54,552 bases of DNA from the IMG/VR virus record IMGVR_UViG_3300015610_000939. One strand, given 5' to 3'. The stretch comes from an uncultured virus (IMG/VR IMGVR_UViG_3300015610_000939) (taxonomy: Duplodnaviria > Heunggongvirae > Uroviricota > Caudoviricetes). A model generated the notes under the pieces. That model worked only from the letters and a program-made list of their open reading frames with translations, had not been told where the DNA came from and did not search any database. Both the position numbers and the translations under genes were made by a program. This document shows, one piece after another, positions 1 through 54,552 of the stretch (within the stretch, counting starts at the first letter, position 1; the number at the start of each line of letters is the position of its first letter).

Positions 1-402
1 TACAAGGACAAGTACATGAACCTCGTGATTGACGGGCATGATGCAGGCGTTCCGCTTGGTGCTGTTCCTGTGATCGTCATGGATATGTGGTCCCACTCCT
101 ACTTTGCTGACGTGCAAGACGACAAGCAGAGCTACCTGAACTCCATGATGCGGGAGCTGAATTGGAACGTCATTGAGGCAAGGATGGTCATTGCCGAGCG
201 TTCGCAGTTGAAGGACCTGTACCTTGTTCGTCCGTTGGTTGACAATACACCAACCAAGATGCTCGACCAAGCAGCAAACACCCCTCCAATTGGGAAGAGT
301 CAAATCTCCCCAGGTGGAGTGGAGCCAATCCCAGCTCCGGGATCGGACATGCAAGTCAACCCACGCCCAGCCGTTGGGGCTCAACAGAACAAGGTGCAGT
401 GA
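1..402 (+). CDS. Fe/Mn superoxide dismutase-like protein, C-terminal part (5' truncated by window edge)
   Basis: DMWSHSYFAD...YLNSMMRELNWNVIEAR resembles the SOD C-terminal signature D-x-W-E-H-A-Y-Y...Y....NW, but WEH is WSH; Pro-rich tail follows. Confidence 0.6.
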   Translation, partial: YKDKYMNLVIDGHDAGVPLGAVPVIVMDMWSHSYFADVQDDKQSYLNSMMRELNWNVIEARMVIAERSQLKDLYLVRPLVDNTPTKMLDQAANTPPIGKSQISPGGVEPIPAPGSDMQVNPRPAVGAQQNKVQ

Positions 403-1043
403 TGAAAAAAGTCAAGTCCTTTAAGGAGGCAGCTTCCCTTTTGCTCGAAGAGGGAGCTCCAATCAATCCTGCTGATGCCCAGCCAACAGACCCAAGCGTC
501 CAGAACTTGTCCATGGACATGAAGGTTGACTCGTATTTCCTGAAGTACGAGAAAGAAAGCCTTCCAACACAGCAGACCTATGCTGTTCCAGGATCGGCAG
601 AGAACATGATGTTTGAGTTCCGGTCCTTCGCAAAGCAGTTGCTCGAAGCTGAGGGAGATGATCCCCTTGCTGGTGGGGATGCTGGGTTTGGTGCTGATCC
701 CGGTGGAGCAGGGGGTGCAGGCGGGGATGATGCAGGAGCTCCCCCAGCCGCTCCAGCTCAACCTCAAGTGGAGAATCCACGTTTCAACGTGAGAAATTTC
801 GCTCAGTCGGTCGCAAGACTTGTTTTGAACTACGAGGGTCTTCTTGATCCAAGGACGACAATTCTGAACAGAGCCAGATACTTCATCGAGAAGAACTACG
901 ATGCAGGTGTTGCAAGGCAAATGATGGACATTCTGGAGACACAATTCAGGCTGTCGCCACGCACAGCGGAAGCAAATGACGGGGTTTCGGCTCCGATTGC
1001 CGGTGGAGCCTGGACGGGTGTCGGCGGAGGTGGTGGAGGATAA
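399..1043 (+). CDS. hypothetical phage protein, possible prohead/internal protein
   Basis: 214 aa ORF overlapping the upstream stop; Gly/Pro-rich linkers and LLEE/LLEAE motifs. Confidence 0.6.
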   Translation: MMKKVKSFKEAASLLLEEGAPINPADAQPTDPSVQNLSMDMKVDSYFLKYEKESLPTQQTYAVPGSAENMMFEFRSFAKQLLEAEGDDPLAGGDAGFGADPGGAGGAGGDDAGAPPAAPAQPQVENPRFNVRNFAQSVARLVLNYEGLLDPRTTILNRARYFIEKNYDAGVARQMMDILETQFRLSPRTAEANDGVSAPIAGGAWTGVGGGGGG

Positions 1044-1047
1044 TAGG

Positions 1048-1374
1048 ATGAAGGTTGTCGAGGGACGAAGGGGAGTTCATGTTGACGTAAACCAGTTCAC
1101 CTGGGTTGAAGTCAAGAAGCGTCTATGGCGTCATGGCCTTTCGTTCCAAGAGTTCCTTTCTTACGTTGTTCACTTGCTGGCAACGGGAGATGATCGGGTT
1201 TATCAGCTTCTCATTGAGGCAAAGAAAGCCCGAGCACAAAAGGAAGTCATGAAGATTGTTCACACGGACGAGGAATCACTCTACACCCTGATGGAGCACC
1301 TTCGTGACATGAAGAGGCAAGAACAAGAAGCAAAAGAAGAAGAGGAAGAAGAGGTGCGCAATGAAGAAGGTTAA
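1048..1374 (+). CDS. hypothetical protein
   Basis: ATG at 1048 after GGAGGA RBS; 108 aa with acidic tail. Confidence 0.65.
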   Translation: MKVVEGRRGVHVDVNQFTWVEVKKRLWRHGLSFQEFLSYVVHLLATGDDRVYQLLIEAKKARAQKEVMKIVHTDEESLYTLMEHLRDMKRQEQEAKEEEEEEVRNEEG

Positions 1375-1663
1375 GGCTCCAAAAGGCAAGTTCATTGAGA
1401 CAGACGAGAAGCTCATCAAGGCCGTGGCAAATGAGCTCAATACCACCAGCGCACCCATGATTCTCTCCAAGCTCCAGGATATCGAGAAGGCCGTGTATCA
1501 CCTCGCATCCAGGGTGAAAGCCATTGGGGACTCCCAGGAAAGGCTTGAGCAACTTTCGGTTGGGCTGACCACCACAATGGAGGAAGTCCTCCATGACCTG
1601 GAAGGGTCTGACGAAGGGACGGAACAGCCAAGCTCCCGCCCTAACAACTCACAATGGAACTGA
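1361..1663 (+). CDS. hypothetical coiled-coil protein
   Basis: 100 aa ORF with GAGG RBS, in operon context. Confidence 0.6.
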   Translation: MKKVKAPKGKFIETDEKLIKAVANELNTTSAPMILSKLQDIEKAVYHLASRVKAIGDSQERLEQLSVGLTTTMEEVLHDLEGSDEGTEQPSSRPNNSQWN

Positions 1664-1670
1664 GGTCAAG

Positions 1671-2102
1671 ATGCCACTCTGGTTGACAAAAGTCGGAAAC
1701 GCCCTGAAGATCGCCTTCACATGGCTCAAGGGTAACTTCATGCTGATTCTCGTGGGCGTTGCTGTTATTTACGGCTTGATTGCTGTAAAGAAACGCGACA
1801 ATGCGTACGAGAACCTCTGGAAGATGTACCGTGAGCAGCAGGCTCAGAACAGACGAGAGCTTGAGGAACTCAGGAAGATCCAACAGGAGCAGATTGCCAA
1901 GCAACAGGAGATTGATAGGAAGTATCGGGAAGTGGTGGCTTCAATTGAGCAAAACTACCGAGATCAACTCCAAAACCTTTCTCGTGCCAAGGAGCAAGAG
2001 TTGCGCCAGATCATTGAGCGTACCCATGATGACCCAGGGGCTATGGCTCAGGAGATCAACTCTCTTTTCGGACTTCCGGTGTATACACTCCCCCCAGGGT
2101 GA
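1671..2102 (+). CDS. i-spanin-like membrane protein
   Basis: N-terminal TM segment (FMLILVGVAVIYGLIAV) followed by long Q/E/R coiled coil; adjacent to a lipoprotein gene and a holin-like gene. Confidence 0.5.
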   Translation: MPLWLTKVGNALKIAFTWLKGNFMLILVGVAVIYGLIAVKKRDNAYENLWKMYREQQAQNRRELEELRKIQQEQIAKQQEIDRKYREVVASIEQNYRDQLQNLSRAKEQELRQIIERTHDDPGAMAQEINSLFGLPVYTLPPG

Positions 2103-2117
2103 GTTATTCATCGAGGG

Positions 2118-2750
2118 ATGAAGAAGAAGAAGAACACTTTCTCGACACTAATCATGCTCTTTGTGGCTTTCTTCCACATTGCATGTTCCGCAACCCCAAC
2201 AAGGACAACTTCGACCCTGGTCATACCATCCCAGGATTCTGGCGTTGTTCTTCCAAGCCCTGATGTTGTGCTCCTCGGCTTGCCCGACAGACAGTCTCAG
2301 GATGCCTCATTGCCGGAAGCTCAAGCTCCTATCCTGGGGGGAGTGGGAGCTAATGGGGAACTCGTCACCCCAATGACAACGGGCTCCAGAGCGCCTTACA
2401 ATGGCGTCCTCTTGAATGGCCCAGCCGTTGCAAGGGTAGCTGTTGAGTTCAGAGGTCAACAGGAACGTTGCTTGATCGAGCAGAACAGAGCAGTTTCTTT
2501 GGTTGAGGCAAGGTACATTGCAGACACAGCCACATTGAGGTTGGCTGCCGACACTCAGCGCCGTACGGATCAGGTGATCATCAACAGCTTGGATTCCGAC
2601 GTTTCCAGGTTGAATCGTCTGTTGGAAGTCCAACAAAGGGAAGCTTCCGGCCCTCACGTCCTCGAAGGGTTGGCTTGGGCAGGTGGCGGATTGGTATTGG
2701 GGGCTTTGATTGTCGGTGGAGTTGTTCTTGCAACAACCCCCCGTCCATAA
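2118..2750 (+). CDS. lipoprotein with C-terminal TM (o-/u-spanin-like)
   Basis: MKKKK + hydrophobic stretch + HIAC lipobox-like site; coiled coil; C-terminal hydrophobic helix GLAWAGGGLVLGALIVGGVVLA. Confidence 0.5.
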   Translation: MKKKKNTFSTLIMLFVAFFHIACSATPTRTTSTLVIPSQDSGVVLPSPDVVLLGLPDRQSQDASLPEAQAPILGGVGANGELVTPMTTGSRAPYNGVLLNGPAVARVAVEFRGQQERCLIEQNRAVSLVEARYIADTATLRLAADTQRRTDQVIINSLDSDVSRLNRLLEVQQREASGPHVLEGLAWAGGGLVLGALIVGGVVLATTPRP

Positions 2751-2787
2751 GCTTTTGTCACTCTACTTACCGTAGAGGACAAAATCT

Positions 2788-3096
2788 ATGTGGCTCAAAA
2801 ACACCGCAGGCCAACCATCGGCCAGCTTGACTTTCTCTTTCATCGGTTTCATTGTTGTTACCCTTTGGCTGGTGGTATCCATCGTTGCCAAGATCGGAAA
2901 CCTTGAAATCCGTCAATTTGACTCCGCTCAGGCAATGGGCTATCTCCTTCCGCTCTTGGCACTGTACTTTGGCCGTCGTTGGACGGATGGCAAGGGAGGC
3001 ACCCTTGACTTGCCACAAACAGGCTCTACAGTACAGGCAAAGTCGTCGGTAGAAGTTGAAGATCCCGCCTCAACTTCCAATCCGCCAAGCGCCTAG
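2788..3096 (+). CDS. small 2-TM membrane protein, holin-like
   Basis: two hydrophobic helices and a charged C-terminal tail; follows the spanin-like genes. Confidence 0.45.
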   Translation: MWLKNTAGQPSASLTFSFIGFIVVTLWLVVSIVAKIGNLEIRQFDSAQAMGYLLPLLALYFGRRWTDGKGGTLDLPQTGSTVQAKSSVEVEDPASTSNPPSA

Positions 3097-3128
3097 TCAC
3101 CACCCGGTTACGGGTGTGAAGGAGATCA

Positions 3129-3938
3129 ATGGAAGAATCCGTCATTTACCCGTCCATCACGAATCGTTTGCCTTTGACCGATAAGGAGCGAGACGAACTC
3201 GCAGCCTACGCGCTGAGGCAATACTTCTCTGAGAAGCAGGTTGGTAAGCCGTGGTACAGACCGGGGGTTACCGTGGACAACGTGCTTGAGGAGTTCGCGA
3301 AACCGACCTCTCCAATCTCCCCAATTTTCCTGGTGGAGCTTTGGAGGGACAAGGTTTCCTTGGAAGGGCTGAATTCCAAGAGAAAGCGTCCTGCCGAGCA
3401 GACTGTTGAGTATTACCTCAATCGAGAGAAGACAGCCCCGACCTACGAAAAGTGGGACATCAAAATCAACTCGATGAGAGGTGAGTTTGGTGGGATCACC
3501 AGGGCGATGATCGCAAAGATTGCCTCCAAGGGAATGAGCAAGATTTCTTGGCTTCTGGATGGGGTTAGTCCAGAGGACATGAGTCCAGAGGCCGATTTGC
3601 TCTTGAATGAGAAGATCGACCGAGTAAGGCAAGAAACAGCGATTTGGTTCGCGAAGAACCTTTGGGAACATGCCGGAAGGGTTATGAGGTTTCTGGCAAA
3701 GCTCAATAGCAAAGGAATTCTCACGAAAACCGAGTTTGAGCTGGTGACGGAAGCTGAGTACCAGACACTCTGTGAGTTGGCGCACTTGAAACAAGAGGAG
3801 ATTGTACCATTTCTTCTCTGCGACATTGAAGAGGATGACAACCTGTTCAGGTCGTATCAGAACGCTGTGTCCTACTTCGTCTTTGCTGACATGAGGCTTG
3901 CTGCTCGGTCATCTGAAGATGAGGACGAGACGAGCTAG
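3129..3938 (+). CDS. hypothetical protein
   Basis: 269 aa ORF, AAGGAG RBS. Confidence 0.7.
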   Translation: MEESVIYPSITNRLPLTDKERDELAAYALRQYFSEKQVGKPWYRPGVTVDNVLEEFAKPTSPISPIFLVELWRDKVSLEGLNSKRKRPAEQTVEYYLNREKTAPTYEKWDIKINSMRGEFGGITRAMIAKIASKGMSKISWLLDGVSPEDMSPEADLLLNEKIDRVRQETAIWFAKNLWEHAGRVMRFLAKLNSKGILTKTEFELVTEAEYQTLCELAHLKQEEIVPFLLCDIEEDDNLFRSYQNAVSYFVFADMRLAARSSEDEDETS

Positions 3939-3949
3939 TTACGGTTGCT

Positions 3950-4255
3950 TTGATTCAATTCGGACTAAAAGAAAAAGCGGACCCATACCCTGCTAGTATC
4001 AAACCTTCTGGATGGAATACCACCACGGAGGGTAAAATAGCGAAGGTATTCGAATTTTCGTCAGAGCTCCAAGCTCAAGAGTTCTCTCTGGAGTTGCTCT
4101 TGTGTGATCGTGACCGTGCTTTGAGCCTATGCGTATCGGAATCTGGCAGGCTTGTTGACGTGACCATTGGTTTTGTCAAATTGAACACCTCAGTCGCAAA
4201 CTCGCTGGCAGAGGAAATCAATGACTTCTATGAAGCAGCGAATGAAGTTCGGTGA
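3950..4255 (+). CDS. pterin-4a-carbinolamine dehydratase-like small protein (degenerate)
   Basis: GW....GKIAKVFEFSS...A.EF...L pattern resembles the PCD fold, but the HHP catalytic motif is absent; TTG start. Confidence 0.35.
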   Translation: MIQFGLKEKADPYPASIKPSGWNTTTEGKIAKVFEFSSELQAQEFSLELLLCDRDRALSLCVSESGRLVDVTIGFVKLNTSVANSLAEEINDFYEAANEVR

Positions 4256-4679
4256 CGTTACCGGATTGGGGGGAGCCAAGCTTATTGCCAGCGAAAGCGA
4301 CGTGGAGTTCGACGCTGAATCAATGGTTGCTCCACCAGAGGCACCTTCCCGTGGTGTTCAACTGTCCGAAACAACCGTGGAGCTTCACCTTCGGCACAAT
4401 CAAGACGAAATGAAGATCATTGGATTCCTGAAGGGAGCAGAAGCAGGACTCGATTCCCTTGGACTCTTGATTCAAGCACTTCTCTCGGTAGCCCTCGAAG
4501 GATGCTCAATGACTCTAACCAAGCCCATGAGACTGGAAAGGGTTATCTTTACATCCCCTGGTAACAAAGAAGGAACGGAGTGGAAATCTGTCAAGGGGTA
4601 CCAGCTCCAGAACTTCTCCATCCAAGAAGTCATTGGAAAGAGCGCTATTGTGGGGTTGTCCTTCAAGTCTCCTATTTAG
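4242..4679 (+). CDS. hypothetical protein
   Basis: 145 aa ORF in operon. Confidence 0.55.
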   Translation: MKFGDVTGLGGAKLIASESDVEFDAESMVAPPEAPSRGVQLSETTVELHLRHNQDEMKIIGFLKGAEAGLDSLGLLIQALLSVALEGCSMTLTKPMRLERVIFTSPGNKEGTEWKSVKGYQLQNFSIQEVIGKSAIVGLSFKSPI

Positions 4680-4693
4680 GACAAAGGTACGCC

Positions 4694-4891
4694 ATGAGCC
4701 AGGACAATAACAACCCATTTGATGCACCACTGGACTTCTCCAAGTTCCTTGAGTCCACCTTGAAGCACGAGCAAGCCAAGAAAGCTGTTGTTGTTTCGGG
4801 CGAGGGAGAGAAGACTCCAAATCAGGAATACCGCGAGCGCTACAGCAACCACGCTGTTGACCGCTTTTGGATGGGTCCAAGACGCTACTAA
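4694..4891 (+). CDS. hypothetical protein
   Basis: ATG 4694 after AAAGG; 65 aa. Confidence 0.55.
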   Translation: MSQDNNNPFDAPLDFSKFLESTLKHEQAKKAVVVSGEGEKTPNQEYRERYSNHAVDRFWMGPRRY

Positions 4892-4903
4892 TAGGGGTGA
4901 GCC

Positions 4904-5419
4904 ATGAATCAGTTGAAACTTGAAAAAGAGGCAAGGAAGCGCCTTCTTGCTGCCTATCTCCTTGAAGCACAGAGAATCCTCAAGGAGCAAGCACCAGCAC
5001 CAGCCCCAGGTGCTTCCGCCGTTCCACCATCCCCTGTTCCACCAGCTCAGGCAACAAACACCTCCGCTGCAATGCCACCAGCCCCACCGGTCCCAGGAGC
5101 TCAACCTGGGCAGGATGGTCAGCCAAAGCCATTTGATGTGGACTCGATGATCGAAAGAATGAACACCATCCGTGGTGGTCGTTCCTTTGCCGATCCCGAG
5201 GTCTACGGCCAGCTTACCTCTTATTTTAAGGGTTTGAACGAAACGGACAAAGCCGTGATCGACAAGTTCCTTCAGGACGTGAACAAGATCGTCATTCAGG
5301 TTGACACAACCCAACAAGTCGCTGGCGGTGGTGGTGGAGCTCAACCTCCTGTTGCGCCTCCAGCAGCAGCCCCAGGAGCGGCTCCAGCAGCTCCAGCAGC
5401 GGGCGTTCCTGGCATGTGA
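4904..5419 (+). CDS. Pro/Ala-rich hypothetical protein
   Basis: 171 aa ORF, GGGGTGA RBS. Confidence 0.65.
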   Translation: MNQLKLEKEARKRLLAAYLLEAQRILKEQAPAPAPGASAVPPSPVPPAQATNTSAAMPPAPPVPGAQPGQDGQPKPFDVDSMIERMNTIRGGRSFADPEVYGQLTSYFKGLNETDKAVIDKFLQDVNKIVIQVDTTQQVAGGGGGAQPPVAPPAAAPGAAPAAPAAGVPGM

Positions 5420-5432
5420 AAGGAAAGAGACC

Positions 5433-5708
5433 ATGACACAGAAGATCACGAAAGAAACGCTCTCTGAAGCGATTGAGGCTGAAGTGAAGGCCGCTTTCCT
5501 CTCGGAAGCTGTCAAGGAAGGCGTCAAGTTTCGTTTTGGTTCCAAGGAGTTGGAGTTTGGATCGCCCGAGCACATCCGTGTTCTCCAAGCTCTGCTCTCT
5601 GGAATGGAGTCCCTTCGAGACTGCTACTCGGTAGGAAGTGCCAACAGGCACGTCTATGCAGCAGCTTGCCACAAGCTTCGCAAGCTGATTGCCAAGCACG
5701 CAAAATGA
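5433..5708 (+). CDS. hypothetical protein with KIT..L.EAI N-terminal motif
   Basis: MTQKITKETLSEAIEAEV; AGGAAAG RBS. Confidence 0.65.
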   Translation: MTQKITKETLSEAIEAEVKAAFLSEAVKEGVKFRFGSKELEFGSPEHIRVLQALLSGMESLRDCYSVGSANRHVYAAACHKLRKLIAKHAK

Positions 5709-5759
5709 AAAAATGAAAGGGGTCTTGCTTTTGGGATATGCGGACCTACCTTCTCTGAC

Positions 5760-5954
5760 ATGAAAAAGAACGGCAAGTCCCCCCGCAACAACCGCAACGT
5801 CTACGCCTACAGCCTGATGTTCTTCCAGAGTGCGAAGTTCGATCACAAGGCTGAAGCTCGTGGCGGTGCCACCAACGAACAGGCTGAGCTCATGGCTCAG
5901 TACGAGGATGAGCGAGATGATCGAGAGGAGGAGCTCAATGAGCTTTACTCTTGA
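5760..5954 (+). CDS. small hypothetical protein
   Basis: 64 aa ORF with phage-like codon use. Confidence 0.55.
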   Translation: MKKNGKSPRNNRNVYAYSLMFFQSAKFDHKAEARGGATNEQAELMAQYEDERDDREEELNELYS

Positions 5955-6174
5955 CCTCAAGGATGGAGAGGAAACTCTGCGTCCTGTCTTCTTTGAGCTC
6001 CAGGACAAGATTTCCTTGATCCTGGAGGAGATGCAGGAGAGTGGAGCTTCTCTGGAAGAGAAGAAGGCCATTCTTCTTGCAACCCTCGCTTCGAACCATT
6101 GGAGCGTTGAGGATTACGGGACGGGACTCTTGTTTTGGCTCGGGGTTTCTGAATTCCAAGACGTAGACGATTGA
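5938..6174 (+). CDS. hypothetical protein
   Basis: ATG 5938 after GAGGAG. Confidence 0.55.
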   Translation: MSFTLDLKDGEETLRPVFFELQDKISLILEEMQESGASLEEKKAILLATLASNHWSVEDYGTGLLFWLGVSEFQDVDD

Positions 6175-6204
6175 CTCCAACCGAAGAAGGCGTAGGGTGC
6201 TAGC

Positions 6205-6327
6205 ATGGAAGAGTTCATTCAGACAGCAGCTTTGGTCATCTACAAGCTGACCGTTGGATTTGCGATCTTCCTCTTCTCCATTCTTTGCTTGATCGAGCTT
6301 GGGGCTTTGTACCAATGGCTAGCGTAG
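6205..6327 (+). CDS. 40 aa hydrophobic peptide (not in ORF track)
   Basis: ATG 6205 to TAG 6327, MEEFIQTAALVIYKLTVGFAIFLFSILCLIELGALYQWLA; starts 6 nt after a sigma70-like -10. Confidence 0.45.
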   Translation: MEEFIQTAALVIYKLTVGFAIFLFSILCLIELGALYQWLA

Positions 6328-6632
6328 TGGAATTGTTCGTCAAGGATTACCTGATTCCAGGTAGGCTCTATCACACAACAGTCCGTCGAGCTTACCGATA
6401 CTTGCCAGGAAAGTTCCTTGAACCGACCGATCTTCCTGTCGCTAGTCCGATTTATGTGATTTCCGTCGAGGTATCTCCCGTTACCACGATGACCGAAACG
6501 GAAGACCTTTGCCGACTTGCTATGGTGTTCATGTGCGGTGAGGAGATTTTCCAACTCCCTGCGTTCGTTGGAATAGGGAGCGTGCAAAGCTATTTCACCC
6601 CTTGCAAAGAAGAGGAGCCAGCTCCCGGATGA
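6315..6632 (+). CDS. hypothetical protein
   Basis: 105 aa ORF. Confidence 0.5.
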   Translation: MASVVELFVKDYLIPGRLYHTTVRRAYRYLPGKFLEPTDLPVASPIYVISVEVSPVTTMTETEDLCRLAMVFMCGEEIFQLPAFVGIGSVQSYFTPCKEEEPAPG

Positions 6633-6916
6633 AAGATCACCTGGACGAGGAACTAAAGCGCTTCCAGCCGGGAACTCTGTGTTACCTTGATACGGAGACG
6701 CTTGGTTTCCGCTGTGAGTGCAAAAACGGAGTGTTCTCATACCAAATGGATGAATCTGACGTGATTTCCGGTCCGTTCTTGCTGATTTTTGTAAGGCCAG
6801 AGGAAAAAATCCTTGCCGTTATTGGTTTGTGGAATGAAGCGATGTATTGGATCAACTTTTGGTGGCCTGTAAACACCATCCACATCTACGAAGACTACAT
6901 CAAAGAAGAGGGTTGA
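6629..6916 (+). CDS. hypothetical protein
   Basis: ATGA overlap with the upstream gene. Confidence 0.5.
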   Translation: MKDHLDEELKRFQPGTLCYLDTETLGFRCECKNGVFSYQMDESDVISGPFLLIFVRPEEKILAVIGLWNEAMYWINFWWPVNTIHIYEDYIKEEG

Positions 6917-6946
6917 CTTTGGCTCGGATGTGGTTAATGGGGGTAT

Positions 6947-7579
6947 ATGCCAAATCCACTCCGAGACAGCAACCGTCCATTCCCAGAGAACCGAGAAGCC
7001 TTCTTTGGTCGCCTCCGACCCCTTCTTGCTCCTTCCGAGCTCATGAAGGTGGAGATCGCCTATGCTCTCGCCAAGCACGCCCACAGGTGGCAGGAGCGCA
7101 AGGAGCTCGATTCCGAGGGTCATCCCATCCGTTACTTCGAGCATCTCCGAGCCACAGCTCTCATCCTGATTGACGAGCTGAACATCCATGATCCAGACAT
7201 GATTGTGGCATGTCTCGTGCACGATTCCATCGAGGACACCATGGACATCAATGCTGCAATGCTGGAGCACATCTTTGGCCCAAAGATTGCAAGGATGGTG
7301 ACTATGCTCACCAAGAATCCGAAGGAAGGGTACTACGAGCGCTTGCGCAACCATGCAGACGTGGATACCCTTGTGGTGAAGACCTGCGACCGAATCAGCA
7401 ACCTCCGCACCCTTGGTGGGTGCGAGGAAGCCTTTCGGAATAAGCAGATCAGGGAAACGATGGAGGTGCTCTATCCGATCCTTCGATCCCCCGAGTGCGG
7501 GACAAATGACCGCCTTAACCTTGCTCGCCAACTGATGTTGGTTGAGTACGAGAAAAACAACTGGCCCGTTGAGTTCTGA
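6947..7579 (+). CDS. HD-domain hydrolase, SpoT/Mesh1 (small alarmone hydrolase)-like
   Basis: AYALAKHAH..Q.R...PIRYFEH...ACLVHDSIEDT...VKTCDRISNLRTL matches the RelA/SpoT HD hydrolase motifs. Confidence 0.85.
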   Translation: MPNPLRDSNRPFPENREAFFGRLRPLLAPSELMKVEIAYALAKHAHRWQERKELDSEGHPIRYFEHLRATALILIDELNIHDPDMIVACLVHDSIEDTMDINAAMLEHIFGPKIARMVTMLTKNPKEGYYERLRNHADVDTLVVKTCDRISNLRTLGGCEEAFRNKQIRETMEVLYPILRSPECGTNDRLNLARQLMLVEYEKNNWPVEF

Positions 7580-7596
7580 GAAAGAGAAAAGGAAGC

Positions 7597-8154
7597 ATGA
7601 AGACAAAGGAAATTCGAGCAAGCGCCATTCAAGCAGGCGATACCGTGGTGTTCAAGAAGGCACGGAACACTGTTCCCGAATTGGTCGGGCAGTGTGTCGT
7701 CCAGTCGTGCAGCAAGTCCAAGGGCGAACGAACGGTGTCCATTGGGACCACCCGAGGATTCTTCACCATTCCCTGGGACCGTCGACTTCTTCTTGTTGAC
7801 ACCGGAGACGAACCGGTGCCGCCTGTGGCTGACAACCGTTCGGAGACTCGTCGAATTCCGGCTCCTGTGCCAGCCGAGAGAACGGAGTCATTTGCGGAGC
7901 GTATCCACCCAAGACTTCGACGAGAGGAAGCTGCACCCGTTCGTCCCCCAATCGTTGTGAACGGGAAGTCCTATCCAAGCCCAGGTGACTTGCCTGTTGG
8001 GGAGCCTCGTCCATTCAAGCCAGTCACTCTGCATGAGGCACCAAAGTACCTGGATCAGAGCGATCGAGATGCTCTCCTGATGGAGATTCTCTCGCTTGTG
8101 ACCGAGTTCGTTGGCAAGGCGCAAGCCATCGTACGAAAAGCAGCGGGGCTCTGA
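7597..8154 (+). CDS. hypothetical protein
   Basis: 185 aa ORF, AAGGA RBS. Confidence 0.6.
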   Translation: MKTKEIRASAIQAGDTVVFKKARNTVPELVGQCVVQSCSKSKGERTVSIGTTRGFFTIPWDRRLLLVDTGDEPVPPVADNRSETRRIPAPVPAERTESFAERIHPRLRREEAAPVRPPIVVNGKSYPSPGDLPVGEPRPFKPVTLHEAPKYLDQSDRDALLMEILSLVTEFVGKAQAIVRKAAGL

Positions 8155-8158
8155 TTCT

Positions 8159-8446
8159 ATGTCAGCACCGGTTCGAGTCGAGCGTCTTCGAGGTATGAAC
8201 GACACGATGCGAACCAAAGCCGACTTCGACACCGTCAGTGATGCCATCTTCTCTGTTCACCGGAAGCACCGCAAGGCTGCCGAGGCACTGGGGATGGACG
8301 TTGTTGACTTCATCAACAACAAGCCCCTTGTCGACGCCATGAAGCGCGAAGAAGAAGAGGTTTGCACCCTCCTTGGTTGGGCTGTCAAGGAGTTCTACGA
8401 TGAAGAACACCGGCAAATCATGGCTTCAATGGCAGAGGAGAACTAA
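8159..8446 (+). CDS. hypothetical protein
   Basis: 95 aa ORF. Confidence 0.55.
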   Translation: MSAPVRVERLRGMNDTMRTKADFDTVSDAIFSVHRKHRKAAEALGMDVVDFINNKPLVDAMKREEEEVCTLLGWAVKEFYDEEHRQIMASMAEEN

Positions 8447-8448
8447 CC

Positions 8449-8643
8449 ATGAAGAACCCCTTCAGAATGACCTCCGTCCATGTCAATGATTTGATGGACC
8501 CTCCATGCCCTCCCAACTGTCTTTGTCCGCTTTGCTATAGCGACAAGAAAGCAGTGCGAGAGATGATCAAGGAGGCGAAGATTCAAGTTTGCCGGAAGAA
8601 GTCTTGCAGACGCTATGGATGCGACTGCGACCCCAACAACTGA
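8449..8643 (+). CDS. Cys-rich small protein
   Basis: 64 aa with 8 Cys; GAGGAG RBS. Confidence 0.5.
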   Translation: MKNPFRMTSVHVNDLMDPPCPPNCLCPLCYSDKKAVREMIKEAKIQVCRKKSCRRYGCDCDPNN

Positions 8644-8703
8644 GAGTTCAGGGGGAACAGAGGGGAGATACATAATCTCCTCCTTAATGAGATATTTACT
8701 GGT

Positions 8704-9666
8704 ATGGCGAACTCAGAGAATATCAGATTTGGGGCTGTACCAGACGAACAGCCAGACTACTGGAAAAGAAACCAAGAAGCAAGGAAGAATCTCGACCAAC
8801 ATTTTCACAACCGTACGCACGGTAAGAGAATTGAGAAGTCGATGAATGCCTATGCTATTCCGAGAAGCCAGAAGGTGGCTCTTCGGGAGAACAAGATTGG
8901 CGGTATTCCGCAAGTTGTCGGAGGAGCCAATGTTTGGGACGACAAATACTTGGCGGCTCAAGGGAAGCTCATGGGTTCTATTCCGGCTGCCATGAGAGGG
9001 CCAAATGAGGAAGTCGACATTGGAGCCGCTCTCCAGTCCAGGATGGCTGCCAATGCTGCTATGCCCGGTGGTCCTACCCACGGCCCAATGCCAGGACATG
9101 GAATGGCTACAGGAACGGGAAGGGGATTCAACACTCCAGCCCAAAGAGTCTGTACACTTTCCGAAGGACACACCTACTTCCAACCTTTGCAAATCCAAGG
9201 CTTTGGAACGACACAGCCGCTTGCTAAGTCTGGTGGACAACTCCGTGGCATCCAGGGCAGGCAGTTCGAGATCAATGAGACCGTGACAGCTTACGTTGTT
9301 GACGGCCTTCAGACGATCGACCTGTCGAAGATGGAACCTGGAAGGCTCCGTACTTTGGTCAAGGTTACAGCTCCGCTTGTTGGTACCTTCTTGGTGCCGC
9401 AAGAGGCAATCCAAGAGATTGGCGGCGGACCTGGAGCCAACCGCACGGTCCTGACCGATGGTAGGGGATGGACTCCTCAGCAGATGCAGCAGATGCAAAT
9501 GCAACAGCAGCAACAGCAGATGATGCAGCAGCGTCAACTCTTGACAAATGCTCCAGCAAACAGGCCAATGATGCCTCAGCAACCTGCTCGGCCAATGTCT
9601 GCCCAAGAACAACTTGCGCAACAAAGCAGGGAGATGTTGAAACGTAAGGGGCTTCTCAGGGGCTAG
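8704..9666 (+). CDS. hypothetical protein with Gln/Met-rich C-terminus
   Basis: 320 aa; TATTTA 5 nt upstream of ATG. Confidence 0.75.
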   Translation: MANSENIRFGAVPDEQPDYWKRNQEARKNLDQHFHNRTHGKRIEKSMNAYAIPRSQKVALRENKIGGIPQVVGGANVWDDKYLAAQGKLMGSIPAAMRGPNEEVDIGAALQSRMAANAAMPGGPTHGPMPGHGMATGTGRGFNTPAQRVCTLSEGHTYFQPLQIQGFGTTQPLAKSGGQLRGIQGRQFEINETVTAYVVDGLQTIDLSKMEPGRLRTLVKVTAPLVGTFLVPQEAIQEIGGGPGANRTVLTDGRGWTPQQMQQMQMQQQQQQMMQQRQLLTNAPANRPMMPQQPARPMSAQEQLAQQSREMLKRKGLLRG

Positions 9667-10271
9667 ATGTTGCCCACGATGATCTTTGTGTGTGGGTGGC
9701 CAGCAATATTCCTTGTATACCACCCGCTTGCACCAAGGTTGTCACCTTCAGGATTCACGTCACCATTCCAGGTGATGTCCTTGCCTTTTAGGACTTGACG
9801 CACTTTTTCTTCATTATCCACGCTGGACAAGCCCAGCTTGGAGATGAGAACTTTTGCCAATGGGCCGGAAACTTCGGACCAGTTCCCAGGTGTGTTGTAG
9901 AACTTGCGCAAAAGATTCAGCAATTCCATTTTGGCCGCAGGAGTTCCATCTGTGGCAACAGCCCCACCCTTCAGTCCGCCAGTTTCAGGACTTGGCGAAG
10001 AAAGCCTTGCTACATCTGGCTCAGGGTCATCATCCACATCCACAAGGTTCCAAACCGAATACTCCTGGCTAACGTCGGAAGGTTTGCGGATCTTCAGGTG
10101 CCCTCCGATGTTAGCATAGCTCTTTTGGATCATATCGAACACATCAGGTTCAAGCTCATTTGCAAGAGCTGTCCCAGCATTAACATTCAATTCCCCGCCT
10201 TTTGGCACAGGCAATTTCGATTGAGTTGTTTCAATGAGAAAAGCTGCAAGCTCCGAAAATGATGGAATCAT
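9663..10271 (-). CDS. hypothetical protein, possible virion internal protein
   Basis: start re-called at MIPSFSELAAFLIE (10271), 5 nt after TAGTTA. Confidence 0.7.
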   Translation of the reverse strand: MIPSFSELAAFLIETTQSKLPVPKGGELNVNAGTALANELEPDVFDMIQKSYANIGGHLKIRKPSDVSQEYSVWNLVDVDDDPEPDVARLSSPSPETGGLKGGAVATDGTPAAKMELLNLLRKFYNTPGNWSEVSGPLAKVLISKLGLSSVDNEEKVRQVLKGKDITWNGDVNPEGDNLGASGWYTRNIAGHPHTKIIVGNI

Positions 10272-10276
10272 GGTCG

Positions 10277-10305
10277 TAACTATGCTGCGCGGTTTGCCAT
10301 ACTTA
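10277..10305. promoter_or_regulatory. divergent pair of TANTTA putative late promoters
   Basis: TAGTTA on - strand (10277-10282) and TACTTA on + strand (10300-10305), each 5 nt from an ATG. Confidence 0.6.
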
Positions 10306-10310
10306 GAACC

Positions 10311-11246
10311 ATGAAAAATAGCGTCGAGAGAAGAAGCCTGAAAGAGTTTATCAGGGCGGTGGCTGCTCGCGAGCTGACCGAAGCTGGCCCACCTCTTCTT
10401 CCCCCAAAGAAGCAACCGCTGCCTGCGGGGCACGAAGCTGACTTGCAAACTCCACTTGCTGGCAACTGGGAAACCAACAACCTTGAGCAAGACAGCGCCA
10501 CCGTTCTCAGGGCCTTTTCTGACAAGCTCAAGAAGAAGGGCATTGACGCCTCAAAGCTGAAGAAGCTCGGGGTTGGGACAATGGGAGTCGCCTATGACCT
10601 CGGGGACAAGGTTCTGAAGGTGACCAAGGATGTGCGCGAAGCTAAGGCTTCGGCAATTGTGGCAGGCAAGAACATTCCGAATATCGTGCAAGTTTACGAC
10701 ATTTGGAAGTTTCCAGGTGTGAACTGGTACGGACTGATCATCGAGAAGCTCACTCCACTCTCCAAGGAGGAAGAGCAACAGCTTACTCAATCCGTGGTCA
10801 ATACCAAGTTTCCTCTCTTGCTTCACCAAGCCGGAGACGATTGGAACAAGGCCATGCAAATGTTGGCCCAGCAAACAATCAGGAACCTCGCCACGGCGGC
10901 TTACACCCAATTCCCGGACGCTAATCCGGCACAAGGTGGACATGGCATGAACGATCCTCGTGTGGCTCAGTACGTTCGGGATGGTTCAACGAAGTCCATT
11001 CAGGACTTCGACAGGCTGACCAAGGGATACAACATGCGCCAGCTCTTCAAGAGCTTGAAGTCGCTCGGTATCCAGTACTACGACTTCCATGGTGGAAACT
11101 ATGGAAGAAGAGCTGACGGCACCTTGGTTCTCTTTGACCTGGGTAGGTCAATCTCCAAGGGAGCTGATCCAGCAGAACTCCAAGAGAAGTTCAAGCTTAT
11201 CGAGCAGCGTTTTGGGCCTGCTCGGGCGTTTCGTCATCTTTCATGA
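10311..11246 (+). CDS. protein kinase-like (Ser/Thr or APH-fold) protein
   Basis: LGVGTMGVAY glycine loop, VLKVT catalytic Lys, DFHGGNY catalytic loop, LFDLG Mg-binding motif. Confidence 0.8.
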   Translation: MKNSVERRSLKEFIRAVAARELTEAGPPLLPPKKQPLPAGHEADLQTPLAGNWETNNLEQDSATVLRAFSDKLKKKGIDASKLKKLGVGTMGVAYDLGDKVLKVTKDVREAKASAIVAGKNIPNIVQVYDIWKFPGVNWYGLIIEKLTPLSKEEEQQLTQSVVNTKFPLLLHQAGDDWNKAMQMLAQQTIRNLATAAYTQFPDANPAQGGHGMNDPRVAQYVRDGSTKSIQDFDRLTKGYNMRQLFKSLKSLGIQYYDFHGGNYGRRADGTLVLFDLGRSISKGADPAELQEKFKLIEQRFGPARAFRHLS

Positions 11247-11580
11247 CGTTCCCGTACACATCAAGCGGTTCACCCTTGTCATTGTACGCTGGGGCAAGAA
11301 TGTAGTCGAGGCATGAAAGAGTCGGGGCATTCTCCCCGTAAATGATGATGTAGTTGTCGGTCTCATAGAAGACCTGAAGCTGCTTCTCGTCGAACTCTTG
11401 GTTCGGTTCGAGGTAGCTCCTGTTGTCTTCGATGTACTTCTTCTTCTCTTCGAGCGTTGCTTTCCTGAAAGCAAGAGCTCTCTGAACGGTGTCGTCATCG
11501 GGCTCGTGGAGCCAAATGAACTCGTTGTTTCGTTGTGGAACATAACGGAGCTTTGCGATTTCTGCTGGTGTGATCTTCAT
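11197..11580 (-). CDS. hypothetical protein
   Basis: start MKITPAEIAK at 11580 after AAGGA. Confidence 0.6.
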   Translation of the reverse strand: MKITPAEIAKLRYVPQRNNEFIWLHEPDDDTVQRALAFRKATLEEKKKYIEDNRSYLEPNQEFDEKQLQVFYETDNYIIIYGENAPTLSCLDYILAPAYNDKGEPLDVYGNVMKDDETPEQAQNAAR

Positions 11581-11900
11581 GCTTCCTTGTCCAGTTTTGC
11601 GAACAAGGCTTCTACCCCAAAGGTGATTTGATCCTCGTAGATCACCTTCCAAATTCTCTGTCGGAACAAAGCGGGTAGAAGCCTGACGCCATTTTCTTTG
11701 AAGAATAGCGTCTTTTCTTCCGCAGTCAACCTCTGGACGAGAAAAACGTTGATCGTTCCAACTGTTCGCCAAAGATCAAGCTCAACCAACTCCCCAGGAG
11801 ACCAAGTGAGTTCCTTGCTCTTACGAACAGCAATTCGCCAGTCATAAGCATGGATGCCCTTGAAATGCAAAATTTGGTCACCTGTGAGGATTAACGGCAT
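11577..11900 (-). CDS. hypothetical protein
   Basis: 107 aa ORF filling the operon. Confidence 0.5.
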   Translation of the reverse strand: MPLILTGDQILHFKGIHAYDWRIAVRKSKELTWSPGELVELDLWRTVGTINVFLVQRLTAEEKTLFFKENGVRLLPALFRQRIWKVIYEDQITFGVEALFAKLDKEA

Positions 11901-12676
11901 ACCAACTCATCCCATCGGGCCTTGATCATCTGGGCAAACTTAGCATGGTCGATGCCATAGTTTCCGCAGGAGAAGCCTTCGTTTGTCTCGACAATGACGA
12001 GTTGCTTGGAATGCCCCGTGACCTTGCGAGCAACATCAAGGCAGAAACCTGCTGGTTGGTTCTTGTAAGCCTTCAACATCTCTCCGATCAAGGCGTGCTC
12101 GCGTGGGGTAAGCGAGGGGCTGGAATCTTCCACAGAACGAATGCCAACAGAACGAATGCCAACAATCTTCCCTTCCACAACGTAGCAGCGAAACTCCTCT
12201 GTGAGGTTCACAACCTCTTGACAAAGAAGTCGATAGTTCTTGGGAAGACCACTCAAAATGGAAGACCAGCCATCGTACACTGTGTGACCTGAGAAATCCT
12301 TTTGGAAGTCCAATGGTTTGACGAAAACCTTGGCTGCCGCCTTCTTTTGGACCTCTCCGACCGTGGAGTGCCAAATCTTCCTCCCAGCGAACTCCATGAG
12401 CTCGTTTGGGATGTCGACGTTCTTGGGTTCAGGAACTCCAAGGTATCGGAGAGCTGCTCGGACAGACTGTACAGAACCACGAACTGGGGTTTCTTTGGCT
12501 ACTCCGACCTTCTTGCACCAGTTCTTCTCCTGGGAGTTGTATCCCTTCACCTGAAAGCCAAGAGCCTTGAAACCTTTGGCTGCTGAGTCACAACTGTCGC
12601 TCCAGTAGGCAATGCCGGTACTGTAGAACCCGTTGGTACCACTCTTCTGGACGATTGCAATTGGTGATTTCCTCAT
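11891..12676 (-). CDS. ATP-grasp domain protein (DUF4343/R2K-like)
   Basis: VFVKP...K.FSG, QEVVN...EFRCYV..GKI, LDV, IVETN.GFS.G.YG motifs. Confidence 0.75.
   Translation of the reverse strand: MRKSPIAIVQKSGTNGFYSTGIAYWSDSCDSAAKGFKALGFQVKGYNSQEKNWCKKVGVAKETPVRGSVQSVRAALRYLGVPEPKNVDIPNELMEFAGRKIWHSTVGEVQKKAAAKVFVKPLDFQKDFSGHTVYDGWSSILSGLPKNYRLLCQEVVNLTEEFRCYVVEGKIVGIRSVGIRSVEDSSPSLTPREHALIGEMLKAYKNQPAGFCLDVARKVTGHSKQLVIVETNEGFSCGNYGIDHAKFAQMIKARWDELVCR
12132..12164. repeat. 15-bp tandem duplication inside the ATP-grasp gene
   Basis: ACAGAACGAATGCCA twice, giving VGIRSVGIRS. Confidence 0.85.
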
Positions 12677-12770
12677 AATCGCACAATACGCGCTGACTTG
12701 TAGTTAGTCAATAGCACTTACGGCAAAAAAGCTACTTACTGTAGTAGCTGAGCCAACGGAACGGATTACA

Positions 12771-13244
12771 ATGTCGACGAACTTTCCCAACTCCTTGGAT
12801 AACTTCCCAAATCCGTCATCCACGACAAACCTTGATTCGTCGGGTTCCGGCAATTCTAGTCTTCGCCACTCTACACAGCACCAAAATGCAAATGATGCCA
12901 TTGAGGCGCTTGAAGCAAAGTTGGGGATAAACTTCTCCTCGTCCACGATTTCCATCGACTTTATCGTGAATTTGCTTCTAATGACAACAGGTGAGCACAA
13001 TCAGGGTGTTGTACGTGTGATCACAGGAGGTCCTTTCCCAACAGCAATTACTTGGTTTAAGGACCTTTCGAAAACGATAAAGCTCGTAGAGAAGGAGTAC
13101 AGTTACGATTTGCGCCATAACATCAACCAAGTGACTGTGCGCCTTTACGACGGGACTGTTGCAAACACAGTGAAAAGGACAATCGTAGATACGAAAACTT
13201 TGAGTGGTCCTTTTGAGATCGAAAGGGTGCGAACAGTCTCCTGA
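12771..13244 (+). CDS. putative virion structural protein
   Basis: TNFPNSLD...H...H.NANDAIEALEAKLG N-terminus resembles tail-fibre/baseplate-associated domains. Confidence 0.6.
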   Translation: MSTNFPNSLDNFPNPSSTTNLDSSGSGNSSLRHSTQHQNANDAIEALEAKLGINFSSSTISIDFIVNLLLMTTGEHNQGVVRVITGGPFPTAITWFKDLSKTIKLVEKEYSYDLRHNINQVTVRLYDGTVANTVKRTIVDTKTLSGPFEIERVRTVS

Positions 13245-13287
13245 GAATTAACTGCATTTTGCATAATTACCAAACAGGAGTTTCGCA

Positions 13288-14100
13288 ATGCCTTTCGAAT
13301 CACCAGCCTCAATTCTTTATGATGTAAATGGCAACCCAATGGCTGTGACCGGAGGTATTGCTATCCCCGTAAGCACGTCGGCAATGATCATTGCCGGTAT
13401 GACAACCACCGGTACAGCTTCGTATTTCAGGACCGAAGCAGATGGAACACTTGTCATTACAGGTTCTATCAGTTCGGTCGCTGCCGGAACGCAAACAGTT
13501 ACCGGAACAGTAGCCCTCCAGGGAGTCACAAATGTTTCTGGAGCACTTCCGGTCTTCATCTCTGCTTCTAACCTTTTGACTGTCACCGGCAGCGTCACGG
13601 TCGGAAACCAGCCAACAGTCAACCAGGGAAACTCCGGTTCTTTTGCGCAAGCCTGGAGAGTACAGCTTACTGATGGAACACAAGCTATTGGCAATAACCA
13701 ATCCGTGCCCGTTTGGGTTTCGGGTACGGTTGCGCCAGTTGGCACCCAAACGGTTACTGGTTCGGTGTCCGTTCTCAACAGCCTAACGGGCTCGATGACG
13801 GTTTCAAACACAGTAAACGTTCGTTCCGCTGGGAATGCAACTTCTGCTGTAACCTCCGTGCCGTCTTCTGCAACCTCGGTGACTATCCTTGCTTCAAACT
13901 CCAACCGTAAGGGAGCTACTGTTTACAACAACTCAACTCGAAGACTCTATATCAAGCTTGGAGCTACCGCTTCGACTACAAGCTTCTCTGTCCTTCTTTT
14001 TGCTAACTCCTACTGGGAAGTTCCGGCTTTCTACACTGGAGTGATTGATGGAATCTGGGACTCCGTAAACGGAGCTGCATTGGTCACCGAAGTAACCTGA
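13288..14100 (+). CDS. putative virion structural/fibre protein
   Basis: Thr/Gly/Ser/Val-rich with TVTGSV repeats; C-terminal beta domain (NSNRKGATVYN). Confidence 0.65.
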   Translation: MPFESPASILYDVNGNPMAVTGGIAIPVSTSAMIIAGMTTTGTASYFRTEADGTLVITGSISSVAAGTQTVTGTVALQGVTNVSGALPVFISASNLLTVTGSVTVGNQPTVNQGNSGSFAQAWRVQLTDGTQAIGNNQSVPVWVSGTVAPVGTQTVTGSVSVLNSLTGSMTVSNTVNVRSAGNATSAVTSVPSSATSVTILASNSNRKGATVYNNSTRRLYIKLGATASTTSFSVLLFANSYWEVPAFYTGVIDGIWDSVNGAALVTEVT

Positions 14101-14163
14101 TTGAGCTCGGACCATTAAAGTGAATATGGCTACTTACCAAGTAGCACAACTCTTTGAGGTCCA

Positions 14164-15600
14164 ATGCCACTTTCACAAAATGATGATTCTATTTCGCTGG
14201 TTGATCTAAACAATCCAACTCAGCAAATCGCATTTGCGAGCGGTAGCGCTACAACAACAGGGAGTCTCGGCTTCATTGCTCTTGGAGTGACACCGGCCGG
14301 TACTTCTTCTTTCCTGCAATTGGATGCAGGCGGAGTGATGAGAACCACTGGTTCGGTAGGTATTTCTGGAATTCCTACCGTCACAGGCTCGATTTCAGTT
14401 TTCAACACGGTTACGACCCTTGGTTTTTCCGAAGGTGTTACCGGCTCGGCCCCTCCATCACGATTTACATTTGTTGGCGGATTTGATTCTAGTGCTGGCT
14501 TTGGAAGGGCATTTTCTGTTGATCCCAGTGGGAGGCTCCTTGTTCAACTGTTCAACTCCGCATCTGTAACTGGTTCTGTTGGCATTTCAGGCACCCCAAC
14601 AATTACTGGCTCGGTAACAGTTCCAAATACAGTAACAATTACTGGCTCCGTTGGACTTTCACAAATTGCAACCGTTACTGGAAGCATCACAATTGGGAGT
14701 CCGGTTGTAAGTTCAATCAATGCGGTGAGGGTTTACGATCCTCGCCCCGACTCCACATCCACGGCAGCCCTTGGCGCACTCAATGCTGCTGTAACCCTGG
14801 ATATGTCGGGTTCGGTTGGTTGCGGTTTCCAACTGGCAACTGGAACTCTGGTTGGAACTCTAACTCCAGAAATGTCTTTTGATGGCGGCACAACTTGGGT
14901 TGCAACTGGGTTCTACGACGTTGACACAAAAGGTATTGCGGAAACAATCACTGTTTCAAGCAATGCTCAAACGAAAAGCATTCTGTTGCCTGCTGGAGCA
15001 GGTTTGGCAAGAGTGAGGGTGTCCGCCTTCACAAGCGGAACATCAACGGGCACCTTGAGGGGGAGTCAGACAATTCCTCCAGTCATCTACAATTCACCAA
15101 TTGATGGAAGAAGAGCAACTTATTCGGCCGCCACAGCAGCATTCGCAAGCGCCGCAACTGCAACTGATATTTTCATCGTACAAGGCTCGGCAACAAAAAC
15201 GATTAGGATCATTGCTGTCAAGGTATTTGCAACGCAAACCACTGCTGGCGCAGGCAACATCTTTTTGCTGAAAAGAAGCACGGCTAATACCGCTGGTACT
15301 GCTGTTGCAACAACTAGGGTTCCATTGGATTCTCAATATCCGGCAGCAACCGCAACTGTTCAGCATTACACCGCCAACCCAACTGTCGGAACGCTTGTTG
15401 GAAACATTGACGCCTACAGAGGAATCATTCCGGCCAGCGCAACACTGATCAATAATCCGATCATTAACCGAACCTATGGAGATCGACCGGGGTCAGCCAT
15501 TGTGTTGCGTGGTACGAACGAGCTTTTCGCTGTGAATTTGAACGGCGTGACGGTCAATGGTGGTAGCTTTATCGTTCAAGTTGAATGGACAGAGGAGTAG
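14164..15600 (+). CDS. putative tail-fibre-like structural protein
   Basis: 478 aa, repeated (T/S)VTGSVGISG units, Thr/Ala/Gly-rich. Confidence 0.65.
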   Translation: MPLSQNDDSISLVDLNNPTQQIAFASGSATTTGSLGFIALGVTPAGTSSFLQLDAGGVMRTTGSVGISGIPTVTGSISVFNTVTTLGFSEGVTGSAPPSRFTFVGGFDSSAGFGRAFSVDPSGRLLVQLFNSASVTGSVGISGTPTITGSVTVPNTVTITGSVGLSQIATVTGSITIGSPVVSSINAVRVYDPRPDSTSTAALGALNAAVTLDMSGSVGCGFQLATGTLVGTLTPEMSFDGGTTWVATGFYDVDTKGIAETITVSSNAQTKSILLPAGAGLARVRVSAFTSGTSTGTLRGSQTIPPVIYNSPIDGRRATYSAATAAFASAATATDIFIVQGSATKTIRIIAVKVFATQTTAGAGNIFLLKRSTANTAGTAVATTRVPLDSQYPAATATVQHYTANPTVGTLVGNIDAYRGIIPASATLINNPIINRTYGDRPGSAIVLRGTNELFAVNLNGVTVNGGSFIVQVEWTEE

Positions 15601-15606
15601 TAGGCA

Positions 15607-16872
15607 ATGCCTGTAGTAATTGCACCACAATACACTCAACGAATCCTTGATTGGACTGAGTGGAAAGCAGACCAAGTAAAGAGAGATGGCATCCATCAAG
15701 TAGTTGATGACTCGGATATGTATACCATTTGGTTTTACGATCCGCCAGATGCCTTTGTAACCTTTATTCACAAGGGTGCTATTCCAGACACCGATCTTGC
15801 CATTGGGAAAACTCAAGAGGACAATGATGCTGCCAAGGCTGAATTTGAAGCGGATTTCCTTCCAACAGCAAATGAATCTTTGAACAAGAAAGCAACATCA
15901 AATCGCGTCGCTGGTGTTGCAGCAGCCAAAGGGTTGGGGGGTTATCTCCCAAACCCTTCGAACACTCCTTACCAGCCTGCATCCGAAGAGCTAGTTTCCC
16001 TCTATGTTGACGGGGAGGGTTCTCTTGTTTCAAGGGGCTCTGTTCTTACGGACGAAGGGTCGTTTAGAAACGATTTTGCTGGGGATACTCTTGCTGTACC
16101 TTTGACAGGCACAGCAACATTTACCTTTGGTAGTCCATATGTTGTTGGAAGTGGGTCGCTCTTCACCAGTGAGGTTCAAAGAACCGCTTATGTAAAGCCC
16201 GTCGATGGAGATGATACGACCTGGGGAAAGGTAGCTAGAATTGTTAGCGACACCAGACTTCAATTGGTTGAGGCTTTCCAAGGAACTACGGTCTCGGGCT
16301 CTATCGTTCAAGCAGAAGCAATCCCTTTCTTTTGGGGCGATACAACAGGCCAAATCTCTGTTTCTGGCTCGAAAGCCCATATTAACTCTGGCGTTTCTGG
16401 CTCTTCCGGTATTGGATTTTACAGGGAGGGAGATTATGGTCCAATGAAGGTTACAGGATGGCTTTCATTGGACAACAGGAGGGCGGAGCAAAGATTTTGG
16501 TTTGGATTCCAGGACGAACCAATTCCTTCGTCAGCTTCTTACGGGGTAATTTGTGAGTTTTCTGGTTCGAGTGCTGCGAGCGGAGCATTCGTCACTTTCT
16601 TCCATGGGGAAACTGAGCGAACTGAATTCGCTATCCCAAGTGGTTCCTCTTTGGATCAAGCAAAATACACGATCTATGTGACGCCAGAAAGCTGTTATTT
16701 GGACATAGGAGCACAACGAATGGCAAATCACGAGTTGCACATTCCTGGCCCTTACGACGAAATGAACTTGTGTGCGGGTTTTGAGGTGAATAGTGACAGC
16801 GCTGAATCTACTGCAAGTATCGACTGCGTTCTCTTTCAAAACTTCAATCTTCTTGCCACCAAGTTGTACTAG
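15607..16872 (+). CDS. putative virion structural protein
   Basis: 421 aa in the structural cluster; TGTATFT.GS..V.GSGS.FTSEV segment. Confidence 0.6.
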   Translation: MPVVIAPQYTQRILDWTEWKADQVKRDGIHQVVDDSDMYTIWFYDPPDAFVTFIHKGAIPDTDLAIGKTQEDNDAAKAEFEADFLPTANESLNKKATSNRVAGVAAAKGLGGYLPNPSNTPYQPASEELVSLYVDGEGSLVSRGSVLTDEGSFRNDFAGDTLAVPLTGTATFTFGSPYVVGSGSLFTSEVQRTAYVKPVDGDDTTWGKVARIVSDTRLQLVEAFQGTTVSGSIVQAEAIPFFWGDTTGQISVSGSKAHINSGVSGSSGIGFYREGDYGPMKVTGWLSLDNRRAEQRFWFGFQDEPIPSSASYGVICEFSGSSAASGAFVTFFHGETERTEFAIPSGSSLDQAKYTIYVTPESCYLDIGAQRMANHELHIPGPYDEMNLCAGFEVNSDSAESTASIDCVLFQNFNLLATKLY

Positions 16873-16880
16873 TTATTAGT

Positions 16881-17327
16881 ATGCCAACGATCACTTACGA
16901 CGAATTTGGAGCATCTTATGATGATACTCTATACAGTTTTGATGGCGCTCCAGCTATTCAGCCTTCGCCGGAAGTAGAACGTCGTCCAAGGTATTGGATT
17001 GGAAGGGGTTCTAAAGAACGCCCGAAAATTCCCGATTACATTTCTGTAACGATCCGTTCCGGCATTGTCTCTCTGAACGGTGATTTAAGCAAGAACGAAG
17101 AAGAACTGACAAAATTCAATGGGGAAACGCCCGAACCAACGGTATACTCCAGGCCAACCAAGATTCAATCCAAAGAGCTTTCCCTTGAGGTTGAAGGAAC
17201 GCTCCTCACGGAGGAGCATTTCGAGGTAAGCTGCACACCATGGATTCAATCTAACGAAGAAAGCCTAATTACCGCTAGACTGGTGCTCGAAGATGACCGT
17301 TTCCAACAATACCAAGTTGAAGGCTAA
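16881..17327 (+). CDS. hypothetical protein
   Basis: 148 aa; TAGTTA 5 nt upstream. Confidence 0.6.
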   Translation: MPTITYDEFGASYDDTLYSFDGAPAIQPSPEVERRPRYWIGRGSKERPKIPDYISVTIRSGIVSLNGDLSKNEEELTKFNGETPEPTVYSRPTKIQSKELSLEVEGTLLTEEHFEVSCTPWIQSNEESLITARLVLEDDRFQQYQVEG

Positions 17328-17877
17328 ACTGGGGAAAGCAAATGAATTGGAGTTCCTTCTGTCGATCAAAGGAACTTCTTCTGATCCAATGGCAATCCAA
17401 CCAGAGGTTAGATTTCATCTGAAAGAACAAAATGGTGGTTTTGGCCTAATTTTCCCAATGGAGCGTGTTGGCGGGGAGAAGGTGAAGGTTTCCATTCCCG
17501 GTGATTTGCCATATTTCAACGAGGGCAGAGTTTACACTGGAATTGTTGAGGTGAACCTTGGAAATAGGATGTTCATGCCAACAACCGTGGATATCATCTT
17601 CGAAAAAGAGCTTGAGGTCGTCGCCCTTCCAATCCTTGTGAAAGAGGAGGAAGAACCTCAAGAGGAAGAGAAAGTCGAGCTCGAAGAGCTTTTTGCTCAT
17701 GGAGAGAAGCCAAGAGCATTGAGCTTGCTGGATGTTGCTTTTCCTGAGCAGAAGAAGAAAAGCGCAAGCAAGGCTCCCCCACCTCCTGCTCCTCCTGTTA
17801 AGAAACCTGTGCTGACAAAAGAACAGCAAATGAGGGAAAAAATCAAGGCCAAGTTCAAGTCGATGTTGATTGACTAA
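17293..17877 (+). CDS. hypothetical protein
   Basis: 194 aa ORF. Confidence 0.65.
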   Translation: MTVSNNTKLKAKLGKANELEFLLSIKGTSSDPMAIQPEVRFHLKEQNGGFGLIFPMERVGGEKVKVSIPGDLPYFNEGRVYTGIVEVNLGNRMFMPTTVDIIFEKELEVVALPILVKEEEEPQEEEKVELEELFAHGEKPRALSLLDVAFPEQKKKSASKAPPPPAPPVKKPVLTKEQQMREKIKAKFKSMLID

Positions 17878-18077
17878 TCAACACACCCGTAAGGACCTGC
17901 AATCTCAATGCGAAACTCTTCTTTGAGTCTTTGAGCCAATTCTTTTGATAGCTGGACGTGTGGCTCCTTGTTGGAGAAGCCAATCAAGGCTCCCTCGATG
18001 CCAAGCTGTGCAGAAATCTTTGCCCACTGCTCAGGGTGCATGCCAACAAGAACGTAAACGTACCTACCGTGCGACAT
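17874..18077 (-). CDS. hypothetical protein
   Basis: 67 aa ORF. Confidence 0.5.
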   Translation of the reverse strand: MSHGRYVYVLVGMHPEQWAKISAQLGIEGALIGFSNKEPHVQLSKELAQRLKEEFRIEIAGPYGCVD

Positions 18078-18082
18078 TGCCT

Positions 18083-18373
18083 TTAAGTAGGCGTCCAGCT
18101 ACCATTCTCGCGCTTGTTCACCCAGTACAGGGTGATAGCGTCGAGAATGAGAAACCCGAGAACAACTGCAACAGCAGGATACATGTCAGCTCTTTCTGTG
18201 GGCGATGGAGTGTTGTGAATCAACCAACCACCAATCAACAGCCAGAATGAACTGGCCCCCAAGGCTTTGAGCGCCTCGGAGAAAGTAGACGTTTTCGCCA
18301 TGTATGGCACCGCAGCAATGAAGGGAGCCAAAACGGCAATCGAAATGAACCAAAGCAACATGTGTTTCTGCAC
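18083..18373 (-). CDS. small 3-TM membrane protein
   Basis: three hydrophobic segments; directly downstream of rtcB. Confidence 0.55.
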   Translation of the reverse strand: MQKHMLLWFISIAVLAPFIAAVPYMAKTSTFSEALKALGASSFWLLIGGWLIHNTPSPTERADMYPAVAVVLGFLILDAITLYWVNKRENGSWTPT

Positions 18374-18388
18374 CTTTTTTGGAGAAAA

Positions 18389-19627
18389 TCAACCCTTGAC
18401 GCACAAGACCTGCTTGAGTGTGTGCACAACCTCGACAAGGTCTGCCTGAGCTGCCATGACAGCGTCGATGTCCTTGTAGCATGCAGGAGTTTCGTCGATC
18501 ACGTCCTCATCCTTCCGACATTCGATGCCGCTGGTTGCCAGCTTGTGGTCTTCCAGGGAGAAGGTCTTCTTGGCTTCCGTACGGGACATGACTCGGCCAG
18601 CTCCATGGGAGCAAGAATCGAAGGACTCTGGATTCCCAAGCCCACGAACGATGTAGGAGCGAGCTCCCATCGAACCTGGGATGATGCCAAGCATTCCCTT
18701 GGAAGCCCGGACGGCACCCTTGCGGGTCACCAGGACACTCTCACCGAAGTGAGTCTCCCTGGAGACGTAGTTGTGGTGGCAGTTGACGGCTTCCATTTCT
18801 GCACTGAAAGGAGGGATTCCCTTGGTTTCACGGATTGCCTTGAGAACCCGGCCCATCATGAGCATGCGGTTCGTTCGAGCATACTCCTGTGCCCACTCTA
18901 CAGCGTGGCAGTAGTCATCGAAGAGAGTGGTTCCCTCAGAGAGGTAAGCCAAGTCCTGGTCAAGGAGATTGATGTGGAACTTCTTCATCTCCTCCTTTGC
19001 CTGGGAAATGAAGTAGGAACCGATGGAGTTCCCGACACCACGGGAACCAGAGTGCAGCATGACCCACACGTTCTGGTTCTCATCAAGGCAGACCTCGATG
19101 AAGTGGTTTCCTGTCCCGAGCGAGCAAAGCTGCTTGAGGCCACGAAGATCGTTCTGACGGAACACCTTTGGGTGCTTGTCAACGATCTGCTTCAACCCAG
19201 GTTGCATCTTCAACCAAGCAGCTTCCACCTCTTCAGGAGCCTGTCCCCAAGCTCCACGATCGTTCGCACCGCCATTGTCGGTACGACCATGAGGAACATT
19301 CTCCTCAATAAGCGAACGCATCTCAGCGAGGCTCACAGGAAGGTCCGAAGCCTTGAGGCTCGTGCGAATGCTAATAACACCGCAACCTAAATCGACACCA
19401 ACGCAAGCTGGGATCACAGCACCCTTCGTTGGGATCACAGACCCCACAGTAGAGCCCTTTCCTGCATGAACATCTGGCATGATTGCGATGTGCTTGTGGA
19501 TAAACGGGAGGGAGGCCATCTTGCTGACTTGCTGGCGTGCCTCATCCTCGAACTTGACACCCTTGACCCAAGCCTTCGCTCCGACCTTACCACCCGTCTC
19601 GATCCACTCGTACTTCTGTTCCGTCAT
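18389..19627 (-). CDS. rtcB: RtcB 3'-phosphate/5'-OH RNA ligase
   Basis: MPDVHAGKG, GVDLGCG, LGTGNHFIE, HSGSRG, CHHNY, TRKGA, IPGSMG, SHGAGR, DETPACYK motifs all present. Confidence 0.97.
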   Translation of the reverse strand: MTEQKYEWIETGGKVGAKAWVKGVKFEDEARQQVSKMASLPFIHKHIAIMPDVHAGKGSTVGSVIPTKGAVIPACVGVDLGCGVISIRTSLKASDLPVSLAEMRSLIEENVPHGRTDNGGANDRGAWGQAPEEVEAAWLKMQPGLKQIVDKHPKVFRQNDLRGLKQLCSLGTGNHFIEVCLDENQNVWVMLHSGSRGVGNSIGSYFISQAKEEMKKFHINLLDQDLAYLSEGTTLFDDYCHAVEWAQEYARTNRMLMMGRVLKAIRETKGIPPFSAEMEAVNCHHNYVSRETHFGESVLVTRKGAVRASKGMLGIIPGSMGARSYIVRGLGNPESFDSCSHGAGRVMSRTEAKKTFSLEDHKLATSGIECRKDEDVIDETPACYKDIDAVMAAQADLVEVVHTLKQVLCVKG

Positions 19628-19828
19628 GATTTCCTCTTTGGAGATTGAAATGCGTAACTAGTCTATGCCCTCTGCCCATTCCTGTCAATCGTCTTCTTCC
19701 AAGCGACCTTGAAGTTCGCCACGTCCATTCTCGGTGTGTAGCTTCCATCGTAGTCAAACTCGTCAATGTCCGTGCGAACCTTAACCCACACAAGCTGTCC
19801 GGGGGGATATCTACCTGTAGGAGCCATT

Positions 19829-20518
19829 ATGGAAGCCTCAACAAAACGAAATGTCATCCTGGGTGTGGTATTTGCCGTACTTGCTGTTTTGATGGTCACC
19901 ATCCCAGCCATCGTCTTTAGACGACCAAACCACCACAACTGGCAGAAGTGGGGAGAGGTACACGTTCACCTCTCGGAGAACTTCACCCAACACCAAAGGG
20001 AACAAGCCCAGGAAGCTCTCCAGGAGCTTAACAGGCTTGGTCCAAGGTTTGTACTTGGAGGGGAGGGTGTCAACTCCATCGAGGTCGTGAGTTCCGACTT
20101 GACCAGAGGCCATCCTGGGGATTGTTCCGTTCTTGGTGCTGCAAGATACGACATGACTCCAAGGGGAGAGTCGAAGATTTTCATTGACCCAACCTGCACC
20201 CAGGGTAATCTTGAGTTCAGGACAGCCTTGATGCACGAAATTGGTCATTCCCTTGGGATGCAGCATGTGTGCCTTCCAAATGAGGAGAGGGTTGATTGCA
20301 GCCCTGTTGGAAGGGGGTTGTCAATCATGAATCCCCATCTCGTGAATGAAATTGGAGAAAGGGACACCTCGATTGAATCGAGTGACCCAGGTCCAGTTCC
20401 AACCTTTCAAGTTCAGGAGCTCGATGTCAAGGAGTTCGAGAGGGTTGCCAGGGTTGGTCAACCCCTCATCCGTCCTCTGTCACTCCCCCGTGCTCTCGTC
20501 GATGGCGGCCGGGACTGA
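19829..20518 (+). CDS. membrane-anchored zinc metallopeptidase (matrixin/metzincin-like)
   Basis: N-terminal TM; HEIGHSLGMQH zinc motif; Met-turn SIMNP. Confidence 0.8.
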   Translation: MEASTKRNVILGVVFAVLAVLMVTIPAIVFRRPNHHNWQKWGEVHVHLSENFTQHQREQAQEALQELNRLGPRFVLGGEGVNSIEVVSSDLTRGHPGDCSVLGAARYDMTPRGESKIFIDPTCTQGNLEFRTALMHEIGHSLGMQHVCLPNEERVDCSPVGRGLSIMNPHLVNEIGERDTSIESSDPGPVPTFQVQELDVKEFERVARVGQPLIRPLSLPRALVDGGRD

Positions 20519-21064
20519 ATCAGTCTCGGGGAGCACTTCGAACGAGTCGATCAGACCGGAGTGGCGGTAGCTCCAGAAGTCGATCAGCATTTCATCGGGA
20601 TCAAGCTCGTTCGACAGGTGAAAGTGAACCTGACCGAACTTTCCGTTCTCGATCTTGGAGAAGTGGATCACGAACACACCGTTCAAGGGCGCGAAGGAGG
20701 AGGTCAAACGGACCTTTCTTCCAATTCCACCCTCACCCACGATGGAGCGCATCTTGGCCTTGATTTCGGCTGCAAGCTCAAGCTTGGGTGTTGCAGGCGG
20801 AAGGTCTTGGCGTTCGTCGTCAACGCCAACGAACGTCCCTGCAACCTCCATGCTCAAGACCTGCTCGCTTGTGGGGGTTCCGATGGTCACCTCGCCGCCG
20901 AACTCATCTCGGATCGTCAAGAAAAGGGAACCGCCCTTTCCTCGGCCGACTGACTTCTTCACCACAGAGAACTGCGCAGGAGTTGCCATGGATCGGAGAC
21001 GAACGGAGATGGTTTCACCTTCGGAGATGCGCTTGATCAGGGAGCGGAGAATTTGCTTGTTCAT
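20480..21064 (-). CDS. hypothetical protein
   Basis: 194 aa ORF. Confidence 0.65.
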   Translation of the reverse strand: MNKQILRSLIKRISEGETISVRLRSMATPAQFSVVKKSVGRGKGGSLFLTIRDEFGGEVTIGTPTSEQVLSMEVAGTFVGVDDERQDLPPATPKLELAAEIKAKMRSIVGEGGIGRKVRLTSSFAPLNGVFVIHFSKIENGKFGQVHFHLSNELDPDEMLIDFWSYRHSGLIDSFEVLPETDSVPAAIDESTGE

Positions 21065-21429
21065 GGGATTTCCTGTTCTTCTTTTGGTTGGTCTTCTTGG
21101 TCTTCCTGAAGTGGTTCAAGGTCGATGAACTTGACGTGGTAGACACCAGGAGCTACGCCTTCTTCTTCGTTGACAACCAGGAACCTCAAGACCGTTTTTG
21201 GATTTGCGGTACCAACGATAAATCCCATTATCCCCGGTGGCAAGGTCTTGAGCTCCAAATTCTCATTTTCCGATCCCTCAGAGAACTCCGACTCAAAGGC
21301 ACAGGAAAGCTCAGTCTCCTTCGTGAGGCGAACCATCTTCCCAACCATTGCCTCCGCTGCTGGCCCAACGATTGCCTCGTAAAATGGACTCGATGGGAGA
21401 GTGAAATTCCTGGGCTTCTTCTTTTCCAT
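21061..21429 (-). CDS. hypothetical protein
   Basis: 122 aa, GAGGA RBS. Confidence 0.6.
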   Translation of the reverse strand: MEKKKPRNFTLPSSPFYEAIVGPAAEAMVGKMVRLTKETELSCAFESEFSEGSENENLELKTLPPGIMGFIVGTANPKTVLRFLVVNEEEGVAPGVYHVKFIDLEPLQEDQEDQPKEEQEIP

Positions 21430-21435
21430 GTTTCC

Positions 21436-21768
21436 TCAGAGCGGCTGAATTGCAGCCACGTCAACCGACGCAACAACCTTGATTGGACTCAAGTCAAGGT
21501 TGGGGGACGTTGCCAGCTTCAAATACCCATTGCCGTCGTTGATCACCAAGGAGATACCCGTTGGTGGAACATCTTCAAGCCGAGTTGCCACCGCAAAGGC
21601 AAGCTCCAGCTCAAGAAGGAGCGGAACCAAGGTGCCCTTGGTGTCCAAAATGACCAAAGGGACCCCTTCTCGTGAGATGGAAACCACCTCTTCTGCAAGA
21701 AGACGGTCTCTTTCACTTGATGGAGCCCCTAAGATCAGGGTAACGTTGTTTTCGCGTTGAATGTGCAT
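21436..21768 (-). CDS. hypothetical protein
   Basis: likely start MHIQRENN at 21768. Confidence 0.5.
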   Translation of the reverse strand: MHIQRENNVTLILGAPSSERDRLLAEEVVSISREGVPLVILDTKGTLVPLLLELELAFAVATRLEDVPPTGISLVINDGNGYLKLATSPNLDLSPIKVVASVDVAAIQPL

Positions 21769-21788
21769 GGTAAAGGTAGGTTGAGCAC

Positions 21789-22253
21789 TTACCTCCTCGC
21801 TGTCAAGTTCCCCATGTTCTCTGGCATCGGGACATTGACACGAGCACTCAAGGTTCTCATGAGTCCAACAACCCTTCGGGTGTAAGACGCAGTCCTTCCA
21901 GGGCAAGAACACAGGCCGCAGCGGAACCTGGAGATAGCTCCAGTCCAGTTGCCGCACACCTCATAGCTCCTCCTGAGAGCAGCGGCAGCATGGTTCGGGG
22001 TTCCTGCGGTGTGGCGTTGGTGTCGAGAGATTGGAGCTCCCCAATTACCTCCCTCGTTGATATCACATCCAAGGTGAGTCTCGGAGAAACCAACGGACAT
22101 CATCACCAGCTCTGGAACACCGTGTGTTTGTTGCCCCTCTGTTGCATGTTGAGCAATTTGAGCTTGCCGGTCGACGATGCAAGCCCTGTTGTTGCCGGAC
22201 ATGTATGGGAAAATTGCCAAGATGGCGCTCAGGATCAGTTGTGCGATACTCAT
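21789..22253 (-). CDS. secreted protein, possible lytic transglycosylase/lysozyme-like fold
   Basis: signal peptide; HGVPELVMMSVGFSET..., GNWTGAISRF, YTRRV resemble SLT-type motifs. Confidence 0.4.
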   Translation of the reverse strand: MSIAQLILSAILAIFPYMSGNNRACIVDRQAQIAQHATEGQQTHGVPELVMMSVGFSETHLGCDINEGGNWGAPISRHQRHTAGTPNHAAAALRRSYEVCGNWTGAISRFRCGLCSCPGRTASYTRRVVGLMRTLSARVNVPMPENMGNLTARR

Positions 22254-22286
22254 GACGCAGCGTTGTACACACATTTGAATGCTGCG

Positions 22287-22481
22287 TCAACCCACAGCAT
22301 CATTTTTGTGGGTCAGTGTGCTCTTCTGTGGAATGGATTCCCTTGGCGGCATCGTACACAGCAACAAACTGCTGTCCGAGCCAAACCTTGAGCGAGAGCT
22401 CCAAGAAGCCAAGGACAACCGCTGCTGCAATTGCTTGTCCACGAGGGAATCCACCATAGAGGAGGATTGCGGCAACCACAA
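22287..22481 (-). CDS. hypothetical protein
   Basis: short ORF; overlaps an alternative hydrophobic ORF (MEWALPH..., in 22300..22698), real frame uncertain. Confidence 0.2.
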   Translation of the reverse strand: MWLPQSSSMVDSLVDKQLQQRLSLASWSSRSRFGSDSSLLLCTMPPRESIPQKSTLTHKNDAVG

Positions 22482-22516
22482 GGTACTTGATGAGATGGGG
22501 AAGAGCCCATTCCATG

Positions 22517-22807
22517 TTACTTCCTTGGCTTCCTAGCAGTGCGACTGCCAACCCAAGCGATGAAGAGAATGCTGCCGAAAACGAAAGGAATCGAGAAAAT
22601 GATCCTTCTTCCGGTGTCGTTGAAAAGGTACCCGGCGATCCCATAGAAAGGAATGCCGAGGACAAAAAGCACGAAACACGCAAAGACAGCAATGGCAAGA
22701 AGCCAGAAGAGCAGTACGAGAGTTACTGAAACTAGATCCCAAATGGCTTCGATACCGTTGAAGAAGTTCACCACGAGATCACTCAAGCCCTTTTCTACCT
22801 TGTTCAT
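22517..22807 (-). CDS. membrane protein
   Basis: 96 aa with 2-3 TM helices. Confidence 0.55.
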   Translation of the reverse strand: MNKVEKGLSDLVVNFFNGIEAIWDLVSVTLVLLFWLLAIAVFACFVLFVLGIPFYGIAGYLFNDTGRRIIFSIPFVFGSILFIAWVGSRTARKPRK

Positions 22808-23215
22808 TCGCGCTCCCCCATATCCTGAACCTTGTCGGTTCCACGACCTTCACGTTCGTTTCGATCCTGGATGGCGTGGAAGACAATGTGAGCGTTCGTC
22901 GCATTGGTCTTCGTGAATCCAGGGTTCAGGAGGTTCTCCTTGACAAACTTCTGGACGGCATCCCAATCCACGATACGGCTCGTGGGCTCGTAGAAGAGAA
23001 CTGTGCGGCCCTCAATGACCCACCAAGTCAGGCTCACGCAGACCGGGAAGCTCTCAACCTTGCCTCCCTCCCCCCAGGACCTTGAGCTCCTTGATGATTG
23101 GCAAATAGCTACGGTAATTCTGCTCCCACTTCATCTTCTCGTGGTGCTTCTCCCAAAGAAGAAAAGCTTCGTTGTCCGTGGCCTCAATCGCGTAGTTAAC
23201 CTTCTTGTAGCTCAT
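22804..23215 (-). pseudogene. hypothetical phage gene interrupted by a +1 frameshift in a G6 run
   Basis: ATG 23215 (MSYKKVNYAIEATD...) with AGGAG RBS joins the 22804..23037 frame if one G of the run at 23070-23075 is removed. Confidence 0.6.
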
Positions 23216-23264
23216 TTCTTGTTCTCCTGACAGACAGATTAATCAGTAATGGCCAAGCGTCAAG

Positions 23265-23549
23265 TCACCAACTCCAACCACCAACAGGTTTCTTCGGGTA
23301 GTTGTCCTCCCCAAGCCACACCTTCTCCTCCTTCGTAAACGCTTCATCCTGGGATGGCGCGTTGTCGATGGGAGCTTGGTTCAATTGGGCTAGGAGGAAC
23401 CTCTCTAAGCGCTCCAGGTTCCGAGAAATGGCATTCGCCTTCTCTTGGTCGTACCCATCTTGGTGCAGACCAAAGAGAGCTTCGGAGCGCATCTTCTTGA
23501 TGGCGCTCTTGACAGCTTGCTCTGTTTTGTAAATTCTGCTCTTGCTCAT
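23265..23549 (-). CDS. hypothetical protein
   Basis: 94 aa ORF. Confidence 0.55.
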   Translation of the reverse strand: MSKSRIYKTEQAVKSAIKKMRSEALFGLHQDGYDQEKANAISRNLERLERFLLAQLNQAPIDNAPSQDEAFTKEEKVWLGEDNYPKKPVGGWSW

Positions 23550-23616
23550 CTGATAACAAGCTTAATGCTCACTCCACTTTCAGATTAATGCTTCGACCCC
23601 CCCAAGTCAACCTCAT

Positions 23617-23997
23617 TCACTCCGCCGAACGGAGGGTGGGACGAAGGTTGAGGCTGTTGACGGGAACAGCTCCAAGGGTGATCATCCAGAGCTGGTTGCG
23701 GTAGCGGTGAGCAAGAGCGCAAGCTTCCTCCATCTCGGAGAGGGTGATCGAGGTCTCGTCCTGCATGAACTTCATGGCGAGGAAGGTTCCTCGGGTCACC
23801 TCACGCTTGGAGAACCCGAACTTGTTCTTGTGGGCCGTGCCCTTGGTGACACGTTCGTCCTCGGTCTGACGAGCCAACACCTCGCAGAGACCCAGGAGGG
23901 CTGCCTTGGCGTCAGCCTTCACAGCCATTCCCACGTCATCAGCAGTCGTGAAACCAGAGGGATTCGAAACCAGGGCCTTGAAGAGGTTCGTGTTCAT
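23617..23997 (-). CDS. hypothetical protein
   Basis: 126 aa, AAGGAG RBS. Confidence 0.65.
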   Translation of the reverse strand: MNTNLFKALVSNPSGFTTADDVGMAVKADAKAALLGLCEVLARQTEDERVTKGTAHKNKFGFSKREVTRGTFLAMKFMQDETSITLSEMEEACALAHRYRNQLWMITLGAVPVNSLNLRPTLRSAE

Positions 23998-24069
23998 CTC
24001 AGTTCTCCTTCGGTGCTTTTGATGATAATGCTTGCTTTGGACTCGTCAACCTTGATTTTGCGTTTTCTC

Positions 24070-24303
24070 TTAGGGGAGCCGAGAGTGCATCCCCTCCAAG
24101 AACTCCAGGCGCTCCTTGAGCGCTTTCATGGAGGCTCGGTGGACACGGGTCGTGCTCTCCTGCTCAAGCTCGCTCTCAGGGCGAGCACGGAGCTCCTCCA
24201 TTGACCGGAGGTACACCCGTTGGGTGGAAAGAATCTCAAGCTCGATCCGTTGGATTTCGCGAGCAACAACTTCCTTCGTGAATGGACGGCTTCGTTCGAT
24301 CAT
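24070..24303 (-). CDS. hypothetical protein
   Basis: 77 aa ORF. Confidence 0.55.
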   Translation of the reverse strand: MIERSRPFTKEVVAREIQRIELEILSTQRVYLRSMEELRARPESELEQESTTRVHRASMKALKERLEFLEGMHSRLP

Positions 24304-24474
24304 GTTCGTCTCTCTTTCCTGGTTAAGAGGATAATCACCCTCTCCCCCTCCGCAAGGGTCTCTAAGATTTTTCTATCCCCTCTTCCCTCTTCTTGGTTAT
24401 CCTCCACTAGTCTAGTTTTCTGTGGCCGGTAGACAACGCTCTTTCAACATGATACGATTCCTGGAGGAGAACAT

Positions 24475-24768
24475 ATGACAATTGCAAGTCGACAAGCTGC
24501 AAACCAGCGAGTGCTGAACCAGAGGGTTCTGATTCAAGAGGTTGAAGAGTCCCAGCAGAAGGAAGGCAAGCTGGTGAAGGTTGACGGGGAGAGGAACCCA
24601 CTCGGAACCGGAAGGATCGTTGCTCGTGCTGATGACGTGAAGAATGGCGTCCAGGTCGGAGACTCGGTCATCTTTGATCGGCGACAGGCGTTGCCCTTGA
24701 AGCTTCCTGACGGGGACTATCTCTTGGTCCATGAGTCAATGCTCTATGTCGTGTTGACACACCGCTGA
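24475..24768 (+). CDS. groES: co-chaperonin GroES (Cpn10)-like
   Basis: LNQRVLIQ....EGKLV......TGRIVA....V..G.QVGDSVIF.......L...DYLLVHES fits the Cpn10 fold; GGAGGAG RBS. Confidence 0.75.
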   Translation: MTIASRQAANQRVLNQRVLIQEVEESQQKEGKLVKVDGERNPLGTGRIVARADDVKNGVQVGDSVIFDRRQALPLKLPDGDYLLVHESMLYVVLTHR

Positions 24769-24788
24769 AGGTGAGTTAAACTTGCTGC

Positions 24789-25022
24789 ATGAGACGTGCA
24801 AGCAAGAAAAGGATGGAGCAAGATGTAGCTTCTCGCTCTCTGAAGAACTACAAGATGTGCCTTCGAAAGGTGCTCTACTGGTCCGAAATTGCAGCGCAGA
24901 TTGCTGCCAACAGGATCACCGGTCAAGGGCACCCAATGAAGATTTACCAGTGTCCGAACTGTGGAAACTGGCACATCACCTCCGATAAAGAGAAGATGAA
25001 GAAGATGAAGAAGGCTAGTTAA
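24789..25022 (+). CDS. small zinc-ribbon protein
   Basis: C..K..Y...IY.CP.CG.WHITS motif. Confidence 0.6.
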   Translation: MRRASKKRMEQDVASRSLKNYKMCLRKVLYWSEIAAQIAANRITGQGHPMKIYQCPNCGNWHITSDKEKMKKMKKAS

Positions 25023-25028
25023 CTGTAC

Positions 25029-25131
25029 GCCCACGTCGTATCAATGAAGAACTATTGAAGTGCGAAGTTGTTTGCGCTTGTTGTCATAGAATTCGCACAG
25101 CTTCTCGGAGGTTCGAATCCTCTCGTGGGCT
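25029..25131 (+). pseudogene. tRNA remnant carrying an HNH C-terminal fragment
   Basis: acceptor GCCCACG/CGTGGGC and T arm GGAGG-TTCGAAT-CCTCT enclose a sequence translating RINEELLKCEVVCACCHRIRT. Confidence 0.6.
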
Positions 25132-25157
25132 CTCTCTAGTTGGACCCCAACTAAACC

Positions 25158-25469
25158 GTGATCATCTTGCCCCCAATCCACCTTTCTCCAGGTCAGAGAG
25201 TGCTCGTCAAACGACTGTTGGACAGCTCTACACTGGAAAAGTGGTTCGAGGTAATACCACAACCGACAAATGCCAGAGCGGTAGGTAATGTCGGTGTAGT
25301 GATTCAGGTCTTCAAGCCGCAATACTACACGTCCGACTGCAACTGGATCGTTGAGGTCTATCAGTATGATGACAAGCAAACAACCTTCTACATTCCAGAG
25401 GAGCTCGTTGCTTTGGTTGTGACTCCAGCTCTACGAAGAGCTGGGATGAAGGATAGGAAGTTCAAGTGA
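25158..25469 (+). CDS. hypothetical protein
   Basis: 103 aa, GTG start. Confidence 0.5.
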   Translation: MIILPPIHLSPGQRVLVKRLLDSSTLEKWFEVIPQPTNARAVGNVGVVIQVFKPQYYTSDCNWIVEVYQYDDKQTTFYIPEELVALVVTPALRRAGMKDRKFK

Positions 25470-25909
25470 GAGTTCCAAAGTTCAATGGGAGGTTCAAGTT
25501 CTTGAGCAACTTTGAGCCATGCGAGGTTACGTTTGAGGGTGTAACCTACCCAAGCACGGAGCATGCCTACCAAGCTGCCAAGACACTCAATCCAAAGATC
25601 CGGGCTCTCTTCTTGCTTCCCAGCGTAACAGCCGGGAAGGCCAAGAGGATGGCGAAGACGATGAAGGTTAGGGAGGATTGGAATGACGTTCGGGTCGGTG
25701 TGATGGAAGGTCTTCTCCGACAGAAGTTCGCCCCTGGGACATCCTTGGCGCTTGAGTTGGCAGTCCTCAAGGACTACGACATCTGTGAGGGCAACTACTG
25801 GCATGACAATTTTTGGGGCTCCTGCACTTGCGCTAAGTGTGCGGATAAAGGAGAGAATGTGCTGGGCAAGCTCTTGATGAAGTTGAGGGATGAGCTCCTG
25901 TCAACCTGA
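25466..25909 (+). CDS. NADAR (YbiA-like) family protein
   Basis: FLSNF..C.V..EG..YPSTEHAYQAAK, REDW...R..VM..LL.QKF, EGN.W.D.FWG, GENVLGKLLM.LR. Confidence 0.92.
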   Translation: MRVPKFNGRFKFLSNFEPCEVTFEGVTYPSTEHAYQAAKTLNPKIRALFLLPSVTAGKAKRMAKTMKVREDWNDVRVGVMEGLLRQKFAPGTSLALELAVLKDYDICEGNYWHDNFWGSCTCAKCADKGENVLGKLLMKLRDELLST

Positions 25910-25990
25910 AAAATGCATTTTGGTGTTGGCGAGTCTTCTTTCGTGCGTACCATGTGGGATACGAAACGACGAACACGAAAGGACACTCAA

Positions 25991-26572
25991 ATGAAGATCA
26001 ACACTCTCCTCGCACTCATTCTCTCGACCGTTGCTGCCTGCGCTCCTTGCGCTCCTGGTGACGATGGCTCTGTTCCGCAGGATGGGGCTGTGGTGGCCGA
26101 TGCTGCCCCCTCGGACGCTTCCTGTATGCCTCCCACGACTTCGGTCTTGGAGGAAGGAAGCGAACTGGTGGTCCTTCAAGGAACGGACTCCAATGGAGCT
26201 CCTTTCCAGGTCGGAATGGTCCGGGTGGCAACCTCGGTGGAAGTGACGAACTCTCTCGGAGCTCAGCCCCATGGTCTCGCTCTGGTCCTCAATGGAGTTC
26301 GCCAGAGCACCATGGTGTGGGGTGGACGTGCGGTGGGAATGAGCCGCATCGCTGCCACGGTCCCCCAGGGACCCTTCTGCCCCGGCACCATGCACGGCTA
26401 CTTGGTCCAGCTCGGCTTTGGAACCGTGGGTGAGACGATGCCTGCCGAGGGTCTCTCGGTGGTAGGCCGCCAGCTTCGGGATGGACAGACCATCTCTGTC
26501 CGCTTCGATGTGTGCACCGCCGAGGGATGCGTCGAAGGAACGACCAAGGAAATGGTTGTGCGAGTTCGCTGA
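25991..26572 (+). CDS. lipoprotein
   Basis: MKINTLLALILSTVAAC lipobox; AAAGGA RBS. Confidence 0.65.
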   Translation: MKINTLLALILSTVAACAPCAPGDDGSVPQDGAVVADAAPSDASCMPPTTSVLEEGSELVVLQGTDSNGAPFQVGMVRVATSVEVTNSLGAQPHGLALVLNGVRQSTMVWGGRAVGMSRIAATVPQGPFCPGTMHGYLVQLGFGTVGETMPAEGLSVVGRQLRDGQTISVRFDVCTAEGCVEGTTKEMVVRVR

Positions 26573-26660
26573 AAGAGGAATGTGCTTGACAACCCTACTA
26601 TCAAAGACTACAAATAGGAAATCAGCAACTAGTTGAGCCTAGTTAGCTGAACCTGCATAA

Positions 26661-26734
26661 GCCGATATAGTACAGTGGAAGTACACGTCCTTGGTACGGA
26701 TGAGACGCAAGTTCAATTCTCGCTATCGGCTCCA
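26661..26734 (+). tRNA. tRNA-Thr(GGT)
   Basis: GCCGATA/TATCGGC acceptor, CGTCC-TTGGTAC-GGATG anticodon arm, CCA end. Confidence 0.9.
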
Positions 26735-26834
26735 ATCGTTATCGTCTCTTTAACTTAGTCATGATCGCAATGACTATCTGCCTCATCCTTGTCTTGGGAA
26801 TGTTCATCATCCCTCTCGGGCTGAGATAACAACC

Positions 26835-27638
26835 TCAAGGATTGAGAAGATCATCAACAGGGCGCTTGACCCAAAGACCGAACTTGTGGCCCTTGGCCTT
26901 CAGGGCTTCGATGGTCTTTGGTCCTGGGACACCATCGCATTCTGCAACAGGGATGCCAAGAGCCTTCTGGCGGTCTTTCCAAGCCTTCAGGTCTTCCTGC
27001 TCATCCAGGTCGAAGCACTCGTATCCTGCCTTCTGTAGGGCTAGATACATGGCATCTCCGGGATCTCCAGGTCCTCTGTCGGTTGTTTGGTTCCTGTGCC
27101 CCACAACACCAACCACATCGACTCCACCATCTTGCAATCTCTTGACGACAGAGACCTTTGGACCATTGGACTTCTTGCTCCAAGCGATCTGCCTTTGGAT
27201 TCCCAGGAGAGCTGTAAGAGCGTCAATGAGAAGAACAGCCTTCTCGATCTGTCCCTCATAGACATCACCTTCATCCGTCTGAACAAGTTCGAAGCCAAGG
27301 GAAATGCTGTTGACATTCCCGGCTTGCCACGAGTATTTCTTGGTTGGGTCATTCTGAACCAGGACGGAACCGTCTCGGTCAATGGTGAAATCCCAAGAGA
27401 CCTGCCTGTCCGTATTGGTTTGATAGCGAGCCAAGCTTTCAGCGGTTGAGCTTGCCTTGCCAATGCCAGGGAGAACTTTCCCCTTGACACCCTTGTGAGT
27501 GTGCATTACAATCATGCGCAACCAACGAGTCCTGGGGTTGAAATCGGTAATTTCCTTCAGCCAGGATGGGCCGTCCTGCCAAGACTTGGTTGTGAGACCC
27601 GGAACTTCAAATTTCTTGCCGTTGATGATCAGTGCCAT
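26835..27638 (-). CDS. N-acetylmuramoyl-L-alanine amidase (Amidase_2) endolysin with C-terminal PG-binding-like segment
   Basis: IVMHT..., VSWDFTIDRDG, SWQAG..NS.SLGFEL, VVGH...PGDPG, DGVPGPKT..AL; start re-called at MALIING (27638) because the longer ORF runs into a tRNA. Confidence 0.8.
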   Translation of the reverse strand: MALIINGKKFEVPGLTTKSWQDGPSWLKEITDFNPRTRWLRMIVMHTHKGVKGKVLPGIGKASSTAESLARYQTNTDRQVSWDFTIDRDGSVLVQNDPTKKYSWQAGNVNSISLGFELVQTDEGDVYEGQIEKAVLLIDALTALLGIQRQIAWSKKSNGPKVSVVKRLQDGGVDVVGVVGHRNQTTDRGPGDPGDAMYLALQKAGYECFDLDEQEDLKAWKDRQKALGIPVAECDGVPGPKTIEALKAKGHKFGLWVKRPVDDLLNP

Positions 27639-27659
27639 GCTGATAGTTATGTCCACCAT

Positions 27660-27730
27660 GGCGGTGACACTGGGATAGTGACCTCGGTCTGCAAAACTGA
27701 GTGTAGAAGGTTCAAATCCTTCCATCGCTT
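27660..27730 (+). tRNA. tRNA-Cys(GCA)
   Basis: GGCGGTG/CATCGCT acceptor, CTCGGT-CTGCAAA-ACTGAG anticodon arm, GAAGG-TTCAAAT-CCTTC T arm. Confidence 0.8.
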
Positions 27731-27765
27731 CTAAAGCTATAGTTACCAAGAGGTAGCGATGTAGC

Positions 27766-28326
27766 GTGTTCAGAGTTCTTTTGGTCCTTATGGCAGTTCT
27801 CCTTGGATTCTGCTCCGGTTGCCCAACCAGAGGCGGATTGACGGACCACGCTGCTGTAGCTCCAAGGGACTTTGTGTGTCCGAGAAGAGATATAACTGTT
27901 CGAATTCACCTGGATTTTACGCCACACCAACGCTTCTTGATTGGAATGGCGATCACGGACCTGAAGCATCTAAACGTCCATGGAAGGGTTGTAGATGGAC
28001 CGGCTGACGTGGTTATTCGCCATTGGACGTTTGATTGTGAGTCCTTGATCCTGGGGAGCTACACAGCGGAAACGAACTACACCTTGATTGACCCAAGATG
28101 TTCGACAACGGACCAGCAGTTCAGGGCAGTTGTTGTCCACGAACTTGGGCATTGGTTGGGGATGCGCCACATTTGTCGGCCTGATGGGAGAACCTCGGAT
28201 GTGTGTTCTCCTGTTGGGCGGGGGGAAGCTGTAATGAACCCAACCACAGCCATTGATCAGTCTGCCATGCCAAACAGCCTTGACATTGCGGAGTACAACC
28301 GTGTTTGTTGGATTCGCTCCAGGTGA
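27766..28326 (+). CDS. lipoprotein zinc metallopeptidase (matrixin-like), paralog of 19829
   Basis: signal + CSGC; HELGHWLGMRH; CSPVGRGEAVMNP. Confidence 0.8.
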   Translation: MFRVLLVLMAVLLGFCSGCPTRGGLTDHAAVAPRDFVCPRRDITVRIHLDFTPHQRFLIGMAITDLKHLNVHGRVVDGPADVVIRHWTFDCESLILGSYTAETNYTLIDPRCSTTDQQFRAVVVHELGHWLGMRHICRPDGRTSDVCSPVGRGEAVMNPTTAIDQSAMPNSLDIAEYNRVCWIRSR

Positions 28327-28357
28327 CAAAGACTGCAAGAGTGGTTAGGTTCATGGA

Positions 28358-28879
28358 ATGAGCTATAGGACACCCGACAACTCCAATACTACCGCCCAGC
28401 TTTACGCTGCCGAACTGGAAGTTCTACGCCTCCGGGAGGAGAATGAGAAACTTCGAGTGCTGCTGAAAACGGAGATCGTTCGACCTCCATTCAAGCCAAA
28501 AGCTGAGCTCCCCGAGCTGCTGAATGCTTCCTTGCTCTACGAGCCAAACGCTCTCTACAGAGCCTACAGAGCTTTCCGTTGCTTTCAAGACAACCACCGC
28601 TGGGTGTCAATGATTGACATTGACCTCGCAAAGTTGGTGTGGAAAAAATGGAACAAAAAGCCAAAATCCCGCGAGAACTACCACTGGACCGACAACCCGA
28701 TCTACTTCCTCTGCAAGATTCAGTGTAGGGATTGCAAGCTTGTCGGAAAAGAGTGTATGGTTGATGATCCAAGCACTGAATGCAGCTATCTTGGGAGTTC
28801 AAGCTACTACAAGGTCTACTCAATTGGGAGATCCCTCGTTTCGTCGGTAGAGAACTATTTTCGTGAAATTGACCCCTAG
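28358..28879 (+). CDS. hypothetical protein
   Basis: 173 aa ORF. Confidence 0.55.
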   Translation: MSYRTPDNSNTTAQLYAAELEVLRLREENEKLRVLLKTEIVRPPFKPKAELPELLNASLLYEPNALYRAYRAFRCFQDNHRWVSMIDIDLAKLVWKKWNKKPKSRENYHWTDNPIYFLCKIQCRDCKLVGKECMVDDPSTECSYLGSSSYYKVYSIGRSLVSSVENYFREIDP

Positions 28880-29126
28880 CAACCCACATTTCGTTGGAAA
28901 GGGTTCCCTTGGCATCTCTGTTAGACCTGGAGTGCTATGGCTCGGCAATGCCTATGCGGGAAACTTTGAGAAAGGGGAATTCTTCTTGATTGTCTCAGAT
29001 CCCATGTACATTGAGATCATGCAGGGTATGTCACGGTGGTTCTACAAGGTCATTTTTGAAGAGAGAGTTTACTTGGTCAGAGTCGATGACATCGTCAATC
29101 CCTACTACAACGGACCCGCAAGTTAG
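28863..29126 (+). CDS. hypothetical protein
   Basis: 87 aa ORF. Confidence 0.5.
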   Translation: MKLTPSNPHFVGKGSLGISVRPGVLWLGNAYAGNFEKGEFFLIVSDPMYIEIMQGMSRWFYKVIFEERVYLVRVDDIVNPYYNGPAS

Positions 29127-29526
29127 GGCCTTCACCTTCTCTGAGCTGGCTGCAATCAAGCCTGGGTTCATCTTTGGGGGCCTTGTCCATGTTGATGGAA
29201 CGTGGAAGCTTGGACCCGACTGGAACCTTCTGGAGACCGACTACCACCCTCGCAGGAAGGGCATTCTGGTTCAGTACCTACTTTCCGAGCACAAGGTGAG
29301 GTGGAGACAACGTCTCCGACCCTATGCCAAGGAAGTCAACGGTTCCAGGTTCTACAACCCTCCAATGGAAGAGGTTTCTAAGGCTGCCGGAAACCTTGGG
29401 AACACGATCAAGGTTGGCTTCAACACGACGGCTCCTGTGGGGATGTACCTCGGCCACATTGTTCGCACAGAAGGCACCACGCGAGTAAACGTGCTGATCT
29501 TTGAGGGCTATGATGTGTGGCTATGA
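28990..29526 (+). CDS. hypothetical protein (true start uncertain, probably near 29120)
   Basis: open frame with protein-like 3' part. Confidence 0.4.
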   Translation: MSQIPCTLRSCRVCHGGSTRSFLKREFTWSESMTSSIPTTTDPQVRAFTFSELAAIKPGFIFGGLVHVDGTWKLGPDWNLLETDYHPRRKGILVQYLLSEHKVRWRQRLRPYAKEVNGSRFYNPPMEEVSKAAGNLGNTIKVGFNTTAPVGMYLGHIVRTEGTTRVNVLIFEGYDVWL

Positions 29527-29936
29527 CAGCAGCCTACAAGCCGATGGTCGGAAGGCTCTTTGCCTTCAAAAACATGATCCAAACCAAGGAATTCCCACCT
29601 AACGTCCTGGTTGTCGATGAAAATCACACCAGTGCTGCGTTCTTTGACGAAAATGGTGTAATGGTATGGGTGTCGAAGTTCTTCTTCCGTTCTCAACCTC
29701 TCCCATTTCCACATTTCGATGATGAGACCACTCTCACCGACACAATCGTCCTTATCGGAAAGCTCAACGAGCTCCTAGCGGAAGCCACAAAAGCACCACT
29801 GGATGCCGCAGTTGTCAAGGAAATGCGGACTGCTTCAAACAAAGCAATGGTGAGCCTCCGCAAGCTAGCTACCAAATCAATTTTTTCCTCTGCCACTTGC
29901 CAAGAAGAACCAAAGGACACAGATAAGGCACAATGA
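29523..29936 (+). CDS. hypothetical protein
   Basis: ATGA overlap with upstream ORF. Confidence 0.55.
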   Translation: MTAAYKPMVGRLFAFKNMIQTKEFPPNVLVVDENHTSAAFFDENGVMVWVSKFFFRSQPLPFPHFDDETTLTDTIVLIGKLNELLAEATKAPLDAAVVKEMRTASNKAMVSLRKLATKSIFSSATCQEEPKDTDKAQ

Positions 29937-30415
29937 ACAAGGAAACCAAAGAAAGAATCGAGCGAGTCCAGAACCTCCGCAAGGAGTACGAGAAGACGAT
30001 CCGCAAGGAGTTCGGCGCGGTGCTCAGGGGCTTGACCACTGAACTCTTCGGCGACTTCCCTGAAGTCAAGGGAATTGTCTGGACCCAGTACACGCCGCAC
30101 TTCAATGACGGAGATCCATGTGAGTTCGGCATCAACGAACCCCGTGTAATGTTGGACCAGCAGTTCGCTGATGCTTGCGGTGATAGCGTCTACAACTACG
30201 ATGATGAGAGCTTCGAGTTCACAACCTACAATATCAGAAAAAAGGACGGAAAATCCGACCTAGAACTCAAGCTGCTTGCCATGGAGGAAAAGCTCAATGA
30301 ATTTCAGCGATTCCTCAACGAGTTCTCGATGGTTGTTGAGGAGACCTACGGTGATGGAGTCAAGGTCACCGTGACACCCAACGGGGTGTCTGTTGATGAC
30401 TACTCACACGACTGA
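29933..30415 (+). CDS. conserved hypothetical phage protein
   Basis: WTQYTPHFNDGDPCEF and final DYSHD motifs, which I recall from large-phage proteins. Confidence 0.7.
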   Translation: MNKETKERIERVQNLRKEYEKTIRKEFGAVLRGLTTELFGDFPEVKGIVWTQYTPHFNDGDPCEFGINEPRVMLDQQFADACGDSVYNYDDESFEFTTYNIRKKDGKSDLELKLLAMEEKLNEFQRFLNEFSMVVEETYGDGVKVTVTPNGVSVDDYSHD

Positions 30416-30897
30416 GCAGAAACCAGCTTCTTGTGCCTCGCTTCGAGGTCGGCAATGGACTCTTGAAGCTTGGCAACCTTGGCTGCTGTGAGCTCAAACT
30501 TGAGCTTCTGTCCGCTCTCCAGGTCCTTTTCGCAAAGTGTGATCTGGCGCTGGCGGATCATCGAGCTCTTCACTGCCGCTTCAACGACCTTCTTGTTAAG
30601 CATGTAGGTTACTTGGTTGTCGGCAGGAATCTCGATGAACTTCCGAACCACTGGATGGTTGGCAATAGCACTGTCAACGGCATTCAAGGTGTTTGAGACC
30701 TTCGAAATGACCTTGCCCACAAGATTGTCAATCCTGCGAAAAATAGGAAGCGAGTACCCATTCTTTGGGATATAGCCCGCTGTCCCAAATGTTGGGACAG
30801 CTTTGGGCGATCCGTAGAGCTGGCTCAAATCCATGCTGTTCAGCGTGGAGTACGGGCTTGGTGTTGCTGGTGGAGTTGGTTGATTATTTGTCGTCAT
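30400..30897 (-). CDS. hypothetical protein
   Basis: likely start MTTNNQP. Confidence 0.55.
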   Translation of the reverse strand: MTTNNQPTPPATPSPYSTLNSMDLSQLYGSPKAVPTFGTAGYIPKNGYSLPIFRRIDNLVGKVISKVSNTLNAVDSAIANHPVVRKFIEIPADNQVTYMLNKKVVEAAVKSSMIRQRQITLCEKDLESGQKLKFELTAAKVAKLQESIADLEARHKKLVSAQSCE

Positions 30898-30931
30898 ACC
30901 GTGATGATTAACGGTTATTCCCGACAATGTA

Positions 30932-31243
30932 TCAAACGTTCCGGTAGAGGTCCTCAACAACCTGGATCAATCGACCCTTGATTGCCTTCAGGATGCCAAC
31001 ACGAGCCATCACAAGGTGATTTCTCTCCTGGATAGCGTAGTCGTGCGTTGGGTTGTCCTGGGTCATCTCCTCGCCTTCCTGAGCGAGTTTTTCGACCTTC
31101 TCGATCATCTCTTCGACGAGCTTGTCAACCTTCTCTGCATAGGAACCAACGCCAGAGTCCTTGGATTCAAGGAGAGCCAACTTAGTTGCCTTGGTGAGGG
31201 CTTCCGAGAGCCTCTCTTTGGTGATTGGTTTGCTGTTCTTCAT
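30932..31243 (-). CDS. hypothetical protein, possible prohead core protein
   Basis: KPITKERLSEAL N-terminal motif; coiled coil. Confidence 0.6.
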   Translation of the reverse strand: MKNSKPITKERLSEALTKATKLALLESKDSGVGSYAEKVDKLVEEMIEKVEKLAQEGEEMTQDNPTHDYAIQERNHLVMARVGILKAIKGRLIQVVEDLYRNV

Positions 31244-31947
31244 GGCTTTCCTCTTTTGCCTTCAGGCATGAACTTTGGTTCGCTTGAGGCGTACTCCTCC
31301 TCAAACATGTCAACGAGTTTGGCTGCAACCATCATACGAGTTGGCAGGTTGAAGATGGTATCAATCCTATCTCCTGGACGGCCCATCTCACGGACGTACT
31401 TCTTGGCTGCCTCGTCCACAAGGTAAAGCCAAAGCTTTGCAGAAGCACTGGGAATGTAGGTTCCCTTCTTCAGCTTTCTTTGGAGGTTCTTGATGAACTC
31501 AGGTCGGCGGCGGTTCCAAATTTCTGCATCATTCTCCATGTAGAGAAGCAACTCAAGAGCAGCTTCCGTATCCGCTGGAGGTGGAGTCCTTGGCTTCCTT
31601 GACTTCTTTCCAAGAATAGACTTTTGGTCATCCCCGCCAAGTTCGTCGGCTGGGGTCTTGGTAAGCTCAGGAGAGCCATCTGCCTCGCCAATTGGTGCCA
31701 TTGCTCCTGGAACACCACCTCCCATAGCCTCAGCTTGTGGAGCTGTACCCTTTCCAAGCACCGAACCAGCGGCGGTGACCTTTCCCTCTCTCACGACAAG
31801 AGCAGCCTTCTTGCTTTCTGCAAGAGAAGCAAATTTCTTCTGGACGTACTCCTTCACGATTGCACGGAGTTCATCCTTGTCAACCGAAATGGTTTCGGAA
31901 ATGGACTTTCCGAGAGTTGACCCTGCGGCGGTTTGGACTCTGCTCAT
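31240..31947 (-). CDS. hypothetical protein, possible prohead core protein
   Basis: internal repeat TAAGS(T/V)LGK; DELRAIVKEYV motif. Confidence 0.65.
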   Translation of the reverse strand: MSRVQTAAGSTLGKSISETISVDKDELRAIVKEYVQKKFASLAESKKAALVVREGKVTAAGSVLGKGTAPQAEAMGGGVPGAMAPIGEADGSPELTKTPADELGGDDQKSILGKKSRKPRTPPPADTEAALELLLYMENDAEIWNRRRPEFIKNLQRKLKKGTYIPSASAKLWLYLVDEAAKKYVREMGRPGDRIDTIFNLPTRMMVAAKLVDMFEEEYASSEPKFMPEGKRGKP

Positions 31948-31948
31948 T

Positions 31949-32269
31949 TCACTTACCCTTTCCGTCTTCACGGCGTGGAAAGGAAACAAGCTGCTTGGCT
32001 GCACCGAGGACTGCGGCTCGAATTCCGTCCTTCATTGTCTGAACGATCTGGAAATACTTGTGCTGTACATCCGGCTGCATGTTGTCCGGGTTCTCCAATG
32101 CAAGAGCATCGAGGATGTTCTTCTCGAATTCCATGGAAGTCGAGGAAGCCATGTGCTCGATTTGGCGCATTGCAGAGAAGTGGTTGGATTCCATCAACTT
32201 GGTGACTTCACTCTTGACTGCTTTTGCGATTGCCTCTTCCAGGGAGGTTTTTGAGATTTTTGCTGTCAT
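31949..32269 (-). CDS. hypothetical protein, possible prohead core protein
   Basis: MTAKISKTSLEEAIAKAV; TATTTA upstream. Confidence 0.65.
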   Translation of the reverse strand: MTAKISKTSLEEAIAKAVKSEVTKLMESNHFSAMRQIEHMASSTSMEFEKNILDALALENPDNMQPDVQHKYFQIVQTMKDGIRAAVLGAAKQLVSFPRREDGKGK

Positions 32270-32298
32270 ATCAACACCCGCTACTCTCGCTAAATAGA

Positions 32299-33093
32299 CT
32301 ACTTTTTCGGAGATTCAGCCTTTAGGAACAACCAAAGACGCTGAGCCACAGATTGAAGCACCGAATCATTGGTGTCGTACAAAGCTTTCACCAAGCCCAA
32401 AGCGTGGTCGGGATTCTGGAAGAGAGTTTGAATCTGACCCTTGAGTGATTTCAAGATCAAAGCCGGATCTTGAGTTTGATTCAAGAGTTCCTGCGCTCCA
32501 TCGACCATTCCCTGAATTGGATCGCCTGTTGGGGCTTCCGGCCCGGTATCGCCCTCAGTGCCACTGTCCTCTGGGCCACCAGCTTCGTCGGCTCCACCGC
32601 CCCCTCCACCGCCTCCACCGCCGCCAAAGCCACCAAAGCCACTGCCACCACCGGCCCCACCACCAAGAGGATCTTCTCCCCCTTCTGGTGTGGCATTTGG
32701 ATCGGCAGGATCACCCCCAGGCATTCCGCCAGGAGCCCCAGGAGCTCCCCCAGGGGCCATTGGGTCCATTCCCGTAGCAGGAGCCGTAGGATCGCCTACT
32801 GCCGGTGCTGCTGCTGTTCCCGCCGCTGTAGGAGCTGCTCCTGGAACTGGTGGAGCGGTTGGATCAACTGGGGCAGGTGGCGCTGCTGCTGGCGGTGGTG
32901 GTGGTTGATCAGCTTCAAGGTTCAATTGAGGCTGCTTGATGTGCAAGGTGTCAACCTCGGCAAATTGCTTCCTGAATTGAGCGCGTCTTTTGTTGGAAAG
33001 AGCCAGCGCCTTATCAACTTCGTCGGAGACAAGGTTCTCGATCAGGGATTGAAGTGTGCGGTTTGCCATGCGGTTAAGTATGCTACCTGCCAT
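32299..33093 (-). CDS. Pro/Gly-rich hypothetical protein
   Basis: 264 aa with low-complexity centre and helical termini. Confidence 0.65.
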   Translation of the reverse strand: MAGSILNRMANRTLQSLIENLVSDEVDKALALSNKRRAQFRKQFAEVDTLHIKQPQLNLEADQPPPPPAAAPPAPVDPTAPPVPGAAPTAAGTAAAPAVGDPTAPATGMDPMAPGGAPGAPGGMPGGDPADPNATPEGGEDPLGGGAGGGSGFGGFGGGGGGGGGGGADEAGGPEDSGTEGDTGPEAPTGDPIQGMVDGAQELLNQTQDPALILKSLKGQIQTLFQNPDHALGLVKALYDTNDSVLQSVAQRLWLFLKAESPKK

Positions 33094-33739
33094 ACCAGGA
33101 GTGTAGGAACGCAGTTATCTGCTTGTACCTTGGCATTTCCAAGAAAGACTCGTCTTTCAGGTCTTTCTCGATCCAGGACTTGAAGGGCCAAGCGAAGTAG
33201 TAACTTGGACCAGAGAGTTGATCAATAGTCTGCTTGTAAGTTTCGGCCGAATCCCTGCCGTGGAACTTGTCGAAGACGATAAAAGTTCGGTAGCCATTGA
33301 GCTCAGCCTTGTATCTCCAGTAGGCTGGCAAAGGAGCCATGAGCAAGAGACAAAGGAGCCACCAAAGCCAAGAAGGCGACCAAATGCCAAAAACCGCAAG
33401 GAGACTCAAGGCGGCAAGCACCTGGGGGAAGAGATAACCTACCTTGAACCAAATGCCCTGCTCCTTCTCGTCCAGGATGTGCTGTACCTCGTGGGCTACA
33501 ACCTCAAGGAAGTGTTCCTCAGAGAGAATCTTGGCGACTTCGGTTGGCATCCAAATAGTTGAGCCAATGGTTGTGGTGTACAGCGTGTTGAAGGTCGGAT
33601 TGAACGGCTTGACAATGAAGCCAATAACCTTCATGAGCTTGGAGTCCTCCTTGGCGAGAAGTTGAATTGTTGGATCTTGTTTCCTTACTTCTTCAAGGTA
33701 GGCTGTTACGACAAGAGGGATTGGAAGTGGTGTTGACAT
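33083..33739 (-). CDS. membrane protein with HExxH motif (putative metallopeptidase)
   Basis: YTTTIG..IW.P, VVAHEVQH, TM hairpin, R...EL.GY; AGGAG RBS. Confidence 0.6.
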   Translation of the reverse strand: MSTPLPIPLVVTAYLEEVRKQDPTIQLLAKEDSKLMKVIGFIVKPFNPTFNTLYTTTIGSTIWMPTEVAKILSEEHFLEVVAHEVQHILDEKEQGIWFKVGYLFPQVLAALSLLAVFGIWSPSWLWWLLCLLLMAPLPAYWRYKAELNGYRTFIVFDKFHGRDSAETYKQTIDQLSGPSYYFAWPFKSWIEKDLKDESFLEMPRYKQITAFLHSWYGR

Positions 33740-33769
33740 TCGGTTCTCCTAGCATAACTAATTTCGAAA

Positions 33770-34168
33770 ATGGTCAAGCATCCAGAGAAACCAAAGAAAG
33801 GAAGCTTTCCCCTAACCCCCGGTTGTCAGGTTATCGTCACCGGGACAAAGGTGGATTCTACCCTCGCTGCGAAACTCCGAGAAGCAACGGGACAGAACTT
33901 CTTCATTGGTGAGTGGTGTTCCCCATCGGGTGAAATTGGCTACCTCGATGCTGTCATCTCCAACATCCCGTCAGAAGAGCTCACCAGGAAGCTACAGGAG
34001 CTCGCACAGTCATTCCCAACCTTGGATATGGCAGTTAGCTTCATGTCCAATCCTCCGGGCACTCCAGGGCATCCTGTGGTCTCCTTTGCCATCAAACAAG
34101 GCAAAGCGAAGCGAGACCCAAATGCCCATCTTGGGCATGGTCCACCACGGAGAGTATCGAAAGGCTAG
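33770..34168 (+). CDS. hypothetical protein
   Basis: 132 aa ORF. Confidence 0.5.
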   Translation: MVKHPEKPKKGSFPLTPGCQVIVTGTKVDSTLAAKLREATGQNFFIGEWCSPSGEIGYLDAVISNIPSEELTRKLQELAQSFPTLDMAVSFMSNPPGTPGHPVVSFAIKQGKAKRDPNAHLGHGPPRRVSKG

Positions 34169-34401
34169 TGACTGTCACAAAAGTCACAGCAGTCCGTGCA
34201 ACGAGGAGTCTCCCTGTTGCAGAGCTCTCGATACTGCCTGCAATCAGCCACGGACGAGAACTCGACAGTCCTGAATGACTGCATTCCAGCATCACCCTGA
34301 ACTGTCTCGTACAGACAAGCTGGGGTTTCAACAGGTTGAACTACTGCTGTGCAAGAAAGCAGTGATAGGGCGCTGAGAAGTAGGAAAAGTGCTTTTCTCA
34401 T
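34165..34401 (-). CDS. small Cys-rich lipoprotein
   Basis: MRKALFLLLSALSLLSC lipobox; 7 further Cys. Confidence 0.55.
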   Translation of the reverse strand: MRKALFLLLSALSLLSCTAVVQPVETPACLYETVQGDAGMQSFRTVEFSSVADCRQYRELCNRETPRCTDCCDFCDSH

Positions 34402-34414
34402 ACGCCCAAGTAGG

Positions 34415-34912
34415 CTACTTGCGTCGATCCAGGATGCTGATGCCAGAAAGGTGGTCAACCTCGTGCTGAAAGATTCGTGCTGGGAGGCTGTCCAGTGCCA
34501 CGAACACTTGCTCTGGCTTGCCACCAACGAACTCCCAGTGAGCAGCAGTGACCGAGTCAAAGCGCTCGATCTTCAAGGCTCTGTTTGGAACAGAGAGGCA
34601 TCCTTCAACATCCTTGACTTTCTCGGCACCGAAGGAAGGTTTCCAGGATGGATTGATGTACGCCCTGTAGATCCCCTCTCGGTGGAGAACCTTGGTGACG
34701 ATCAACCGCTTGAAGATCCCAACCTGCGGAGCTGCAAGGCCAACACCCTTGTCCTGCATACAGGTTTGAACCATCCTCCAGAGAACCTCTACCATCTCTG
34801 GAGTCACCCCACCACTGAGGTCCACCGGAGTGGACTTCATTCGAATGAGGTCTGCCTTCAAGACCTTGAAGGGTTTTGTGCCTGCGGGCATTTTCGTGAT
34901 ATCGAGGTCCAT
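34415..34912 (-). CDS. def: peptide deformylase
   Basis: GVGLAAPQVG, EGCLS and QHEVDHL motifs. Confidence 0.95.
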   Translation of the reverse strand: MDLDITKMPAGTKPFKVLKADLIRMKSTPVDLSGGVTPEMVEVLWRMVQTCMQDKGVGLAAPQVGIFKRLIVTKVLHREGIYRAYINPSWKPSFGAEKVKDVEGCLSVPNRALKIERFDSVTAAHWEFVGGKPEQVFVALDSLPARIFQHEVDHLSGISILDRRK

Positions 34913-34921
34913 GAGACCCTT

Positions 34922-35218
34922 CTAGTCAGCTTGCTTCAAGAGGTCAAGTGGGAGCTGTTCAAGAGTCCTTCCTACAAGGTCCATCAAGGAGCTGAACTCG
35001 TTCTTGAACTTTGTCACTTCCTCCCTGGTCACACGCTGGAGGTCAGCTTGATCTTGAACTTCCTCGATCCTGGAGAGAACTCCATCTTCCACATCTCGGA
35101 AGAGCTTTTCCGCCCACAGGGTATGTCTCTTTGTTTCTCCAACCCTTGCAACCTCTGCCTGGACAACAGAGTGGATGAATGCCTTGAGGTGAGGATGCAG
35201 CCTTCTTTTTTGCTTCAT
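34922..35218 (-). CDS. hypothetical protein
   Basis: 98 aa; TAGTTA 5 nt upstream. Confidence 0.6.
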   Translation of the reverse strand: MKQKRRLHPHLKAFIHSVVQAEVARVGETKRHTLWAEKLFRDVEDGVLSRIEEVQDQADLQRVTREEVTKFKNEFSSLMDLVGRTLEQLPLDLLKQAD

Positions 35219-35237
35219 GCGGCTAACTATCGGCGGC

Positions 35238-35774
35238 TCATTTTTTCGGAGAGCCTTCCTTTCTCTTCATCATTTCAAGGAAAACGTCCTTTGGGGATTT
35301 CTCTGGCAACTCCTCGCGCTCCAACTTTTTCTTCTCAAGGAAGTCTTTCGCAATGGACCAGCACCGCCTCCCAAGGGTCTCCTCGTAGGACTCGGTCGGT
35401 TCACCATCGAGTGGTTCGATCCACTCGTCCCTGAGCCAATGTGGAGCCCATTCCTCATTCCTGTTAGTTGATACCAAGGCACGGACGTATGTTCCTTGAA
35501 TTGACTTGAGTCTTGGATGGCAAACAGTAATCACTGAGCAAGGAAAGACCAGCATCCTCTCGGTTTTGTACGGGTAAAACCCCTTTTCCCAAGGTGCTGT
35601 CTTCGCGAGCTGTTCTTTGTACTCCTTCATACCCACGAACTCTGAGTGAGCAGCGATCTTGTGGTCGGCGTCAGCATAAGGTGTGCGCGGGCACGACTTG
35701 TATGCAAACCCAAGGTACTCCCTCTTGTATTGGTACAGCTTTCCTAGTTCAATAGCCATAATTCCCTCTATCAC
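35238..35774 (-). CDS. hypothetical protein
   Basis: 178 aa ORF. Confidence 0.55.
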   Translation of the reverse strand: MIEGIMAIELGKLYQYKREYLGFAYKSCPRTPYADADHKIAAHSEFVGMKEYKEQLAKTAPWEKGFYPYKTERMLVFPCSVITVCHPRLKSIQGTYVRALVSTNRNEEWAPHWLRDEWIEPLDGEPTESYEETLGRRCWSIAKDFLEKKKLEREELPEKSPKDVFLEMMKRKEGSPKK

Positions 35775-35900
35775 GCTCGGAGCGCCAATTTAACCGTTCA
35801 TCTTGATAGTCCTTCTCACAGTGGAGGATAACCAAGAAGAGAGAAGAGGGGGGCCTCTCTTAGAGAGTATAGTAGTATACTCCAGGATAGGAAGAGGTAA

Positions 35901-36368
35901 ATGAGATACACCGTAGGAGTCACAGGTCACCGCACACTCAAGGGCAAAGAAGAGAAGGTGAGGGAGAAGTTCAAGGAGCTTCTCCTTCCCATCCTCGAAG
36001 CCCACAAGGAGGAAGGGGTTGAGGTCAACACGGGAATGGCCCTGGGGTTCGACCAGCTTGTCTGTAGAGCCTGTGTGGAGCTCGGAGTTCCCTACGTGGC
36101 CGCCGTCCCGTGTGAGGCTCAGGATGCCCTCTGGACGCCCGTACAGAAGGAGCTCTACTCCATGTTGATAGAAGGGGCCGACCGAGTGGTGCTTGTCACT
36201 CCTGGGCCTTACGAAGCCTGGAAGATGCACGCAAGAAATGCCTGGATCGTCAAGAACTCCAAAGAGATGATCGTCCATTGGGATGGCGTCTACAGTGGAG
36301 GTACAGGCCAGTGCATGAAGTTGGTGAAGGCCAAGAAGCTGCCCTATCAGAACACGGTGATCCTGTAG
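35901..36368 (+). CDS. SLOG-superfamily YspA/DUF1273-like protein
   Basis: GVTGHR, GMALGFDQ, Q...W...Q...Y, RNAWIVKNS, WDG..SGGT. Confidence 0.85.
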   Translation: MRYTVGVTGHRTLKGKEEKVREKFKELLLPILEAHKEEGVEVNTGMALGFDQLVCRACVELGVPYVAAVPCEAQDALWTPVQKELYSMLIEGADRVVLVTPGPYEAWKMHARNAWIVKNSKEMIVHWDGVYSGGTGQCMKLVKAKKLPYQNTVIL

Positions 36369-36369
36369 G

Positions 36370-36681
36370 TCACTTGTACTTCAGGGCAGACTTCCCAGTA
36401 ATGGCTTGCAGGAATTCATCCTTTTTGATGAATCCTGGAATCCCGCTGTCATCGTTCTTGTTCATGGCAATGACCCGGACGTAGCAGATTCCGAAAAGAG
36501 TTACCTCTCCCACAAGGAAGAGGTTGAACCTGTTGGGCTCAAGGAATTTGATGTATTTCCAATTCTTGGTTTTCTGCCTGCTGACGATACTGGAGAACAT
36601 TTCCAGTTCATTCCGGCGTCCATCCAAGAAATACAAGCCCCCCGGCTCAAGCACGACAGTTCTTTTAGGGAGTCTGCCCAT
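36370..36681 (-). CDS. hypothetical protein
   Basis: 103 aa, AGGAG RBS. Confidence 0.55.
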   Translation of the reverse strand: MGRLPKRTVVLEPGGLYFLDGRRNELEMFSSIVSRQKTKNWKYIKFLEPNRFNLFLVGEVTLFGICYVRVIAMNKNDDSGIPGFIKKDEFLQAITGKSALKYK

Positions 36682-36690
36682 ACTCCTAAA

Positions 36691-38016
36691 TTAGACCGTC
36701 TTCGCTACGTTGTCGACCTTGAGTTGAACGATAAGGTCGCCTGGACGAGCAGCATTCACGGTTCCTGTCGGGGTGATGATCCAAAGGACCTTCGAGCCTC
36801 GAATGGAGCCCATCTCTTCTGCATATCCGTCTGTGAGGATCACAACCCCGGACCACTTTCCACGGTTCTTGTCGGAGTTCACGAAGTCAGCAACCGCATT
36901 GAAGCTGGTTCCACCACACCGAGTACGGCCCCAGGGGAACTTCTTCCCACGGCTCCAAATCTTGTGAGAATCCTCATCAATCTCCGTGTCGAAGTTGTAC
37001 ACGTCGATCGTGGTCTCCTTGCTGGCACCTTCAACCTCTGCGAAGGCAAGCGCCACGTCCTCATCCGACATCGAACCGGATTGGTCGATGAAAAATGCAA
37101 ACCTTGCAGTTCGTCCTCTCTTCACCCCAGGAACGATCCCAGGGAGCTTCCTGCTGACTCGCTTGACGGAGGAGATTCGCTCCATGGAACGGACACTCCC
37201 GAAGAAGTGACGGATAACCGATCGCCAGTCAACGATGGTCTCCAAACCACGGCAAATTTCCTCTCGGATGCTCTGAGGAACGTTTCCCCAGCTATTCTTC
37301 ATCTGTGCACGCTGCACAGCATCCCGGACAATGCTGCGAACCTTGTCCCTGAGCTCATCCTTGAGGTGGTCAGGGATTTCCCCCCAACCGCCGTGGTCAT
37401 CAAGCGAATCAAGGTCGAATCCATCGCCCTCGCCGTCACCGTCTTGCTCTTCCAGAATTTCCTTCATCTTCTCGAAGTACCACTCCGAGGCTTGCATGCC
37501 TGGAGCGGTCTTGATGAACTCCTTGAGCTTCTCGTTCTTGCTCTTTGGCTCACGACCTGGGAGCAAAGTCCACTCAGGGAGCTTGCTCTTGGAGTCCGAC
37601 GTGATGATTGAGTTGATCGCCAAATCCGTCCCAACATTCCAGAGACGGGCAAATGACCTGTCCGTGATGTTGCGCTCGAACAGGTGCATCAATGCAAGGT
37701 GGTAGAGCTCGTGGACGATAACGCCCCTCCGCTCCTGTGCGGTCATTGACCTGAAAAAGTACGGGTTGTACTGCAAGGTCAGGTGACCGCGCTCACCCAC
37801 AAATCCCACGCATGCGGTGGGAATTTCAGGGTTTGGCTTCTTGGTCAAGGAAATCGAGATTCCCCCAAGGAACGGTTCATCCATGAAGAGCTTGAGGAAG
37901 TCATCCTCGAACTCGGTCGCAGAGAACTTCTCCCCTTCATAGTGCGCTTGGCCCCAGAACTTATCATCCTTTGGGGTTTCGTTGTGCTCAGTCGTGGTAC
38001 CTTTGGTTTGTGCCAT
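36691..38016 (-). CDS. DUF2201-type metallopeptidase + VWA-like domain protein
   Basis: HELYH...H and WNVGTDLAIN in the N-domain; MIDAS DQSGSM, GGTSF and ILTDGY in the C-domain. Confidence 0.88.
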   Translation of the reverse strand: MAQTKGTTTEHNETPKDDKFWGQAHYEGEKFSATEFEDDFLKLFMDEPFLGGISISLTKKPNPEIPTACVGFVGERGHLTLQYNPYFFRSMTAQERRGVIVHELYHLALMHLFERNITDRSFARLWNVGTDLAINSIITSDSKSKLPEWTLLPGREPKSKNEKLKEFIKTAPGMQASEWYFEKMKEILEEQDGDGEGDGFDLDSLDDHGGWGEIPDHLKDELRDKVRSIVRDAVQRAQMKNSWGNVPQSIREEICRGLETIVDWRSVIRHFFGSVRSMERISSVKRVSRKLPGIVPGVKRGRTARFAFFIDQSGSMSDEDVALAFAEVEGASKETTIDVYNFDTEIDEDSHKIWSRGKKFPWGRTRCGGTSFNAVADFVNSDKNRGKWSGVVILTDGYAEEMGSIRGSKVLWIITPTGTVNAARPGDLIVQLKVDNVAKTV

Positions 38017-38340
38017 TTTTCTTGCCTTCTTCCTTAACATGTCACAACCGACAACGGTTTGACTTGGCCCGAAGAGAGTAAGGTGCTTTCAGTCATAGTC
38101 AACCTCAAAAAAAATTGCCCCACCCGTTGACGCCTCCCCCTCCCTGGTTATGGTGTTGTCACCGCTCGGCCAGGAAGGTTCCTGGAGCTAGAACCGGAAG
38201 CCAAAAATCCTGCAAAACAGGGTGATCCGGTGGTTTGAGTCCACCCCATAGCAGCTAAACGTACAAACGGGGGTTGCCAATCAGGGTAACCCATCTTACA
38301 AAGGTCCTCGACTCAACAAGCACGCAAAGGAAAACAAAGA

Positions 38341-39507
38341 ATGTCGACAAGCACACTCGCCACCTGCATCCAGGTATCCATGAAGACCCTGGAGCAAATG
38401 CTTCGCTCTCTCAGCCCTGAGATTCCTATGTGCATCCGAGGCGCTCACGGTATCGGCAAGAGCACCGTCGTGCACGATGCTGCCAAGGACATGAGGGACG
38501 AGTTCTACCGGGACCCTCAGAATGCAGCAAAGACTTGCTGGTCCTACGATCAAGGACTTCCGGTGATCGAGCGTCGCCTCTCGCAGTTGGTCGAGGGTGA
38601 CTTGACCGGAATGCCTTCTCTCGATCCTTCCCGTCGTTCTACGATGTTCATGCCGTGTGACTGGTTGATCCAGGCTTGCGAGCAACCGGTGGTCCTGTTC
38701 TTGGACGAGCGCAACCGTGCTCTTCCAGCGGTCAAGCAAGCAGTGTTCCAGATCATGGACTCTCGTGCCTTCTACGGGTACAAGCTTCACCCCGGAACCA
38801 AGGTGGTGGTCGCTGAGAACGTCGGAGACCTCTACTCTGTTGAGCAGTACGATCCTGCCGAGGTATCTCGTGCTGCAACAGTGGAGCTTGTTCCGTCTGT
38901 TGACGAGCTCCTGGCCTACATGATCCGCATTGGTTGCGACGAGCGAACCATTGCCTTCCTCTCGGCTCACCGAGAGCACGTCGAGTACAACCCCAATGCG
39001 ATCGAGAAGAACCGTGGGGCCTATGACACCAAGAAGAAGTACCCTGACCGCCGTGCCTGGGTTCGCTTCGACAAGGAAGCTCAGCGCCTCAAGATCCTGG
39101 ACAACCCCAACTCCGAGCTCCTTTACCCCTTCGTGGCCTCCATGGTGGGAATCGAGGCGGCTGCTGCCTACGTCAAGTTCGTCAAGGACTACAAGTTCGA
39201 AGTGAGCGCAGAAGACATCCTCACCAATTGGGAACGTGCCAAGAAGAAGATCGGCGAAACCGCGTCGGCCACAAAGTACCTGGACCTGATCATGACTCTC
39301 AGTGCTTACCTGGAGAAGCACAAGATCACCGCTGAGCAAGCAAGCCAAATCCGGGAGTTCTTCATCGACCTCCCAGCCGAGCACCGCATGAAGTTCTTCG
39401 GGAACCTTCAAAAGAGCAAGAAGAACCTGCTCACGGTGACGAACCGAATCAACGACATCTTGCTCGCCACGACGCAAGGTGTCACGGCGACAAAAAACGA
39501 GAAGTGA
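38341..39507 (+). CDS. MoxR-type AAA+ ATPase
   Basis: Walker A GAHGIGKS, Walker B LFLDERNRA, GDLTGMP; partner of the adjacent VWA protein. Confidence 0.88.
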   Translation: MSTSTLATCIQVSMKTLEQMLRSLSPEIPMCIRGAHGIGKSTVVHDAAKDMRDEFYRDPQNAAKTCWSYDQGLPVIERRLSQLVEGDLTGMPSLDPSRRSTMFMPCDWLIQACEQPVVLFLDERNRALPAVKQAVFQIMDSRAFYGYKLHPGTKVVVAENVGDLYSVEQYDPAEVSRAATVELVPSVDELLAYMIRIGCDERTIAFLSAHREHVEYNPNAIEKNRGAYDTKKKYPDRRAWVRFDKEAQRLKILDNPNSELLYPFVASMVGIEAAAAYVKFVKDYKFEVSAEDILTNWERAKKKIGETASATKYLDLIMTLSAYLEKHKITAEQASQIREFFIDLPAEHRMKFFGNLQKSKKNLLTVTNRINDILLATTQGVTATKNEK

Positions 39508-39518
39508 TCCCCCAGGGG

Positions 39519-39547
39519 TTGACTTCCTCTCCTTGAGATGCTAGATT
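39519..39547 (+). promoter_or_regulatory. sigma70-type promoter
   Basis: TTGACT-N17-TAGATT. Confidence 0.6.
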
Positions 39548-39574
39548 GGTGTCCTCTTCAAAGGAAAACACCAA

Positions 39575-39892
39575 ATGGCATCTCTGGAAACGATTGCAAA
39601 GAAGATCGACACCCTTCAAGGCGACTACACTGACTTCAAGCGTGTCATCTCCAAGGAACTCAACTACCTCACGGATGGCCGTCGAGCTGGTTACAGCTTC
39701 ATGGTCCGTTCGAACATCAGAACCCTGCGTTCTGGTCCCAATCGTGGGAAGCTCCGAGTGGATGGAGCGGTGGTGGTGATGATCGGAAATCGAAATCCCG
39801 CCCTTGTTTCCTCCGCAGTGGTCCGAAAGGGAAAAAATCTCCTCAAGACCCTTGACGCTCTGGCCTCGAAGATCCATCATAAGGACACCTGA
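39575..39892 (+). CDS. hypothetical protein
   Basis: 105 aa, AAAGGA RBS and own promoter. Confidence 0.6.
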   Translation: MASLETIAKKIDTLQGDYTDFKRVISKELNYLTDGRRAGYSFMVRSNIRTLRSGPNRGKLRVDGAVVVMIGNRNPALVSSAVVRKGKNLLKTLDALASKIHHKDT

Positions 39893-39979
39893 CAGACACC
39901 CCAAACGAGAAAATGCTCGTCGTCTGTTGAAAAACTCAAACAAGGGTATACTTAACGTTTACCCTCTAGTAGAGTAGAT

Positions 39980-40054
39980 GCTAACGTAGCAAAATGGTAT
40001 TGCTCGATACTTGTAATATCGAAGGTGCCCGTTCAAGTCGGGTCGTTAGCTCCA
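39980..40054 (+). tRNA. tRNA-Thr(TGT)
   Basis: full cloverleaf, CGATA-CTTGTAA-TATCG, CCA. Confidence 0.92.
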
Positions 40055-40179
40055 AGAAATGTGANNCACTCCTACGTTTAGGAATTTGAACAAAGGGAGT
40101 GGGCGAGCTTACCGCCGAAAAAATAGCTGTACCTGATAGGCAGGGTTGGAAGTTCAAGTCTTCTCTACAGCTCCGACAA

Positions 40180-40208
40180 GGAAGCAAAGCTTCCGAGTTC
40201 TTTGACAA
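40180..40208 (+). promoter_or_regulatory. boxB/boxA-like antitermination site
   Basis: hairpin GGAAGC-AAA-GCTTCC then GTTCTTTGACAA. Confidence 0.5.
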
Positions 40209-40221
40209 TCCAGCTTTTTTC

Positions 40222-40299
40222 GCACACGTAGCCCAACTGGTAGCAGGCAACGGACTAAGAATCCGTACAGTGGAGGTTCGAATCCTCTCGTGTGCACCA
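40222..40299 (+). tRNA. tRNA-Leu(AAG)
   Basis: ACGGA-CTAAGAA-TCCGT anticodon arm, Leu-type D arm, short variable loop, CCA. Confidence 0.88.
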
Positions 40300-40529
40300 C
40301 CCCGAAAGGGGTGATTTCCTGGGTTCTAGGAGGTTGACAATATGTGGCTGATTAAGTCTGACACGGATGAATAAAGCACATGTAGCCAAGCTCTGCATGA
40401 TCCTAATTGCCAGAAATCGTAAGGTAGCGGAAGCGGGTCTCTAGTTCGAATTCCTTGCTGGAGGGGACTTGCCAAGCGTATGCTCCCAAGATACAAACCA
40501 GTGTTGCGGGGCATGGGTGTAAAATCGCC

Positions 40530-40558
40530 TTGACTTGTTGAAGAAGAGTAGCTATCTT
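40530..40558 (+). promoter_or_regulatory. sigma70-type promoter
   Basis: TTGACT-N17-TATCTT. Confidence 0.6.
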
Positions 40559-40713
40559 CTGAGAGTCATGACTGAATAACGAGATTTGGTGGATGGGTGG
40601 AGAGGGTGGTACCTCTCCTGATTGTCGATCTCTTAGAGACCAGGAAGTAAACGTGGTGTGAACGGACGCTTGTCGTCCTAGTAGGACTGCACCGGGTTCT
40701 TTTGAACCCTTTA

Positions 40714-40786
40714 CAGGGATGAAGGCGTGTGCGTAGCCGGTTAGCTTTGGAAGCTAGCAGTGCCAGTTCGACTCTGGCATCCCTGA
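40714..40786 (+). tRNA. tRNA-Pro(TGG), atypical D loop
   Basis: CAGGGAT/ATCCCTG, TTAGC-TTTGGAA-GCTAG. Confidence 0.75.
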
Positions 40787-40915
40787 CCGGAATCAATTCT
40801 GATTCCTTGCTGGAACCCAAACAGAAACAGACGGCATGGGTTCGGTTGTAACGGGTTCGAATCCCGGCCTTGGACTCACTTGGGTTCATGTGCAAGCCTC
40901 GTTCCAGCACATCAT

Positions 40916-40989
40916 GGGGTATTAGTTAAACGGTATAATACTCGGTTGTCATCCGAGCGTCACGGGATCAACACCCGTATACCCCGCCA
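40916..40989 (+). tRNA. tRNA-Asp(GTC)
   Basis: CTCGG-TTGTCAT-CCGAG, CCA. Confidence 0.88.
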
Positions 40990-41027
40990 AGCAGCGACAC
41001 AGGTTCAATTCCTGTCGGTTACCGTAT

Positions 41028-41292
41028 GGGACCGTAGTTCAGTGGTAGAATAACTGCGCGTTTTCTGGAGTAGAACCTCTATTGGGCAAATTGGGAAGGG
41101 TATGCCTACTTCCTTGTGAGAGATCGGGAAACTGGTCTTCTCTACGAGGTTCACGGTGGCCACTGTTCGTGCAATGGTTTCGAAGATCAATGGGGACCTG
41201 AGATCGCATCAAAGGAATACTTGCTCTCCGACCACTGGCGAGAGAGGAACAATCAAGAAATGAAGCAGTTCGTAACAGAGCTGTTCAACTGA
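41028..41292 (+). pseudogene. tRNA 5' half fused to a 5'-truncated ORF remnant
   Basis: GGGACCG-TA-GTTC-AGTGGTA-GAAT, then a startless frame ...WEGYAYFLVRDRETGLLYEVHGGHCSCNGFEDQWGPE...LFN*. Confidence 0.55.
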
Positions 41293-41329
41293 CCTGAAAC
41301 CAGTACGGGCTCTGGCGAAAAGCCCATAT

Positions 41330-41404
41330 GCTTCCGAAGCTTTAGTGGATGAGCAGCAGGCTTTTACCCTGCTGAAGTGGGATCGTTACCCAACGGGAGC
41401 ACCA
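41330..41404 (+). tRNA. tRNA-Lys(TTT)
   Basis: GCAGG-CTTTTAC-CCTGC, CCA. Confidence 0.85.
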
Positions 41405-41476
41405 CCGAGATAGGTTAATGGTAAACCAACGCACCGAAACTGCGGCAATCCTGGTTCGAATCCAGGTCGATCGGCC
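41404..41476 (+). tRNA. tRNA-Phe(GAA)-like, degenerate acceptor
   Basis: good D and T arms, CGCA-CCGAAAC-TGCG, bulged acceptor. Confidence 0.5.
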
Positions 41477-41539
41477 TACTTCCCCTGGACCCGAAAGGGT
41501 TAGCAAGCCAGGAGTTCGAATCTCTCAGGGGATGCCAAT

Positions 41540-41614
41540 GCACACATAGCCCAATCCGGCAGAGGCGGGAGACTTAAAACTTCCAAAGTGCAGGTTCAAG
41601 TCCTGTTGTGTGCA
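41540..41614 (+). tRNA. tRNA-Leu(TAA)
   Basis: GCACACA/TGTGTGC, loop CTTAAAA. Confidence 0.85.
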
Positions 41615-41681
41615 CCCGTAGTGGCGAGATAACGGACGCCCTAGCCTGCCTGTCGGCTACGATCATGGTAGACAGGCAAAC

Positions 41682-41758
41682 GCGCATGTAGCCCAACTGG
41701 CAGAGGCGTCGGCTTCAAATCCCGAAGGTTGTGGGTTCAACTCCCACCGTGCGCACCA
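41682..41758 (+). tRNA. tRNA-Leu(CAA)
   Basis: Leu-type body, TCGGC-TTCAAAT-CCCGA, CCA. Confidence 0.8.
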
Positions 41759-41816
41759 AAAGCCAACCTGAGAGGTTGGCAGAATAGGTTCGACTCCAAA
41801 TGGAGTGCGTTCCAAT

Positions 41817-41891
41817 GCGTCCTTAGCTCAATGGTAGAGTCCCAGTTTTCCACACTGGATGTTACGAGTTCGAGTCTCGTAGGGCGCTCCA
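41817..41891 (+). tRNA. tRNA-Gly(TCC)
   Basis: CCAGT-TTTCCAC-ACTGG, TCCA end. Confidence 0.92.
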
Positions 41892-42036
41892 CTTCCAACT
41901 GAAGCCAGCCCAGGCACCAAACCTGCGGTGTTGGGGACCATAGAGGCCCAAAAGTAATCTCGTGAGTCGCGTCCTGGATAAGGGCGCCTGTTGGGAGTCA
42001 GTTAACATCACTTCCATCCTCTGCTATGCTCCTTGC

Positions 42037-42291
42037 ATGGCAAGGAAGAAGATCGAAAAGAACCAAAAAGACCCGAACGTCTTCTGGATGATCCGGGAGA
42101 AGAGCACCGGTCTGTACTACACTGGGAAATACTGGCGTTCGTTTGCGGTGGCAGGGAAGCTATTCACTAGCCACAACAGACTGCTCGGTGTCATCTCAAG
42201 GAAATTCAAGAAAAACCAAGAGCTCTACGAGGTTGTTGAATTCAAGCGAGTTGAGGTCGCTGTAGCGGAGGTTGCTGGTTATGGAGAGTGA
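42037..42291 (+). CDS. hypothetical protein
   Basis: 84 aa from MARKKIEK. Confidence 0.55.
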   Translation: MARKKIEKNQKDPNVFWMIREKSTGLYYTGKYWRSFAVAGKLFTSHNRLLGVISRKFKKNQELYEVVEFKRVEVAVAEVAGYGE

Positions 42292-42619
42292 GCAAAGATT
42301 TGGAGTTGCCGAGGCTGCTATGGCAGTCGACCTTCTGTCAAAGATGGTCAACCCCCCTCCATCCGACCAGATGATGGACCCTGAGCTTGTCAGGCACATC
42401 AAGGAGTTCGTCTCCAACATTACCCCCGACTCGCCAACGCCTGTGGAAGTGTGGAACTTCTGCAAGGAAATGCTGGACTACACTGTTCGGTATTCCTGGG
42501 GAGCCCCGATTGTGCTTGCTTGCCTCAATCTTGAGGGTAGGTCTCGGGCACCGCTTGGCTCCTTTGCCCAAGAGTTCGGCAACATGAATGACGCTCCGTG
42601 GCGTCAAAATGAGACTTGA
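42281..42619 (+). CDS. hypothetical protein
   Basis: GGAGG RBS, 112 aa. Confidence 0.55.
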   Translation: MESEQRFGVAEAAMAVDLLSKMVNPPPSDQMMDPELVRHIKEFVSNITPDSPTPVEVWNFCKEMLDYTVRYSWGAPIVLACLNLEGRSRAPLGSFAQEFGNMNDAPWRQNET

Positions 42620-42649
42620 CAGAGTGGGATTTGCTCCTAATCTAGGAGC

Positions 42650-42871
42650 ATGAAAACGAGAACAGTCTACGGGATGGCAGCAATCGGTCCGCTCGCCTAT
42701 TTCTCTGGAAAAGGGAGAATTGACAGTAGGCTGCTCTACACTTCACTCGAAGCCTTGGAAAAGGATCGAGAAGCCTTCAAGACCCGTGCCCTCGAAGGTG
42801 GGAACCCACTCACTTCACTTCAGACCGTGACTGATATCCAGGTCATTGAGTACGAACTCGTGGAGGACTGA
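42650..42871 (+). CDS. hypothetical protein
   Basis: 73 aa after a TTGACA/TAATCT promoter. Confidence 0.55.
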   Translation: MKTRTVYGMAAIGPLAYFSGKGRIDSRLLYTSLEALEKDREAFKTRALEGGNPLTSLQTVTDIQVIEYELVED

Positions 42872-42917
42872 AACTATTATCTCTCCGTAGTCTAACAGGA
42901 TAGGGCACCGTCCTTCT

Positions 42918-43412
42918 CTAACTTTTCACTTTCCGTTCTTGGATGTTTTCCAAGGAAAGGATGCCAGAATCAAACTCCCAGTGATGGTTGGGACACAATA
43001 CGAGCACATTTGAGGGATGGTTAACATCTCCAAGTGTGGCGCTGGCACTAAAAGAGGCTATCGCTTTGATATGGGCAAGCTCAACATGCTGGTGATAACC
43101 GCAAACTTGGCACGGAAGCTTTCGAAGTTGACTATTCCAACTTCGATTGAAAGCTCGGATGTGTGAGTTAACCCACGAAGGGTGCTTGCCAACAACCGAA
43201 AGTCTTGACTGGTAATCAGAAATGGTCATGAGTTTTATCTCTTGAGTAGTTGGTATCTTCCGCGCTTTTTTGAGTTTCGGTTTGTTTCTTTGCTTCCCAA
43301 GGTTGTTAATGCTTGCCGCACATGAACTTGAGCAGAAATGTCGTGGATGGCGTTTTACTTGATTGGGCTTTTTCTGAAACTGCTTTCCACATTTGAGACA
43401 CACAACGTTCAT
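42918..43412 (-). CDS. HNH endonuclease with N-terminal zinc-binding motifs
   Basis: CLKCGK..FCSSSCA; CQVCGY..VELAHIK....N..VLCPNHHWEFD; AAGGAG RBS. Confidence 0.9.
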   Translation of the reverse strand: MNVVCLKCGKQFQKKPNQVKRHPRHFCSSSCAASINNLGKQRNKPKLKKARKIPTTQEIKLMTISDYQSRLSVVGKHPSWVNSHIRAFNRSWNSQLRKLPCQVCGYHQHVELAHIKAIASFSASATLGDVNHPSNVLVLCPNHHWEFDSGILSLENIQERKVKS

Positions 43413-43424
43413 GAATTCTCCTTT

Positions 43425-43498
43425 GTCCCGGTATGCCGCCTGACTTCTAATCAGGAGAAAGCTAATGGATCATGCAGGTTCGACCCCTGTCCGGGACG
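43425..43498 (+). tRNA. non-canonical D-armless tRNA-Arg(TCT)
   Basis: GTCCCGG/CCGGGAC, 7-nt linker TATGCCG, CCTGA-CTTCTAA-TCAGG, 18-nt variable region, GCAGG-TTCGACC-CCTGT. Confidence 0.75.
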
Positions 43499-43625
43499 CA
43501 AATGCAATTTACTCTGCAAAACAACTCTTGTTTTGCAAAAACTTGTGGGAGTTCAAATCTCCCCGGAGAGGCCAATACAACGATCCACTTCTTTTCCACC
43601 TTGCACTTCGGAATAGGAACTATCT

Positions 43626-44063
43626 ATGGCGAAGGCAAAGAAAGAAATGGCGGATAAACTTCGTGGAACAACTGATCACGACCTGCGTGAGTTGGTCGGG
43701 AAGAAGATCAAGGAGATCACCCTCTACAAGGTGAACGCTTCGTCTGATGGTTCGGACATTAGGCAGTTCTACCGTATCAAGGTGGCAGGCAGGGGCGAGA
43801 ATGAGTTCATCCTTGCTTGTGACGGCGGGAATAGTCAGCAGTACGCAAGGGTATCCTTGATGTATCCTGACGACTTCGAAGCCTTCCTTTCCGAGCTTGG
43901 TGACGATGCCGAGCCGGATGTTGACGAAGAAGAGGATGTGGACCTCGAACCTGATGGTGATGAGGCGGTTCCTGCCAACCTCTTTGATGAGATCGAATCC
44001 GAGGATGACGAAGACGACGATCCCGACGCAGAGGGCGATGAAGACGAAGACGACGATTACTGA
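43626..44063 (+). CDS. protein with highly acidic C-terminal tail
   Basis: 145 aa; last ~55 aa dominated by D/E. Confidence 0.7.
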   Translation: MAKAKKEMADKLRGTTDHDLRELVGKKIKEITLYKVNASSDGSDIRQFYRIKVAGRGENEFILACDGGNSQQYARVSLMYPDDFEAFLSELGDDAEPDVDEEEDVDLEPDGDEAVPANLFDEIESEDDEDDDPDAEGDEDEDDDY

Positions 44064-44089
44064 TCGTTGTGCCCGAAAGGGCAAAGTTT

Positions 44090-44162
44090 GCAGCTATGGT
44101 CTAAAGGATAATGATGTCGCATTGCCAGTGCGACGGTGCGAGTTCGATTCTCGCTAGCTGCT
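44090..44162 (+). tRNA. tRNA-Gly(GCC)
   Basis: TCGCA-TTGCCAG-TGCGA. Confidence 0.88.
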
Positions 44163-44206
44163 CTATCCAGGTAAACTTCTGATTCCCTTCCTGGTATGTT
44201 CCTGGC

Positions 44207-44587
44207 ATGAGAAAACCAAGAACCAAGGGTGTCCTAACGGACGAGCAAGTGAAAGAGATGCTCAGCCAACTGGAGGCTCACTTTGATGAGCCTGTGCGGC
44301 CTGTCTCGGAATACTGTGAGGCACTGGAGACCTGGAGCCGGGTTGTTTGCAAGAAATACCCTGCGGAAGCCCGTGTACACTCCTCAATTCGTCTTTCCAT
44401 CAAGAAGAGCAACCTCCTTGCGAGGCTGATCTACGGTGGGGAGAAGTTGAGAACAAGGGAGTGTCCCATTCACAAAGGCGAGTGGAACGGCCAAGCGATG
44501 CTCATGGGTTGCGAGCACAAGTGTGATGGAACTGGCTGGCTGAGAGAGCCGGAAGATGAAAACGCACCTGGGGGTGTTGACGGCTGA
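44207..44587 (+). CDS. hypothetical Cys/His-containing protein
   Basis: 126 aa; CPIH...C.H.CDGTGW. Confidence 0.6.
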   Translation: MRKPRTKGVLTDEQVKEMLSQLEAHFDEPVRPVSEYCEALETWSRVVCKKYPAEARVHSSIRLSIKKSNLLARLIYGGEKLRTRECPIHKGEWNGQAMLMGCEHKCDGTGWLREPEDENAPGGVDG

Positions 44588-44614
44588 GTGAGGCTGGTTA
44601 ACATGGGTGGTGTT

Positions 44615-44660
44615 GGAAGGAAAGCTTCCGAAGGAGCAACGCTCCAACGCTCTTTGACAA
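44615..44660 (+). promoter_or_regulatory. boxB/boxA-like antitermination site
   Basis: GGAAG-GAAAG-CTTCC and GGAGC-AAC-GCTCC hairpins then GCTCTTTGACAA. Confidence 0.5.
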
Positions 44661-45285
44661 CTGATTGAGAACAAAGTGTTTCCGGCTTCAGTAAAAAGCC
44701 GGTGTCGCAGCGGACGTACCGCTGCTGGTGGAGGGCCGTAAAAAGCCCCCTGATGCCCTGGGATTGCGAGAGTCACCTAAGCGGTGATAGGCCCAGGGAT
44801 GGAGTTGAGGTGATGCCCGTAGGTAGAATCTGGACGGTAACCAATCCGATAGCCAGGGGACGATGGCTACAACATCTCAGCGAAAGGTCACCGAAAGGTG
44901 CAAGACCCGTACCGTGGATTTGCTGCACGGTTGTTTCTTAAAACCTATCGGGTAGCCAGCTAAACTGGCGAAGAGCCTTTGAAGCGAGATAGGGATGTTG
45001 GATGGCAGAAGGAACACTCCAACAAGTCGCTAATCCGACTCAAAAGAAACTCTAGGGTCTTGGCAAGATTCCTCAGCCAAAGATGTAAGGCAGTAAAGGC
45101 CGAAATCGACCCATGCGTTGAAAAACGAGAGTAAAGGAGACTGGCTACCTAACGGTAGTATCCGCCCAAGGAATCGTGGCGAGCGGAGAACAGGATGACG
45201 AGCAGGGAATATGTAACCCTGTAGGGTGACAACCAGCGAAGTAAGATGCGAGATAAACCCTCGTAGGAGTGCTTCGGAGATAGTC
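44660..45285 (+). ncRNA. large structured ncRNA candidate (GOLLD/ROOL-like size and context)
   Basis: ~625 nt with no credible ORF and more than 12 hairpins, inside the tRNA array after a boxA-like site. Confidence 0.6.
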
Positions 45286-45289
45286 AAAT

Positions 45290-45362
45290 GGACCTTTGGT
45301 GTAGCAGGTGCGCACGCTAGCCTGAAGAACTTGAGGTCGCGGGTCGGTACCGCGAGGGTCCA
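45290..45362 (+). tRNA. tRNA-Phe(GAA), weak anticodon stem
   Basis: GGACCTT/AGGGTCC, loop CTGAAGA. Confidence 0.7.
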
Positions 45363-45452
45363 CTGTTGATCTTCCCCCTTGACGGGGCAGGAAGATGAGT
45401 TAGAGTGAGGGCATCCAAGGAACACTTGGAACCGGTCTCTGACAACAAAATT

Positions 45453-45564
45453 CGTTCAGTAACCCAAATGGTGGGCAGTCCAAAAGACTGTGATGCACCA
45501 CGAGTAGAGGTGCTGCTCCTAGCGGGGGCAGAAGTTCTCGGTGAAAATCCGAGCTGAGCGACCA
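45453..45564 (+). tRNA. tRNA-like RNA with D-loop hairpin insertion, anticodon ambiguous (TAG/AGC)
   Basis: CGTTCAG/CTGAGCG-ACCA, T arm CTCGG-TGAAAAT-CCGAG. Confidence 0.55.
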
Positions 45565-45566
45565 AT

Positions 45567-45641
45567 AGGGTCATAGTGAAATGGCATCATGCTGGATTCC
45601 AAATCCATGCGATGGAAGTTCGAGTCTTCCTGGCCCTGCCA
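45567..45641 (+). tRNA. tRNA-Trp(CCA)
   Basis: TGGA-TTCCAAA-TCCA, GCCA end. Confidence 0.85.
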
Positions 45642-45642
45642 T

Positions 45643-45727
45643 AGGTGAGTCATCTAACGACTAGGATATAGGTTGTCTTCGCAAGAAACAGCTTAGAATA
45701 GAGGTTCAATTCCTTTCTCACCTACCA
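45643..45727 (+). ncRNA. anticodon-less tRNA-like RNA (GCAA-capped arm)
   Basis: AGGTGAG/CTCACCT-ACCA, D and T arms intact, extended arm TAGGTTGT-C-TTC-GCAA-GAA-ACAGCTTA. Confidence 0.65.
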
Positions 45728-45728
45728 A

Positions 45729-45803
45729 GGCCCGCTAGCTCAACGGTTTCAGAGCGGCGATTTGTTAAGTCGATGTGTCCAGGTTCAAATCCTGGGCGGA
45801 CCG
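45729..45803 (+). tRNA. tRNA-Asn(GTT)
   Basis: CGAT-TTGTTAA-GTCG, normal D/T arms. Confidence 0.8.
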
Positions 45804-46026
45804 CTGATCAAGCGTCTAAGTTCTAGGTAAAAGTGGTAAGCGGATTGCAGCGTGACTGCAACGTAGAGAACTAAGCTCCCACTGCATTTAACCAAACGAG
45901 GAAGCAAGGCTTCCGAGGCCCTCAAGAAAGGGAATTAAACGAGATATCTTGCTCTGTCTCGAAGGTAACTTGCGCTAGCCGGATAGCCTCCGGGTGAGAA
46001 ATCACGTAGGTGAGACGCAAGAAAAT

Positions 46027-46117
46027 GCAATCGTGGTGACTATTGGTACGTGTCACACTGGTCTGTAAAACCAGTCCCCCTGGGTAAACATTGAAGGTTC
46101 AATTCCTTTCGATTGCA
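46027..46117 (+). tRNA. tRNA-Tyr(GTA)
   Basis: CTGGT-CTGTAAA-ACCAG, long variable arm. Confidence 0.85.
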
Positions 46118-46122
46118 CTAAC

Positions 46123-46194
46123 AGGCGTGTAGCTTAATGGAGAAGCACCTCGCTGATAACGGGGAGAGCGATGGTTCGATTCCATCTACGCCTA
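46123..46194 (+). tRNA. tRNA-Ile(GAT)
   Basis: CCTCG-CTGATAA-CGGGG. Confidence 0.9.
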
Positions 46195-46207
46195 CTAAAT
46201 GATTCAT

Positions 46208-46280
46208 GGGCTCGTAGCTCAATTGGGAGAGCACCTGACTTGCACTCAGGAGGTTGCCGGATCGTTCCCGGTCGGGTCCA
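46208..46280 (+). tRNA. tRNA-Ala(TGC)
   Basis: G3-U70 pair, CCTGA-CTTGCAC-TCAGG. Confidence 0.92.
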
Positions 46281-46348
46281 CTGATAATATCATAGTGGTT
46301 CACACTGAATTTGCATTGCAAACAAAGACAATTCCACTATGTTTCTAA

Positions 46349-46434
46349 GGGCGGGTAGCTCAGTCGGTAGAGCAGTTGGCGAGGGAGAAATCCCGACCCA
46401 ACCGCGCGGAGGTTCGATCCCTCCCCCTGACCCA
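46349..46434 (+). ncRNA. anticodon-less tRNA-like RNA (GAAA-capped arm)
   Basis: canonical D arm GCTC-AGTCGGTA-GAGC and T arm; GTTGG/CCAAC encloses GGGA-GAAA-TCCC. Confidence 0.65.
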
Positions 46435-46495
46435 CTAGACTTCCAGTCTTACAGTCTTACAACTGAATTCAGGAAGAAATCAAAGCATACAAAAA

Positions 46496-46572
46496 CGGGA
46501 TGTAGGTCAATCTGGTAGACCACTCGCTTTGGGAGCGAGGAGTTGAGAGTTCGAATCTCTCCATCCCGACCA
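46496..46572 (+). tRNA. tRNA-Pro(TGG)
   Basis: CTCGC-TTTGGGA-GCGAG, CCA. Confidence 0.93.
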
Positions 46573-46931
46573 AGCCCCTGCACATAAAGAGTACCACTGC
46601 GCGCTGGTGGACGAGGTGCAAGACCTTGCGGGGGCTCTGAGGATCACTCGTCGTGACAAAACTCAGTTGATGCTGTGCGTTCTTGACAGACGTGCGACAA
46701 CGTGTGATCCTCTAATATGCTCACCGAAAGGTAGAGTGACTCGCTGGGATAGAGTCAGCCCAACTCCCAGGTTTGAAAATACGGGGTTGATAAGGAGAAA
46801 GTCGTCCTTGGTTGGACTGCAAACAACCGAACCATGCGGACAAAACACCCGACTTGACACCTGGAGAGACAGGACGTAGATATTGGCCACTTCGCCTCTG
46901 TTGAAAAACATGCGCCCTAAGTGGTCGGTTT

Positions 46932-47004
46932 AGCCCTTTAGTTTTCTGGAGAAGGCACCTGCCTTACAAGCAGGAACAGACGAGTTCGATCCTCGTAGGG
47001 GCTA
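46932..47004 (+). tRNA. tRNA-Val(TAC)
   Basis: CCTGC-CTTACAA-GCAGG. Confidence 0.85.
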
Positions 47005-47014
47005 CTGTTCTTTT

Positions 47015-47089
47015 GGGTTCAAAGCATTAATGGTGATGCACTCGGCTCTTAACCGTGTGAACTCGGATCGTTACCGAGTGGACCCACCA
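47015..47089 (+). tRNA. tRNA-Lys(CTT)
   Basis: GGGTTCA/TGGACCC-ACCA, loop CTCTTAA. Confidence 0.88.
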
Positions 47090-47090
47090 C

Positions 47091-47144
47091 CCCAGCCCTT
47101 AGACGGCCGTCATTTCAGGCTCATGACCTGAAAGGCTGGGACCA
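47091..47144 (+). ncRNA. T-armless tRNA-Met(CAT)-like RNA
   Basis: CCCAGCC/GGCTGGG-ACCA and TTCAGG-CTCATGA-CCTGAA, no T arm. Confidence 0.55.
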
Positions 47145-47216
47145 AAGTTGGGTAGCTGCCCGTTGAGGGCAGTCAACCGTAGCCCTGGTGGGAGGCGAGA
47201 TATTCCACCGTTTCAT

Positions 47217-47294
47217 CGAAGTGTACCGACCCTGGCTCTTAACCAGGAGAATCGTAATTGGTTGCAAATGAGGGTTCGAGTCCCTCCGCTTCGA
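47217..47294 (+). tRNA. non-canonical D-armless tRNA-Lys(CTT)
   Basis: CGAAGTG/CGCTTCG, 7-nt linker TACCGAC, CCTGG-CTCTTAA-CCAGG, 22-nt variable region, GAGGG-TTCGAGT-CCCTC. Confidence 0.75.
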
Positions 47295-47621
47295 CCGCTT
47301 GTCATAAGGGTAATTGATATACCCGTTCTGTATGAGAGAAAGATGGAAGCGAAGTATCGGGCCTAAGCAACCCTGACTGCACGAGCTTGGTGCGGTTGAC
47401 TTTGTGGAAGTCTCATCGAGTGCAGTGAAGTGCCAAGAATGACTGGTAGGGTACCAGCCTACCAGTGCGTCACAGTGCTAGAAAGGAAGAAGGACGTTGC
47501 GTTCGTATGCACCCGATCTCTTCCAAGTTGTGGGTACCGGTCACTCACCTCCCCCGGTAGCGTTCGAAGGTGAATAATGAGACTGATAAAATCGCTTCGG
47601 CGGCAATGCCAAAGAAGCACT

Positions 47622-47693
47622 GGGCCTGTCGTCTAATAGCAAGGACAATCTGCTTCCCCGCAGACGATAGAGGTGCAACTCCTCTCGGGCCCA
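47622..47693 (+). tRNA. tRNA with non-7-nt anticodon loop, identity undetermined
   Basis: GGGCCTG/CGGGCCC, TCTGC-TTCCCC-GCAGA. Confidence 0.6.
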
Positions 47694-47835
47694 CCGGCAA
47701 AAAAGTCTACACTGAGAGTTTGAACAAACCTTGCAGTCTCCCATGATTGGTAAGCGCTTACTGGTCTAGGGGGGAATGCAGCGGAGCCAGCTCTCTGTGT
47801 AGATGGCGGCTCAAACGCGAGAGTCGTTTCAAAAC

Positions 47836-47907
47836 CAAGCATTCTAGCTCACCGGAAGAGCGCCTGAGTGATCGGGAGGTACGGGGTTCGACTCCCCGGA
47901 TGGTTGG
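47836..47907 (+). ncRNA. anticodon-less tRNA-like RNA (GTGA tetraloop)
   Basis: GCTC-ACCGGAA-GAGC, CCTGA-GTGA-TCGGG, CGGGG-TTCGACT-CCCCG. Confidence 0.6.
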
Positions 47908-47944
47908 CGATGAACAAAGCCGTATTTTCGCCCTACTTACTTCC

Positions 47945-48631
47945 ATGAAAAAGAGTGTTTTGGAAGCCTTGATCAAGGAAGCGATCCTGGAAGGTGTCAT
48001 GGATAATATGACAACCCAAATCTCCAGGTTGATCGTGAACCACATGAAGGCTTCCAAGGATTGGAGGAAGATCCCTCCCTTCGAAGCCGATGTTGGCTCG
48101 CTCAAGTTCAAGGCAATCTTTCAACCGTCCCAGGACGGTCTATTCCGCCTCAGAGGGGCTGCTTACGACCAGCTTGGGGAATTGGTCAAGGTGGCCATTG
48201 AAGTGCCCCGCAACGCCGACCTGAGCGGCCTGAGTGACTTCATTCCTTCCTTGAAGAATACCCTTCGGCATGAGCTGGAACATAGGCAGCAGGACAAGCG
48301 TTCGGGTTTCGAGCTTGGCCAAGCAAAGCCTCATGCCGTGGCAAAGGGTTCAATGGATGGTCCGTATCCCAAGGATGTTGGGGGAACTATTCAATCCGTC
48401 ATGGCCTACTACTTGCATCCCAAGGAAGTGGAAGCTTACGTGATGGGGGCTTACAAAGAGGCGAAGACCCGCAAGGCTCCGTTCTCCGATGTGCTCCGAA
48501 ACCAACTCATGGCAATTCACGATCAACTCCTTGGGGAGTTCGATGAAGTCCAGGCAGCCCAGGTAGCAAGATCTATCCAGCGTGCTTGGATGGAGTACAT
48601 CAAAGTGAGATTTCCTCGCAAGCAAGGTTGA
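47945..48631 (+). CDS. HExxH protein (putative zinc peptidase-like) with CTS-like N-terminus
   Basis: LRHELEH..Q and YY....EVEAYV motifs; MKKSVLEALIKEAILEG; TACTTA 5 nt upstream. Confidence 0.7.
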   Translation: MKKSVLEALIKEAILEGVMDNMTTQISRLIVNHMKASKDWRKIPPFEADVGSLKFKAIFQPSQDGLFRLRGAAYDQLGELVKVAIEVPRNADLSGLSDFIPSLKNTLRHELEHRQQDKRSGFELGQAKPHAVAKGSMDGPYPKDVGGTIQSVMAYYLHPKEVEAYVMGAYKEAKTRKAPFSDVLRNQLMAIHDQLLGEFDEVQAAQVARSIQRAWMEYIKVRFPRKQG

Positions 48632-48656
48632 CATTCAAGTGTCGCCCTCTTAGATT
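48628..48656 (+). promoter_or_regulatory. sigma70-type promoter for the tRNA-Met cluster
   Basis: TTGACA-N17-TAGATT. Confidence 0.65.
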
Positions 48657-48680
48657 GAGGGAGTAGCAAGAAACACCCAC

Positions 48681-48756
48681 AGCAGGGTAGAGCAGAAGTA
48701 GCTCGCTTGGCTCATAACCAAGAGGTCGTGGAGAGCATTTCCCACCCCTGCTACCA
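48681..48756 (+). tRNA. tRNA-Met(CAT), atypical T loop
   Basis: CTTGG-CTCATAA-CCAAG, CCA; T loop lacks TTC. Confidence 0.8.
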
Positions 48757-48849
48757 CAAACAGGATCATGAGTTTGCAAGGCCACCCGCCGAAAACGGGG
48801 CTTCCTATGAAGATAGAAAGCTGGCCTTCGTGTTAGAGTGATCGTTTAC

Positions 48850-48922
48850 TGCGGGATGGAGAAGAAGATTCTTGCCGGGTTCATACCCCGGAGACGTGGT
48901 TGAGCATTTCCCACTCCCGCAA
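48850..48922 (+). tRNA. tRNA-Met(CAT), initiator-like, atypical T loop
   Basis: CCGGG-TTCATAC-CCCGG (three G-C pairs). Confidence 0.7.
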
Positions 48923-49006
48923 CTGTTGTTCTCAATCGTGTTGTCTTGTGCATAAAACCGCATGGGGAAGCTCCTTTACGGAAGGTGCCTTAGCACTGGA
49001 AGGTAA

Positions 49007-49426
49007 TTGACAAACTGTTGGTCTCAGATCAAGGTCGTGCCAGCAGGGCATCTTGGGGAGCGTTACCCCAAGGGTAGGAAGGGCCGCAACAAACCATGGG
49101 AATTCTTCCACAGGATTGAGGACACTATGAACTACGCTGTTCGAGCTTTCGTTTTCAAGTGGACAGGTGGCAACCAGGAAGTCTTGGAGACGACACTTGA
49201 TGATCAGTCGATCATTGAGCAGTTCATCTACCGGGCTGTTGACCACGAGACCAACAGGAAGATTGCCGAGCAGTTTGGGAAGATCATCACCCAGGTGAAA
49301 GTGTTCCCAACGGAGAATCAAGGTTGGATGATCCTTGACAAGCACACAAAGCGTGTGCTACACAGGGACATCAAGAACAAGAGTGAAGTCGCCGAGCTGT
49401 GCCAGAAGCACGGTTACTTTGCGTAA
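49007..49426 (+). CDS. hypothetical protein
   Basis: 139 aa, TTG start after GGAAGG. Confidence 0.5.
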   Translation: MTNCWSQIKVVPAGHLGERYPKGRKGRNKPWEFFHRIEDTMNYAVRAFVFKWTGGNQEVLETTLDDQSIIEQFIYRAVDHETNRKIAEQFGKIITQVKVFPTENQGWMILDKHTKRVLHRDIKNKSEVAELCQKHGYFA

Positions 49427-49436
49427 CAAAGACTAC

Positions 49437-49532
49437 TGCGGGGTAGAGTAGAGGTGTCCTCGGGAAACTGGGGCGTAACTCACTTGGCTCATAACCAAGA
49501 GATCGTGGTGTTCGATTCCCACCCCCGCAACC
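49437..49532 (+). tRNA. tRNA-Met(CAT) with D-loop hairpin insertion
   Basis: TGCGGGG/CCCCGCA, CTTGG-CTCATAA-CCAAG; insert TGTCCTCGG-GAAA-CTGGGGCG. Confidence 0.75.
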
Positions 49533-49639
49533 GCAGCCATAGCTCAGCGAGATCAGAAGCTTGGTACCGAGTGGAAGGTCGATGGAAGAGCAACGGGTCT
49601 AGAATCCGTAGGTCAGACGTTCGACTCGTCTTGGCTGCT
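49533..49639 (+). tRNA. tRNA-like RNA with ~34-nt D-loop insertion; anticodon loop TCTAGAA
   Basis: GCAGCCA/TGGCTGC, ACGGG/TCCGT, AGACG-TTCGACT-CGTCT. Confidence 0.6.
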
Positions 49640-49645
49640 CCGCAT

Positions 49646-49719
49646 GCACCCATCTTCTAACGGTTCAGGAAACCACCCTTTCAAGGTGTGAAATACGGGT
49701 TCAAATCCCGTTGGGTGCG
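49646..49719 (+). tRNA. tRNA-Glu(TTC)
   Basis: CACC-CTTTCAA-GGTG. Confidence 0.85.
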
Positions 49720-50202
49720 CTACTTCTTCTTCTGGTACTCAACCTGATTGGCGTTCCAGACGACAATTTCCCGCAACTTTCCATTGAAGAACTGAAAGAT
49801 TGCGTCATACCCCTTGGACTGAGCCAAGTTCTTGACTTGAGTTCCGAGGTAACCTTTCTTCATTTCTTCCTTCTCAACGAAGGCTTCGGCCTTTGCTTGA
49901 TCGACTCCGAGCTGAACAAGGGCGTCCACCATAGGGTGGGTACGGTTGTTGTCGGTGTAAATCTTCAAGGGGTTATGGATTCTCAGGCGTGTCTGAACAA
50001 CCTGACCACCTGACTCAGCAGCATAATCCTGGGCAACATCCTTGATTGGGGTGAAGTAAGCGCCAGAACCAAGCGCTCCTCTGCCATTTGTCTTAACGGC
50101 CTTGACACCGTCCCAGGTACCACCATGGTATACGGGACCAATGTTGAAGTCGTTCTCGTCTTCCAAGAGCAAGGAGTAGATGCTGTACCAATGAGCACTC
50201 AT
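49720..50202 (-). CDS. ADP-ribosyltransferase-like protein (ART-PolyVal type)
   Basis: VYHGG, G.LGSGAYFTP....A..YA, L.I.NPL, GYDAI......EIVVW...Q (H-Y-E triad pattern). Confidence 0.75.
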   Translation of the reverse strand: MSAHWYSIYSLLLEDENDFNIGPVYHGGTWDGVKAVKTNGRGALGSGAYFTPIKDVAQDYAAESGGQVVQTRLRIHNPLKIYTDNNRTHPMVDALVQLGVDQAKAEAFVEKEEMKKGYLGTQVKNLAQSKGYDAIFQFFNGKLREIVVWNANQVEYQKKK

Positions 50203-50549
50203 GGAGCTAAATACTACGACATTGAGGAAGATTTCCTACGGTCTTTGGATGACATTTCCGACCACAAGCTGATTATTGTCAACGAGAGAAGTCCGATTAT
50301 TTCTCCAACGTTGCCCCTTGCAGCTTTCCACAACGCTTGCTTGATTGTCCAAAAAACCTGTGATCGGTTTAGGACGACTGGTTTGTTTACGGTCAAGTGG
50401 ATGGTTTGGAAGAACAGGTTTGGGCCTTCAAATGTAAGCCTCAGCCTCAAAGCACGACAGGTTCTCTTTGACCGCTATGTCGTCCTTGCCGAGCGTTCTG
50501 GTCGCGCAACCCCACTTAACATCACTGAAGTCAGGGCTAAGTTGCTGAC

Positions 50550-50849
50550 ATGAAGACAGAGTACATCCAGCTTCCCGAAGGGCTCGACCTCAACAAGTTG
50601 TTTGCGCACCGGGTTGCGTTGCGCACCATGTCGCGCGCTGACTTCATCCACGAACATGGTTCAGGCACCCTCCGCAAGAACACCAAGCTCGGCATGGACA
50701 ACAACCGCCAGTACCTTGATGAGCGAACCGCTTACGAGTTTCTCCTCGGGGTTCTACTGGGTGGACATCTACAAGCTGGTCAAAGACCTGAATTCGTATC
50801 TTCTTCACAAACACGGTTGACACTCCCGAGAAGGGGTGTTACCTTCTGA
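50550..50849 (+). CDS. hypothetical protein, possibly truncated or frameshifted
   Basis: 99 aa; 3' end may continue in another frame ending at 50820. Confidence 0.4.
   Translation: MKTEYIQLPEGLDLNKLFAHRVALRTMSRADFIHEHGSGTLRKNTKLGMDNNRQYLDERTAYEFLLGVLLGGHLQAGQRPEFVSSSQTRLTLPRRGVTF
50817..50845 (+). promoter_or_regulatory. sigma70-type promoter for tRNA-Glu
   Basis: TTGACA-N17-TACCTT. Confidence 0.6.
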
Positions 50850-50859
50850 ACATCGAAAC

Positions 50860-50932
50860 GGTCCTATCTTCTAAAGGTACAGGAATCCTGATTTTCACTC
50901 AGGCAATGAGGGTTCGATTCCCTCTAGGATCA
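50860..50932 (+). tRNA. tRNA-Glu(TTC)
   Basis: CCTGA-TTTTCAC-TCAGG. Confidence 0.88.
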
Positions 50933-51059
50933 CTGTCTGCTATGCCTATAAGGCGACCGAGAGGGCAGAAAGGTACCCCGCACCACCTATCCAAGTTTGC
51001 GGGAGGTCGTTGAACACCTACGATTCAACCTGCCGCCCTGTCGGTCACAGGGTAATCCT

Positions 51060-51136
51060 GGTCCCATCTTCTAACAGGTTCAGGAACCCTGATTCTCAAT
51101 CAGGTAATGCGGGTTCAAGCCCCGCTGGGATCACCA
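51060..51136 (+). tRNA. tRNA-Glu(CTC)
   Basis: CCTGA-TTCTCAA-TCAGG, CCA. Confidence 0.9.
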
Positions 51137-51137
51137 T

Positions 51138-51210
51138 GGACCATTTGCAATCTGGTGATTGCAGCAAGCTGTTAACTTGCCCAAGCAGGGTTCGATTCCC
51201 TGGTGGTTCG
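51138..51210 (+). tRNA. tRNA-Asn(GTT)
   Basis: GCAAG-CTGTTAA-CTTGC. Confidence 0.85.
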
Positions 51211-51214
51211 TCAA

Positions 51215-51556
51215 ATGTCAATCAAAGATATCAAACCAACCCAATCGGAGCTCGAATGCGGAATTGAGTTCACTCCCGAAGAACGGCTTCGAGAGGTTGC
51301 TGCGGAGATTTTCCTGAAATGCCAGGATGAATGGAAGGAGCGCATCCTCCATCATCTCTCGAACGAAGAGATTCAAGAGCTCCTGAAGGATGAAGACTTC
51401 TGCAAGCACAACGAACTGTCTCTTGCGCAGGTTGCAAGGACTGAACTTCGTTGTCGCGCCTCACTTGCGCGTGCAATCCAAGTTGGAACGCCCTACTGCA
51501 TCTATCACGACTGCAAAACAACTGACTGCCCTGACGGGCATTTTGACGACGAGTAA
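51215..51556 (+). CDS. hypothetical protein
   Basis: 113 aa. Confidence 0.5.
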   Translation: MSIKDIKPTQSELECGIEFTPEERLREVAAEIFLKCQDEWKERILHHLSNEEIQELLKDEDFCKHNELSLAQVARTELRCRASLARAIQVGTPYCIYHDCKTTDCPDGHFDDE

Positions 51557-51560
51557 AGCC

Positions 51561-51857
51561 ATGGAAAACGAAGTGTTCTCTCTTATTCTCAGCAAGTATG
51601 TGCCGTATGAGGGATACGATGTGAATTTTCTTGGAACCTTCCGCTCCATCGAGGGCCTGTTGGATGGTTTCGCAGCTTGGGTGGAGGCAGATAACCACCC
51701 TGCTTTGGCGAAGGAACTTTCTGGACTCAAGACCGTTGACCAAGTCAACGAGGTTTTGGACCGAAACAGGCGGGAATTTGGGTATTCCTACGATTCTGTG
51801 TATATTGAAGTCACGGCACACAAGATTGGCGAAGTCATCTTGCCGAATGCCATGTGA
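51561..51857 (+). CDS. hypothetical protein
   Basis: 98 aa from MENEVF. Confidence 0.55.
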   Translation: MENEVFSLILSKYVPYEGYDVNFLGTFRSIEGLLDGFAAWVEADNHPALAKELSGLKTVDQVNEVLDRNRREFGYSYDSVYIEVTAHKIGEVILPNAM

Positions 51858-52069
51858 TGGTTACACTGTCTGAGAAGGATAGAAACAACATGCTCACAGA
51901 ACAAGACATTGACGACCTCCGAAACACCAAGACTGAACAGGAATGGGACTCCGTCTGCGACAGGATCAAGGCTGCGCACAAAGGCAGCTATCCTGCGGAC
52001 TGGTACCCCCGTGTGCTTGCCTCGGGATTTGCTGCTACTGTCTTTCGCGGGTGGAAGAACAATGGCTAA
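51854..52069 (+). CDS. hypothetical protein
   Basis: 71 aa; probable start 51890 after AAGGA. Confidence 0.55.
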   Translation: MMVTLSEKDRNNMLTEQDIDDLRNTKTEQEWDSVCDRIKAAHKGSYPADWYPRVLASGFAATVFRGWKNNG

Positions 52070-52334
52070 AATTGGAACTGCTGACTGCAAGCTCGCGATC
52101 GTCCAACACATTCAGAACAACCCAGGGATCGTCGCACGAGAGTTTTGCGATGGTCAAGGGAAGCCAAATACTCCCTTCAAGGCGACGGCAGATGGCAGGG
52201 TACTCTCTGCGGTTGATTTCGAAAAGCCAGCTCAGAAAGTGAAAAGCTGGAAGAGGTGCGAAAAGCAACGTACCACCGGCGGCGGACGCTATTGTGTACA
52301 AGGTTCCAGTTGGAGCAACGATGCGGATGTTTGA
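52062..52334 (+). CDS. hypothetical protein (may continue via frameshift to 52440)
   Basis: 90 aa from MAKIGTADCK. Confidence 0.45.
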   Translation: MAKIGTADCKLAIVQHIQNNPGIVAREFCDGQGKPNTPFKATADGRVLSAVDFEKPAQKVKSWKRCEKQRTTGGGRYCVQGSSWSNDADV

Positions 52335-52782
52335 GTGTTCTGCTAGCAATGAAGCTCAGAACACCTACGAAGATCAGCTCCGTGCCTACACATACGACGA
52401 TGGTAATACGATTCTGCGTGTCGTCGTAGCAGGCGAGTAGCAACCTGCAAGGATAAACTTTACGGAGACCCCTCCATTATACGGGATGCTTCCATGTTGA
52501 TTTCGGTTGACATGGGAGCAAACGGCTCTAAGGTAGAACCGATGCTTGGTTGGCCTCCAATTCTGGCCTATCCCCTCAAGGGCAAGCGGGAGCTAATACG
52601 GGTGCGAATCCTGGGTCCCCTCCAATTGTCGTCAACTTCCGGGGTTGACAGCACTTCTGATTGATGCTTACAGAAGAGAAACAAGCAGAGCATATCGTCA
52701 CCATACAAACAGGGTAGCCTGGGTCGAAAACTGTATGGCGTGGAGTAAGCTCGGAAGAGCGAGTGCGTCTGAAACAGGCAAA

Positions 52783-52853
52783 TAGATGGTAGCTTAATGG
52801 AAAAGCACCCTGCGGAAAGCAGGAAGATGTGGGTTCGAGTCCCACTAGTCGAG
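52783..52853 (+). ncRNA. degenerate tRNA-like RNA with GGAAA loop
   Basis: D and T arms good, CCTGC-GGAAA-GCAGG, poor acceptor. Confidence 0.5.
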
Positions 52854-52913
52854 CATCACTCAACAAACACGCAGCTACGTCAAGGCTGCTTCAAGAAGAA
52901 AGCTGGATTGGCA

Positions 52914-53126
52914 ATGAAGACCGTCTCTCGTCTCTACCCTTGGATCTCGGTGTCCTTCGATGACACTCTTGAGGACATCCAGGAGCTCAGTCATCACTGT
53001 GAGCACTGTGGGGCAACAGGAACGTCTCTGATTGACGACAACCTGACGGGAGTGAAGGGATTTGAGGCGACTCACGGAGCTTGCAGAAAGCAAAAAACGC
53101 AGCCCAGCAAGTTGACAGTGCAGTGA
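52914..53126 (+). CDS. small Cys/His protein
   Basis: 70 aa, HCEHCG...F..TH..C. Confidence 0.45.
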   Translation: MKTVSRLYPWISVSFDDTLEDIQELSHHCEHCGATGTSLIDDNLTGVKGFEATHGACRKQKTQPSKLTVQ

Positions 53127-53129
53127 GGG

Positions 53130-53333
53130 ATGAGTAAGATGTTTGAGAGGTTCTTCAGAAAGGGAGTTCAAGTCGGTCCAATCTATGTCTTTTGCGACTT
53201 GTCTGAAGTGATCAGCAAAGGACCTGTCTGGATCGGATTTGAGGGCATCTACATGTACATGGGAAATTCACTCCCACATCTGTGCTGGGTGATTCTGAAA
53301 GAAAGAATGGATGACAAACACCTCGCTATGTAA
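53130..53333 (+). CDS. hypothetical protein
   Basis: 67 aa. Confidence 0.45.
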   Translation: MSKMFERFFRKGVQVGPIYVFCDLSEVISKGPVWIGFEGIYMYMGNSLPHLCWVILKERMDDKHLAM

Positions 53334-53344
53334 GTGAGGAATAC

Positions 53345-53419
53345 TCGGGATTAGACTAACGGTAGGTCAGCAGTCTTTGAAGCTGCCATGTGAAGGTTCG
53401 AATCCTTCATCCCGAACCA
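53345..53419 (+). tRNA. tRNA-Gln(TTG)
   Basis: GCAGT-CTTTGAA-GCTGC, CCA. Confidence 0.9.
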
Positions 53420-53592
53420 AAGGAAGCCTTCCCGATTGGGACCTCCATGAGAGGTGCAAAGCTTCCTTCACAGACCAATCAAATTGATATTGGATAGCCA
53501 CTTAGGCGCTGGTATCGGTCGGGGGCTCCACCCGAAAATGGGAGTATGGAGCGTCTGTGAGAATCTTCAGGACAACTCATAGTTAAATTCAT

Positions 53593-53663
53593 TCACGCCT
53601 CGTCTAAGGGCAGGACAGCGGTCTCTGAAGCCGTGAATCGGGGTTCAAATCCCTGGGTGTGAA
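53593..53663 (+). tRNA. tRNA-Gln(CTG)
   Basis: GCGGT-CTCTGAA-GCCGT. Confidence 0.88.
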
Positions 53664-53667
53664 CCGT

Positions 53668-54012
53668 CTGTTTCAGACTACCAAGTGGCGACACTTGGAG
53701 CGGGAAACCGCTAACCACGGGCTGTGTGGGCCCATGGTGAAATATCTAAGGTGAAGTAGTGTCGGGGTTCTCTTTGGGATAACAGGCAATTGCCCTAGTT
53801 CCTGTGGTGGGAGCCGTTGGTCGCGCGATCGACGTATGAACAAAGAGAGCTTTGGACCAGTCCTTAAACATCCATCCAACAAAATGGGGCTGAAAAGCCG
53901 CAGGAAGTCTGACCAACGACCTGTTGCCCGGTAGCTAGATCACCTACTGGGGGATTGGCAAACCTTGCTGGTTAAATACAGTCAACTGATGCCGACACTT
54001 TGTCTGAAACAG
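53668..54012 (+). ncRNA. ~345-nt structured ncRNA candidate
   Basis: 11-bp closing helix CTGTTTCAGAC/GTCTGAAACAG, nested AGTGTCGG/CCGACACT, GNRA hairpins. Confidence 0.6.
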
Positions 54013-54025
54013 GCTCTTTCTCTCC

Positions 54026-54097
54026 AGGCGCATAGCTCAACGGCAGAGCACCCCCTCGACACGGGGGAGGTTGAGAGTTCGAATCTCTCTGCGCCTA
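54026..54097 (+). tRNA. tRNA-Val(GAC)
   Basis: CCCCC-TCGACAC-GGGGG. Confidence 0.9.
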
Positions 54098-54144
54098 TCT
54101 TTTCCGATATTGACTCCTCCGAGGGTTGTATTTACCCTTGGAAC

Positions 54145-54333
54145 ATGACACTCGCAAGCAAAGCACTGTTCATCGGAGAGTTCATTGGTTTGACAACCAT
54201 TTTCGTGGTTATGTCTCCAGTGGTTGCCTTGGCAATTCTCTCCGCTGGGTATCACTCAGCCAAGGATGACATTGAAGAGCGAAGGAAGTGGCATGCTGAG
54301 CAGTTGAGGAAGGGTAGGCTTCAGTTCAACTGA
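54145..54333 (+). CDS. small membrane protein
   Basis: 62 aa, one TM; ATG 6 nt after a -10 box. Confidence 0.5.
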   Translation: MTLASKALFIGEFIGLTTIFVVMSPVVALAILSAGYHSAKDDIEERRKWHAEQLRKGRLQFN

Positions 54334-54341
54334 GCTTGATT

Positions 54342-54416
54342 GTCCATGTAGACCAACTGGCAGGAGTCGTTAGTCTCAGAAACTAAACAGTGTGGGTTCG
54401 AATCCCACCATGGACA
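54342..54416 (+). tRNA. tRNA-Leu(CAG)
   Basis: TTAGT-CTCAGAA-ACTAA. Confidence 0.9.
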
Positions 54417-54420
54417 CAAT

Positions 54421-54542
54421 ACACCACCAAGTGTGGCGGAAGTGGTAGACGCATTGACCACAGGTTTCGACCCTGTGCCATTCAGAATTCACTGGCCCAA
54501 AGCAACAGGAATGCCGGTTAAAGTCCGGTCGCTTGGTGGTGT
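54421..54542 (+). ncRNA. tRNA-like RNA with branched structure in place of the anticodon arm
   Basis: 13-bp acceptor-like helix, Leu-type D arm GCG-GAAGTGGTAGA-CGC, T arm GCCGG-TTAAAGT-CCGGT. Confidence 0.55.
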
Positions 54543-54552
54543 AGCTTGGCAA

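Follow-up and report, generated by a model that had tools for sequence, protein, structure and literature searches.

An HNH endonuclease cassette inserted in a phage tRNA-Arg(UCU) gene carries a D-arm-rewired tRNA with the same anticodon

How a gene for an endonuclease came to lie inside a tRNA gene, and what supplies the function of that tRNA, are the questions raised by a locus in the DNA of an uncultured virus of the Caudoviricetes (IMG/VR record IMGVR_UViG_3300015610_000939; 54,552 nucleotides, hereafter the window). On the plus strand, the locus begins with the 5' remnant of a resident canonical tRNA-Arg(UCU) gene, nucleotides (nt) 1–36 of the tRNA (42881–42917), recognized from its sequence and from alignment with the intact genes of the IMG/VR loci L197 and L199. 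The remnant opens with the 7 nt of the acceptor strand and U8 A9, continues through a D arm (4-bp stem; 9-nt loop with GG followed by A) and the 5' side of the anticodon stem, and stops within the loop, directly after the anticodon TCT. The very next base is that of the stop codon of an HNH endonuclease gene on the minus strand (42918–43412; 164 aa), just as a preliminary description of this DNA had stated, and the stop codon thus immediately adjoins the anticodon of the split tRNA. Read directly from the minus strand, the 12-nt gap that precedes the HNH gene (43413–43424) is AAAGGAGAATTC and then ATG, and it provides the Shine-Dalgarno sequence of the gene.

Beyond this gap, divergent from the HNH gene, lies a second tRNA-Arg(UCU) of 74 nt (43425–43498, plus strand), which we refer to as the cargo; its position, its anticodon and its distance of 12 nt from the HNH start were all confirmed. 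It is followed by a 44-nt spacer (43499–43542, plus strand) with a perfect 9-bp hairpin at 43516–43536, and hairpin-bearing spacers also stand 3' of the cargo tRNA in two other loci (L001 and L096). The 3' remnant of the resident tRNA-Arg(UCU) then completes the locus on the plus strand (43543–43574), as judged from the sequence, from comparison with L197 and from contig joints. It comprises TTGT of the variable loop, the T arm, the acceptor strand, a discriminator G and CCA. This half had been placed at 43547–43574; its presence and the complementarity of its acceptor strand to 42881–42887 at seven of seven positions hold, but its true start is at 43543, with the TTGT of the variable loop. 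Contig joints and filled contigs delimit the inserted cassette between the remnants as 625 bp (42918–43542), with a GC content of 44.6% as compared with 51.4% for the window. On the minus strand, the T-arm hairpin and T run of the 3' remnant give a weak, terminator-like score; matches of this kind were no commoner than chance (4 sites found vs 2.2 expected). A scan of 42300–44200 for sigma-70-like promoters found none. When 42000–44500 was compared at the DNA level with 50,697 phage records, only a low-complexity acidic-protein stretch was matched.

Exactly 8 nt of the resident tRNA, nt 37–44, are absent from the window, including loop nt 37–38 and the whole 3' strand of the anticodon stem, whose loss had already been noticed. 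The extent of the loss is set by contigs that lack the cassette. We aligned four sequencing runs (X13, X14, X15 and X16) to the window, and in each of the wastewater runs X15 and X16, one contig passes from 42917 to 43543 without the intervening 625 nt, in whose place it has 8 other letters. These letters correspond to loop positions 37–38, the 3' stem strand and the first base of the variable loop. Modelled as a gene, the joined form was called by ARAGORN as a 77-nt tRNA-Arg(tct) with one U-U stem mismatch, for which the model used the window's 5' strand in place of the contig's own, unseen base. X15 and X16 are RNA libraries, possibly with some DNA, and the joined form of a close strain was seen only in them; parts of the stretch without cover in these two runs are uninformative. 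In the joined contig of X15, each half has 18 differences from the window (in 477 and 758 nt), indicating that the contig derives from another strain and is not the window's own RNA after splicing. The 8 letters, which the window does not have, and the further differences of the joined contigs likewise assign these contigs to another allele.

More distant relatives tell the same story of an empty site. The exact 37-nt 5' half is absent from IMG/VR, and a degenerate pattern of it led to four IMG/VR loci with intact relatives. In one of them, L197, the tRNA-Arg(UCU) gene is intact and shares its acceptor and T stems with the window's split gene; it is followed by a homologue of the window's open reading frame at 43626–44063 (49% identity, E = 4e-31) and by a tRNA-Gly, which is the gene order of the window minus the insert. 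A gapped pattern for the empty allele gave no match in JGI metagenome contigs, and no contig from a DNA run had the joined form; a pattern for the 3' piece matched only a filled allele, the ENA contig L211, which spans the entire cassette and both junctions. Related phages with an intact, empty site thus exist, both as the joined contigs of the X15 and X16 RNA libraries and as the syntenic L197, and the locus has the presence/absence polymorphism of a free-standing homing endonuclease. Chance is excluded as a source of the arrangement by the intact homologues of the split tRNA (L197 and L006/L199) and by the independent contig L211. These results show that the cassette is an insertion into tRNA-Arg(UCU) that is present or absent between near-identical strains.

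As a metagenomic sequence with two Ns outside the locus (40065–40066), the window might be an assembly artefact or a chimera. However, L211 is an independent assembly across both junctions, the contigs of X13 and X14, which belong to another study, cross the left junction into the cassette, and at least half of the stretch's words are present in wastewater or activated-sludge runs of at least seven studies. An artefact is accordingly the least probable of all the explanations weighed here, to the point of being scarcely credible.

The pieces of a Nanoarchaeum-type split tRNA gene are rejoined or work as two, and together they hold every nucleotide of the tRNA. By contrast, the two pieces in the window lack loop nt 37–38 and the 3' anticodon-stem strand. 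Without nt 37–44, the tRNA could be regenerated neither by splicing nor by association of its halves, and the outer pieces are a scar rather than a functional split gene.

Group I introns with homing endonuclease genes occur in the anticodon loops of bacterial tRNAs, and the window's insert is like them in its position at the anticodon, in its endonuclease reading frame and in its presence/absence polymorphism. If the insert were an intron, of group I or another type, its splicing, perhaps with the RtcB ligase that the window encodes, would restore the outer tRNA-Arg, and the split directly after the anticodon is where an intron of this kind would be expected. This explanation is very improbable, however. 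A search of 42000–44500 with Rfam at E-values up to 10 gave five matches with no intron family among them, whereas a group I intron has an RNA core between complete exons. With 8 exon bases deleted, no splice could regenerate the tRNA and RtcB would have no pieces from which to make one, and the joined contigs that might have been taken for spliced RNA are those of another allele. In the window, unlike in the intron-bearing genes, it is putatively a second gene, rather than splicing, that restores function. The preliminary description had proposed an intron-less element that destroys a conserved tRNA-Arg(UCU) gene and has a tRNA with the same anticodon on board; the search for introns and the empty sites both agree with it.

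We then turned to the HNH protein, which has a Cys-rich N-terminal region and a C-terminal HNH core, the latter intact with its conserved His, Asn and Cys residues. It matches Pfam HNH_2 (PF13391) with 43.1 bits (cut-off 21; E = 3.7e-11) over positions 1–65 of the 66-position profile, and phrog_1271 (PHROG 1271, HNH endonuclease) with E = 1.5e-10. All 28 columns that are invariant among 11 relatives are kept in the window's protein, but it is without one Cys pair that at least 90% of these 11 aligned relatives keep. Its present activity is therefore uncertain, and the enzyme may be weakened.

Relatives of this HNH protein occur in 76 loci of IMG/VR, 64 of which have at least one tRNA called by ARAGORN within about 3 kb. 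To find split tRNA genes around them, we looked past the HNH start for an orphan T arm whose acceptor strand can pair with the 7-mer just past the HNH stop. Such flanks were present at 6 of 51 non-redundant loci, as compared with a mean of 0.87 and a maximum of 4 in 30 shuffles (a looser, earlier pass had given 7 of 58), and every one of the matches also had U8 A9 and D-arm features. By eye, we recognized further split tRNAs at L015, L096 and L062. The contigs in which the arrangement returns are those of divergent phages. At three loci, namely that of the window, L096 and L008, the HNH stop lies against the anticodon or overlaps it. Elsewhere the 5' junction varies, lying after nt 36/37, after the D arm (L003) or within the D stem (L004).

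The identity of the neighbouring tRNA is related to the HNH lineage. In a quick tree of 51 HNH proteins, the window falls in a subclade of 21 rows with weak support (SH-aLRT 87), drawn after the labels had been seen. Within this subclade, a canonical or rewired tRNA-Arg lies no more than 100 nt from the HNH reading frame at 17 of 20 loci, as against 4 of 30 outside it, where 13 of the 30 loci instead adjoin tRNA-Met(CAU). The identity of the tRNA beside the HNH gene thus appears to follow HNH phylogeny, the pattern that site-specific recognition of particular tRNA genes would give. That HNH homologues would be tied to split tRNAs had been anticipated, and both this tie and the one to tRNA-Arg hold. 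The cargo is not universal, however: in at least one relative, L064, the tRNA is split and a cargo tRNA is missing.

Alternatively, the HNH gene might be a passenger, the nesting being due to illegitimate or homeologous recombination between tRNA-Arg genes at their shared anticodon-loop and T-loop motifs, without site-specific cleavage. The variable 5' junction would be natural under such a process, as would the missing Cys pair of the window's enzyme and the regions of L006 and L008 (described below), which hold remnants of several HNH genes together with tRNA pieces. We nevertheless regard this explanation as unlikely, because it does not account for the tRNA-Arg neighbourhood that follows HNH phylogeny, for the enrichment of split flanks around HNH genes or for the placement of the HNH stop at the anticodon in three separate loci. 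Site-specific homing of the HNH gene into tRNA genes remains our preferred explanation.

What, then, is the cargo? From its 5' end, it has a 7-bp acceptor stem, UA, a short helix that we call P, an anticodon arm with the loop CTTCTAA, a D-loop-like TAATGGA, a T arm and a discriminator G; CCA is not encoded. It belongs to the Rfam tRNA family (RF00005), scoring 36.4 bits against a gathering score of 29. In that alignment, 15 model positions of the D arm are reduced to 4 nt, and 15 nt are inserted 3' of the anticodon arm. The cargo is therefore not a canonical cloverleaf, in which a D arm separates position 9 from the anticodon arm, and ARAGORN did not call it in the window. It had been called D-armless. 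This is correct for the segment between position 9 and the anticodon arm, but a motif resembling the D loop (A14, G18 G19 and A20) is present on the 3' side of the anticodon arm, and a short covarying helix closes that arm. A D stem inside the variable region was also tried and rejected, as covariation favours helix P.

The cargo proved to be one member of a large class. A pattern that combined the loops of the anticodon and T arms with the D-loop-like motif matched at least 120 IMG/VR contigs with at least 103 distinct sequences. We aligned 100 distinct members, namely 94 pattern matches picked for a 7/7 acceptor stem, the window's copy and 5 from HNH loci, and we built our own model of the rewired tRNA, R1, to which the cargo scores 69.5 bits (E = 7e-17). 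In the alignment, 92.2% of pair cells are standard. Its covariation score is 0.863, as compared with 0.218 when shuffled (none of 500 shuffles was as high) and no more than 0.16 when partners were slid. Pairing reaches 99.9% in the acceptor stem, which was the selection criterion, 91% in the anticodon stem and 99.6% in the T stem. The anticodon loop, the D-loop motif and the T loop are invariant, the discriminator is mostly G or A, and CCA is encoded in some members. Helix P joins the bases after position 9 with those just 5' of the invariant TAAYTGGA; its three alignment columns (12–14 with 47–49) are paired in 100, 100 and 70% of members, with many double changes, and in the window's own copy and its subfamily only two of the pairs are standard.

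On the basis of this alignment, we read TAAYTGGA as A14 through G18 G19 A20 of the D loop, relocated 3' of the anticodon arm, and we infer that helix P would be a D stem with its strand order swapped, stacked on the anticodon stem. The UCU anticodon, the A20-like base after GG and the discriminator G of the cargo are hints of a tRNA-Arg; we take A20 to be an identity element for ArgRS. Mitochondrial tRNAs without a D arm, such as mt-tRNA-Ser(AGY), are well known, and the phage class, whose function is only predicted, resembles them in having no canonical D arm. Unlike them, it keeps the D-loop-like motif and a D-stem-like closing helix, which is rewiring rather than loss, and it does so in bacterial viruses. 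In the open-access papers and bioRxiv preprints that we searched, no phage tRNA with a rewired D arm was described.

Members of the class are usually found among other tRNA genes. Among the matches listed, further tRNAs lie within 1.5 kb at 59 of 78 rewired loci, in every case on the same strand, and ARAGORN calls the rewired tRNA itself in only 1 of the 78. These data show that the cargo belongs to a large, covarying class of phage tRNAs resident in arrays. An HNH gene of the window's family was near the rewired tRNA at 12 of 80 loci with 1.5-kb flanks and at 2 of 40 with short flanks, again among the matches listed; it is always on the opposite strand, and its start is 3–67 nt upstream in 11 of 14 cases. 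As 68 of the 80 listed loci are without a family HNH gene, the pairing is not obligate and the tRNA was not made for the cassette. The suggestion that the cargo had been re-architected for this element must accordingly be dropped.

The class extends to cultured phages. The Felix O1-like coliphage bumzen (MN850635) has an unannotated rewired tRNA(UCU) directly upstream of an HNH gene, Erwinia phage Ep030 has one rewired tRNA, mycobacteriophage Wildcat has one with a CCU anticodon, and there are matches in Streptomyces phages. In the available part of the Felix O1 genome paper, 22 tRNAs are given and UCU is not among them. Contigs from RNA libraries, with depths of 110–800, match the core of the cargo (43431–43470) only and then diverge from the window; being the rewired tRNAs of other phages, they hint at expression of the class and are uninformative on the window's gene.

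Within the window, ARAGORN finds 27 tRNA genes (28 with the intron option) and Rfam gives 30 tRNA matches, 13 of which encode CCA; CCA encoding was for this reason rejected as a mark of cargo. Model R1 also detects a second rewired tRNA, with the anticodon CUU, at 47217–47294. Searches of the window with ARAGORN, Rfam and R1 together bear out the earlier statement that the cargo is the only intact Arg decoder found in it; the rest of the genome may have another tRNA-Arg(UCU). In 53 long open reading frames, 16% of Arg codons are AGA and 25% are AGG; at 41% together, these two put a UCU decoder in demand.

Could the rewired RNA serve in some other capacity than decoding? As a mimic of tRNA, it might for example divert a host anticodon nuclease, or else regulate the HNH gene or signal its processing. 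Some phage tRNAs are reported to work against defences that cut tRNAs (PMC11464382), and the non-canonical wiring, the near-complete failure of ARAGORN to call the element and the short distance to the HNH start in most of the listed loci with a family HNH gene would all suit such a role. Against it, the anticodon loop CTTCTAA is invariant, the A14, G18 G19 and A20 motif is kept, the acceptor and T arms pair perfectly, G or A is the usual discriminator and some members encode CCA, the rewired tRNA is an ordinary member of tRNA arrays, and canonical and rewired forms swap one for one in the window, L197 and L006. We hold a non-decoding mimic to be quite unlikely, and the cargo looks like a functional tRNA from its conserved features.

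There are also loci in which the roles are reversed. In L006/L199, the interrupted gene is a rewired tRNA, broken after the anticodon loop, and the genes that split it are a canonical tRNA-Arg(UCU) and an HNH gene whose product is 58% identical to that of the window; this canonical cargo is of the same tRNA lineage as the window's split gene. In L008, an HNH gene and another canonical tRNA-Arg(UCU) interrupt a rewired tRNA immediately 3' of TCT. The rewired form is thus not always the cargo, as the preliminary description had implied. The 129-kb contig of L197, with its intact canonical gene, has no rewired tRNA: no R1 match exceeds 28 bits, the range of cross-hits to canonical tRNAs. Where one form of tRNA-Arg(UCU) is found in the window, L197 and L006, it stands in for the other, and the intact canonical gene without a rewired one in L197, set beside the rewired gene and dead canonical gene in the window, would fit replacement.

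The target and the cargo of L006 share 15 identical bases across the anticodon arm, their difference being confined to what follows. A discriminating enzyme, if there is one, must consequently read the flank that the two wirings make different. A tentative possibility is that cloverleaf and rewired tRNA-Arg(UCU) are interchangeable, mutually immune phage alleles, kept by competing HNH lineages that each cut the architecture they do not carry and travel with the one they are unable to cut. The reciprocal cases fit such a two-allele system, because target and cargo in L006 differ only in what the two wirings change. If so, the rewired tRNA may be maintained, and perhaps arose, as a nuclease-resistant yet translation-competent design.

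Taken together, our findings suggest that a mobile two-gene cassette, consisting of a free-standing HNH homing endonuclease gene, a rewired tRNA-Arg(UCU) and a hairpin spacer, probably replaced nt 37–44 of the canonical tRNA-Arg(UCU) of this wastewater phage. In a mixed infection, the HNH enzyme would cut the intact tRNA-Arg(UCU) gene in the anticodon loop or just 3' of it, and repair of the break from the cassette-bearing genome would copy the cassette in. The filled allele would then be immune because its 3' anticodon-stem strand is gone, and the cargo gene would be spared owing to its different sequence 3' of the anticodon arm. With the cargo tRNA assuming the decoding of AGA and AGG, invasion would cost the phage little.

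Homing endonuclease genes are known to split protein genes of phages, as exemplified by mobE and the nrd genes of T-even-type phages. The situation is similar in that a free-standing HNH-family gene in or beside an essential gene is tolerated by the phage (compare PMC2988022 and PMC2790892). There, the halves of the split protein still cooperate, whereas the split tRNA of the window cannot work and a spare gene rides along. T4/T6 SegB, a free-standing GIY-YIG homing endonuclease in a tRNA gene cluster (PMC2330249; PMC13096335), is comparable as a selfish endonuclease gene within a phage tRNA array. SegB recognizes tRNA-gene sequence, a 27-bp site that includes an 11-bp TpsiC motif, and in mixed infections it drives the inheritance of itself and neighbouring tRNA genes (PMC2330249). 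Unlike the window's HNH gene, SegB, as described there, encodes a GIY-YIG enzyme, sits between tRNA genes and splits none, and it brings no structurally different replacement for a destroyed target. The T5 endonuclease genes F-TflI, II and IV likewise lie in a phage tRNA cluster (2004 work cited in PMC2330249), and the passages of PMC2330249 that mention them do not describe an insertion inside a tRNA gene or a paired spare tRNA. Among the open-access papers and bioRxiv preprints searched, we found none on a cassette with an HNH or other endonuclease that splits a tRNA gene and has a replacement on board.

Relative to the literature searched, two aspects of this locus would be new. One is a selfish nuclease gene that resides inside an RNA gene, kills its target and would compensate with a spare copy, a homing strategy that is neither an intron nor a mere neighbour of its target. 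The other is a widespread wiring of phage tRNAs in which the D loop is 3' of the anticodon arm. As standard finders miss this wiring, tRNA-Arg(UCU) is under-counted in phages, including Felix O1-like coliphages, Wildcat and Streptomyces phages. Because cultured E. coli phages carry the rewired tRNA beside an HNH gene, the ideas on both homing and the tRNA can be tested at the bench. If the rewired tRNA is charged and decodes, it would widen the structural limits of bacterial-type tRNA and offer a compact scaffold for tRNA engineering.

The window carries a second D-arm-rewired tRNA, that is, a tRNA with a D-loop-like motif 3' of the anticodon arm, at 47217-47294 on the plus strand (70.1 bits, E 5e-17 with R1, our model of the class). 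Its anticodon loop is CTCTTAA, which gives a Lys-like CUU anticodon, and in its D-loop motif T replaces A after GG. Therefore, D-arm rewiring extends beyond Arg. No HNH gene was found near this tRNA, and a canonical-looking tRNA-Lys(CUU) with an odd T loop lies 127 nt upstream of it.

Rewired tRNAs with the UCU anticodon, both unannotated, were also detected in two cultured Ounavirinae: Erwinia phage Ep030 (1400-1478; 73.8 bits with R1) and Escherichia phage bumzen (MN850635; about 1787-1865; 70.1 bits). An HNH gene lies directly downstream of the rewired tRNA on the same strand in each phage, an orientation unlike that in the window.

Of the 30 loci whose HNH genes do not belong to the window's subclade (L021, L025, L026, L036, L038, L056, and L067 are examples), 13 are directly adjoined by a tRNA-Met(CAU) gene, suggesting that a sister lineage of HNH genes has specialised in CAU tRNAs. 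Beside the live HNH gene at three loci of HNH relatives, short remnants of further HNH genes retain the C-terminal motif only (L008, about 2440-2490; L006, about 3441-3558; L099, downstream of tRNA-Gln), and they are accompanied by orphan tRNA pieces. Each of these three sites has therefore undergone repeated invasion. In the filled allele, in which the cassette splits tRNA-Arg(UCU), position 42911 in the 5' anticodon-stem strand of the dead tRNA is T in the window and in an ENA contig (L211) and C in contigs from two public sequencing runs (X13 and X14). This position varies between filled-allele strains, which would be consistent with a scar under relaxed constraint.

Several tRNAs in the window's array are odd or decayed. 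ARAGORN made no call for five further Rfam tRNA matches, all on the plus strand: 41406-41474, 45290-45362, 46353-46427, in which a long extra hairpin replaces the anticodon loop, 48681-48753, a CAU tRNA, and 52783-52853. It did call a tRNA with a two-base 'anticodon' at 47622-47695, and labelled the UCA tRNA at 49646-49720 (plus strand; Rfam tRNA, 57.1 bits) as SeC; the latter is more likely to be an opal-suppressor-type tRNA. Within the array, the minus strand encodes a protein with an ADP-ribosyltransferase domain (49720-50202; ART-PolyVal, E 5e-14). The phage also encodes a full-length RtcB RNA ligase (18389-19627, minus strand; Pfam E 1.4e-126) and has about 30 tRNA genes, a combination that points to repair of tRNAs as a counter to anticodon nucleases of the host.

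Follow-up and report, generated by a model that had tools for sequence, protein, structure and literature searches.

The window, a 54,552-nt stretch of DNA from an uncultured phage of the Caudoviricetes (an IMG/VR record), carries an array of tRNA genes on one strand that spans positions 39980 to 54417. Inside this array we delimited a gene-free stretch of 702 nt (44588-45289, + strand), bounded on the left by the stop codon of an open reading frame (44207-44587) and on the right by a tRNA gene (45290-45362). These limits are wider than those of a sequence-only reading of the DNA, which had marked 44660..45285 as a candidate non-coding RNA of ~625 nt, rich in hairpins. Of the tRNAs in the window, ARAGORN called 27, all but one of them within the array, and Rfam added six at gathering score and one more at a relaxed threshold, giving ~34 tRNA genes in the window and ~33 in the array. 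Among its phage-type genes, PHROG recognised those for tail proteins and HNH endonucleases as well as one for an RtcB tRNA ligase; RtcB was matched by Pfam too, together with an amidase, NADAR, an R2K ATP-grasp domain and ART-PolyVal. Genes for HNH endonucleases are located in and near the array, at 42921-43412 and 36694-38040, and an opal-suppressor-type tRNA shares the window with the RtcB ligase and the ~34 tRNAs. The features of the locus are collected in Table 1.

Table 1. Positions of the candidate, its predicted parts and its neighbours within the window
Feature	Position	Strand	Remarks
Protein gene, 126 aa, conserved Cys/His positions	44207..44587	+	context, outside the RNA candidate
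Promoter-like site TTGACG-16-TAACAT	44577..44604	+	9/12 match; 5′ edge of the stretch
Whole ORF-free structured stretch	44588..45289	+	59.6% purine
5′/central module(s), ~10 predicted hairpins	44605..45026	+	fold z -2.4
Predicted hairpin UUGGAAG-GAAAG-CUUCCGA	44613..44631	+	with motif GGAAGnnnnnCTTCC
5′/central predicted hairpins, first set	44682-44702, 44707-44725, 44730-44750, 44756-44798, 44804-44835	+	
5′/central predicted hairpins, second set	44850-44869, 44891-44951, 44955-44969, apex of 44978-45044	+	
Predicted hairpin GCCAG-CUAAA-CUGGC	44955..44969	+	compensatory change; runs X7, X8, X15
Putative 3′ module	45027..45289	+	fold z -2.2; ends about at the tRNA start
Predicted parts of the 3′ module	three-way junction 45049-45132; hairpins 45144-45159, 45202-45222, 45238-45275	+	
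Weak tRNA adjoining the candidate	45290..45362	+	anticodon loop CUGAAGA, reads GAA, Phe
Array spacer	40300-40713		fold z -4.75
Array spacer	45363-45566		fold z -3.9
Array spacer	53666-54025		fold z -5.7

By sequence comparison, the upstream open reading frame is a genuine gene, and the stretch starts at its end. The 126-aa protein has 20 homologues at 98-34% identity, and eight of the nine strain substitutions listed in its frame fall at codon position 3. Pfam and PHROGs hold no family for it, a profile search of the PDB gave nothing below E 0.6, and its AF2 model (pLDDT 81.6) had no clear fold match. An identity as a lambda Q-like antiterminator was rejected as unsupported: the top Foldseek rows were Q-lambda, with E-values of 2.5-5 and a TM-score of ~0.19, and the best VIA-align Z was 4.8, with generic helical proteins. 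On the other side, the adjoining tRNA scored 38.2 bits against the Rfam tRNA model, has two non-canonical pairs in the anticodon stem and was not called by ARAGORN; strain variants concentrate in its anticodon arm. At the 5′ edge of the stretch lies the promoter-like site. The promoter scan overall was at chance level (11 sites found vs 9.3 expected), and the site therefore counts as a hint only.

The stretch is non-coding. In each of its three + frames, TAA, TAG and TGA all occur, in 3-6 copies each, so that no single stop reassignment opens a frame. For nine ORF pieces (30-131 aa, both strands), no match in Pfam or PHROG was better than E 0.04, and the longest on the + strand (44702-44938, 79 aa) had no counterpart among 5.8 billion predicted proteins. 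The ten strain substitutions listed in the stretch are distributed 3/4/3 over the frame positions, with no codon periodicity. The stops in all + frames and the lack of a protein-family remnant confirm the earlier statement that the region holds no credible ORF.

Folding and repeated elements of the stretch

All eight hairpins named in the sequence-only reading are present in the sequence, and the MFE fold contains seven, whose pair probabilities average 0.78-0.99. In the remaining one, CCTATC/GATAGG, the bases are paired differently in the MFE fold, and a longer hairpin is in competition with CACC-GAAA-GGTG. The whole stretch has an MFE of -239.8 kcal/mol (z -3.0), which none of 20 shuffles equalled; taken separately, the 5′/central and 3′ halves were equalled by 2 of 100 and 5 of 200 shuffles, respectively. 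With a second shuffler, the stretch gave z -5.1, and eight coding stretches matched to it in length gave -0.8 to -2.9. Its minus strand reached z -4.3 with the same shuffler, and the + strand folded better by 16 kcal/mol. Perfect 7-bp hairpins occur four times in the stretch vs 0.56 times in shuffles (~1 in 300 shuffles reaches four); of 125 windows drawn from coding DNA of the phage, 7% reach this count too. The hairpin density is real and above chance, and the hairpin count is modestly over the background of the phage itself. Of seven other array spacers tested, three fold equally well or better (Table 1); the stretch is therefore not the sole structured spacer in the array. Overall, the description of the region as hairpin-rich, non-coding and situated within a phage tRNA array was upheld.

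The MFE fold consists chiefly of single hairpins, plus one predicted three-way junction at 45049-45132. Its long-range helices, predicted from a single sequence, have pair probabilities of only 0.2-0.75. Two possible closing helices (44593-44599/45231-45237 and 44605-44610/45162-45167; probabilities 0.68-0.75) were not relied on, because no variation falls in them and their 3′ partners are missing in a related contig of the P0024 type (see below).

Short elements recur within and beyond the stretch. The window has exactly three copies of the motif GGAAGnnnnnCTTCC (40180, 44615 and 45900), one of them in the first hairpin; all three are on the + strand within the array, and in two cases TCTTTGACAA lies downstream, once at 44651-44660 in the stretch. 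Two short modules each have a second copy within the stretch (44839-44856 with 44942-44959, and 44611-44648 with 44996-45023). There are no iterons and no AT-rich unwinding tract in the stretch, and the module borders have no terminal inverted or direct repeats; only three weak inverted pairs were found, none at the ends. A CsrA-type GGA sponge was considered and dropped, the stretch having ~22 GGA triplets, counted by eye, vs ~19 expected from composition.

Strain variation and the putative 3′ module

Strains were compared over 43000-47000 in two RNA-library and two DNA runs. The contig from run X8 covers 44071-45722 at ~2% divergence. Within the 702 nt of the stretch it shows ten listed substitutions (1.4%) and a single 1-nt deletion. 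In the upstream gene the same contig has nine substitutions in 381 nt, and eight of 127 third codon positions are changed (6.3%). The difference between the stretch and the third positions gave a Fisher p of 0.003, or of 0.052 if nine unlisted differences are all placed in the stretch. All ten substitutions and the deletion, which falls in a hairpin loop at 44740, lie in 44588-45041 (2.2% over the 5′ 450 nt), and no listed strain change falls within 45042-45289. At the level of sequence comparison, constraint on the stretch is well supported.

For structure, we mapped 12 substitutions on the MFE fold, namely the ten listed and two read from antisense translations (below). Six fall at paired and six at unpaired positions. 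In the hairpin at 44955-44969, 44955 G>A together with 44969 C>U turns a G-C pair into A-U in three runs, and 44964 A>G is a loop change. In a permutation test, at least one compensatory pair arose among 12 randomly placed substitutions with p 0.039. There was no deficit of broken pairs among the 12 (2 vs 2.3 expected, p 0.57); the two pairs disrupted, by the changes at 44773 and 44864, lie at a helix end or next to one. At 44614, U>C converts a U.G pair to C-G, and this change and those at 45041 and 45110 are wobble-compatible. A single compensatory base pair is thus the covariation that would support structural constraint on the predicted fold.

The 3′ part of the stretch could be followed into further relatives through a spurious antisense ORF that gene callers predict over 45033-45425, the translations of which were used as a proxy for the related DNA. 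Among eight such translations (the window and seven others), only four of the 86 residues covering 45033-45290 vary. Two of the four correspond to G-C pairs becoming G.U (45041 C>U and 45110 C>U), and the other two to the unpaired positions 45113 and 45133; position 45110 was placed by hand from the antisense alignment. In the same eight sequences the anticodon arm of the tRNA varies and the spacer beyond it (45363-45574) has diverged, to 47% identity in one contig (P0022), and in another (P0029) the N-terminal part of the translation fails to align with the others. Judged from these translations, the 3′ ~260 nt is the most conserved DNA of the neighbourhood. Instead of selection, a recent spread by recombination could explain why this module is so uniform next to scrambled flanks.

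One related contig, P0024, is without the 3′ ~260 nt (about 45021-45282), and keeps the tRNA and the downstream spacer at 91-93% identity (antisense frame). Upstream of its tRNA there is a weak likeness to 44933-45017 (60% over 25 residues, E 0.015). As the upstream sequence differs, the 3′ module appears to be absent there and the central part diverged, and the 3′ ~260 nt would therefore be dispensable or a separate insertion. In a further contig (P0025) the tRNA lies in an altogether different setting. At the sequence level, the stretch therefore looks more like a set of modules than a single 700-nt RNA. The constraint on the stretch and its cover in RNA libraries (below) support the sequence-only reading of a non-coding RNA, but that this is a single RNA of ~625 nt is doubtful given a related contig without the last ~260 nt.

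Searches for relatives and cover in RNA libraries

We searched 44160-45570 on both strands with cmscan against the 4227 families of Rfam 15, using permissive filters and a threshold of E ≤ 10. Nothing matched within 44588-45289; the matches were the adjoining tRNA and a chance lncRNA outside the stretch. At this threshold the stretch matched none of the models for GOLLD, ROOL, OLE, RNase P RNA (RF00010/RF00011-type, classes A and B) or introns (Intron_gpI, Intron_gpII and group-II-D1D4), and no split tRNA or gene flanks it. Neither Rfam at E ≤ 10 nor ARAGORN placed a tRNA, tRNA-like RNA or tmRNA (clan CL00001) inside it. Rfam scans of the whole array at E ≤ 5, and of the whole window at the gathering threshold, returned tRNAs only. 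With the same cmscan method, a class A RNase P RNA of 261 bits was found in a soil metagenome contig (L036), and the method therefore works on such DNA. L036 is the one relative with a matching setting: its tRNAs number 22, and its homologue of the 126-aa gene is followed directly by a tRNA, with no such stretch between them. By Rfam at E ≤ 10, the stretch is thus excluded as a member of these known families, most of which the sequence-only reading had put forward for checking.

Runs from wastewater, activated sludge and freshwater contained near-identical DNA; part of the stretch was present in 20 rows, which came from 10 studies and of which four may be the source sample. A blastn search (word 11) with 44588-45290 gave no match in GenBank phages or PLSDB plasmids, and one with the adjoining tRNA gave none in phages. 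Exact and degenerate motif scans of IMG/VR, in which the window itself was not found, gave no real match for the stretch or for the tRNA; six loci were dismissed because they shared only the pattern itself, a Shine-Dalgarno-like word. With nhmmer and blastn there was no similarity to the stretch in up to 95 loci, and the best blastn result against five whole IMG/VR records and one more was a 19-nt word at E 0.175.

Relatives were also sought by synteny, through homologues of the 126-aa protein. This route gave 80 metagenome loci, kept of 119 confirmed in contigs, with at most 50% identity over the whole match and a few short partial matches of 51-66%, together with nine IMG/VR loci (three in records of 463-536 kb) and two MAG loci. 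None of them has a similar downstream stretch; relatives of the protein at 75-98% are known as proteins and lie outside the DNA compared. Single-sequence covariance models of two segments (R1, 45045-45165; R2, 44887-45044) retrieved from 92 sources the window itself (157.6 and 202.1 bits) and chance rows at E 1.6 and 6, and nothing from further sets of four and five IMG/VR records. A phmmer search of 1.84 billion representatives with the antisense translation gave two near-identical spurious ORFs and two repeat-type matches. Beyond near-identical strains, the collections examined thus contained no homologue, and the structure stands as a prediction. The candidate RNA fits no described family, and it would be confined to a narrow lineage of phages from wastewater and freshwater.

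The stretch is present in RNA libraries, with contigs from two studies covering it. Those of run X15 span 44441-44869 (depth 5.2) and 44884-45165 (depth 9.9), and a metatranscriptome contig of run X16 spans 45004-45293 (depth 9.1). Within 4 kb, each of the two libraries has its deepest contig of this phage in the candidate. The X16 contig, the only one in the 4 kb at ≥95% likeness, nearly coincides with the putative 3′ module and stops 3 nt into the tRNA. Because contigs are blind to strand, ends and level, and because X15 covers neighbouring genes as well, we treat this expression evidence as a hint.

Explanations for the stretch and what they would mean

The reading we put first, tentatively and at a little short of an even chance, is that the stretch yields stable RNA that is limited to this lineage and cut from the tRNA transcript. 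There would be one such structured RNA or, with greater likelihood, two (~44605-45026 and ~45027-45289), read on the same strand as the ~34 tRNAs within the precursor transcript of the array, and the site at 44577-44604 may add transcripts. The RNA would fold into a row of hairpins and a three-way junction, and the enzymes that mature the tRNAs would release it, with an RNase P cut at 45290 setting the 3′ end. Here co-transcription, processing by RNase P and the two-module division are what we infer, as would be any trans-acting function.

A somewhat unlikely but serious alternative is that the stretch is a transcribed spacer without a function of its own, a long leader or trailer between tRNAs, possibly with an internal promoter, in which the hairpins serve as processing, stability or punctuation signals for the array precursor. 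In its favour, three other spacers of the array fold as well or better, GGAAGnnnnnCTTCC and TCTTTGACAA recur in array spacers, promoter-like hexamers stand at the 5′ edge, the stretch carries duplicated short modules, and substitutions disrupt predicted pairs about as often as expected by chance. From a handful of processing hairpins, however, one would expect less constraint than a stretch that evolves ~4x slower than synonymous sites over all its 702 nt. The 3′ 260 nt is near-invariant in eight contig lineages, whereas the true spacer past the tRNA is scrambled, and the deepest RNA-library contigs of the locus fall in the stretch. Near-invariance could instead mean recency and not selection, if the stretch were a recently exchanged mosaic module, passed by recombination from one related phage to another, or a scar, the remnant of a mobile element or decayed gene. 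We consider this quite unlikely. It would account for the presence/absence polymorphism seen in P0024, for a module that is near-identical next to strongly diverged flanks and for a joint of 44749>45295 in run X8, albeit at low depth (2.8, side 22), and HNH endonuclease genes are at hand in and near the array. Against it, none of the nine ORF pieces is a protein-family remnant, the module borders have no terminal repeats, substitutions over the 5′ 450 nt are at 2.2% and not absent, and neither a compensatory pair nor RNA-library cover is expected of a scar.

Highly improbable, in our assessment, is an element acting at the DNA level (an origin, a packaging site or an array of protein-binding sites), with the hairpins formed in DNA. 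The folding of the minus strand above shuffles and several short repeated words in the stretch would suit it; the strong strand asymmetry (GC skew of +0.17 and a purine excess on the array strand), the GNRA-type and A-rich loops on the + strand, the 16 kcal/mol by which G.U-dependent pairs favour that strand, and the lack of iterons and of an AT-rich unwinding tract all speak against it.

Large structured RNAs in phage tRNA islands, such as GOLLD and ROOL, stand out among the bacterial RNAs that have no known function, and the known classes are few. Phage T4 has RNAC and RNAD, which are small (~120-140 nt) and are processed together with tRNAs. They are described as stable non-tRNA RNAs from the phage tRNA region, with no known role (PMC3014915). 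Our candidate, compared with them by description, shares the tRNA-region setting and differs in size, with 702 nt vs the small T4 species. ROOL, as portrayed in two sources, averages 581 nt and lies near tRNAs in phages and prophages, possibly co-transcribed with them (PMC5737381; bioRxiv 10.1101/2024.12.08.627333). The candidate resembles ROOL, so described, in its size range, its phage tRNA setting and a function not known in both. In contrast to ROOL, it is mostly a row of simple hairpins, with a single compensatory pair and near-identical strains only. The latter source presents GOLLD as a large phage and prophage RNA, often in tRNA islands and sometimes linked to a tRNA, with a variable 5′ part and a conserved 3′ part (bioRxiv 10.1101/2024.12.08.627333). 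In likeness to GOLLD, the candidate sits inside an array of ~34 tRNA genes, and its most conserved part is the 3′ ~260 nt, which abuts a tRNA. It has, however, 702 nt vs >800 for many GOLLD members, and the conserved GOLLD 3′ domain is not matched in it by the covariance model at E ≤ 10. By the same two sources (PMC5737381; bioRxiv 10.1101/2024.12.08.627333), the earlier statement that GOLLD and ROOL occur near phage tRNA islands proved correct.

Going further, by analogy, the stretch, or its invariant 3′ ~260-nt module with the tRNA, might be the founder of an undescribed class of phage tRNA-island RNA, a functional analogue of GOLLD and ROOL that would work as an RNA-only scaffold or decoy tied to tRNA supply and repair. 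We regard this as unlikely. The tie to supply and repair is suggested because an RtcB ligase, an opal-suppressor-type tRNA and ~34 tRNAs reside together. The setting of such a founder would be large phages of Gram-negative-dominated wastewater and freshwater communities. A new class is not established, since no diverged homologues were retrieved and covariation amounts to one base pair.

The evidence, with sequence constraint, a compensatory pair and RNA-library cover, stands above that for a typical orphan and below class-defining covariation, and we present the candidate as an orphan lead, short of a discovery. If real, it would be a new family of a known kind, the large non-coding RNA in a phage tRNA island. 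If true, a further, unrelated RNA in this setting, from another phage group and habitat, would lend weight to the view that tRNA arrays generally house non-coding RNA genes of phages, and to the view that the arrangement, in which an RNA is co-transcribed with tRNAs and receives its ends from tRNA-processing enzymes, outweighs any one fold.

Strain variation and unusual tRNAs in the array

Comparison of the window with a close strain, represented by a DNA-run contig (X8) that has diverged by ∼2%, revealed differences within the one-strand tRNA gene array (39980–54417). In X8, 16 other letters stand in place of the tRNA-Asn(GUU) gene (45729–45804, + strand), with the joint 45722>45816 at a depth of 48.8, and insertions of ∼420 and ∼540 nt are present further to the right. 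Therefore, the tRNA content of the array varies among close strains.

Several tRNAs of the window are themselves unusual (see table). The tRNA with anticodon UCA is an opal-suppressor-type tRNA; despite its ARAGORN label, its length is insufficient for a genuine tRNA-Sec. Nevertheless, the window has 40 stop-to-stop open frames that reach 200 codons or more, and TGA terminates 24 of them. The tRNA(GAA) that adjoins the ORF-free structured candidate was not called by ARAGORN, and strain differences cluster in its anticodon arm, both in X8 (45329–45337) and as several variable residues in the spurious antisense translations predicted over this region in related contigs.

Protein-coding and tRNA features in and near the array
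Feature	Position	Strand	Remarks
RtcB RNA ligase, full-length	18392–19627	-	Pfam E 1.4e-126; 25 kb from array
HNH endonuclease gene	42921–43412	-	Pfam HNH_2, E 3.7e-11; within array, opposite strand
126-aa protein gene	44207–44587	+	Unnamed family
tRNA(GAA)	45290–45362	+	Adjoins candidate; two mismatched pairs in anticodon stem
tRNA, identity undetermined	47622–47695	+	Abnormal anticodon loop ('cc'); ARAGORN; Rfam 40.4 bits
tRNA, anticodon UCA	49646–49720	+	75 nt; ARAGORN label SeC
ART-PolyVal ADP-ribosyltransferase domain protein gene	49723–50202	-	E 5e-14; within array, opposite strand

Structured spacers and a recurring hairpin motif

Strong folding was also detected in three other array spacers, all on the + strand: 40300–40713 (z -4.75), 53666–54025 (z -5.7), which is closed by a 13-bp stem, and 45363–45566 (z -3.9). 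These spacers, which gave no Rfam match at E ≤ 5, may be additional non-coding RNA candidates. Two N bases (40065–40066) are present in the spacer that follows the array's first tRNA.

The hairpin motif GGAAGnnnnnCTTCC occurs in exactly three copies, all within array spacers (at 40180, 44615 and 45900, + strand), and two of the three are followed on the 3′ side by TCTTTGACAA; including any following word, the sites span 40180–40208, 44615–44660 and 45900–45914. A related word, TCTCTGACAA, is located at 45436–45445 (+ strand). The hairpin motif may act as an array processing signal or as a promoter-associated signal.

Protein genes of the array and an RNase P RNA in a related locus

Besides the two opposite-strand genes within the array, the window encodes an RtcB RNA ligase, consistent with a phage tRNA-repair programme. 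The 126-aa protein has invariant C37, C86-P87-x-H89 and C102 residues and a nearly invariant C106, and its family extends to IMG/VR records of 463–536 kb, soil metagenomes and two MAGs. Its AF2 model was confident (pLDDT 81.6), and no clear structural match to it was found.

A homologue of this protein is also encoded on a 48.7-kb metagenome contig (locus L036), which carries a full-length RNase P RNA of bacterial class A at 6224–6580 (+ strand; 261.3 bits, E 6e-85, model positions 1–367). This RNA lies within an array in which at least 22 tRNA genes share one strand. None of the 12 papers listed in a literature search had 'RNase P RNA'. If the L036 contig is viral, its RNase P RNA would be phage-borne.

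What the first reader, a model, noticed from the sequence alone, without database searches (positions are those of the whole stretch)
45643..47907. Family of anticodon-less tRNA mimics whose anticodon loop is replaced by GNRA-capped hairpins
Three genes keep the D arm, T arm and acceptor stem but cap the anticodon arm with a GNRA tetraloop: 45643-45727 (TTC-GCAA-GAA on an extended stem, ACCA end), 46349-46434 (GGGA-GAAA-TCCC) and 47836-47907 (CCTGA-GTGA-TCGGG). A fourth, 52783-52853, has a GGAAA loop. Independent convergence on stable tetraloops is not what random decay produces. Inference: non-decoding elbow/acceptor mimics that act as decoys for tRNA-targeting toxins, as processing spacers for RNase P/Z, or as amino-acid donors outside the ribosome.
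Basis: partly seen in the sequence, partly recalled or inferred. Interest (0 to 1): 0.75.

Follow-up and report, generated by a model that had tools for sequence, protein, structure and literature searches.

The report
Anticodon-less tRNA-shaped phage genes
A large uncultured phage carries, inside its tRNA gene array, three tRNA-shaped genes that cannot read codons because a closed hairpin sits where the anticodon loop should be; one of them is visibly kept in shape by evolution, so it probably serves a purpose other than translation.

Summary
45643-45727 (c1), 46349-46434 (c2) and 47836-47907 (c3) score as tRNA in Rfam (35.0, 34.2 and 29.7 bits; cut-off 29). Their anticodon loops are 11, 18 and 4 nt, each closed by GCAA, GAAA or GUGA. 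The fourth, 52783-52853 (c4), has an arm of normal length with loop CGGAAAG and a poor acceptor stem (5 of 7 pairs), so it is not of this kind.

Contigs of close relatives (about 94-97% identical) also lack normal loops. c2 keeps its extended GAAA-capped arm, with three two-sided compensatory changes in the outer stem. c1 and c3 keep their bodies, but in one relative their caps differ by small insertions that destroy the GNRA loop.

The four are not homologous to each other, and I found no homologues in 50,697 phage records, IMG/VR or GTDB genomes. My reading: these are non-decoding tRNA bodies made with the tRNA operon. c2 is under selection. c1 and c3 are either selected only for the body or are young pseudogenes. 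GNRA convergence under selection, and any role as decoy, processing signal or amino-acid donor, remain untested. Expression is not shown.

The parts
45643..45727 (+). c1: tRNA-shaped gene with an 11-nt anticodon loop closed as UUC-GCAA-GAA. It has a perfect acceptor stem and an encoded ACCA, and lies 1 nt from tRNA-Trp (45567-45641) and 1 nt from tRNA-Asn (45729-45804).
45670..45694 (+). c1 anticodon arm: 7-bp stem, bulged C, 3-bp inner stem and GCAA cap. Removing 4 nt gives CUUCGAA, a normal Arg(UCG) loop. The X11 relative has +C after 45676 and +T after 45684.
46349..46434 (+). c2: tRNA-shaped gene with a canonical D arm, T arm and 5-nt variable loop (G15/C48, G18G19 and a UUCGAUC T loop are all present), and an acceptor stem with a bulged A.
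46375..46402 (+). c2 extended arm: outer stem 46375-79/46398-402, a 3x3 internal loop CGA/GAC (C.C plus tandem G.A), inner stem GGGA/UCCC and a GAAA cap. Of the 13 differences to the X8 relative over 46208-46441, 8 lie here; 6 of them form 3 compensatory pairs.
47836..47907 (+). c3: tRNA-shaped gene with the arm CCUGA-GUGA-UCGGG and an imperfect acceptor stem. Its 3' end overlaps or abuts the start of a conserved HExxH protein gene (ATG at 47900 or, by alignment, 47945).
47863..47876 (+). c3 arm: 5 bp plus GUGA. The X11 relative has +CA after 47870 (a 6-nt loop). X8 and X15 cover the place without that insertion.
52783..52853 (+). c4: degenerate tRNA with a normal-length arm (loop CGGAAAG, G33) and 5/7 acceptor pairs. 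Not of the anticodon-less kind. It lies 60 nt upstream of a small ORF whose likely start is 52914.
47622..47695 (+). A further aberrant member of the array: a good cloverleaf with a 6-nt anticodon loop UUCCCC. Its D arm resembles that of c1.

Best explanation
c1, c2 and c3 are genes derived from three different tRNA genes of the phage's own tRNA array. They keep the parts read by RNase P, the 3'-end and CCA enzymes and many tRNA-binding proteins: the acceptor stem, the T arm and most of the D arm. The anticodon loop has become a closed hairpin, so they cannot pair with a codon.

I infer that they are transcribed with the neighbouring tRNAs and cut out like tRNAs, giving stable non-decoding 'tRNA bodies'. 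c2 is held in shape by selection: a rod-like arm of 5 bp, a tandem G.A internal loop, 3-4 bp and a GAAA cap. For c1 and c3, only the body seems to be held. Their caps change by small insertions between near-identical strains, so the GNRA loop itself is not required there.

The role is not shown. My preferred reading is that they work through the body, either as a competitor or stand-in substrate for proteins that bind tRNA away from the anticodon, or as cutting signals in the tRNA/mRNA transcript.

Shown: the structures, their reproducibility, their retention in relatives and the compensatory change in c2. Inferred: transcription, processing and role.
For: Rfam tRNA scores above the cut-off for 4 of 4 elements, and cloverleaf minimum-energy folds for c1-c3.

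c1 is packed 1 nt from tRNA-Trp and 1 nt from tRNA-Asn on the same strand, with 7/7 acceptor pairs and an encoded ACCA.

Relatives. In X8, X11 and X15, c2 differs at 46377/46400, 46378/46399 and 46379/46398, giving U-A>G-C, G-C>U.G and G-C>C-G. All three pairs are kept, the GAAA cap and the CGA/GAC loop are unchanged, and 46383/46394 turns G-C into U.U. Applying only the 5'-side or only the 3'-side changes destroys the cloverleaf fold, while applying both keeps it. 8 of the 13 differences of the X8 contig over 46208-46441 lie in this 28-nt arm.

Contigs of X8, X11 and X15 cover c2 and c3. In the same strains whole canonical tRNA genes are missing from joined contigs: Asn 45729-45804 in X11 (skip 45722>45816), and most of Pro 46496-46572 is skipped by contigs of X8 and X15, where it is not known whether other letters stand in its place.

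Of the 11 indel events in the 4,529 nt of X11's listed pieces, 3 fall in the 39 nt of the c1 and c3 arms (0.1 expected). The caps change while the bodies stay alignable.

Other odd tRNA shapes in this phage group are clearly functional. A D-armless tRNA-Arg type shows 8 of 17 pairs with two-sided changes among 3 sequences. A distant relative holds a canonical tRNA body with an extended arm of the same plan as c2 (L006 11599-11683, Rfam 54 bits).
Against: Only two alleles of each element are known, and the relatives are very close, so apart from c2 the conservation is not statistically informative.

The comparison tables are truncated (329 substitution rows and 33 indel rows are not shown), so I cannot see all changes in c1 and c3.

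c1's loop looks like a fresh 4-nt insertion into a palindromic Arg(UCG) loop. Together with further insertions in X11, that fits a decaying gene.

The acceptor stems of c2 and c3 are imperfect, and the D loop of c1 lacks G18G19.

I found no homologues of c1-c3 outside the near-identical strains.

No evidence of transcription or of discrete ends. The one RNA-library run laid (X15) gives contigs only, and these may be DNA.

The three arms differ in length and design, which argues against one shared molecular partner for the arm.
Confidence: 0.5

Rival explanations
1. Plain pseudogenes. These would be tRNA genes disabled by small indels in the anticodon loop, not yet purged from a very large phage genome, with tetraloops arising by chance or from the purine-rich 3' side of anticodon loops.
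For: c1 equals an Arg(UCG) loop plus 4 nt. The caps of c1 and c3 differ by indels in X11 and lose the GNRA loop. c4 and 47622-47695 are ordinary-looking damaged tRNAs. The acceptor stems of c2, c3 and c4 are imperfect. Strains gain and lose whole tRNA genes freely.
Against: c2 has three compensatory pairs, with an unchanged cap and internal loop. c2 and c3 are covered in all three relatives laid, while canonical tRNAs are missing from them. Indels cluster in the caps, not across the bodies (3 of 11 events in 0.9% of the aligned length).
Confidence: 0.3
2. Cutting signals, like the t-elements of plant mitochondria. tRNA-shaped modules kept so that RNase P and the 3' endonuclease separate tRNAs from mRNAs in long transcripts. 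On this reading c3 and c4 would define the 5' ends of the downstream mRNAs.
For: c3 ends at 47907, and the conserved start of the next gene is at 47945 (or 47900). c4 ends 60 nt before a small ORF. c3 carries the GGTTCRANYCC T-arm motif that was used to find t-elements (PMC1920247, passages read).
Against: c1 and c2 lie between tRNAs that would be cut out anyway. In distant relatives the same protein gene follows an ordinary tRNA-Lys at about 170 nt, with no c3-like element seen. No transcript ends are known.
Confidence: 0.2
3. Decoys or sponges for host tRNA-directed defence proteins that read the acceptor end or the elbow, with the arm cap evolving fast in an arms race.
For: Differences between strains pile up in the arms of c1-c3. 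The window also encodes RtcB RNA ligase, a NADAR domain protein and an ADP-ribosyltransferase, which are conflict-type genes. Phage tRNAs are known counter-defence tools (PMC10264068, PMC11464382, PMC11555353: search listings and abstract starts only).
Against: The known cases use decoding tRNAs that resist cleavage, not non-decoding ones. Nucleases that read the anticodon loop would not bind a capped stem. No partner is identified, and no search of mine found a paper on such decoys.
Confidence: 0.15
4. Working tRNAs after RNA-level repair. The extra 4 nt (c1) or 11 nt (c2) would be cut out and the ends joined, for example by the phage's RtcB.
For: RtcB lies at 18389-19627 (Pfam 1.4e-126). Removing 4 nt from c1 gives a perfect Arg(UCG) loop, and no canonical tRNA-Arg is called in the window.
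Against: No excision of c2's insert gives a loop with U33. c3 is too short rather than too long. Rfam reports no group I intron. c2's two 3-nt strands face each other and are not staggered as in the archaeal bulge-helix-bulge motif (my reading of the sequence; the motif is recalled). X11's c1 has a 13-nt loop. No splicing endonuclease was found among the 80 ORFs scanned against Pfam.
Confidence: 0.04

Closest known systems
tRNA pseudogenes and tRNA gene fragments in prokaryotic and phage genomes (van der Gulik et al. 2023, PMC9897764; search listing and abstract start only)
   Same: Derived from tRNA genes, sit among tRNA genes, score weakly as tRNA and cannot decode.
   Different: c2 shows compensatory evolution and a conserved designed-looking arm. 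c2 and c3 are covered in every relative laid, while intact tRNAs are missing from some.
Plant mitochondrial t-elements (Forner et al. 2007, PMC1920247; passages read)
   Same: Non-canonical cloverleaves with a conserved T arm, placed at mRNA ends, cut by RNase P/Z and released as small RNAs. The position of c3 (and c4) before an ORF fits this.
   Different: Different kingdom. c1 and c2 are flanked by tRNAs, not mRNAs. No end mapping exists here.
mascRNA (Rfam RF01684)
   Same: A tRNA-like small RNA with a reduced anticodon arm, released by RNase P/Z.
   Different: A eukaryotic nuclear lncRNA product. The only match here is to c3's T arm, at 16.4 bits against a cut-off of 42.5.
Bacterial Y RNA-like YrlA tRNA mimics (Chen et al. 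2014, PMC4201824; listing and abstract start only; Rfam RF02553)
   Same: Non-decoding RNAs that copy the D/T elbow and acceptor of tRNA. Some are phage-encoded (recalled).
   Different: In YrlA the open ends lie on the Ro-binding stem and the 'acceptor' is closed (recalled), which is the opposite topology. No RF02553 hit at c1-c4. No Ro/TROVE domain among the 80 ORFs scanned.
T4 RNAC and RNAD, small stable RNAs of unknown function (PMC9697503, passage read; their place in the T4 tRNA region is recalled)
   Same: Phage small RNAs made beside the phage tRNAs, with function still unknown.
   Different: Longer RNAs. No model was available to test likeness, and no sequence comparison was done.
Nuclease-resistant phage tRNAs with changed anticodon loops (van den Berg et al. 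2023, PMC10264068; listing and abstract start only)
   Same: Phage tRNA-array genes whose anticodon loops depart from the host's and vary quickly.
   Different: Those tRNAs still decode. c1-c3 cannot.

Membership tests
tRNA (Rfam RF00005) | Covariance-model score at or above the gathering cut-off (29 bits) | tested here: met
   c1 35.0, c2 34.2 over model positions 5-66 only, c3 29.7, c4 33.6. c1 and c3 were not listed in the 15-kb search.
tRNA (working decoder) | 5-bp anticodon stem with a 7-nt loop, U33 and a free anticodon | tested here: not met
   Loops of 11 nt (c1), 18 nt (c2) and 4 nt (c3), each closed into a hairpin. c4 has 7 nt but G33 and a possible C32-G38 pair.
tRNA (working decoder) | 7-bp acceptor stem | tested here: inconclusive
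   c1 7/7. c2 7 bp only with a bulged A. c3 5/7 in the Rfam register, or 8 pairs with one mismatch in the energy fold. c4 5/7.
tRNA pseudogene | No constraint: stems decay without compensation, and relatives keep the intact gene | tested here: inconclusive
   Not met for c2 (3 compensatory pairs). No relative with an intact loop was seen for any of c1-c3. For c1 and c3 the data are too thin to tell.
t-element-like processing signal | tRNA-like fold with the T-arm motif GGTTCRANYCC whose ends coincide with mRNA ends | tested here: inconclusive
   The motif is present in c3 (GGTTCGACTCC) and c2 (GGTTCGATCCC). c3 and c4 lie just upstream of ORFs. Transcript ends cannot be tested with contigs.
t-element-like processing signal | Cleavage by RNase P / RNase Z | not testable with these tools
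   Needs an enzyme assay or end mapping.
Intron-bearing tRNA (group I or bulge-helix-bulge) | A recognisable intron (group I core, or two 3-nt bulges staggered by a 4-bp helix) whose removal leaves a normal loop | tested here: not met
   No intron family in Rfam. The inserts are 4 and 11 nt. c2's unpaired triplets face each other. Only c1 gives a normal loop after excision.
YrlA / Y RNA-like tRNA mimic (RF02553) | Model match and a linked Ro (TROVE) protein | tested here: not met
   The only RF02553 row is 40996-41051 at 19.8 bits against a cut-off of 69; none lies at c1-c4. No TROVE domain among the 80 ORFs scanned.
tmRNA | tRNA-like domain plus a tag reading frame | tested here: not met
   ARAGORN found no tmRNA in the window. 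No RF00023 hit in the window.

The most novel reading that the evidence does not exclude
Large phages make a class of non-decoding 'tRNA bodies': full acceptor/elbow mimics whose anticodon arm is sealed and evolves fast. These would soak up or mislead host defence proteins that act on tRNA away from the anticodon, for example enzymes that modify or cut the acceptor end. c2's arm, with a tandem G.A loop and a GAAA cap kept across alleles whose outer stem has three pairs replaced on both sides, would be a specific protein- or RNA-docking rod.
Probability: 0.12. Interest if true: 0.8.

Novelty: new variant of a known kind. Interest (0 to 1): 0.5.

Why it matters
Phage tRNA arrays are usually read as codon supplements or as spare parts against tRNA-cutting defences. 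Conserved array members that cannot decode would point to a third use of the tRNA shape in phage-host conflict or in phage RNA processing. They would also warn annotators that 'pseudo-tRNA' calls in huge phages can hide selected RNAs. If the elements are only decaying genes, the finding is ordinary, but it still documents how quickly tRNA arrays turn over between near-identical strains.

Tried and rejected
**Searches for relatives that found nothing**
- blastn of 45500-48000 against 50,697 phage records found only generic tRNA-Pro, tRNA-Ala and tRNA-Lys matches, and none at c1-c3.
- IMG/VR gave 0 hits for the exact c1 arm and for two c2 patterns.
- Single-protein searches in IMG/VR found no relative.
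- In GTDB genomes the protein search found none. The c2 pattern gave 18 hits, all unrelated (Streptomyces and other coding or non-tRNA DNA).
- The metagenome scan with the neighbouring protein family returned only 4 distant loci (28-40% identity). The closer relatives seen as proteins (P0001-P0005, 67-98% identity) could not be fetched as DNA.
- No whole genome is held for the window.

**Coverage in the laid runs**
No listed X8 or X15 piece covers c1. I draw nothing from that.

**Other analyses without result**
- A high RNA-library depth at 52508-52768 is not expression. To my recollection the stretch around 52737-52775 resembles an Illumina adapter, and it attracts foreign contigs at 80% likeness.
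- Promoter and terminator scans matched the shuffled expectation (11 against 9.3; 21 against 15.8).
- I considered reading the caps as leftover anticodons (GCAA as Cys, GAAA as Phe, GUGA as His). The bodies show no matching identity marks or paralogues, so I dropped this.
- The neighbouring HExxH protein has no Pfam or PHROG family. Its AlphaFold model has mean pLDDT 76.8 and no PDB fold match at E<=0.001. The Atlas shows only viral hypothetical clusters.
- No other notes of this scan exist for this window or for sequence like it.
Full report
**What the window is.** It is a stretch of an uncultured tailed phage.
- PHROG and Pfam hits include a tail-fibre-like protein, RtcB RNA ligase (18389-19627, minus strand, Pfam 1.4e-126), an Amidase_2 domain (typical of phage lysins; that reading is mine), HNH endonucleases, a NADAR protein and an ADP-ribosyltransferase.
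- From about 39.9 kb to the window's end there is a dense tRNA array on the plus strand. ARAGORN tRNAs and Rfam gives 30 tRNA matches at the gathering cut-off.
- The same DNA occurs in wastewater, activated-sludge and freshwater runs of 11 studies.
- The only related virus records I could reach are two IMG/VR fragments: G001 (189 kb, estimated 48% complete) and G002 (49 kb, 12% complete, 44 tRNA matches). This points to a very large phage.

**The observation.**
- *c1 (45643-45727)* sits 1 nt after tRNA-Trp and 1 nt before tRNA-Asn. It has 7/7 acceptor pairs, discriminator A and an encoded CCA. Its anticodon stem GUUGU/ACAGC holds 11 nt, CUUCGCAAGAA, which fold into bulged C + UUC-GCAA-GAA. Its D loop lacks the usual GG. 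Rfam scores it at 35.0 bits when searched alone. Removing four letters leaves CUUCGAA, a textbook Arg(UCG) loop. Because UUCGAA is a palindrome, any 4-nt insert at its centre makes a hairpin (and my own reading).
- *c2 (46349-46434)* has a canonical D arm, variable loop and T arm. Its stem GUUGG/CCAAC encloses CGA-GGGA-GAAA-UCCC-GAC. Its acceptor stem forms 7 pairs only with a bulged A.
- *c3 (47836-47907)* has the arm CCUGA-GUGA-UCGGG, three letters short of a normal arm. It scores 29.7 bits and has two mismatches in the acceptor stem.
- *c4 (52783-52853)* aligns to the tRNA model without any indel. Its loop is the 7-nt CGGAAAG and its acceptor stem has only 5 of 7 pairs. It is a damaged ordinary tRNA, not an anticodon-less one.
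- A fifth aberrant gene, 47622-47695, has a 6-nt loop.
- Contigs of run X6, from a study other than the likely source, match c1 and c2 without a single difference. The odd loops are therefore not assembly errors.

**What close relatives show.** I laid contigs of four runs on 45200-53000 at 80% likeness or more. X6 is the same strain. X8, X11 and X15 carry relatives that differ by about 3-6% in the aligned pieces.

*c2.* All three relatives differ from the window at eight places, and all eight lie in the arm.
- 46377/46400 changes U-A to G-C.
- 46378/46399 changes G-C to U.G.
- 46379/46398 changes G-C to C-G.
- 46383/46394 changes G-C to U.U.

So three of the five outer-stem pairs were replaced on both sides and still pair. 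The GAAA cap, the inner GGA/UCC pairs and the CGA/GAC internal loop are untouched. X8's contig shows 13 differences over 46208-46441, so 8 of 13 lie in 28 of 234 nt.

In a script I applied the observed changes by position. With all changes the cloverleaf remains the best fold. With only the 5'-side or only the 3'-side stem changes it is lost. By my rough estimate, six changes among ten stem positions would form three complete, still-pairing pairs by chance about once in a thousand. Only two alleles are known, and a recombination patch from an unseen homologue could have delivered the changes together. Even then, both alleles keep the same design.

*c1 and c3.*
- X11 has one extra C after 45676 and one extra T after 45684. 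This gives c1 a 13-nt loop, a 2-nt bulge and a 5-nt cap.
- X11 has an extra CA after 47870, which gives c3 a 6-nt loop.
- X8 and X15 cover c3 without that insertion.

The GNRA caps of c1 and c3 are therefore not fixed, but no relative has a normal loop either. In X11's listed pieces (4,529 nt) there are 11 indel events. Three fall in the 39 nt of these two arms, against about 0.1 expected. I made this count after seeing the data.

The tables are cut (329 substitution rows and 33 indel rows are not shown), so I cannot count substitutions in the bodies of c1 and c3.

*Turnover of canonical tRNA genes.*
- X11's contig joins 45722 to 45816 and so lacks tRNA-Asn.
- X8 and X15 contigs skip 46441 to 46566 (most of tRNA-Pro). 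It is not known whether other letters stand there.
- X11 joins 49531 to 49645 and lacks a 109-nt tRNA-like gene.

c2 and c3 are covered in all three relatives. Whole ordinary tRNA genes are thus lost between these strains, while the capped elements stay.

**Wider relatives.** c1-c3 have no detectable homologue in G001, G002 or the other loci, nor in the public collections I could scan. They also do not resemble each other or any tRNA of the group beyond generic parts, so they are not one gene family.

The group does hold many odd tRNA shapes.
- One type is clearly functional: a D-armless tRNA-Arg type (window 43425-43500, L006 4258-4337, L009 5935-6013). Among 3 sequences, 8 of its 17 pairs are changed on both sides and kept.
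- G002 also has a canonical tRNA body (Rfam 54 bits) with an extended arm on the same plan as c2: 5 bp, a small internal loop and 4 bp, here with a 7-nt loop (L006 11599-11683).
- G002 also has an element with a UCC-GCAA-GGA mini-hairpin at the anticodon position (L006 28-113).

This raises my prior that unusual members of these arrays can be working RNAs.

**Is GNRA more than chance?** All three 4-nt caps in the window are GNRA, where a random tetraloop would be GNRA 1 time in 32. Three cautions apply.
- Two of the three caps are not GNRA in X11.
- The 3' side of a normal anticodon loop is purine-37 and often A-38 (recalled), so loops shortened from the 5' side tend to end in R-A.

I rate selection for a stable closed arm as likely for c2 and open for c1 and c3.

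**How it most likely works.** The parts that are kept are those that RNase P, the 3'-end enzymes, CCA-adding enzyme and many tRNA-binding proteins recognise. These are the acceptor stem and T arm in all three, and in c2 also G18G19, G15/C48 and a canonical T loop. I infer co-transcription with the flanking tRNAs and tRNA-like processing into stable RNAs that cannot enter decoding. The role is not shown.
- A processing-signal role, as for plant mitochondrial t-elements (PMC1920247, passages read), fits the places of c3 and c4 just upstream of ORFs, but not those of c1 and c2.
- A decoy role fits the fast-changing arms and the conflict-type neighbourhood (RtcB, NADAR, ADP-ribosyltransferase). 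It could only work against proteins that bind tRNA away from the anticodon.
- Splicing back to a working tRNA is possible on paper only for c1.
- The plain pseudogene reading remains strong for c1, c3 and c4.

**Literature.** Four full-text searches found no paper describing phage-encoded anticodon-less, hairpin-capped tRNA mimics. They did find the known uses of decoding phage tRNAs against tRNA-cutting defences (listings and abstract starts only), the jumbo-phage review on RNA repair (PMC7824862, passages), t-elements (passages), and T4 RNAC and RNAD, described there as 'of yet unknown functions' (PMC9697503, passage). Two unchecked notes of this scan describe similar capped or anticodon-less tRNA remnants in other phages and read them as disabled copies.

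**Verdict.** These are real, reproducible, non-decoding tRNA-shaped genes. One (c2) is under structural selection and two (c1, c3) are of open status. One (c4) was misread. They are not a single family, and their function is unproven.

Noticed in passing
window 43425-43500; L006 4258-4337; L009 5935-6013; also window 47217-47297: tRNA-Arg genes (anticodons UCU, UCU, ACG) without a D arm. They have a 7-bp acceptor stem, a 7-nt linker, an anticodon arm, then about 20 nt holding a D-loop-like AGCUAAUGG, then the T arm. 8 of 17 pairs are changed on both sides and kept among 3 sequences. 47217-47297 (Lys CUU loop) has a similar D-armless build. I know D-armless tRNAs only from animal mitochondria (recalled).
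   Followed up: partly
L006 11599-11683: A canonical tRNA body (Rfam 54 bits) with an extended anticodon arm: 5 bp, internal loop CGC/UAGA, 4 bp and a 7-nt loop CAAAACA. This is the same plan as c2, in a distant relative.
   Followed up: partly
L005 6486-6580 and L006 5538-5631: Two 95-nt CCA-ended tRNA-like RNAs with a 32-34-nt insert at the anticodon position and an identical 29-nt core. No counterpart was found in the window by blastn.
   Followed up: partly
window 49533-49641: A 109-nt tRNA-like gene with a perfect acceptor stem and T arm, and what looks like a large insertion (about 40 nt) inside the D loop. It is absent from the X11 relative (contig joins 49531 to 49645).
   Followed up: no
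window 45722-45816, 46441-46566: Near-identical strains differ by whole canonical tRNA genes. tRNA-Asn is missing in X11, and most of tRNA-Pro(UGG) is skipped in X8 and X15.
   Followed up: partly
window 49646-49720: A good tRNA (Rfam 57.1 bits) with anticodon UCA, called 'SeC' by ARAGORN. It would read UGA. Whether the phage or its host recodes UGA was not examined.
   Followed up: no
window 47900/47945-48631; L001 2234-2944; L005 10001-10708; L006 10001-10696: A protein family with an invariant HExxH motif, conserved inside the tRNA arrays (order Val-Lys-protein-Met in the window, L001 and L005). It has no Pfam or PHROG family and no PDB fold match.
   Followed up: partly
window 18389-19627 (-), 25466-25909 (+), 49720-50202 (-), 11891-12676 (-): RtcB RNA ligase, a NADAR domain protein, an ART-PolyVal ADP-ribosyltransferase and an R2K ATP-grasp protein. 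This set is typical of RNA-repair and NAD/ADP-ribose conflict systems.
   Followed up: no
window about 52737-52775: A stretch that I recall as resembling an Illumina adapter. At 80% likeness it draws very deep foreign contigs from an RNA library, which gives a false peak of 'expression'.
   Followed up: yes
window 45290-45363: A weak tRNA-Phe(GAA) (Rfam 38.2 bits) with a C.A mismatch at the last anticodon-stem pair. The relatives carry G at 45329, which restores the pair.
   Followed up: partly
window 40065-40066: Two N letters in the window, just after tRNA-Thr(UGU).
   Followed up: no
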